From positions 1 through 27,877 of the forward strand of contig JAKMAE010000005.1 of NCBI GenBank assembly GCA_022014875.1: a stretch of DNA of 27,877 nt, written 5' to 3'. The notes beneath the pieces were generated by a model. The model saw only the letters and a program-made list of their open reading frames with translations, did no database searches and was not told the DNA's origin. Source of the DNA: Vulcanisaeta sp. Lineage in GTDB: Archaea; Thermoproteota; Thermoprotei; Thermoproteales; Thermocladiaceae. The position numbers were made by a program, and so were the translations under genes. Shown here piece after piece: positions 1-27,877 of this stretch. The number at the start of each line of letters is the position of its first letter. Position 1 is the stretch's first letter.

Positions 1-2
1 AC

Positions 3-287
3 TTGAGTAGGAAGTATGGTACGTGGTTCCTCAGGTTGAGTAATGAGGATGCTGGCCGCATACTCAATGAGGCTTCCAAGGTTTGCACTCAGGTGGAGGG
101 TAGCTTCCTCTACTGCATCTTCTGCCTTGGTTCTCAGTGCGGTATGGAGCCCTCCGAAACCATTACCAGGTACGTACTTGATTGTCTCGATAAATTGAAC
201 ATTAGCCAAAACGTGAGGGATACGTTGAGGAACATACTTAATAAGGCGTTGGAGTTTAGGTCGGAGGTGGTGTGTAGCGGTGAGTAG
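3..287 (+). CDS. 3' part of an unidentified protein (frame open to left window edge)
   Basis: The frame is open from the window edge to TAG at 285-287. It overlaps the GTG start of the next ORF by 8 nt, which suggests co-transcription. I recognise no motif. Confidence 0.35.
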   Translation: MSRKYGTWFLRLSNEDAGRILNEASKVCTQVEGSFLYCIFCLGSQCGMEPSETITRYVLDCLDKLNISQNVRDTLRNILNKALEFRSEVVCSGE

Positions 288-1341
288 GGTGGTTAGGCTA
301 CTCCTGGGTGGATTGTTTAATGAGTTGGCCCAGGACACCTATAGGCGGTGGTTTGTTTACCAGATGAGGGTTTCGCAGGCGTTGATCATAGCATCATTTA
401 TATCGTTCATAGTGGGGTCTGTGGTTTTGGCCCTTCGTTACGCATTGCTGCACGGGCGTTTAATGCTGGGCGGTTTGGTGCTTTTCTACATCGGCATAAT
501 GTTTAGTCAGCACCCGGGGTTTACTAGGGTCATGCCAAGCCCGCCAGCCTCATTGCTCATAGGTGCTCTATCCATTGCCTGGTTTATCACGTACGTACTT
601 GGCATAAGGTTTAGCTGGATAGTTGGCTTAGTCCTTGTTGTATACTACATAGCACTACTGATTAGGGGTGGGTTGGGTAGGGTCCCCCTCTACTGGCCAA
701 ACACCTTCTTCCTAAGTGGCCTGGTCAGCCTTGCCGTGGCGCTTTACACTGGTGGGCCGGGGATAATCGCCTTCCCAATCGCGTCGATAGTCAGCCTGGT
801 TAGGCGTGTCGAAAGTAGGCAGCGGCCTCAATACGTAATTGATTTATTATATACCGCATTACTGCCAATAATGACGTACTTCGTGAAGTACGTAATCGAT
901 ATCGCCATAATGTCCCTACTCACATTCGCCGTAATCGGCCTACCTAGGGGCTTCAGGTCCTGGGTTAAGACCGTGTACTCAAGGGCATACCCAATAGGCT
1001 CGGTGCTCGCCAGGGCATCCCTCTTGACCGCAGTAATACTGGCCCTCGTGGGGGTCCCCATGTCTGAAATACTCCACCTATTGTTCATCGGCTTCATCGC
1101 TACTGTAATGTCCGTGTTGTGCATACCAATGTTGATCCCAGGGATTCTATGGTTCTCAATGAGGTTCTACGGGATTTCTGGGTATGAAATACCAGCGCTA
1201 CTTTTCATATCGGCACTATTAAGGGCGCTCTACTTCCTAGCGGGCCCCATATTGATCATGGTCTCCCTACTGCTCGTTTTCGCAGCCTATATCGAGGTTG
1301 CGGTGTCTTACCTGAGTGGCGAGAGGGTTCAGGTTCTCTGA
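280..1341 (+). CDS. Multi-pass integral membrane protein, function unknown
   Basis: 353 aa. Almost the whole length is hydrophobic, with roughly 9-11 predicted TM stretches (e.g. ALIIASFISFIVGSVVLAL, WIVGLVLVVYYIALLI, ILIMVSLLLVFAAYI). GTG start. No catalytic motif recognised. Confidence 0.6.
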   Translation: MSRVVRLLLGGLFNELAQDTYRRWFVYQMRVSQALIIASFISFIVGSVVLALRYALLHGRLMLGGLVLFYIGIMFSQHPGFTRVMPSPPASLLIGALSIAWFITYVLGIRFSWIVGLVLVVYYIALLIRGGLGRVPLYWPNTFFLSGLVSLAVALYTGGPGIIAFPIASIVSLVRRVESRQRPQYVIDLLYTALLPIMTYFVKYVIDIAIMSLLTFAVIGLPRGFRSWVKTVYSRAYPIGSVLARASLLTAVILALVGVPMSEILHLLFIGFIATVMSVLCIPMLIPGILWFSMRFYGISGYEIPALLFISALLRALYFLAGPILIMVSLLLVFAAYIEVAVSYLSGERVQVL

Positions 1342-1919
1342 GGAGTTATGAAGTGATTAAGCATTGCGTTAGCTATTAACCTGGCTATCCTAATTGGCTC
1401 GGGCCTCTTACCCTCTCTGGTGAACTTCCTGATTAGGGTTCTCGCGGTCCTATAATCCATATTCACAAACCTCGCGTAAACCCTGAGGTTGCCAGGTAAC
1501 AGTATCTCCGTGGGCCTACCCAACTTCTCGTAGAGCGCTATCCTAATGCTGTAATCATTGGGGAATAGCTTCCTTAAGGCGTTGATTACGTCACCCTCCG
1601 GTTCCTCAAAGGTCAGGCATAGGACTGGTAGGCCGAGCTCGGTCGCCAATTTCTCGAGATCCACTATGTTGTACCACGATATTATACATCCATCTAGCAT
1701 TAGGAGCTGCACATCATTCCTACCGAGCGACCTGTAGAGCCTTATTATTGATTCGGTGGCGTCTAAGCCGCCCACGGTGGTCCTCCCCAGCGAGATCCCG
1801 TCTATTACGCCGTCACTCCTCATGACAACCCCAACAAGTATTGAGTATGGGTAACCAATCCTGAAGCTCTCAGCTATACCCAACGCCCTGATACCAGGCT
1901 TGCTAATCAGTGATTCCAT
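1329..1919 (-). CDS. DUF99 / UPF0215 family protein (endonuclease-V-like fold family)
   Basis: The N-terminus MESLISKPGIRALGIAESF and the segment GVVMRSDGVIDG...LDATE...LMLDG match my memory of archaeal UPF0215 proteins of about 190 aa. I start it at ATG 1919, not the ORF-track 2003. That removes the overlap with the upstream gene and puts a TATA-like box (1946-1952) about 30 nt upstream. Confidence 0.6.
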   Translation of the reverse strand: MESLISKPGIRALGIAESFRIGYPYSILVGVVMRSDGVIDGISLGRTTVGGLDATESIIRLYRSLGRNDVQLLMLDGCIISWYNIVDLEKLATELGLPVLCLTFEEPEGDVINALRKLFPNDYSIRIALYEKLGRPTEILLPGNLRVYARFVNMDYRTARTLIRKFTREGKRPEPIRIARLIANAMLNHFITPQRT

Positions 1920-1945
1920 GCCCACTGCCCAATCAATCGCGGGTG

Positions 1946-1952
1946 TATTTAA
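1946..1952 (-). promoter_or_regulatory. TATA-like box for the DUF99 gene
   Basis: The minus strand reads cgcTTAAATAcac, centred about 30 nt upstream of ATG 1919. Confidence 0.35.
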
Positions 1953-1965
1953 GCGAAGAGGGTGT

Positions 1966-2835
1966 TTAAACCCTAGGTTTAAGACCAAGCCTAACCAGGC
2001 CATCCCTCAATTTCTGAACCTCCTCGTTACTTAACGGCCTCAGGTATGGTTCCTTGACCGTGCCGAAGTCATAACGCAGCAGGTGCACCAGCCTGTAGTA
2101 AGCGTCGACGCCTGGGTAATCCCTTATTAAGTCCCTAACCTTGGCAATCAATTCCTGCTTCTCAACGGCTGCCTGAAGCCTACCCGCCCTGAAATCATCA
2201 ATCATTTCCCTCATTAATTCAGGGAATACGTTTGCCATCGCCGATATGCAGCCCTTAGCGCCAACCATAAGCGCCGGCACTATCGTTGTGTCAGCCCCAT
2301 TAAACACCGTTATCCCCAACCTTACATGGCCCATTATCTGCGTTATGTCGCCAGTACTATCCTTAATACCGGCAATCCTAACACCATCACTGATTAACCG
2401 GGCCACAAGGTCTGGCGTTACATTAAAGCCCGTGTTCTGCGGTATGTTGTATATGAAGATCGGTAGCTTGGTTTGTTCGGAGAGCTTGAGGTAGTACTTC
2501 CTTATAGTTTCATAATCAGGCCTGTAGTATATGGGTGGTATTGACGAGATCGCGACGGCCCCATACTTCTCCGCGAGTTTTACAGTATCGACAACCTCGT
2601 CCCAGTTGAAGGAGAATACATGAACTATCAACTGCTTATTAGTGTGCTTAGCGAGCAGCTCTAGGACCTCCCTCCTCTCGTTTATTGTTAAGTATGGACC
2701 CTGGCTCGTGGTGCCGAATGGATAAAAGCCGTCAACCCCAGCCTTAGTTAGCGACTCAATGTGCCTAATTAGGGAGTCCAGGTCAAGCTTACCGTTCTTA
2801 AACGGTATTGCCAGGGCTACGAACAAGCCCTCCAT
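1966..2835 (-). CDS. DapA-family class I (Schiff-base) aldolase, probably KD(P)G aldolase
   Basis: Carries GTTSQG, IYNIPQNTG and the catalytic-Lys motif GIKDSTGD, typical of the DHDPS/NAL/KDG-aldolase family. With a start at ATG 2835 (MEGLFVALAIPF) the N-terminus has the same length as the Sulfolobus KDG aldolase N-terminus as I recall it, and it lies 26 nt from a TATA box. The ORF track starts 9 nt earlier, at 2844. Confidence 0.7.
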   Translation of the reverse strand: MEGLFVALAIPFKNGKLDLDSLIRHIESLTKAGVDGFYPFGTTSQGPYLTINERREVLELLAKHTNKQLIVHVFSFNWDEVVDTVKLAEKYGAVAISSIPPIYYRPDYETIRKYYLKLSEQTKLPIFIYNIPQNTGFNVTPDLVARLISDGVRIAGIKDSTGDITQIMGHVRLGITVFNGADTTIVPALMVGAKGCISAMANVFPELMREMIDDFRAGRLQAAVEKQELIAKVRDLIRDYPGVDAYYRLVHLLRYDFGTVKEPYLRPLSNEEVQKLRDGLVRLGLKPRV

Positions 2836-2854
2836 CAAGCCCATACCTACCTCG

Positions 2855-2867
2855 GTATTAATAAGCC
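2855..2867 (-). promoter_or_regulatory. TATA box for the aldolase gene
   Basis: The minus strand reads gcTTATTAATAcc, centred 26 nt upstream of ATG 2835 and just after the arcadin-4 stop. Confidence 0.4.
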
Positions 2868-2887
2868 TGTTTATTACCTATTCTATG

Positions 2888-5383
2888 CTAGCCCAATACC
2901 TGCTCTATCCTGCGTTCACCACCCACCTTAACCAACCTAGTAATGCTATAGTTAACGCCCGCGTTCCTCGCGGCATCTAGGATATCGTTTAGTAAGTCCT
3001 CTGACTGCGTGGTGATGATTACCTGGCCCACCAAGCCCTCCTTAACGAGCCTGGCCAACAATGAGGCGAAGGCCCTCCTGATGTTTTGGTCTACGTACGG
3101 TATTGGCTCATCCATGAGCAGGAAGTCTACGTTGTGATTGGTAGCCCTGTAAACACTTAATAGGAATGATAACGCGATCGTGAGCCTCTGCCCATCACTT
3201 AGCCTCGATACCGTGACCTTCCTACCACCTGGCCTTATTGCATAGAGCGTGTATTCACTGACGACACCAACAACACCCCTGTCCTTAACAGTGACCTCAA
3301 TACCCGCGCTCTCGAGGTCCTCGTACGGGTAGAGGGTCTTGAATATTGGGCCTACGTTATCACGTACCAACCTAATCATCTCATCCCTAACCCTGGCCTG
3401 CACATCCCTAATCCCAGCCCTAATCCGGGCCAACCTGTTGTAGAGGTCCTCGAGGAAGTCCAGCCTCCTCCTAAGTACCGAGGGGTCCTCCTTATCGAGG
3501 CCAATCCTAGCCAGGATTAGCTCCAACCTACTGAGCTCGGCGGAATACTCACCCAACCTATTCCTTACCTGCATTAGTTTATCACTGACGTACTTAATCT
3601 CATCTTCAAGCCTGATTATCACGTTCGTATCCAGGCCAAGCCTGGCGAGCTGGTTCTTAAGTTCCTCCTCCTGCGCCCTCAGTTTCTCAAGCTCCCTGTA
3701 CTTCCTCAGGTACGCTATTGACTTATCGACATTATCAACCTCAGTCCTAAACTCATCAATAAATCGCGTGAGGGTTTGTATCCTCCTGTCTAAATCCCTT
3801 ATGGACCCATCAATGGTCTCTAACCTAGTAATCAACGCATCAAGCCTAGACCTAATCTCTCGCGCCCTCTCAATCGTCGCCTCATAATCATTAACTATTG
3901 GCCGTAGGGACTCCATCCTCGTAAAAACCCTCTCTAGTTCACTAATTCTATCCTTAATCGCATTGACGCTCTCCCCCGCCTCTACGGATGATAACTCCTT
4001 AATCCTCCTCCTAATCATCTCGTAATCCTCCTCACTAAGTGGCTTACCGCATATGGGGCATTTCTCCTCGCGTGTTGATAATACGTATTGAAGGACGGTC
4101 AATAGTGATAACCTAAACCTCTCCTCGGCGCTCATCTTCTCTAGCTTTTCTTTCAATTCATAAAGCTCCCTCCTAACCCTCTCGGGCTCACCGTACTTAC
4201 TCACCAACTCCCTATACTCCCTCACCCTACCCTCCTCCTGCGCAAGCCTACTCTCTAACTCCTTTAATGTTGACTTCTCGGCCTCGGTTTGTATCTCCAG
4301 GTCCTGCCGGACCCTGTTTAGATAATCCCTATCCTCCATTAATTTATCCTTAAGCTTCACGAGACCCTCAAATGCTGAGTATATGCGTTCCAGGGCATCT
4401 GCCAGGTTTTCACTGGTTATGACCAACTTCCCCAACTCCTCTGCTTCCTTGACCAGTGCGAATTCCTCAAGCTTCTCGACAAGAACATCCCTAAGCCTCT
4501 CAAGTCTCAGCCTAATGCTTGTCTCATTGACCTCCCTAACATTGGCCTTGCGCAACTCCTCCTCAATACTCTCCCTCCTTAATCGGGTAGCTATGTAGTT
4601 GCTGTAAACCTCCTCAACACCCTTCAAACCCTTTAGCAGCTCCTCCCTCTTACTCAATAACTCGTTATATGCCCTACTCAATTCCTCCTCCTCCCTCCTT
4701 AACCTATCTATCTCAGCCCTTAGCTCCTGCATTTTCTCCCTGGCCTTTTCGATAGAGCCGTACTTACTCGTTATTTCAGGCAACTCCTTAATACTAGCGA
4801 GTTTCTGCCTCAATTCTGTGATCAACTTCTCAATTTGAGTCATGGGTATTGACTTATTGAGGTTATCAAGTATTTCCAAACCGAATAATTTATCTATCAA
4901 GATGCTCCTCTTAGTTACACTACCGTACACCAGGGCCTCCAGGGTCCTGTGCGTAACTAGGATGAATCTCTCGAAGTCATCATCATCAACACCCAGCACC
5001 TCCGTAATCCTCCTATCCACATCACCGCCCTTAACCGTTATCGAGCCGATGATTGCCCTCGCCTCCTCCCTCGCAGACTCACCGCTTCTTCTCAAAACCC
5101 TCGTTATGACCGATCCATCGCTCAGCACCAACCTGACCATCGAATCCGTGGACTCCTCATTTATCAAATCGACCAACCTAGATATCCTCTCCTTAACCTC
5201 CAGTTGCGTGCCGTAGAGTGCATACTCGATGGCCTGTATTATACTTGTTTTTCCGGATCCGACGGGGCCGTGGATTATGTTTATGCCGTCGTTAAATACG
5301 ACCCTATGCTCATTCCTAAAGCCCCTGAAGTTCCTAATAACCAACTCCTTAATCCTAACCTTCACCTTCACCCACCTCAACAC
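2888..5383 (-). CDS. rkd-4: Rad50/SMC-like coiled-coil ABC ATPase in the arcadin-4 position of the arcade cluster
   Basis: N-terminal Walker A GPVGSGKTS. About 600 aa of heptad-rich, E/R/K/L-rich coiled coil, with CPICG (Cys442/Cys445, nt 4049-4060) at its midpoint. C-terminal signature LSDGQR and Walker B/D-loop FLLMDEPIPYVD. It is the last gene of a crenactin operon. The start is ambiguous: GTG 5383, TTG 5380, GTG 5371 or GTG 5365. Confidence 0.8.
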   Translation of the reverse strand: MLRWVKVKVRIKELVIRNFRGFRNEHRVVFNDGINIIHGPVGSGKTSIIQAIEYALYGTQLEVKERISRLVDLINEESTDSMVRLVLSDGSVITRVLRRSGESAREEARAIIGSITVKGGDVDRRITEVLGVDDDDFERFILVTHRTLEALVYGSVTKRSILIDKLFGLEILDNLNKSIPMTQIEKLITELRQKLASIKELPEITSKYGSIEKAREKMQELRAEIDRLRREEEELSRAYNELLSKREELLKGLKGVEEVYSNYIATRLRRESIEEELRKANVREVNETSIRLRLERLRDVLVEKLEEFALVKEAEELGKLVITSENLADALERIYSAFEGLVKLKDKLMEDRDYLNRVRQDLEIQTEAEKSTLKELESRLAQEEGRVREYRELVSKYGEPERVRRELYELKEKLEKMSAEERFRLSLLTVLQYVLSTREEKCPICGKPLSEEDYEMIRRRIKELSSVEAGESVNAIKDRISELERVFTRMESLRPIVNDYEATIERAREIRSRLDALITRLETIDGSIRDLDRRIQTLTRFIDEFRTEVDNVDKSIAYLRKYRELEKLRAQEEELKNQLARLGLDTNVIIRLEDEIKYVSDKLMQVRNRLGEYSAELSRLELILARIGLDKEDPSVLRRRLDFLEDLYNRLARIRAGIRDVQARVRDEMIRLVRDNVGPIFKTLYPYEDLESAGIEVTVKDRGVVGVVSEYTLYAIRPGGRKVTVSRLSDGQRLTIALSFLLSVYRATNHNVDFLLMDEPIPYVDQNIRRAFASLLARLVKEGLVGQVIITTQSEDLLNDILDAARNAGVNYSITRLVKVGGERRIEQVLG

Positions 5384-5540
5384 CGACCTCCCTCAATACC
5401 TCGTTGATCACCTCAAGCACGCCGCGCCTACCCTTTTCCTTATAGGCCAGGTACAACCTCACGGCTAGCTCCGCATCATTACCCAACCTCTCCCTGAGAA
5501 GCCTAGTGATTAACTCATCAAGCTCACCCACCCCCACCAC
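5355..5540 (-). CDS. rkd-3: Small helical protein in the arcadin-3 position
   Basis: 61-aa ORF with helical, charged composition (ELDELITRLLRERLG...VLEVINEVLREVG). It overlaps the 3' end of arcadin-2 by 17 nt and the 5' end of arcadin-4 by up to 29 nt. An AGGAGG lies just upstream of several in-frame GTG start candidates (5540, 5537, 5531). The assignment rests on position only. Confidence 0.5.
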   Translation of the reverse strand: MVGVGELDELITRLLRERLGNDAELAVRLYLAYKEKGRRGVLEVINEVLREVGVEVGEGEG

Positions 5541-6207
5541 CCCTCCTTCTAAGAACCTCTATCCACGGGTTATCACTGAGGAAGTCAGGTAACTCACCAC
5601 CTCCACCACCCTCCGTACTGACCTGAGCCGTGTTCGCCGCGGTAATGCCAACCCTCTCTAATCTGCTCACCCTATTGATCAAGTCGTTGATTGTACTCTC
5701 CATTCTCAGCAACTTTTCCCTTAATTCAGCAACATCCCTCATTAAGGTCTTTATATTCAGTCCATCGACGGCGCTCCTTAGCTCAGCAATTGTTTTCTCT
5801 ATTTCGCTTAATCTCTTCTCAATCTCCTCATTACCACCCTGCGGGAGCTGGATTGGTATGCTGGGTATCAACTCCTCAACTGCCCTATCTGGATCACTTA
5901 AGGCACTGCTTACGTCGTAAAGGTAAACGCCGACCCAATGGCTTTTGAATAGTTTTCCATTTATTAACCCACGGGCATTACGTGGAAACGCTATGTAGGC
6001 CTTGTTATACTTTAGCCTATTCTTCATTGCCGCGCTCAATTCATCAATGATGTACGACTCTGTCGGGAACTCCTCACTCGAAATCCTCACATACACCTTG
6101 TTATTGCCTTCAATAAGCACTAACTCCCTCTCACCCTCATACTCCAGCCTAAGCCCCCTCCTTGCGAACCACTCCTCGAGAACCTTCTTTGCGATTTCAA
6201 TACTCAT
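5524..6207 (-). CDS. rkd-2: Arcadin-2-like crenactin-binding protein
   Basis: 227 aa, directly downstream of crenactin. It has a globular N-terminal domain and a central coiled coil (EIEKRLSEIEKTIAELR...LREKLLRMESTINDLINRVSRLE). The C-terminal peptide ELPDFLSDNPWIEVLRRR is flanked by two Gly5 runs. This fits the published architecture, in which the arcadin-2 C-terminal peptide binds crenactin. Confidence 0.7.
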   Translation of the reverse strand: MSIEIAKKVLEEWFARRGLRLEYEGERELVLIEGNNKVYVRISSEEFPTESYIIDELSAAMKNRLKYNKAYIAFPRNARGLINGKLFKSHWVGVYLYDVSSALSDPDRAVEELIPSIPIQLPQGGNEEIEKRLSEIEKTIAELRSAVDGLNIKTLMRDVAELREKLLRMESTINDLINRVSRLERVGITAANTAQVSTEGGGGGELPDFLSDNPWIEVLRRRGGGGG

Positions 6208-6274
6208 TTAACCTAGCACTATAATTACTTACCACACCCTTTTTAACCCAATTGAATCGAGACGTGGGTTTAAC

Positions 6275-7582
<1,308 letters not shown>

Positions 7583-7585
7583 CTA

Positions 7586-7592
7586 CATCACC
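7586..7592 (-). promoter_or_regulatory. Shine-Dalgarno for crenactin, overlapping the arcadin-1 stop codon
   Basis: The minus strand reads ttGGTGATGtagATG. The TGA stop of arcadin-1 (7588-7590) lies inside the SD. Confidence 0.55.
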
Positions 7593-7920
7593 AAATCGCC
7601 TTTACAGTGATGTACTCATTATTAAACATTATTACGTACGTGTCGTCGAACGACTTAACCCTAGGCTTTAAGTAATCCCTCAACTCATTGGGCAGTGACT
7701 TGGATGATTCCTCGATGCAGCTAATGACGGTATTAACCACGTCCTTGGCATTCTCAGCCTTGGTCTCTATGTAATACATTGCCTGGTACTTAATTCCATT
7801 ATCAACGACTAGGTACTTAATGTTGAGTCCACTTAATATGCAGGAAATAAACCTGCGGCTTTCTCTCACAATATCATTATTATCCCTAATCTCACCAACC
7901 TCACACCTTGGGCATTCCAC
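7588..7920 (-). CDS. rkd-1: Arcadin-1-position small protein
   Basis: 110 aa, first gene of the cluster, 5 nt upstream of crenactin. GTG start 26 nt from a TATA box. N-terminal CPRC. Assigned by synteny and size, not by recognised sequence identity. Confidence 0.55.
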   Translation of the reverse strand: MECPRCEVGEIRDNNDIVRESRRFISCILSGLNIKYLVVDNGIKYQAMYYIETKAENAKDVVNTVISCIEESSKSLPNELRDYLKPRVKSFDDTYVIMFNNEYITVKAIW

Positions 7921-7942
7921 GGTTGACTTATTGGCAATAAGG

Positions 7943-7949
7943 TTTATAA
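7943..7949. promoter_or_regulatory. Near-palindromic TATA box (TTTATAA) in the divergent arcade / 7993 intergenic region
   Basis: Centred 26 nt from GTG 7920 on the minus strand, so that transcript would be leaderless. Read on the plus strand, it would give a 5'UTR of about 23 nt containing AGGTG (7980-7984) ahead of ATG 7993. A second box, ATTATAA, lies at 7974-7980. Confidence 0.45.
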
Positions 7950-7992
7950 GGCAATTGTGCTTTAGAGTTCGAGATTATAAGGTGCGTATTAT

Positions 7993-8352
7993 ATGGAAAA
8001 CCAATTAATCCTTGAGGTTAGGGATCTTGGTAATATAGTCATTAAGCTAGAGCCTACTCTATCACCAATAACATACTCAAGGTTAAGTAAGTCATTGCCC
8101 ACTAGGACGAACGCTATAAGATACGGCCAGGTAATCATACTACCCCTCGACTTGGGCGCTGTGAGCGAGGGCAAGAGAACGAGCCTTAGGCCGTATGAGG
8201 TTGGTTACTGGGTCAAGAAGAAGAGCTTAGTCATTGCATTGGGCGATGTCGAGCTGAGGGAGCAAGTCAATGTACTGGGTTACGTAGTTGCCGGCGTTGA
8301 ATTACTTAGTAAATTGAATGGTGGATACTCAATAAGGGTCACGATGAAGTGA
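7993..8352 (+). CDS. Cyclophilin-like (TM1367-type) small protein
   Basis: 119 aa. The pattern ...EVGYWVKKKSLVIALGD......VNVLGYVVAGVELLSKLNGG..IRV resembles the cyclophilin-like PF04126-type family as I remember it. No PPIase catalytic motif checked. Confidence 0.45.
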   Translation: MENQLILEVRDLGNIVIKLEPTLSPITYSRLSKSLPTRTNAIRYGQVIILPLDLGAVSEGKRTSLRPYEVGYWVKKKSLVIALGDVELREQVNVLGYVVAGVELLSKLNGGYSIRVTMK

Positions 8353-8358
8353 CTGGGA

Positions 8359-8372
8359 TTAAATTTTTAAAG
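8359..8372 (+). promoter_or_regulatory. TATA box (ttaaatttttaaag) plus GGAGG SD (8394-8398) for Alba
   Basis: A strong AT-rich box lies about 37 nt upstream of ATG 8403, with GGAGG 4 nt upstream of the ATG. Confidence 0.5.
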
Positions 8373-8402
8373 TCTCAAGAAAGCCGTAGCGGCGGAGGAA
8401 GT

Positions 8403-8693
8403 ATGAGCACGCCAAGTACACAAGAAACAACAATACTAGTCGGTAAAAAACCAACCACAAGTTACGTAATAGCGACGGTGATGAGCTTCAACGCAGGAGC
8501 AAAGAGGGTGATACTAAAGGCCAGAGGCGGTGCAATAGCTAGGGCAGTATCCACGGCAGTAATGATCAGGGACAGGTTCCTACCTGGCCAGGTTAGGATA
8601 AGCGACATAAAGCTACTATCTGACAAGGTGACTGGGCAGGGAGGCAAGGAGAGGACCGTTGCCGCGATAGAGATAGTGCTTGAGAGGATCTAA
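8403..8693 (+). CDS. albA: Alba (Sso10b) chromatin / RNA-binding protein
   Basis: ILVGKKPTTSYVIATVMSFNAGAKRVILKARGGAIARAVSTAVMIRDRFLPG...IEIVLERI closely parallels Sulfolobus Alba (IGKKPVMNYV...IKARGRAISKAVD...RNRFLP). I use the internal ATG at 8403, not the ORF-track start at 8349. Confidence 0.92.
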   Translation: MSTPSTQETTILVGKKPTTSYVIATVMSFNAGAKRVILKARGGAIARAVSTAVMIRDRFLPGQVRISDIKLLSDKVTGQGGKERTVAAIEIVLERI

Positions 8694-8712
8694 AAGGGCA
8701 TAGTTAAGGTCG

Positions 8713-8723
8713 TAAAAATCAAA
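8713..8723 (-). terminator. Oligo-T terminator for the Roadblock-GTPase operon
   Basis: The minus strand reads cTTTTgaTTTTTac, 13-23 nt after the GTPase stop codon. Confidence 0.45.
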
Positions 8724-8735
8724 AGTACTAAGTCA

Positions 8736-9290
8736 TTAATATACGTATTTCATTACCTGAAGCGCACTCCTTATCTCCTCCAATAAGGCGACTAAAACAA
8801 GCAACGCGCTTCGCCTGTTCGTGGCTATCAACGGCATGATCTTCACGGTATAGGGCACCTTCAATATGTTCCTAACAGTGTTCAAACTCACGGCACTTGG
8901 TACATCCTGCTTATTCGCCGCAACTATGTGTGGTGTGTTTGGGAAATTCTCCTGGAAGAAACTATACATATTGATGGCCTCCTTAACCCTATCCTCGCTT
9001 GAGCTATCCACTATGAATACGTAACCATGCATACCCCTGGCTATTATCTTCCACATAAAGCTGAACCTTTCCTGGCCAGGCACGCCGAATAAGTGTACGA
9101 CCAAGTCCTCCCTAACCTTCATCTTGCCGTAATCAAAGGCGACAGTCGTGCTCCTCTTACCATCGAGTGAGCCCTTTGTCACAGGTACGTCGGTCTCTAT
9201 TGGCAACACCTCGCTGAGCGTCTTAACGAGCGTCGTCTTCCCAGCGCCGTATGGTCCAGCTATTACGATCTTGAGGACCTTTATTGGCAT
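8736..9290 (-). CDS. Small Ras-superfamily GTPase (archaeal MglA-like / COG2229 type)
   Basis: G1 GPYGAGKTT, G3 FGVPGQERF, G4 NKQD. About 184 aa. ATG 9290 lies 9 nt after the Roadblock stop. The ORF track uses GTG 9299. Confidence 0.85.
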   Translation of the reverse strand: MPIKVLKIVIAGPYGAGKTTLVKTLSEVLPIETDVPVTKGSLDGKRSTTVAFDYGKMKVREDLVVHLFGVPGQERFSFMWKIIARGMHGYVFIVDSSSEDRVKEAINMYSFFQENFPNTPHIVAANKQDVPSAVSLNTVRNILKVPYTVKIMPLIATNRRSALLVLVALLEEIRSALQVMKYVY

Positions 9291-9299
9291 TGCAACCAC

Positions 9300-9797
9300 T
9301 TATAGAACGGCCTTGCTCCTGATGAAGTTTATTACGTCCTCTATGTCCTTCGGCGTTATCTCCACATTTATTACCTCAATCAACTCCTCCTCACTAACCT
9401 TGACCAACCTGCTCAATAGGTTGTATAACTTGTCGGAGTACTTCTCGAGCAGAATCCTCGTGAGCCCTATCGAGGCCTCCGAATTACCAATAATCATTAA
9501 GTAACCCATGTCCCTAATACTTACTAATTGTATTATGCCTTCGGCGCCCTGCATGAGGACGTAATCAACATTCCCAATGGGTAGCGTCGATATTAGGCTC
9601 TTCAGGGAGGTTATGAATCGAGGCGCTGCGAAGAAGGTGTTGCTGGTATTTATCAGTATTGAGTTGGTTGTGTACGCTATCACGGTGCCCTCCCTATCCA
9701 TTACGTACACAGCCCTTATCTGATCTGGGCTTTCCGAGATTATTTCCTCAGTCGAAAGCTTAATCTCGTCTATAATTCTTTGAACCTCCGCGCCCAC
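9300..9797 (-). CDS. Roadblock/LC7 (MglB-like) domain protein with C-terminal extension
   Basis: The N-terminal part (IRAVYVMDREGTVIAYTT...GNVDYVLMQGAEGIIQLVSIRDMGYLMIIGN) has the Roadblock/LC7 alpha-beta pattern. It lies immediately upstream of, and is co-oriented with, a small GTPase, which is the classic pairing. GTG start 24 nt from a TATA box. Confidence 0.7.
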   Translation of the reverse strand: MGAEVQRIIDEIKLSTEEIISESPDQIRAVYVMDREGTVIAYTTNSILINTSNTFFAAPRFITSLKSLISTLPIGNVDYVLMQGAEGIIQLVSIRDMGYLMIIGNSEASIGLTRILLEKYSDKLYNLLSRLVKVSEEELIEVINVEITPKDIEDVINFIRSKAVL

Positions 9798-9814
9798 GTA
9801 TCTTTCTATTTGTA

Positions 9815-9827
9815 ATATTTTTTAAAT
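9815..9827 (-). promoter_or_regulatory. TATA box for the Roadblock-GTPase operon
   Basis: The minus strand reads TTTAAAAAATATT, centred 24 nt upstream of GTG 9797, so the transcript would be leaderless. Confidence 0.5.
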
Positions 9828-9884
9828 CTTTCGATTCCCCAAGCATCGGAGCGTAAATCTTCGCAATCCACGTAACGATACTCC

Positions 9885-9898
9885 AATAAGTTTTTAAG
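9885..9898 (+). promoter_or_regulatory. TATA box for the 9921 ORF
   Basis: aataagtttttaag, centred 29 nt upstream of ATG 9921. Confidence 0.45.
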
Positions 9899-9920
9899 CG
9901 CAATAGCGCTGGGTTAGTGT

Positions 9921-10265
9921 ATGATAACAATTAGGGGCTACGTAGTAAGTAAGACGCTGGTTACTGACCCCACTGGCGGTAGGATGATCGCGATTCAAAT
10001 AGTTGAGGAGAGGGAATCACCAGGCCCGGTGATTACGGGCACTGACGAAATGTCGCAGGTGATGCGTGACGTGATGCCACTCGTACAGCAGTTACTTAGG
10101 TCAATGCCGATGGTCGGTCCATTGATGAGTGGTAAGGTACCAATACCGAGGCTCCTAATCTGGCTTAATGAGGATGAGGCCGAGGCCCTGGGACCCAGGC
10201 TGGATGTTGGTGATGCTGTTGAGATTAGGATTGACAATGGAAAACTCGAGTTGGTTAAGGTTTAG
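9921..10265 (+). CDS. Hypothetical 114-aa protein
   Basis: Clean ORF with its own TATA box and a T5 run right after the stop. The C-terminal LGPRLDVGDAVEIRIDNGKLELVKV faintly resembles an AbrB/SpoVT-type swapped-hairpin strand pair. There is no firm family assignment. Confidence 0.55.
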   Translation: MITIRGYVVSKTLVTDPTGGRMIAIQIVEERESPGPVITGTDEMSQVMRDVMPLVQQLLRSMPMVGPLMSGKVPIPRLLIWLNEDEAEALGPRLDVGDAVEIRIDNGKLELVKV

Positions 10266-10270
10266 TTTTT
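10266..10270 (+). terminator. T5 run directly after the stop of the 9921 ORF
   Basis: tagTTTTTaaacc. It overlaps the stop codon of the convergent rpoK. Confidence 0.35.
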
Positions 10271-10622
10271 AAACCTGAACCCCAAACTCCCTACTCAGGT
10301 CTAGCAAATCCTTGAGCTTAATTCTAACCTGCCTACCGTTTGGTAGCGTCCTAATTATTACGAACGGTATCAACCCCCTACGTACCTCCTCGTAGGCTAT
10401 GAGCACAGGGTCATACGTCCCAAGCTTCTGCGGATCAATCATTGGCCGCGCCCCCATGGCTAATTGTTTAGCCCTTGCGGCGACCAATCTAGCGAGTTCG
10501 TACTTCGTTATCCTAGGCGGATATACTAATTTACCCTTTATTAACTCATCAATTCTCCTTAGGACAATGCTTAATGGATCCTCTTTTAAGACTGAACCCG
10601 GGGTTTGGTCTGTGGAGGACAT
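10269..10622 (-). CDS. rpoK: DNA-directed RNA polymerase subunit K (Rpb6/omega homologue)
   Basis: ITKYELARLVAARAKQLAMGARPMI...EEVRRGLIPFVIIRTLPNG matches the RpoK core (Sulfolobus: [22 protein letters not shown]...EEFKRGVLPITIRRRLPNG). Confidence 0.9.
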   Translation of the reverse strand: MSSTDQTPGSVLKEDPLSIVLRRIDELIKGKLVYPPRITKYELARLVAARAKQLAMGARPMIDPQKLGTYDPVLIAYEEVRRGLIPFVIIRTLPNGRQVRIKLKDLLDLSREFGVQV

Positions 10623-10638
10623 TGGGAAAAACCGTGGT

Positions 10639-10655
10639 AAATAATTATTTTAAAA
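10639..10655 (-). promoter_or_regulatory. TATA box for rpoK
   Basis: The minus strand reads TTTTAAAATAATTATTT, centred about 25 nt upstream of ATG 10622. Confidence 0.45.
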
Positions 10656-10679
10656 CTTAACTTAATCGGTTTGTTTTGA

Positions 10680-12344
10680 TTAGTCTGTCTTCGATGATGA
10701 CGACTCCTCCTCACTCTTCTCCTCCTTGCCCTTTGACTTACCGCCGCTGCTACTCTTCGTCTGCGCGGCCGCAACTATATCGTCAATCCTCAATATCATT
10801 ATTGCAGCCTCCGCGGCGCTCCTAATTACCTGCTTCTTAACGAGCAGTGGATCCACAACATTTAGCTTGTACATGTTGGCGACCTTACCGTTGAGCACGT
10901 CAACGCCGGCATCGATCTCCCCAGCATCATGCCTTCTCCTTAACTCAGCTATCACATCCACTGGGTCAAGGCCCGCTGTTAAGGCTAGTATTGTCGGTAC
11001 CTGCTCTAGGGCCTCTGCAAACTTGAGCACTGCCAACTGCTCCTTGCCAGGTAGTTTCCTACCCCACTCCCTAAGCCTCCTCGCTACCTCTATTTCGAAG
11101 GCGCCACCGCCAGGCACTATCTTTGGCTCCCTGTATAGGTCCCTAATCACGTGTAATGCATCCTGCATTGACCTCTCGGCCTCATCCAGTATCCTGTCGG
11201 CTGCGCCCCTTATCAGTATTGTGACCGCCCTTGGGTTCGGGCACTGCTCTATAAATACCATCTTCTCCTCGCCGACCTTCCTCTCCTCGACAAGCCCTGC
11301 AAAGCCTAGGTCCTCAGGCCTTATGTCCTTAATGCTCGTGACTATCTTGGCGCCCGTGGCCTTAGCCAGCTTCTCAATATCGCTCCTCTTAACCCTCCTA
11401 ACAGCCATTATGCCCTTCTTAGCCAGGTAGTGCTGCGCAACCTCGTCAATGCCCTTCTGGGTAATTACCACGTTTGCACCAACCTCGGCTAGCTTATCGA
11501 CGTATGACTTCAGTATGTTGGCTTCCTCCTCTAGGAATGCCTTTATCTGATTGGGTGATGATACGGATATCTTAGTAGTCCACTCGGGCTTCTCGATCTC
11601 CAGTGGCGCGTCTAGGACGGCTATCTTTGCATTAACAACCCTCTTCGGCATTCCGGGATGCACAACCTCCTTATCGAGGACAATACCCTGTATTAACTGG
11701 GTCTCTGCGAGGGACTGGCCTTTCTTCTTCTCAAGCTTTATCCAATCCAGGTCTAGGTTGTACCTGCCGTCAACCTTCTCCACAGCGATTGAGGCAGCCT
11801 CCACGGCAATCTTGGCGAGGTACTCCCTGGCCTCGGCAACGATCTTACTACTCAACGCGTTCATCGCCACGGTTGCCAGTTGATTCTTGTCCTCGACATT
11901 TATTGGCTGGGCAATTTCATTAGCGACTTGTATTGCGTAGTCCATAGCCTTCTTATAACCATCGATTATTATAGTCGGGTGTATACCCTCATCAATCAAC
12001 TCCTCAGCAAGCTCTAATAACCTGCCCGCTAGGACCACCGCAGTCGTTGTGCCATCGCCAACCTCGGCATCCTGAGCCTTCGCAACCTCGATCAATAACT
12101 TAGCGGCTGGGTGCTGGACCTCCATCTCCTTCAATATTGTAGCTCCATCGCCAGTTATTGTGACATCTCCAAAGGCATCAATCAGCATCTTATCCATGCC
12201 CCTAGGGCCGAGGCTAGTCGATAGTATTTCGGCAATTACCTTAGCGGCCATTATATTACTCCTCCTCGCATCTGCGCCTGTCGTTCTTTGCGCACCTTCC
12301 TTAAGGATCATTACTGGAATTCCACCCTTTTGTTGGCTGCTCAT
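10680..12344 (-). CDS. ths: Thermosome subunit (group II chaperonin)
   Basis: 554 aa. [30 protein letters not shown] and the overall CCT/thermosome layout are present. The C-terminal tail is Ser/Lys/Glu-rich rather than GGM-type. Confidence 0.95.
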
Positions 12345-12365
12345 CGGAGGGTCCGTAAATCACTT

Positions 12366-12374
12366 CTATAAAAA
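12366..12374 (-). promoter_or_regulatory. TATA box for the thermosome gene
   Basis: The minus strand reads ggTTTTTATAGaa, centred 26 nt upstream of ATG 12344. Confidence 0.5.
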
Positions 12375-12445
12375 CCTTTCTACACCGTTATGGCTCACCA
12401 CCGCGATTATGGCCCTTATTACCATTCCCACACATAATTTGGTAA

Positions 12446-12459
12446 AAGTTATAAAAATG
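12446..12459 (+). promoter_or_regulatory. TATA box for the signal peptidase gene
   Basis: aagttataaaaatg, centred 27 nt upstream of ATG 12480. Confidence 0.5.
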
Positions 12460-12479
12460 CATTGCCTGGTTAGCAAAGG

Positions 12480-12917
12480 ATGGGCTTGGGTCATGCATTA
12501 TTAACCGTATTATTAGTATTATCAATACTCGTAGTACCCTGGGCAGTGGTTAGCTCGTACTCCATGGAACCAACGCTGGAGGTAGGCGACTTGGTTATTA
12601 TGGCGCCAACCATAGGCACCTGCCAATCACTGCTTGGTCACGTTGCTATTTACTACTCACCACAATTCGGGGACTTAATTGTGCATAGGGCGGTGGCTAT
12701 CGAGAACGTGCAGGGATGCATCTACGTATTTAAGGGCGATGCAAACCTGGGGCCCGATCCATACCCAGTGCCTAGGTATAATGTGGTTGGTGTGGTTCAG
12801 TTCGTCATACCGCAGCTCGGCTTCGTAAGTCTATCTTACAGGTCATACACCGCATTACTATATATGCTTGGCTTAATAATATTAGTGGTTATTCCAGCAT
12901 ACATCTTAGACAAATAA
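12480..12917 (+). CDS. Signal peptidase I, archaeal/eukaryal Sec11 (S26B) type
   Basis: N-terminal TM segment, catalytic Ser box SSYSMEPTL, His box LIVHRAV, GDAN box and a C-terminal TM anchor. Confidence 0.85.
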   Translation: MGLGHALLTVLLVLSILVVPWAVVSSYSMEPTLEVGDLVIMAPTIGTCQSLLGHVAIYYSPQFGDLIVHRAVAIENVQGCIYVFKGDANLGPDPYPVPRYNVVGVVQFVIPQLGFVSLSYRSYTALLYMLGLIILVVIPAYILDK

Positions 12918-12943
12918 TTACGTATTTCATTGCTTAATAGGGA

Positions 12944-12957
12944 AAAGTGTATAAGTT
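12944..12957 (+). promoter_or_regulatory. TATA box for the acetyltransferase gene
   Basis: aaagtgtataagtt, centred 27 nt upstream of ATG 12978. It lies inside the ORF-track N-terminal extension. Confidence 0.45.
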
Positions 12958-12977
12958 GTAAATTCATCATCCCTGTA

Positions 12978-13535
12978 ATGGACGGAGATGTTGTTCAGGA
13001 CGTAACTAGGAAGCTTGAGGGTCGTGAATACATTCGAGGAAAAAATGGGAAAGTATTCGTACTTAGGGAGTTCGAGATAACGGACCTAAACGCCGTAGTT
13101 TATATAAACAGGGCCGTACTGCCGGAGAATTACCCCGAGTTCTTCTTCGTTGAGCACTACAGGAGTTTTCCAAAGGCCTTCATAGTAGCTGAGCTTGACG
13201 GTAGGGTTGTGGGTTACATGATGAATAGGGTCGAGTTTGGCTGGAGCTACATATGGAGGGGTAAACCTACGAGGAAGGGTCACGTAATATCGATAGGGGT
13301 TTTACCCGAGGCGCGTAGGTTGGGTATTGCGTATAACATGATGATTAGGGGTATGAGGGCCATGAAGTACTTCTACGGTGCGGAGGAGGTCTACCTCGAA
13401 GTTAGGGTTTCCAATACACCGGCCATTAATCTATACAAGAAGTTGAATTACAAAATAGTCGACCTAATAAAGGGGTACTACCACGATGGTGAGGATGCGT
13501 ACATAATGGCTAGGCCACTTACAGACTTCGCTTGA
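12978..13535 (+). CDS. ard1: N-alpha-acetyltransferase, Ard1/Naa10-like (GNAT; often annotated RimI)
   Basis: INRAVLPENYPEFFFVEHY...RKGHVISIGVLPEARRLGIA...EEVYLEVRVSNTPAINLYKKLNYK...KGYYHDGEDAYIMARPL runs closely parallel to Sulfolobus Ard1 as I recall it. Start moved from TTG 12930 to ATG 12978. Confidence 0.85.
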   Translation: MDGDVVQDVTRKLEGREYIRGKNGKVFVLREFEITDLNAVVYINRAVLPENYPEFFFVEHYRSFPKAFIVAELDGRVVGYMMNRVEFGWSYIWRGKPTRKGHVISIGVLPEARRLGIAYNMMIRGMRAMKYFYGAEEVYLEVRVSNTPAINLYKKLNYKIVDLIKGYYHDGEDAYIMARPLTDFA

Positions 13536-13564
13536 ATCATAACTTCCTAACGATGCGGGAGCAA

Positions 13565-13615
13565 TCAGCCTAGGAAGACCTCGTCACTCACTCGGCACCC
13601 CCTACCCATCATCAC
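13565..13615 (-). ncRNA. C/D-box sRNA candidate C (2'-O-methylation guide)
   Basis: The minus strand reads GUGAUGA(C)-uggguaggggguG(13)-CCGA(D')-guga-GUGACGA(C')-ggucuuccuagg(12)-CUGA(D). The box deviations fall only at tolerated positions (D' position 2, C' position 5). Confidence 0.65.
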
Positions 13616-13671
13616 GGTAATTCACTGTAAAGGTTGCGTCACGGTTAGTTAAGCATTAATACCGTAAGTAC

Positions 13672-13720
13672 TCAGCGAAGGCCAGGGTACATCATTAATC
13701 AGCCACTCCGGAATCATCAC
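13672..13720 (-). ncRNA. C/D-box sRNA candidate B
   Basis: The minus strand reads GUGAUGA(C)-uuccggagugg(11)-CUGA(D')-uua-AUGAUGU(C')-acccuggccuucg(13)-CUGA(D). Length about 49 nt. Confidence 0.7.
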
Positions 13721-13774
13721 TTTTAATTACTACTTCAGTGATTTTGGGATTATTGAACTTATTCTTACAATTCA

Positions 13775-13831
13775 TCAGCGAAGGCGATACTCTTCATGAT
13801 GTGGAGCGTCTGTAATGGGCTGGCTCATCAT
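13775..13831 (-). ncRNA. C/D-box sRNA candidate A
   Basis: The minus strand reads AUGAUGA(C)-gccagcccauua(12)-CAGA(D')-cgcuccacauc-AUGAAGA(C')-guaucgccuucg(12)-CUGA(D). A CTTTAAAG box lies about 37 nt upstream of the C box. Confidence 0.65.
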
Positions 13832-13894
13832 CCTAAAAATACTTCATGCCACTAATTGTCATGCTTTAAAGTAATAGGTCCGTCACTGCATTGC

Positions 13895-15139
13895 CTATTC
13901 ACCAAACTTCTCTATTGCGCCGAGGTAATTGGCTATTATGTTCATTACGTCAATACCCTTAATCCTGTTCCAAAAACCTCTTGCGCAATCCCTCTCACTG
14001 AATTTAGTCACTTCATCTCTCATAACATCGGGTCCCCAAGCCATGAACGGTACTGGGTCGCCCGTGTGGTCCCTCACCGTTATGGGTGTTGCGTGGTCGC
14101 AGGTTATGAATATATACGTGTCGCCTGGGGCCTCCTCGATAAACCTCCTTAACCCGGCATCAACCCTCTCTATTATCATTACCTTACCTCTAGCGTCACC
14201 GTCATGAGACATGGAGTCCGTGGGCTTGACGTGTAGGAACACGAAGTCGTGGTTCTTCAGGGCCTCGGCCGCTGCGTGGAATGCCGAGTTGAAATCATCA
14301 TCCTTAGAGCCTACGTAGTTCTCTACGTTTATCGCCTCCATGCCCAGTGCCACCCCGATACCCCTTATCAACGCGACGCCCGCGATTATTGCGGGTTTGA
14401 TCTTATATTTCGAACTTAATGGCTCGAACTTCCTCAGAGACCCAGCCCCCCTCAGTAATACCATGTTTATCGGTACCTTACCCTCCCTCCTCCTCTTATC
14501 GTTAAACCTAGCCCTGCTCAACTTCTCATAGACCAACCTTGTGAATTCGTTTACGTAGCTCGCCGTGACCTTTGCATCCTCACTTAAGGCCCTCGCCTCA
14601 GCAACCCTAGCACCAACAACGTGGGGGTCCGTGTCGCTTACATTGGGTGAAACGGCACCCCTCAGTACTAGGACCCCCCTGTGCTCGACTGTTTGTTTAT
14701 AGATTGCGTCTATTCCGTATTTCGACTTAAGTATTGGTAAGACCTCGTTGTTTATGATCTCCTCAATCTCCCTTGCCTCATCAGCGCCTATGTACCTACC
14801 ACCCCTTCTATCCACAACTATCAACTCATCATTTACAGTAGCTACATTAGCCCTAAAGGCGACGTCGCCAGGGTTTAGCGGTATGCCGGCACCAAGAGCC
14901 TCTAGGGGTCCCCTACCTGGGTAGTACTTATATGGGTCGTAGCCGAAAATTGCTAGGTGCGCGACGTCACTTCCAGGTCTAATGCCTGGCGATATAACAT
15001 CCATCAATCCGCAGGACCCATCCGCAGTTAACCTGTCAATTGCTGGTTTAATGGCGACCTCGAGTGGCGTCTTATTGCCTAGCTCCTTAACGGGCCTGTC
15101 AGCGCACCCATCGAGTATGACTAATAATGCCCTTGGCAT
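13895..15139 (-). CDS. apgM: 2,3-bisphosphoglycerate-independent phosphoglycerate mutase, archaeal type
   Basis: 414 aa. N-terminal LLVILDGCADRP, metal-site motifs DSMSHDGD and ITCDHATP, typical ApgM length. Confidence 0.9.
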   Translation of the reverse strand: MPRALLVILDGCADRPVKELGNKTPLEVAIKPAIDRLTADGSCGLMDVISPGIRPGSDVAHLAIFGYDPYKYYPGRGPLEALGAGIPLNPGDVAFRANVATVNDELIVVDRRGGRYIGADEAREIEEIINNEVLPILKSKYGIDAIYKQTVEHRGVLVLRGAVSPNVSDTDPHVVGARVAEARALSEDAKVTASYVNEFTRLVYEKLSRARFNDKRRREGKVPINMVLLRGAGSLRKFEPLSSKYKIKPAIIAGVALIRGIGVALGMEAINVENYVGSKDDDFNSAFHAAAEALKNHDFVFLHVKPTDSMSHDGDARGKVMIIERVDAGLRRFIEEAPGDTYIFITCDHATPITVRDHTGDPVPFMAWGPDVMRDEVTKFSERDCARGFWNRIKGIDVMNIIANYLGAIEKFGE

Positions 15140-15160
15140 GCCTGTTAAGGTAGCCCTGGG

Positions 15161-15175
15161 TCATTATAAGTATTT
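15161..15175 (-). promoter_or_regulatory. TATA box for apgM, overlapping the cutA stop
   Basis: The minus strand reads aaatacTTATAATga, centred 28 nt upstream of ATG 15139. Confidence 0.4.
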
Positions 15176-15503
15176 ACTTAGAGTGCCCCACCACCTCATC
15201 GATCCACCCAAGGTATTCCCTCAACCCACCAATTATCGGTAGAGCTATTACTTCAGGCACCTTATAGGGATGTCTCTCCCTTATTGCCTTGATGGTATCG
15301 TCAAGTCTATCCCGCCTAGTCTTGATTATCAACAGCGCCTCGTTATCCTCCTCCACCCTACCCTCCCAATAATACACACTTCTCAACCCATCAATGACAT
15401 TTACACACGCAGCCAATTTATTACCCACGAGGTACCTGGCCAACTCAATACCTAAATCCCTATTGGGCACGGTTACGAAAATCACCACATACTCGGAACT
15501 CAT
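15174..15503 (-). CDS. cutA: Divalent-cation tolerance protein CutA
   Basis: VIFVTVPNRDLGIELARYLVGNKLAACVNVI..LRSVYYWEGRVEEDNEALLIIKT...HPYKVPEVIALPI is the CutA1 signature layout. I use ATG 15503, one codon inside the ORF-track TTG 15506. Confidence 0.9.
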   Translation of the reverse strand: MSSEYVVIFVTVPNRDLGIELARYLVGNKLAACVNVIDGLRSVYYWEGRVEEDNEALLIIKTRRDRLDDTIKAIRERHPYKVPEVIALPIIGGLREYLGWIDEVVGHSK

Positions 15504-15523
15504 CAATCACGAATAGAAATGCC

Positions 15524-15534
15524 TATATTAAAAA
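15524..15534 (-). promoter_or_regulatory. TATA box for cutA
   Basis: The minus strand reads TTTTTAATATA, centred 26 nt upstream of ATG 15503. Confidence 0.5.
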
Positions 15535-15705
15535 CATTATTTATTTTTTGGAGTAATTAACGCGGCAATGTTTAAATACGCGGTGATGCCTACGTGCACT
15601 GATGGGGTACATAACCCCTGGAAAACTAGCGTAAAAATTTCAGGAACTGGGCTAAGCTCGGCAGTTTGGCGGGATCATTAATGACGTGGCCGTGTAATTC
15701 AGTAA

Positions 15706-15721
15706 TATTGCCTAGGCAATA
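15706..15721. repeat. Perfect 16-nt palindrome TATTGCCTAGGCAATA
   Basis: Verified base by base. It is centred between 15713 and 15714 and lies about 45-55 nt upstream of the TATA box of the YchF-like gene. Confidence 0.9.
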
Positions 15722-15762
15722 ACCACAGCGGCAAAAATGATGTAAAGTGCAGTTTAAATTAT

Positions 15763-15773
15763 GTTTTTTAAGG
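15763..15773 (+). promoter_or_regulatory. TATA box for the YchF-like GTPase gene
   Basis: gTTTTTTAAgg, centred 26 nt upstream of GTG 15793. A second AT box, gtttaaatt, lies at 15752-15760. Confidence 0.4.
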
Positions 15774-15792
15774 ACTTAGGCACTCCAGTCTT

Positions 15793-17010
15793 GTGTCGTT
15801 AAAAAGCCATGTACAGGTAGGTATTGTTGGGAAGCCCAATGTGGGTAAGTCCACATTCTTTGCCGCGGCAACGATGATCGACGTTAAGATAGCCCCCTAC
15901 CCCTTCACAACCATAGAGCCTAATGTCGGTATTGGTTATGTCAGGATTCCCTGCGTATGTAGGGATCTCGGTGTTAAGGATAATCCCAGGAACTCCATCT
16001 GTATAGAGGGTAATAGGTTCATACCTGTGGAGTTGATTGATGTGGCTGGTTTAGTACCTGGTGCGTGGCAGGGTAGGGGTTTGGGCAACCAATTCCTTGA
16101 CCACCTAAGGAGGGCTCCCGTGCTCATCCACGTTGTCGACATGGCGGGCGCGACCGATGAGGAGGGTAGGTTAGTCAGGCCGGGGACCCACGACCCATTG
16201 GTAGACATAGAGTTCCTAAACAATGAGGTGGTTATGTGGATGGTCCAGATGCTGAGTAAGGATTGGGACAAACTAGTTAGGTTGGTGGATTACGCCAAGA
16301 AGCCCCTTACGGAGGTGCTGTACGAGAGGTTCAGCGGGCTCGGCATAACGCAGTCCCAGGTAAATGAGGCACTTACTAAGTTGGGTCTCGATAAGAAGCC
16401 GTTGGGTAGGTGGAGCAACGATGACATTAAAGAGTTCGTGTCCATGCTTAGGGAGTTGGGTAAGCCCATGGTAATCGCCGCGAATAAGATGGACATACCG
16501 GAGGCCGAGGATAATTACAGGAGAGTTGTTAAGGAGGTCGGTAATAGGTACAGGATAGTGCCTGTGAGTGCGGATTACGAACTGGCGCTCAGGAGGGCTG
16601 CAAAGGCCAATCTAATCAAGTACATACCTGGGGATAACGATTTCGAGATAATATCAAACAACCTAACAAAGGCCCAGAGGGAGGCCCTTGAGAAAATTAG
16701 GGATTTCATGCACAAGTGGGGCGGTACAGGCGTTGTTAAGGCGCTAAATACCGCGGTGTTCGACGTGCTGGGCATGATAGCGGTTTACCCAGTCGCTGAT
16801 GAGAAGAGGTTCGCCGATACCGAGGGTAACGTATTGCCTGACGTATTGTTACTGCCCAGGGACGCGACCGTGCTCGACCTAGCCAGGGCAATACATAGCG
16901 AAATAGCCGAGAAGGCCGTGACGGCGGTGGACGCAGTGAGCGGTAAGAGACTCGGTGTTAACTCAAGGCTTTGGCATAGAGCCGTAATTAAGATATACGT
17001 ATCTAAATAA
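15793..17010 (+). CDS. Obg-family YchF/OLA1-like GTPase with C-terminal TGS-like domain
   Basis: G1 GIVGKPNVGKST, PYPFTTIEPNVG (YchF-type switch I), G3 DVAGLV, a canonical G4 NKMD, and a C-terminal beta-grasp-like segment (MIAVYPV...VIKIYV). Confidence 0.8.
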   Translation: MSLKSHVQVGIVGKPNVGKSTFFAAATMIDVKIAPYPFTTIEPNVGIGYVRIPCVCRDLGVKDNPRNSICIEGNRFIPVELIDVAGLVPGAWQGRGLGNQFLDHLRRAPVLIHVVDMAGATDEEGRLVRPGTHDPLVDIEFLNNEVVMWMVQMLSKDWDKLVRLVDYAKKPLTEVLYERFSGLGITQSQVNEALTKLGLDKKPLGRWSNDDIKEFVSMLRELGKPMVIAANKMDIPEAEDNYRRVVKEVGNRYRIVPVSADYELALRRAAKANLIKYIPGDNDFEIISNNLTKAQREALEKIRDFMHKWGGTGVVKALNTAVFDVLGMIAVYPVADEKRFADTEGNVLPDVLLLPRDATVLDLARAIHSEIAEKAVTAVDAVSGKRLGVNSRLWHRAVIKIYVSK

Positions 17011-17019
17011 TGATTTAGG

Positions 17020-18945
17020 TCACATACGGCTCAGCCTAGGTATGCCGAGGATCTCCATTGCACTGCCCAGTACTGTCCTGACTGCATTAACGAGGTTTAG
17101 CCTAAATTCCCTAATACCCGGTTCCGAATTTAGCACTGGGTATTTCTCATAGTAGCTGTTGAACAATAGCGATAACCTATTGACATACTCCGTTATGTAC
17201 TCAAGCCTCAGGTCCTGCGCCGCCTTCGCAATAACCTCAGGGTACTCACCAAGTATCAGTACTAACTCCTTCTCCTCACCAGCTATGTTACTTGGTATGT
17301 TAGTAAGCCTAGGCACCACACCCGCCTTCTCAATTATACTGTTGGCCCTTACGTACGTGTATTGTATGAAGGGGCCACTGTTCTGCCTTAGATTTAGGAC
17401 TTTATCCCACGAGAAGGTTAGGGGTTTGTTCGGGCTTACAGAAACGAATGAATACCTTATCGCGCCCACCGCAACGGCCTCAGCCACCTTATCCGCCTCT
17501 TCAGGCGTGAATCTACTCTTCACTAAATCCATGACCCTAGATTTTGTCTCGTTAATGAGTTCGTCGAGGGTTACGTAAACACCCCTCCTACCGCTCATCT
17601 TCATGCCGGCCAAGTTAACCATCTCGTACGAGTAATGCATTATTTTCCTGGCAAGTTCGTGATACCCCATTGCATGGAGCGCGAGCCTTAATTGAGCCTG
17701 TGGGTGTGTTTGTTCGGAGCCAATCACCCTAATTAATGCGTCAAACCTGAAGTTAGCCCAGAACCAAAGTGCGTATGCTATGTCTCTGGTGAGGTACAGG
17801 CTTGTTCCGTCACTCCTGAGTAGTGTGGCCTTTGGTATGTACCTGGGTAGCCTAAGTTCGTCCCAAAGCCCCAGGTCCTGGGCATATTTATCGGCCCTGA
17901 ATATCAAGGCTCCATCCTCCCTCTCGACATATTGAGGCGCCCTAGTCAACAGTTCATTTATTACCCTCGAAACACCGCCGTTATCCACGGCGACCTCGCT
18001 CTCGAAATCCCAGGAATCGAAGTATACGCCGAGCCTATCCAGGGTAGCCCTGAACCCCCTAAGTACGAGATCCACGGCCTCCCTTATGACTTTCCTGACG
18101 AACTCATCACCCTCCTCATAGGCCCTCGACCACTGCTTAATCATTAGTGGTAGGTCCTCGAATTTGCCTAAGCCCTTGATGAGGCTTTCTGTCAGTTCCC
18201 TATCCCTATTTAGGAAATTGTTTATTACGGAGACCCACTCATCTCTCTCGCCTATTAATTTGTTCGCCTCATCATACTTCCCCTCATTGCTCAATTGCTC
18301 AATTTGTTTGCTCAACCTCTTAATCTCGGTTACGGCATAGGTTATTGAGTATACCTCACCAATGACCTCATCTGGCTTTACGCCGCTTTTAACCCTACTG
18401 AGCACTAGGTCTTTAACCACGTAATAACCAATGCCAACATACGGCATCTGATCGCCGCAGTCATTAACGTAGAAATGAACCCTAACTGAGGATCCGCAGA
18501 AACGTAAAAGCCTGGCCAACGAGTCGCCGAGCGCGGCGTTCCTACCATGACCTATATGCATCGGCTTTGCCGGGTTGGCGCTGGTGTGCTCGATGATGTA
18601 GCTTGCCCTTGGGCATTTATCGGACACCCCGTATTTCTCACCCAGGGAGTTTACCGCACCTAATACGAGGTTTGCATACTCATTTATGTTAACGTCAATG
18701 TTTAGGTAACCGTTGATCAGCAAGACCCTGCTTATCAACCTCGGCTTCGGTACCTTATTAATTACTTCCTCCAGGTTGCCGTACTCCCTGATTAATCCAT
18801 GGACCGGTATCGCCAAGTAACCGTAATTGGGGGGTGCCCTGGTTACGCTATTTAAGTAATTAGTAATGTCTTTCCCCAACTCCGCACTTAATGATTCGAG
18901 GAATATACGCACATCCCTAATCAATTCATCGTATGGATTGTGCAT
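17020..18945 (-). CDS. argS: Arginyl-tRNA synthetase
   Basis: 641 aa. Class I HIGH region SANPAKPMHIGHGRNAALGD, an MSGRRG (KMSKS-equivalent) region, and a C-terminal DALR-type anticodon-binding helix bundle ending ...GIPRLSRM. Confidence 0.9.
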   Translation of the reverse strand: MHNPYDELIRDVRIFLESLSAELGKDITNYLNSVTRAPPNYGYLAIPVHGLIREYGNLEEVINKVPKPRLISRVLLINGYLNIDVNINEYANLVLGAVNSLGEKYGVSDKCPRASYIIEHTSANPAKPMHIGHGRNAALGDSLARLLRFCGSSVRVHFYVNDCGDQMPYVGIGYYVVKDLVLSRVKSGVKPDEVIGEVYSITYAVTEIKRLSKQIEQLSNEGKYDEANKLIGERDEWVSVINNFLNRDRELTESLIKGLGKFEDLPLMIKQWSRAYEEGDEFVRKVIREAVDLVLRGFRATLDRLGVYFDSWDFESEVAVDNGGVSRVINELLTRAPQYVEREDGALIFRADKYAQDLGLWDELRLPRYIPKATLLRSDGTSLYLTRDIAYALWFWANFRFDALIRVIGSEQTHPQAQLRLALHAMGYHELARKIMHYSYEMVNLAGMKMSGRRGVYVTLDELINETKSRVMDLVKSRFTPEEADKVAEAVAVGAIRYSFVSVSPNKPLTFSWDKVLNLRQNSGPFIQYTYVRANSIIEKAGVVPRLTNIPSNIAGEEKELVLILGEYPEVIAKAAQDLRLEYITEYVNRLSLLFNSYYEKYPVLNSEPGIREFRLNLVNAVRTVLGSAMEILGIPRLSRM

Positions 18946-18970
18946 TTCATATCAAAGACGAAACCCTGAA

Positions 18971-18987
18971 TTAAAATATTTTTATTT
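18971..18987 (-). promoter_or_regulatory. AT-rich TATA region for argS
   Basis: The minus strand reads AAATAAAAATATTTTAA, about 25-40 nt upstream of ATG 18945. Confidence 0.35.
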
Positions 18988-19019
18988 CCCTAGGAACCTC
19001 GATGCCAGGACCACTAAGG

Positions 19020-19028
19020 CTTTTATAG
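19020..19028 (+). promoter_or_regulatory. TATA box for rpoH
   Basis: CTTTTATAG, centred 26 nt upstream of GTG 19050. Confidence 0.5.
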
Positions 19029-19049
19029 CTCAGCACTAAGCCATGCATT

Positions 19050-19319
19050 GTGACTACGAGAAGGAAGAGCAAGACTGAGGAGCGGCTCAGAAGAATTCTT
19101 GAGCATGAGTACATGCCTAAAGCCGAGATCGTGCCTAAGGAGGAGGTTAAGGAAATATTGAAGCAGTTGAATGCGAAGGTCTTTCAATTACCTTGGATAA
19201 GAGCCAGCGATCCACTCGTCAGAGCCATAGGTGCCAAGCCCGGTAATGTAATTAGAATAATTAGGAAGTCTGACACAGCCGGGGTCTTTGTTACATATAG
19301 GTTCGTCGTTCCGGGCTAG
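19050..19319 (+). CDS. rpoH: DNA-directed RNA polymerase subunit H (Rpb5 C-terminal homologue)
   Basis: [42 protein letters not shown] matches the RpoH consensus (Sulfolobus: [29 protein letters not shown]). Confidence 0.92.
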   Translation: [89 protein letters not shown]

Positions 19320-19330
19320 GCCGGCAGGGC

Positions 19331-19335
19331 TTTTT
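19331..19335 (+). terminator. T5 run 12 nt after the rpoH stop
   Basis: ggcagggcTTTTTcggcagg. This is the archaeal oligo-T termination signal type. Confidence 0.35.
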
Positions 19336-19402
19336 CGGCAGGTAATGCGTTGCTAAATAAATCATTGCTTAGACAATGCGGCATGGGGCTATTCTAGGAA
19401 GG

Positions 19403-19415
19403 GTTTAAATAATAA
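19403..19415 (+). promoter_or_regulatory. TATA box for rpoB
   Basis: gtttaaataataa, centred 28 nt upstream of ATG 19437. Confidence 0.45.
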
Positions 19416-19436
19416 CTTAATCATGGGTTGCAAGCA

Positions 19437-22400
19437 ATGCCTATAGGTAATCTTAGCATTGGGCAGGGCAACGCCCCGGACTCAGTGCCGTTACCAATAC
19501 TGAGGTCTAAGAGGACCCGTGGTAAATTCCCGACATCCGACGATAGATGGGCCCTAGTTGAGGCATTCATTAAGGAGGGCGGCTTAGTTAGGCACCAAAT
19601 CGAATCGTTCAACGACTTTATTGAGAGGAGGCTGCAGAAGATCATTAATGAGATTGGCGTAATCGAGACGGATATAAAGGGGCTTTACATAAAGCTTGAG
19701 AAGATAGAGGTTGGGAAGCCCAGGGTTAGGGAAGCCGACGCTAGCGAGCACTTGCTATACCCAATGGAGGCTAGGCTCAGGAACCTGACATACGCGGCCC
19801 CGTTATACCTAACAATGACTCTCTACGTCAATGACGAGGAGGTTGATAGGCAGAGGGTGTATATAGGTGATTTACCGATAATGGTTCGTTCAAAGTACTG
19901 CAACCTCTATGGGCTTAAGAGGGAGGAGTTGATCAAGAAGCTCGAGGATCCGGATGATCCAGGCGGTTACTTCATAATAAACGGTAGTGAGAGGGTCGTA
20001 GTGTCCCAGGAAGATCTAGCGCCAAATAGGCCGTTTTATGATAAGGGTGATAAGGCGAGTATTACGCACGTCGCTAAGGTTATATCGATTGGCGCTGGTT
20101 ATAAAACCACCGTTACGGTGGAGAGGCATAAGGATGGTATAATATACGTAACGTTCCCTGCCGTGGCCACTAGGATACCGTTTCCAATAATAATGAGAGC
20201 CCTCGGTCTAGAGACCGATGAGGACATAGTACTCGCCGTAAGTGATGACCCAGACATACAGAATGAACTACTACCATCGCTACAGTACTCACTCCAGATA
20301 GCTAGTACTGTCGAGGACGCGCTGGACTTCATAGGCAGTAAGGTTGCGATTGGGCAGCCTAGGGAGGTTAGGATTGAAAGGGCCAAGCAAGTCCTTGATA
20401 GGTACTTCCTGCCACACCTAGGGACTACCGAGGATGCGAGGTTGAAGAAGGCTTTGATGGTTGGGCAAATGGTTAAGGGCGTTATAGAGATGTACCTAGG
20501 CCGTAGAGAGCCTGACGATAAGGATCACATGGCAAATAAGAGGGTTAGGCTCGTTGGTGACCTACTAGATCAACTATTTAGGGCGGTATTTAAGCAGTTG
20601 GTGCAGGACATAAGGCAACAACTTGAGAAGCATTACTCAAGGGGTAAGGTACCGAGTCTCGTGACGATAGTCAGGGCTGACATAATAACCGAGAGAGTGA
20701 GGCATGCGTTGGCAACTGGTAATTGGGTTGGTGGGAGGACTGGCGTTTCTCAGATGCTCGATAGGACAAACCTATTATCAACTCTAAGCCACCTAAGGAG
20801 GGTCGTCTCGAACCTAAGTAGGACGCAGCCGCACTTCGAGGCTAGGGACCTACACCCAACCCAGTGGGGCAGGTTATGCGCAATCGAGACGCCGGAGGGT
20901 CAAAACTGCGGCTTGGTTAAGAACCTGGCCTTGCTCGCCACCGTCACTGTCGGCGTTGACGAGAACGAGGTTGAAAAACTACTTTATGACTTAGGCGTCA
21001 TCCCAATACTAACCGCTAGGAAGAATGGGGTCAAGGGCACGGAGGTGTACCTAAACGGTAGGCTCATTGGCATACACACAGACCCGGATAGGTTAGTGAT
21101 GACGATTAGGGAAATGAGGAGGAGGGGTCAAATAAGCCATGAAATCAATGTCGCGAGAATACGCAGAGGCGCGCTGGATGAGGTTAGGGTTAACTGCGAT
21201 GCCGGTAGGCTTAGGAGGCCCGTCCTCATCATAGAGAATGGCAGCCTGAGGCTCAAACCAGAGCATATCGAGAAGTTAAGGAGTGGTGAGTGGTCCTGGT
21301 CCGACCTAATCAACAACGGCATAATCGAGTACCTGGATGGTGATGAGGAGGAGAACGCGTTAATAGCCATAAACCCGGAGGATGATTTGAGTAAGTACAC
21401 GCACATGGAGATAATACCGTCAGCGATGTTAGGCGCTGTGGCGTCCATAATCCCCTACGCTGAGCATAATCAATCACCAAGGAATATATACGAAGCAGCA
21501 ATGGCGAAGCAAAGCCTTGGTTTCCCAGCAGCTAATTATAGATTCAGGCTAGATAGTAGGGGGCACCTACTGATATATCCCGAGAGACCGTTGGTAATAA
21601 CCAGGGGTATAGAACTTAACGGGTACCTAAGGAGACCGGCTGGCCAGAATGCCGTCGTCGCGCTACTGACGTACACGGGCTATAACATGGAGGATGCCGT
21701 CATATTGAATAAGGCATCGATCGAGAGGGGCATGTACAGAAGCGTGTTCTATAGGACCTACGAGACGGAGCAGATGAGGTATCCGGGTGGTGAGGAGGAT
21801 AGGATAGAAATACCATCACCGGAGGTTAAGGGGTATAAGGGCCCAGAGGCTTATGCGCACCTCGATGAGGACGGTATAGTCCCACCTGAGGTCTTCGTAT
21901 CAGGCGGTGAGGTCCTTATTGGTAAGACATCACCGCCAAGGTTCTACGGCGTATATACAGAGACCGTGCTGCCCAGCGCCAGGAGGGACTCATCAATAAC
22001 CGTTAGGCGTGGTGAGAAGGGCATTGTCGACAGCGTACTCATAACAGAGACAAACGAGGGTTATAAACTAGTTAAGGTAAAGGTTAGGGAGTTGAGAATA
22101 CCCGAGCTTGGGGACAAATTCGCAAGCAGGCATGGCCAGAAGGGTGTTACGGGGATGATAATACCCATGGAGGACATGCCGTTCACGGAAGACGGCATAA
22201 CCCCCGACATAATCGTTAACCCACACGCACTGCCTAGCAGGATGACTGTTGGCCAATTACTCGAGTCAATGGCGGGTAAGATTGCCGCGCTAAGGGGCGT
22301 GATGATAGACGCCACGCCATTTGAGGGCGTGACTGAGGAGGAGCTTAGGGACCTTCTCATACGGTCAGGCTTTAGGTGGGATGGTAAGGAGGTCATGTAT

Positions 22401-22862
22401 AGCGGAATAACCGGTAGGAAGCTTGAGGCGGATATATTCATAGGCATTGTCTATTACCAAAAGCTCCACCACATGGTTGCCGATAAGATACACGCTAGGG
22501 CTAGGGGCCCCGTACAAATACTGACTAGGCAACCAACCGAGGGCAGGTCTAGGGAGGGTGGCCTTAGGCTTGGCGAGATGGAGAGGGACGTATTGATAGC
22601 GCATGGCGCGGCTGCACTGTTGAGGGAGAGGCTTATGGAGTCGAGTGATAAGTATGTAATGTATGTATGCGAGGATTGCGGCATGATTGCCTGGTACGAT
22701 GCGAATAAGGGCAAGCCTGTGTGTCCAATACATGGCGATAAAGGTAGGATAGCCAGGGTTATTGTGCCGTACGCATTCAAGCTACTGCTTCAGGAATTAA
22801 TAAGTCTAGGTATATACCCAAAGATTGAGTTAGGCGACCTAATTGAGGAGAGGAGAGCTTAA
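19437..22862 (+). CDS. rpoB: DNA-directed RNA polymerase subunit B (unsplit)
   Basis: About 1141 aa. Motifs include GDKFASRHGQKGV, LHHMVADKIHARARGP and the C-terminal Zn motif CEDCG...CPIHG. I use ATG 19437; the ORF track uses TTG 19428. Confidence 0.97.
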   Translation: MPIGNLSIGQGNAPDSVPLPILRSKRTRGKFPTSDDRWALVEAFIKEGGLVRHQIESFNDFIERRLQKIINEIGVIETDIKGLYIKLEKIEVGKPRVREADASEHLLYPMEARLRNLTYAAPLYLTMTLYVNDEEVDRQRVYIGDLPIMVRSKYCNLYGLKREELIKKLEDPDDPGGYFIINGSERVVVSQEDLAPNRPFYDKGDKASITHVAKVISIGAGYKTTVTVERHKDGIIYVTFPAVATRIPFPIIMRALGLETDEDIVLAVSDDPDIQNELLPSLQYSLQIASTVEDALDFIGSKVAIGQPREVRIERAKQVLDRYFLPHLGTTEDARLKKALMVGQMVKGVIEMYLGRREPDDKDHMANKRVRLVGDLLDQLFRAVFKQLVQDIRQQLEKHYSRGKVPSLVTIVRADIITERVRHALATGNWVGGRTGVSQMLDRTNLLSTLSHLRRVVSNLSRTQPHFEARDLHPTQWGRLCAIETPEGQNCGLVKNLALLATVTVGVDENEVEKLLYDLGVIPILTARKNGVKGTEVYLNGRLIGIHTDPDRLVMTIREMRRRGQISHEINVARIRRGALDEVRVNCDAGRLRRPVLIIENGSLRLKPEHIEKLRSGEWSWSDLINNGIIEYLDGDEEENALIAINPEDDLSKYTHMEIIPSAMLGAVASIIPYAEHNQSPRNIYEAAMAKQSLGFPAANYRFRLDSRGHLLIYPERPLVITRGIELNGYLRRPAGQNAVVALLTYTGYNMEDAVILNKASIERGMYRSVFYRTYETEQMRYPGGEEDRIEIPSPEVKGYKGPEAYAHLDEDGIVPPEVFVSGGEVLIGKTSPPRFYGVYTETVLPSARRDSSITVRRGEKGIVDSVLITETNEGYKLVKVKVRELRIPELGDKFASRHGQKGVTGMIIPMEDMPFTEDGITPDIIVNPHALPSRMTVGQLLESMAGKIAALRGVMIDATPFEGVTEEELRDLLIRSGFRWDGKEVMYSGITGRKLEADIFIGIVYYQKLHHMVADKIHARARGPVQILTRQPTEGRSREGGLRLGEMERDVLIAHGAAALLRERLMESSDKYVMYVCEDCGMIAWYDANKGKPVCPIHGDKGRIARVIVPYAFKLLLQELISLGIYPKIELGDLIEERRA

Positions 22863-22877
22863 AATGGATTAATACAT

Positions 22878-22886
22878 GAGGTGATG
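22878..22886 (+). promoter_or_regulatory. Shine-Dalgarno for rpoA1
   Basis: GAGGTGATG, 4 nt upstream of ATG 22891. Confidence 0.55.
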
Positions 22887-22890
22887 AGCG

Positions 22891-25563
22891 ATGGCTCAGA
22901 CCGAAAAAACCGTTGTTCGGGAGGAGGAAATACCGCTCAAGACGATTAAGTCGATAAAGTTTGCATTGCTATCGCCAGATATCATAAGGTCTATGTCCGT
23001 GATGGAGATAACCACGTCCGAGACGTATGACGAGGCTGGTAGGCCAATGGTTGGGGGGTTAATGGATAGGAGACTCGGCGTTGTGGAGCCAGGCGCTAGA
23101 TGCGAGACATGCGGTAACCCGCCTGATAAATGCCCTGGCCACTTCGGCAGAATAGAGCTTGCTAAACCAGTCATACATGTTGAGTATGCTAAGTACATAT
23201 ACGATTTACTGAGGGCGACCTGCAGGGAGTGTGGTAGGATATTATTGACGGATGAGGAGATTGAGAAGTACCGGAAGAGACTTGAGAGGTTGAGGGTTAG
23301 GTGGAGACTACTCGCAGACAAGCTTGTTGAGAGGATTAGGAAGAAGGCCATGGAGAGGACGGTGTGTCCACACTGCGGTGCTAAGCAGTACAAGGTTAGG
23401 TTTGAGAGACCATACACATTCTATGAGGAGAAGGAAAACGGTGTTTTAGAGAAGCTCGACCCGGTAAAGATTAGGGAGAGGCTCGAGAAGATACCCGATA
23501 GCGACCTCGAACTACTAGGTTGGGATCCAAAGGCTGCTAGGCCCGAGTGGGCCATTCTCACGGTGTTGCCTGTACCCCCACCGCAGGTGAGGCCCTCAAT
23601 CCAGCTAGAGACTGGGCAGAGGAGTGAGGATGACCTGACGCATAAGCTTGTCGATATTGTTAGGGTTAATGAGAAGTTAAGGACCGCCATAGAGTCCGGC
23701 GCGCCAAGCACAGTCATTGACCAATTATGGGATCTACTTCAGTATCACGTAGCTACCTACTTCAACAATGAATTACCCAACCTACCGCCTGTTAAGCACA
23801 GAAGTGGTAGGCCTCTGAAGACCCTGGCACAGAGGCTTAAGGGTAAGGAGGGTAGGTTTAGGGGTAGTCTGTCAGGTAAGAGGGTTGATTTCTCGGCTAG
23901 GACCGTCATAAGCCCAGACCCGAACCTGAGCATTAACGAGGTTGGCGTACCAATAGACGTGGCCAAGATACTAACCGTGCCCATGGTCGTAACGGAGTGG
24001 AACATCGACCTAGCAAGGCAGTTGGTCCTCAACGGCCCCGAGGTGTGGCCGGGGGCTAACTACGTTATTTACCCAGACGGTAGGAGGGTCGACCTAAGGT
24101 ACTTCAGGGATAGGCGTGAATTAGCCAATAAGTTGGCGCCGGGCTTTGTCGTGGAGAGGCACTTAATGAATGGTGACATAGTCCTCTTCAACAGACAGCC
24201 AAGCCTGCACAGGATGTCGATGATGGGGCACCTGGTTAGGGTGTTACCCGGCAGGACGTTTAGGCTACACCTGGCTGTTTGTCCACCATACAATGCGGAT
24301 TTTGATGGTGATGAAATGAACCTACACGTACCGCAGAACGAGGAGGCCAGGGCTGAGGCTAGGATGTTAATGCTTGTTCAGAACCACATAATAACCCCGA
24401 GGTACGGCGGCCCCATCATAGGCGCGAGGCAGGACTACATAACAGGTGGTTACCTACTCACTAGGAAGGACACATTTGTGAATAAGGAATTACTGATGTA
24501 CCTACTGGCGGCGGCCAATTACGAGGGTGAGATTGACGAACCAGCCATAATGCACCCTAAGGAGCTTTGGACCGGTAAGCAGGTCATATCAATGCTATTG
24601 CCCAAAGACCTTAATTGGGTTCAACCAACTGCTATAAAGGAGAGTTGTAAGGATCCATACAACTGCTACACCGATGAGTACATAGTGATTGTTAATGGTT
24701 ACATGGCCACGGGAGTGCTGGATAAGAAATCAATAGGTGCTGAGCAGGTTGATTCGTTGTGGCACGTCATTGTTAAGAGGTACGGTAATGACTATGCGAG
24801 GAAATGGATAGATTCCGTACTTAGGGCATTACTAAGGTTCCTAGACCTGAGGGGGTTCACGATGGGCATTGACTCGCTTGAAATGCCGAGGGAGAGCTAC
24901 GAAGAGCTTGCCAAGCTATATGAGGAGAGTGAGAGGAAGGTCTTCGAGTACATACAGAGGTATAGAGAGGGCAAGCTCGAGGCCGAGCCGGGCCTAACGG
25001 TTGAGGAGACCCTGGAGAATAACATAACGATTGAGCTAAGTAGGGTTAGGGAGGCTGCGGCCCGCGTAGTTGAGAAGTACATAAACAAGGACAGCGATGC
25101 CTACATAATGGCTAAGACCGGCGCTAGGGGCAGTATAATCAACATAACGCAGATGGTTGCGATGATTGGGCAGCAGACAATCAGGGGCGAGAGGTTCAAG
25201 AGGGGGTTCTATGGAAGGACAACCGCTCATTTCGAACCGGGTGATCTAGGGCCAATGGCTAAGGGCTTCGTTAGGAATAACTTCAAGGTCGGACTATCAC
25301 CGATAGAGTTCTTCTTCCACGCTGCTGGTGGTAGGGATGGCCTGGTCGATACGGCTGTTAGGACAGCCCAGAGCGGTTATATGCAGAGGAGGTTGATCAA
25401 TGCGTTGCAAGACATCTACGTGGCCTATGACGGCACCGTTAGGAGCGCAAATGGCTCCATAATCCAGACGAAGTATGCCGAGGACGGCATCGACGTTAGT
25501 AAGAGCGATCATGGAAGGCTTAATATAGATGAGATCTTAAGGAGGGTAGGCCTGGGTGGGTGA
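22891..25563 (+). CDS. rpoA1: DNA-directed RNA polymerase subunit A' (Rpb1 N-terminal part)
   Basis: 890 aa. N-terminal Zn motifs CETCG...CPGHFG and the catalytic YNADFDGDEMNLHVPQ. Confidence 0.97.
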   Translation: MAQTEKTVVREEEIPLKTIKSIKFALLSPDIIRSMSVMEITTSETYDEAGRPMVGGLMDRRLGVVEPGARCETCGNPPDKCPGHFGRIELAKPVIHVEYAKYIYDLLRATCRECGRILLTDEEIEKYRKRLERLRVRWRLLADKLVERIRKKAMERTVCPHCGAKQYKVRFERPYTFYEEKENGVLEKLDPVKIRERLEKIPDSDLELLGWDPKAARPEWAILTVLPVPPPQVRPSIQLETGQRSEDDLTHKLVDIVRVNEKLRTAIESGAPSTVIDQLWDLLQYHVATYFNNELPNLPPVKHRSGRPLKTLAQRLKGKEGRFRGSLSGKRVDFSARTVISPDPNLSINEVGVPIDVAKILTVPMVVTEWNIDLARQLVLNGPEVWPGANYVIYPDGRRVDLRYFRDRRELANKLAPGFVVERHLMNGDIVLFNRQPSLHRMSMMGHLVRVLPGRTFRLHLAVCPPYNADFDGDEMNLHVPQNEEARAEARMLMLVQNHIITPRYGGPIIGARQDYITGGYLLTRKDTFVNKELLMYLLAAANYEGEIDEPAIMHPKELWTGKQVISMLLPKDLNWVQPTAIKESCKDPYNCYTDEYIVIVNGYMATGVLDKKSIGAEQVDSLWHVIVKRYGNDYARKWIDSVLRALLRFLDLRGFTMGIDSLEMPRESYEELAKLYEESERKVFEYIQRYREGKLEAEPGLTVEETLENNITIELSRVREAAARVVEKYINKDSDAYIMAKTGARGSIINITQMVAMIGQQTIRGERFKRGFYGRTTAHFEPGDLGPMAKGFVRNNFKVGLSPIEFFFHAAGGRDGLVDTAVRTAQSGYMQRRLINALQDIYVAYDGTVRSANGSIIQTKYAEDGIDVSKSDHGRLNIDEILRRVGLGG

Positions 25564-25567
25564 AATT

Positions 25568-26734
25568 ATGGCAGGCATGGATATCGTTACACAGGAGGAG
25601 TTAAATAATGTGCTGGCAAAATTAGCCAGTATACTACCTCCAAGGATTATTGACGAATTAAGGAACAAATTAGCCAATAAAACACTGACTAGGGAGCAAT
25701 TAACCGAATTGGTTAAGACCATAGTGAACGAGTACTATAAGGCACTTATTGACCCAGGGGAGGCCATAGGCATAGTCACTGCGCAATCTGTCGGTGAGCC
25801 GAGCACACAGATGATACTTAGGTCATTCCACTTCGCAGGACTTAGGGAATTCTCAATGGCCCTTGGCCTACCTAGAATGATAGAGATTGTGGATGCGAGG
25901 AGGAAGCCATCAGTCCCAATAATGACCGTGTACCTAGACGAGGATCATAGGCACGACCCAAACAAGGCCAGGGAGATAGCCTATAAAATCCAATTGACAA
26001 CGATCGAGAATGTTGCGAAAAGCGTCGAGATTGATTACGTAAATTCACAAATAACGATAGAGATAGATGAGGAGGAACTAGGGCAAAGGGGTCTTAGTAT
26101 GGAGGATGTTAGGAAAGTTATGGAGAAGATCAAGGGCAAGGGTGCTCACGTTGAGGTTGAGGGCAACATAATTAGGGTTACGCTTGAGAACGCTGACGTG
26201 ATTAAATTAAGGAAGGTTAGGGACAAGATAATGCAGACGAGATTGGCTGGGATTAAGAATGTTAAGAAAACCCTCGTTAGGTATAAGGATGGTGAGTGGA
26301 TAATAGAGACTGAGGGTACGAACCTCGAGGCAGTGCTTACGTTGGAGGGCGTCGATTACAGGAGAACGATATCCAATGACCTACATGAGGTGGCTGAGGT
26401 GCTCGGCATAGAGGCTGCCAGGACAGTTATAATGAGGGAGCTGAAGAAGGTGCTTGATCAGCAAGGTCTCGATACGGACATAAGGCATTTAATGCTCATC
26501 GCCGATGTGATGACGTGGACCGGGAGGGTTAGGCAGGTCGGTAGGCACGGTGTTGTTGGTGAGAAGGAGAGCCCATTGGCTAGGGCTGCCTTTGAGGTAA
26601 CGGTTAAGAACCTGGTTGAGGCATCGATTAGGGGGGAGGTTGAGCAGTTCAGGGGCGTTGTCGAAAGCGTCATTGCCGGTAAGTACATACCAATAGGTAC
26701 CGGTATTGTGCAGTTGATGATGGAGTTCGAGTAA
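25568..26734 (+). CDS. rpoA2: DNA-directed RNA polymerase subunit A'' (Rpb1 C-terminal part)
   Basis: It follows rpoA1 with a 5-nt gap after the TGA stop. GEAIGIVTAQSVGEPSTQM (trigger-loop region) is present. I use ATG 25568; the ORF track uses GTG 25556. Confidence 0.95.
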   Translation: MAGMDIVTQEELNNVLAKLASILPPRIIDELRNKLANKTLTREQLTELVKTIVNEYYKALIDPGEAIGIVTAQSVGEPSTQMILRSFHFAGLREFSMALGLPRMIEIVDARRKPSVPIMTVYLDEDHRHDPNKAREIAYKIQLTTIENVAKSVEIDYVNSQITIEIDEEELGQRGLSMEDVRKVMEKIKGKGAHVEVEGNIIRVTLENADVIKLRKVRDKIMQTRLAGIKNVKKTLVRYKDGEWIIETEGTNLEAVLTLEGVDYRRTISNDLHEVAEVLGIEAARTVIMRELKKVLDQQGLDTDIRHLMLIADVMTWTGRVRQVGRHGVVGEKESPLARAAFEVTVKNLVEASIRGEVEQFRGVVESVIAGKYIPIGTGIVQLMMEFE

Positions 26735-26762
26735 TGTATTATCGAGGTCTACACCAGCATTA

Positions 26763-26773
26763 GGTTTAAATAC
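26763..26773 (+). promoter_or_regulatory. TATA box ahead of L30e (internal promoter)
   Basis: ggtttaaatac, centred 28 nt upstream of ATG 26796. Confidence 0.45.
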
Positions 26774-26795
26774 TGTTTCTTCAGGGCTGTCTTGA

Positions 26796-27110
26796 ATGAT
26801 CGATATATCACGTGAACTCCAGGTCGCGATGAATACGGGTAAGGTAACACTTGGTTACAAAGAGTCGCTAAGGGCGATAATAAACGGCTCCGCAAAACTG
26901 GTGATACTCGCCTCAAACGCACCAGCGCATATAGCTAGCACGGTTCAGTACTATGCCAAAATAGCGAATATACCAGTCTATGTATTTCAGGGAACGAGTT
27001 GGGACCTTGGCGCGGCTGTTAGGAAGCCCTTTAAGGTTTCGACAATAGCAGTAATAGATCCAGGGGAAAGCAATATATTAGCTCTTGCTGGTCAACAAAG
27101 CGGTGGGTGA
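26796..27110 (+). CDS. rpl30e: 50S ribosomal protein L30e
   Basis: TGKVTLGYKESLRAI..GSAKLVILASNAP...YYAKIANIPVYVFQGTS.DLGAA..KPF.VS..AVIDPG is the L30e/L7Ae-fold pattern. The gene sits in its canonical position between rpoA2 and nusA. Confidence 0.9.
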   Translation: MIDISRELQVAMNTGKVTLGYKESLRAIINGSAKLVILASNAPAHIASTVQYYAKIANIPVYVFQGTSWDLGAAVRKPFKVSTIAVIDPGESNILALAGQQSGG

Positions 27111-27115
27111 TCATA

Positions 27116-27568
27116 ATGCCCAGCATTAGATTGACGGAGGAGGAGATACGTTATGTAGCGCTTTTCGAGAAAATAACCGGCATAACACCTAGGGACACGG
27201 TAATTGATGATCAATATAATAGAATAATCTTCGTGGTTGATAAGAACTTTGCACCGCTGGCGGTTGGTAAGAACGGTGTCAATATTAGGAAACTGAAGGA
27301 ATTAATAGGCAAGGATGTCGAGGTAGTAGAGTACGGGGAGACGCCTGAGGAGTTGATAAAGAATAGTCTATACCCAGCTAGGGTCATTTCCGTCAAAATA
27401 ACGAAGTTGCCAAACAACGGAAGTGTCGCCATAGCCATGGTACATAGCGAAGATAAGGCAATAGCCATTGGCAAGCAGGGGAGGAACATAAACAGGGCTA
27501 GGCTACTTGCGAAGCGGTACTTCGATATTGATAAAATAAAAATCATATCGCCGGCAGAGGGCCAGTAA
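27116..27568 (+). CDS. nusA: Archaeal NusA-like transcription factor (two KH domains)
   Basis: Two KH-type GxxG motifs (VGKNGVNIRKL and IGKQGRNINRA). Canonical position. An SD GGTGATC (27104-27110) precedes ATG 27116. The ORF track uses GTG 27107. Confidence 0.85.
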   Translation: MPSIRLTEEEIRYVALFEKITGITPRDTVIDDQYNRIIFVVDKNFAPLAVGKNGVNIRKLKELIGKDVEVVEYGETPEELIKNSLYPARVISVKITKLPNNGSVAIAMVHSEDKAIAIGKQGRNINRARLLAKRYFDIDKIKIISPAEGQ

Positions 27569-27576
27569 AGTGAGGA

Positions 27577-27588
27577 AAAGTAAATAAG
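27577..27588 (+). promoter_or_regulatory. TATA-like box ahead of S12
   Basis: aaaagtaaataa, centred 28 nt upstream of ATG 27611. Confidence 0.35.
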
Positions 27589-27610
27589 CCCTTAAACCAA
27601 CGTGATCGCA

Positions 27611-27877
27611 ATGCCAGGTAAAAAATCGCCACTCGGCCTATTCGCAGCGAGGGGACTGAGGGAGAAGAGGAAGAAGTTTAGGTGGAGCGACATATATTAC
27701 AAAAGGAGGGTATTGGGTATAGCGAAGAAGTACGACCCATTAGAGGGCGCACCGATGGCTAGAGGCATAGTACTGGAGAAGGTAGGTGTGGAGGCAAGAA
27801 AACCAAACGCAGCCGTGCGGAAATGCGTGAGGGTCCAAATTACGAAGAATGGAAAGGTGGTTACAGCGTTCGTTCCG
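27611..27877 (+). CDS. rps12: 30S ribosomal protein S12 (uS12), 5' part, runs off the window
   Basis: Absent from the ORF track because no stop is reached. My own translation is [76 protein letters not shown], the archaeal S12 consensus. Confidence 0.9.

What the first reader, a model, noticed from the sequence alone, without database searches (positions are those of the whole stretch)
2888..7920. Complete five-gene 'arcade' actin-cytoskeleton operon (arcadin-1, crenactin, arcadin-2, arcadin-3-position ORF, arcadin-4)
A 435-aa protein with all three actin-fold nucleotide motifs, in eukaryote-like form, sits in a tightly packed co-oriented cluster. The motifs are [18 protein letters not shown] and ILSGGAFSW.

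The cluster runs as follows:
- A 110-aa ORF lies 5 nt upstream of crenactin.
- A 227-aa coiled-coil protein with a flexible C-terminal peptide follows crenactin.
- A 61-aa helical ORF comes next.
- An 831-aa Rad50/SMC-like ATPase closes the cluster.

This gene order and these sizes match the arcade cluster described for Thermoproteales (Ettema, Lindas and Bernander 2011, as I recall it: rkd-1, cren-1, rkd-2, rkd-3, rkd-4). Crenactin is the closest prokaryotic relative of eukaryotic actin. Apart from arcadin-2, the partner proteins have essentially no known mechanism, so this is the most biologically interesting system in the window.

Assignment of arcadin-1, arcadin-3 and arcadin-4 is by synteny, not by sequence I can recall.
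Basis: partly seen in the sequence, partly recalled or inferred. Interest (0 to 1): 0.75.

Follow-up and report, generated by a model that had tools for sequence, protein, structure and literature searches.

The report
Archaeal actin operon, mislabelled first gene
This is a real archaeal actin (crenactin) gene cluster from a hot-spring archaeon (Vulcanisaeta), but the small gene in front of the actin gene is not the known partner arcadin-1, which lies 2 kb away; it is an undescribed small protein that stays attached to the actin gene across many related lineages.

Summary
All five minus-strand ORFs exist exactly as described, including sizes, the 5-nt gap and the actin motifs. The 435-aa protein is crenactin: NCBIfam 771 bits against a cut-off of 630, and PDB 4CJ7 at E=1e-172. 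The 831-aa protein is arcadin-4 (950 bits against 860).

The 227-aa and 61-aa proteins are divergent arcadin-2 and arcadin-3. Both score below the curated cut-offs. They are supported by colinear alignment, by conserved position in more than 20 loci, and by the crenactin-binding C-terminal motif DNPW-x-x-L-RRR.

The 110-aa ORF is not arcadin-1. It gives no hit to Pfam PF18653 or PDB 5LY5, hhalign probability is 0.6%, and its predicted fold differs. The real arcadin-1 is at 9921-10265 on the + strand, outside the reported interval (PF18653 120 bits; 5LY5 E=3e-28).

The 110-aa ORF belongs to a small, unannotated family found in Vulcanisaeta, Caldivirga and related MAGs. It lies directly upstream of crenactin in 16 of 18 loci, including loci where arcadins 2-4 are absent, and it coexists with arcadin-1.

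Verdict: a known system in a variant architecture, with a candidate sixth component.

The parts
7941..7951 (-). Putative archaeal TATA/BRE promoter element CCTTATAAACC. Its TATA core ends 22 nt before the GTG start of the first gene, which implies a leaderless or near-leaderless transcript.
   Evidence: The sequence was read. The element is invariant in all 7 Vulcanisaeta loci aligned. Promoter function is inferred, not shown.
7588..7920 (-). 110-aa ORF of an undescribed family ('fam110'). It is the operon-leading gene, 5 nt upstream of crenactin. It is NOT arcadin-1.
   Evidence: - No Pfam or NCBIfam family matches.
- hhalign against arcadin-1 gives 0.6%.
- AF2 pLDDT is 91, with topology alpha-beta-beta-alpha-alpha-beta-beta-beta.
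- The best PDB fold matches are RsfS/iojap-like, TM 0.54-0.59.
- An exhaustive HMM search finds only 20 relatives among 1.84 billion representatives.
- It lies directly upstream of crenactin in 16 of 18 loci.
- Codon-position pattern supports coding.
6275..7582 (-). Crenactin (435 aa), an actin-family filament-forming ATPase.
   Evidence: - NCBIfam NF053560 crenactin scores 770.6 bits (cut-off 630).
- PDB 4CJ7, 4BQL, 5LY3 and 5MW1 match at E=1e-172 over residues 5-433.
- Pfam Actin scores 38.8 bits.
- An SD-like GGTGA lies 10 nt upstream of the ATG, inside the 3' end of the preceding gene.
6239..6258 (-). Conserved block GATTCAATTGGGTTAAAAAG in the 67-nt crenactin/arcadin-2 spacer. It is a candidate internal promoter (TTAAAAAG about 36 nt before the ATG). 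An SD-like TAGGT follows at 6211-6215.
   Evidence: Sequence read; alignment of 7 Vulcanisaeta loci. Function is inferred.
5524..6207 (-). Arcadin-2 (227 aa), a divergent orthologue. It has an N-terminal globular domain, a coiled-coil segment, a glycine-rich linker and a C-terminal crenactin-binding helix.
   Evidence: - NCBIfam NF053561 Rkd2 gives E=2e-10 over the full length (residues 4-223 against model positions 2-196), but only 40.6 bits against a cut-off of 290.
- It aligns colinearly with the Thermoproteus and Pyrobaculum genes.
- It holds the same position in every locus that has a downstream arcadin block.
5542..5595 (-). Arcadin-2 C-terminal peptide ELPDFLSDNPWIEVLRRR (residues 205-222). 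It corresponds to the P. calidifontis peptide 187-203, which inserts into crenactin's hydrophobic groove.
   Evidence: - W215 is invariant, and the motif DN[PE]W[VI]x[VI]L[RK] is shared with T. tenax and Pyrobaculum.
- NPW is also present in the Infirmifilum and L031 homologues.
- The role of the peptide and its tryptophan comes from PMC5173319.
5355..5540 (-). Arcadin-3 (61 aa), a small acidic helical protein. Its start overlaps the end of arcadin-2 by 17 nt.
   Evidence: - NCBIfam NF053562 Rkd3 gives E=2.7e-8 at 33.7 bits (cut-off 90).
- HMM hits fall at the same position in all loci with the downstream block.
- Codon-position pattern supports coding.
2888..5383 (-). Arcadin-4 (831 aa), a Rad50/SMC-like ABC ATPase with a long coiled coil and a CPICG zinc hook (residues 442-446, nt 4046-4060).
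   Evidence: - NCBIfam NF053563 Rkd4 scores 949.7 bits (cut-off 860). Rad50 models score at most 159 bits.
- Pfam AAA_23 and SMC_N match.
- Walker A, hook, signature and Walker B motifs are conserved in 10 orthologues.
9921..10265 (+). True arcadin-1 (114 aa). It is detached from the cluster, on the opposite strand, about 2 kb upstream of the operon start.
   Evidence: - Pfam PF18653 Arcadin_1 scores 120.2 bits (cut-off 25).
- PDB 5LY5 arcadin-1 matches at E=3.2e-28.
- The AF2 model hits 5LY5 at rank 1, E=4.7e-6.
- It holds the same relative position in all Vulcanisaeta loci.

Best explanation
**What the locus is**

The locus is the crenactin cytoskeleton cluster of a Vulcanisaeta genome, in a lineage-specific architecture.

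**Shown by homology**
- The 435-aa protein is crenactin.
- The three downstream genes are arcadin-2, arcadin-3 and arcadin-4.
- Arcadin-1 is encoded separately at 9921-10265 (+).

**From published work on Pyrobaculum orthologues**
- Crenactin polymerises with ATP into F-actin-like double-helical filaments.
- The C-terminal helix of arcadin-2 inserts into crenactin's hydrophobic groove, competes with the D-loop of the next subunit, and so sequesters monomers and depolymerises filaments.
- That helix is conserved here as DNPWIEVLRRR.
- Arcadin-1 binds crenactin weakly.

**Inferred here**
- Transcription starts from a conserved TATA element about 26 nt before the GTG of the first gene.
- The first two genes (fam110 and crenactin, 5-nt gap, SD inside the upstream gene) are translationally coupled.
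- Arcadin-2, -3 and -4 form a second overlapping block, possibly with its own internal promoter.
- Arcadin-4 has a CPxCG hook and intact ABC-ATPase motifs. It probably dimerises through the hook and bridges or anchors filaments in an ATP-dependent way.

**The new element**
- fam110 is a 110-aa, slightly acidic alpha/beta protein with an RsfS/iojap-like (inactive nucleotidyltransferase-like) fold and conserved cysteines.
- It is unrelated to arcadin-1.
- I propose it is a sixth, lineage-specific component that binds crenactin and is made together with it. It might act as an assembly or monomer-handling factor.
- This last step is inference from gene linkage only. I put it at about 50%.
For: **Identity of the known parts**
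-.

**fam110 is not arcadin-1**
- No PF18653 hit for any of the 25 family members.
- No 5LY5 hit with two profiles.
- hhalign probability 0.6%.
- Foldseek shows no 5LY5 among the top 50 matches. The true arcadin-1 model finds 5LY5 at rank 1.
- The secondary-structure order differs.
- The two genes coexist in the same loci, including on one strand in L029.

**fam110 is linked to crenactin**
- It is directly upstream and co-oriented in 16 of 18 loci, across crenactin identities of 64-100%.
- The junction survives inversion or relocation of arcadin-1 and loss of arcadins 2-4 in L027 and L028.
- Junctions are tight in most loci, from a small overlap (about 8 nt) to a 14-nt gap. L023 is the exception, with a 76-nt gap.

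**Operon signals**
-.

**fam110 is not basic**
- pI is about 5.1 in Vulcanisaeta and the family median is 6.1.

**Published biochemistry**
- PMC5173319.
Against: - No experiment and no complex prediction links fam110 to crenactin. Gene adjacency is the only evidence.
- In Caldivirga-type genomes the distant fam110 homologue is not next to crenactin (L024, L026).
- Pyrobaculum, Thermoproteus and Thermofilaceae have crenactin without any fam110, so fam110 is not essential to crenactin function in general.
- Arcadin-2 and arcadin-3 score far below the curated NCBIfam cut-offs.
- Promoter and SD assignments are sequence patterns only.
- The fold match to RsfS is marginal (E about 2e-3, TM below 0.6).
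Confidence: 0.8

Rival explanations
1. One reading: a canonical, complete five-gene arcade operon in which the 110-aa ORF is arcadin-1 (rkd-1).
For: - The position immediately upstream of crenactin and the size (110 aa against 111-113 aa) match those of arcadin-1 in Thermoproteus and Pyrobaculum.
Against: - A bona fide arcadin-1 is present elsewhere in the same window.
- The 110-aa family gives no PF18653 or 5LY5 signal by HMM, profile-profile comparison or Foldseek, and the positive control worked.
- Both genes co-occur in 14 of the loci examined, counting the window.
Confidence: 0.02
2. fam110 is an extremely diverged paralogue of arcadin-1. An ancient duplicate kept the upstream slot while the original copy moved away.
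For: - The two have similar length.
- They occupy the same slot relative to crenactin in different lineages.
- Both are small and acidic to neutral.
Against: - hhalign probability is 0.6%.
- The predicted secondary-structure order differs. fam110 starts with a helix and has a beta hairpin carrying a DNG turn. Arcadin-1 starts with a long beta hairpin.
- fam110 has conserved cysteines, whereas arcadin-1 has none.
- The Foldseek neighbours differ: RsfS-like for fam110, and 5LY5 then OB-fold-like for arcadin-1.
Confidence: 0.04
3. fam110 is a real gene but is functionally unrelated to crenactin filaments. It could be a small regulator of the operon, an RsfS-like factor acting on another macromolecular assembly, or a passenger gene kept by operon inertia.
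For: - The fold resembles ribosome-silencing factor RsfS/iojap.
- The Caldivirga homologues sit away from crenactin, next to a GNAT acetyltransferase.
- There are no interaction data.
Against: - The fam110-crenactin junction is retained through at least four different rearrangements of the neighbourhood and down to 64% crenactin identity.
- The spacing is tight, with an SD in the upstream gene.
- The family is found only in crenactin-bearing Thermoproteales lineages.
- There is no DNA-binding motif, and the pI is acidic.
- There is no Pfam RsfS hit.
Confidence: 0.3
4. The 110-aa ORF is a spurious ORF in the crenactin 5' leader, not a gene.
For: - It has a GTG start.
- It has no annotated family.
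- Every database entry calls it a hypothetical protein.
Against: - Full-length orthologues exist at 26-97% identity.
- Substitutions are concentrated at codon position 3.
- AF2 pLDDT is 91.
- The promoter element lies upstream of it rather than upstream of crenactin.
Confidence: 0.01

Closest known systems
Arcade cluster of Pyrobaculum calidifontis and Thermoproteus (rkd-1, cren-1, rkd-2, rkd-3, rkd-4; Ettema et al. 2011, cited via PMC5173319)
   Same: - Crenactin is followed by arcadin-2, arcadin-3 and arcadin-4 in the same order, on one strand, with overlapping or abutting genes.
- The arcadin-2 C-terminal groove-binding helix is conserved.
- The arcadin-4 ATPase and hook motifs are conserved.
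   Different: - The slot upstream of crenactin is filled by an unrelated gene (fam110).
- Arcadin-1 is inverted and displaced by about 2 kb. Between it and the operon lie a cyclophilin-like gene, Alba, a small GTPase and a Roadblock-like gene.
- Arcadin-2 and arcadin-3 are too divergent to pass the NCBIfam equivalog cut-offs.
Arcadin-1 (Pfam PF18653; PDB 5LY5)
   Same: - Its length is similar to that of fam110.
- In Pyrobaculum and Thermoproteus it occupies the position directly upstream of crenactin.
   Different: - No sequence, profile or fold similarity to fam110 was detected.
- The secondary-structure order differs.
- fam110 has conserved Cys residues, and arcadin-1 has none.
RsfS/iojap (MALSU1) ribosome silencing factors; inactive nucleotidyltransferase-like alpha/beta fold
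   Same: - They are the best structural neighbours of the fam110 model: TM 0.54-0.59 over 92-104 aligned columns, with several independent family members hit.
- They are likewise small, non-enzymatic, protein-binding modules.
   Different: - Sequence identity is 6-16%.
- E-values are only 2e-3 to 0.1.
- There is no Pfam hit.
- fam110 lacks the hG[GS]...DxD nucleotidyltransferase signature (read from the alignment).
- The genomic context is cytoskeletal, not ribosomal.
Eukaryotic and bacterial actin-groove binders (thymosin beta4/WH2, cofilin, ParR), as compared with arcadin-2 in PMC5173319
   Same: The mode of action is inferred for this arcadin-2: a short amphipathic C-terminal helix with a key Trp that occupies the hydrophobic groove and blocks the longitudinal contact.
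   Different: There is no sequence homology. The paper itself suggests convergence.
Rad50/SMC ABC ATPases
   Same: Arcadin-4 has Walker A, signature and Walker B motifs, a long coiled coil and a CxxC hook.
   Different: - It scores 950 bits on the arcadin-4 model against at most 159 bits on Rad50 models.
- All arcadin-4 orthologues have Gln where Rad50/SMC have the H-loop His.
- No Mre11 partner is present in the cluster.

Membership tests
Crenactin (NCBIfam NF053560) | Score above the curated equivalog cut-off, with a full-length match. | tested here: met
   770.6 bits against a cut-off of 630, residues 7-432 on model positions 1-422.
Crenactin (NCBIfam NF053560) | Closer to solved crenactin than to actin, MreB, ParM, MamK or Hsp70. 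| tested here: met
   - 4CJ7 and 4BQL match at E=1e-172.
- The best eukaryotic actin matches at E=1e-6.
- MamK scores 56 bits.
Crenactin (NCBIfam NF053560) | ATP-dependent assembly into double-helical filaments. | not testable with these tools
   Known for the P. calidifontis orthologue (PMC5173319). Here it is inferred from about 65% identity to that orthologue.
Arcadin-1 (Pfam PF18653 / PDB 5LY5), applied to the 110-aa ORF 7588-7920 | Match to the Arcadin_1 HMM or to the 5LY5 sequence. | tested here: not met
   - No hit at E<=1.
- None of the 25 family members hits at E<=10.
- Profile searches of the PDB give no 5LY5 hit.
- hhalign gives 0.6%.
Arcadin-1 (Pfam PF18653 / PDB 5LY5), applied to the 110-aa ORF 7588-7920 | Arcadin-1 fold. 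| tested here: not met
   - 5LY5 is not among the top 50 Foldseek matches of the pLDDT-91 model.
- The control model of the true arcadin-1 finds 5LY5 at rank 1.
Arcadin-1 (Pfam PF18653 / PDB 5LY5), applied to ORF 9921-10265 (+) | Match to the Arcadin_1 HMM and to 5LY5. | tested here: met
   - 120.2 bits against a cut-off of 25.
- 5LY5 at E=3.2e-28.
- Foldseek rank 1.
Arcadin-2 (NCBIfam NF053561) | Score above the curated equivalog cut-off. | tested here: not met
   40.6 bits against 290, although it is the best hit and is aligned end to end. The model appears to be tuned to Pyrobaculum and Thermoproteus sequences.
Arcadin-2 (NCBIfam NF053561) | Conserved C-terminal crenactin-binding helix with the key Trp, separated from the core by a non-conserved linker (PMC5173319). 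| tested here: met
   - DNPWIEVLRRR follows a Gly-rich linker.
- W215 is invariant across 10 orthologues, including T. tenax and Pyrobaculum.
- It is also present in L030 and L031.
Arcadin-2 (NCBIfam NF053561) | Encoded immediately downstream of crenactin. | tested here: met
Arcadin-3 (NCBIfam NF053562) | Score above the curated cut-off. | tested here: not met
   33.7 bits against 90, E=2.7e-8.
Arcadin-3 (NCBIfam NF053562) | Small (about 60 aa) ORF between arcadin-2 and arcadin-4 that can be aligned with the Pyrobaculum and Thermoproteus orthologues. | tested here: met
   - Alignment A7 shows 25-31% identity to L020 and L021 and a shared LA..LY.AYK..G motif.
- HMM hits fall at the same position in all loci.
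Arcadin-4 (NCBIfam NF053563) | Score above the curated cut-off, plus SMC/Rad50-type motifs and a hook. | tested here: met
   - 949.7 bits against 860.
- Walker A, CPICG, LSDGQR and Walker B are conserved.
Canonical arcade cluster (rkd-1, cren-1, rkd-2, rkd-3, rkd-4 as one co-oriented block) | Arcadin-1 directly upstream of crenactin and co-oriented with it. | tested here: not met
   Arcadin-1 is on the opposite strand about 2 kb away, and an unrelated gene fills the slot.
RsfS/iojap (for fam110) | Sequence-family membership. | tested here: not met
   No Pfam or NCBIfam hit.
RsfS/iojap (for fam110) | Shared fold. | tested here: inconclusive

The most novel reading that the evidence does not exclude
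fam110 is a sixth component of the crenactin system, an 'arcadin-5'. It would be a lineage-specific small protein that binds crenactin, and in the Vulcanisaeta/Caldivirga branch it has taken over the operon-leading position held by arcadin-1 in Pyrobaculum. It is the gene most stably linked to crenactin in that branch, kept even where arcadins 2-4 are gone. It could therefore be a primary handler of crenactin monomers or filament ends, for example a nucleator, capper or assembly chaperone. That would give a new experimental handle on how FtsZ- and ESCRT-poor Thermoproteales shape or divide their cells.
Probability: 0.45. Interest if true: 0.65.

Novelty: new variant of a known kind. Interest (0 to 1): 0.5.

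Why it matters
**Why the system is of interest**
- Crenactin is one of the closest prokaryotic relatives of eukaryotic actin.
- Thermoproteales were long thought to lack both FtsZ and ESCRT division machinery.
- A 2024 review still calls crenactin plus the arcadins the most likely division machinery of the order (PMC7617429).
- A second 2024 paper says the functions of arcadins 1, 3 and 4 remain unclear (PMC10936438).

**What this analysis adds**
- It corrects a tempting annotation by synteny.
- It shows that the conserved core of the system is crenactin with arcadin-2, -3 and -4. That core extends to Thermofilaceae-level relatives.
- The slot upstream of crenactin is evolutionarily plastic. 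It holds arcadin-1, fam110, or neither.
- It puts forward an unannotated protein family, confidently foldable, as a testable candidate crenactin partner.

**A practical point**
- Public records label this crenactin as 'heat-shock protein Hsp70'.
- All fam110 members with a source name are 'hypothetical protein'.

Tried and rejected
**Searches for a link between fam110 and arcadin-1**
1. A single-sequence search and two profile searches of the PDB were run with fam110 to reach 5LY5. No hit was found.
2. The first profile gave a weak prefoldin subunit 5 hit (E=0.03). This was tempting, given a 'VDxGxxY..YvE' hairpin motif and the nearby thermosome. It disappeared with the broader profile and had no Foldseek support, so I rejected it as noise.

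**Searches for relatives or annotation of fam110**
3. A word-indexed search with the family alignment found only Vulcanisaeta and one MAG clade. The exhaustive HMM search was needed to reach the Caldivirga-type and other distant members.
4. Foldseek against viral structures gave only marginal nucleotidyltransferase-like matches.
5. I considered fam110 as an active minimal nucleotidyltransferase. I rejected this because the hG[GS]...DxD signature is absent from the alignment.
6. I considered it as a DNA-binding regulator. This is disfavoured by its acidic pI and the lack of any HTH, RHH or wHTH hit.

**Tools and sources that were unavailable**
The arcadin-1 control model is therefore single-sequence (pLDDT 67).
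9. Ettema et al. 2011 is not in the paper library. I could not check whether its figure already draws this ORF in Vulcanisaeta. No open-access paper contains both 'crenactin' and 'Vulcanisaeta'.

**Other**
10. The sigma-70 promoter and intrinsic-terminator scan is uninformative for an archaeon.

Full report
**1. Observation**

One search confirms five co-oriented minus-strand ORFs at the reported coordinates:
- 7588-7920 (110 aa, GTG start)
- 6275-7582 (435 aa)
- 5524-6207 (227 aa)
- 5355-5540 (61 aa)
- 2888-5383 (831 aa)

The junctions are +5, +67, -17 and -29 nt. The three quoted actin motifs are present in the 435-aa translation. The window is about 48% G+C.

The crenactin is 100% identical to proteins of two NCBI Vulcanisaeta sp. 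MAGs and about 90% identical to those of named Vulcanisaeta species. In the NCBI records it is annotated 'heat-shock protein Hsp70'.

**2. Identity of the known parts**

Crenactin:
- NCBIfam NF053560 scores 770.6 bits against a cut-off of 630.
- The P. calidifontis crenactin structures 4CJ7 and 4BQL match at E=1e-172 over residues 5-433.
- MamK scores only 56 bits, and eukaryotic actins match at E of about 1e-6.

Arcadin-4:
- NF053563 scores 949.7 bits against a cut-off of 860, while Rad50 models score at most 159 bits.
- Walker A, a CPICG hook, signature LSDGQR and Walker B are conserved in ten orthologues.

Arcadin-2 and arcadin-3:
- Each has the right NCBIfam model as its best hit but falls far below the cut-off (40.6 against 290 bits, and 33.7 against 90 bits).
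- I accept them as divergent orthologues because they align end to end with the Thermoproteus tenax and Pyrobaculum genes at the same positions.
- HMMs built from these alignments find one hit at the expected place in every locus that has the downstream block.
- Arcadin-2 keeps the functional C-terminal peptide ...GGGGG-ELPDFLSDNPWIEVLRRR-GGGGG, compared with DNEWVKILRKR in T. tenax, and W215 is invariant.
- Izoré et al. (PMC5173319) showed that the last 17 residues of P. calidifontis arcadin-2 bind crenactin's hydrophobic groove with nanomolar affinity, mainly through a tryptophan and hydrophobic residues. [quoted passage not shown]

**3. The 110-aa ORF is not arcadin-1**

Negative results for the 110-aa ORF:
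- It hits no Pfam or NCBIfam family.
- Its homologues found by the word-indexed searches are all 'hypothetical protein' entries from Vulcanisaeta or uncultured relatives.

What the fetched loci showed:
- The gene upstream of crenactin in T. tenax (111 aa) and in a Pyrobaculum MAG (113 aa) carries Pfam PF18653 Arcadin_1.
- The Pyrobaculum protein matches PDB 5LY5 (arcadin-1) at E=2.8e-57.
- Its sequence visibly resembles a different ORF of this window, 9921-10265 on the + strand. That ORF scores 120.2 bits on PF18653 (cut-off 25) and E=3.2e-28 to 5LY5.

Direct tests on the 110-aa family:
- None of its 25 members hits PF18653, even at E<=10.
- Two family profiles fail to find 5LY5.
- hhalign against an arcadin-1 profile gives 0.6% probability.
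- The AF2 model (pLDDT 91, pTM 0.83; H14-31, E37-40, E47-54, H55-73, H78-83, E87-91, E94-98, E102-109) has RsfS/iojap-like proteins as its best PDB neighbours (TM 0.54-0.59, E of 2e-3 or weaker). 5LY5 is not among the top 50.

Positive control:
- A single-sequence model of the window's true arcadin-1 (pLDDT 67; beta-beta-alpha-beta-alpha-beta-beta) finds 5LY5 at rank 1 (E=4.7e-6, TM 0.73).
- Its low-confidence segments (32-40, 62-64, 66-73) fall inside the crystal's disordered region 32-71.

I call the 110-aa family 'fam110' in what follows.

**4. Comparative architecture**

| Type | Lineage and loci | Arrangement |
|---|---|---|
| A | Pyrobaculum, Thermoproteus (L020, L021) | arcadin-1 > crenactin > rkd2 > rkd3 > rkd4, no fam110 |
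| B | Two MAG lineages (L022, L031) and Infirmifilum (L030; crenactin 49-60% identical) | crenactin > rkd2 > rkd3 > rkd4, with neither small gene within 5-6 kb. The arcadin-2 C-terminus keeps NPW. |
| C | Vulcanisaeta (window plus six loci) and a deeper MAG clade (L004-L006, L009, L025) | fam110 > crenactin > rkd2 > rkd3 > rkd4, with arcadin-1 nearby on the opposite strand |
| D | L028 | < arcadin-1 < Alba, then fam110 > crenactin, with no rkd2-4 downstream |
| E | L027 | fam110 > crenactin only |
| F | L029 (crenactin 64% identical) | fam110 > crenactin > arcadin-1, all on one strand |
| G | Caldivirga, Thermocladium | crenactin alone. A distant fam110 homologue lies elsewhere, next to a GNAT acetyltransferase (L024, L026; Caldivirga names). 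|

Additional points on type C:
- In the MAG clade the order is < arcadin-1 < Alba | fam110 >. This is what a simple inversion of the Thermoproteus 'Alba > arcadin-1 >' segment would produce.
- Vulcanisaeta additionally has a cyclophilin-like gene, a small GTPase and a Roadblock-like gene inserted there.

Summary of the linkage:
- fam110 is directly upstream of crenactin and co-oriented with it in 16 of the 18 loci that carry it.
- Junctions run from a small overlap (about 8 nt) to a 14-nt gap. The one exception is a 76-nt gap in L023.
- The junction has survived relocation of arcadin-1 to three different positions and loss of the arcadin-2/3/4 block.
- The exhaustive HMM search found only 20 relatives among 1.84 billion representatives, so this is a small, clade-restricted family.

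**5. Features of fam110**
- Invariant residues across the broad family are C6, R22, C27, G42 and Y50. D40, N41, E52, V88 and E102 are nearly invariant.
- The 'VVDNGxKY...Y.E' motif maps to the first beta hairpin and its turn.
- A four-Cys pattern (C3, C6, C27, C68) is present in the Vulcanisaeta-type and Caldivirga-type members. It could be a structural Zn site or disulfides.
- pI is about 5.1 in Vulcanisaeta, with a family median of 6.1, which argues against nucleic-acid binding.
- Substitutions against four Vulcanisaeta orthologues are about 50, 30 and 16 at codon positions 3, 1 and 2, as expected for a coding gene under purifying selection.

**6. Expression signals (inferred)**
- The 72-nt divergent spacer upstream of fam110 is 84% identical across seven Vulcanisaeta loci. 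It contains two invariant CCTTATAA elements.
- The proximal one (7941-7951) ends 22 nt before the GTG, the geometry of an archaeal TATA box driving a leaderless mRNA.
- Crenactin's ATG is preceded at -10 by GGTGA, inside the fam110 coding region.
- Arcadin-3 and arcadin-4 starts are preceded by AGGAGG and GGAGGT.
- The 67-nt crenactin/arcadin-2 spacer holds a conserved GATTCAATT[AG]GGTTAAAAAG block and a TAGGT 4-8 nt before the ATG. This is compatible with an internal promoter.
- The locus therefore looks like two tightly coupled modules, [fam110-crenactin] and [arcadin-2-3-4]. This matches their separate evolutionary retention.

**7. Mechanism**

Established for the orthologues (PMC5173319):
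- Crenactin forms F-actin-like double filaments.
- Arcadin-2 sequesters monomers through its C-terminal helix.
- Arcadin-1 oligomerises and binds crenactin with a Kd of about 15 uM, without affecting polymerisation.

Inferred here by homology:
- The same holds for this crenactin and arcadin-2, because the motif is conserved.
- Arcadin-4 is an ATP-driven, hook-dimerising coiled-coil protein that could bridge or anchor filaments.

Proposed, about 50%:
- fam110 is co-produced with crenactin and binds it. It could be a lineage-specific assembly or monomer-handling factor.
- The RsfS-like fold is used elsewhere as a steric blocker of macromolecular assembly, but the resemblance is marginal.

**8. 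Novelty and score**
- The arcade system is known. Recent papers still describe it as the most likely division machinery of Thermoproteales and describe arcadins 1, 3 and 4 as functionally unclear.
- New here are the corrected gene assignment, the variant architecture, the plasticity of the slot upstream of crenactin, and an unannotated family as a candidate sixth component.
- I found no description of that family in the searchable literature. I could not read Ettema et al. 2011.
- I rate this a new variant of a known kind, interest 0.5.

Noticed in passing
window 8736-9299 (-) and 9300-9797 (-): A small Arf/Ras-like GTPase (Pfam Arf 55 bits, ATP_bind_1 60 bits) directly abuts a 165-aa ORF with a weak Roadblock/LC7 match (E=0.011, below cut-off). 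This is an MglA/MglB-like pairing. The pair sits between Alba and the true arcadin-1, and is found there only in the Vulcanisaeta loci, not in the deeper MAG clade.
   Followed up: partly
window 2888-5383 (-), residues about 792-795; also L002-L025 orthologues: Every arcadin-4 orthologue examined has Gln (T/S-Q-S/T/D) at the position about 33 residues after Walker B. Rad50 and SMC proteins have the H-loop histidine there. This is a family-wide deviation in the ATPase switch.
   Followed up: partly
window 9921-10265 (+): The AF2 model of arcadin-1 hits 5LY5 first. After that it gives only weak matches to OB-fold ssDNA-binding proteins (SSB, PriB; E 0.03-0.1, TM 0.3-0.45). The original paper reported no similarity to any PDB entry, and the match here is too weak to call.
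   Followed up: no
window 6275-7582 (-): The identical protein in two NCBI Vulcanisaeta MAGs, and many orthologues, are annotated 'heat-shock protein Hsp70'. JGI calls some of them crenactin. This is a propagated misannotation.
   Followed up: yes
L010-L013, L016-L018 (Caldivirga, Thermocladium): Crenactin (66-70% identical) stands alone. No arcadin-1, -2, -3, -4 or fam110 is detectable in the flanks, by tblastn or by HMM. Whether these genera have arcadins elsewhere in the genome was not determined.
   Followed up: partly
L024 334-654; L026 5001-5336: Caldivirga-type distant fam110 homologues lie convergent with a GNAT acetyltransferase. A GNAT acetyltransferase also lies a few kb from the arcade region in this window (12930-13535 +) and in L025 and L028. 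This may be a remnant of shared synteny.
   Followed up: no
window 7921-7992: The 72-nt divergent spacer between fam110 and a cyclophilin-like gene (7993-8352 +, Pfam 26.6 bits against a cut-off of 27) contains two invariant copies of the palindrome-cored CCTTATAA. The distal copy is only about 13 nt from the annotated ATG of the divergent gene, so that gene's start or its promoter assignment is uncertain.
   Followed up: partly
L001, L014, L015, L018, L019: In several JCM draft genomes, crenactin and/or arcadin-4 are split into 2-4 overlapping frames. These are most likely homopolymer sequencing errors rather than pseudogenes.
   Followed up: no
window 7588-7920 (-): The first fam110 profile gave a weak hit to prefoldin subunit 5 (E=0.03) over a 'VDxGxxY..YvE' hairpin. 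The hit vanished with a broader profile and had no fold support.
   Followed up: yes
window 10269-12344 (-) and 19428-26734 (+): The surroundings are ordinary housekeeping genes: RpoK/Rpb6, thermosome, RNA polymerase B, A' and A'', arginyl-tRNA synthetase, phosphoglycerate mutase, an Obg-like GTPase and endonuclease dU. RpoK, thermosome and arcadin-1 are syntenic with the arcade region across the Vulcanisaeta-side lineages.
   Followed up: partly
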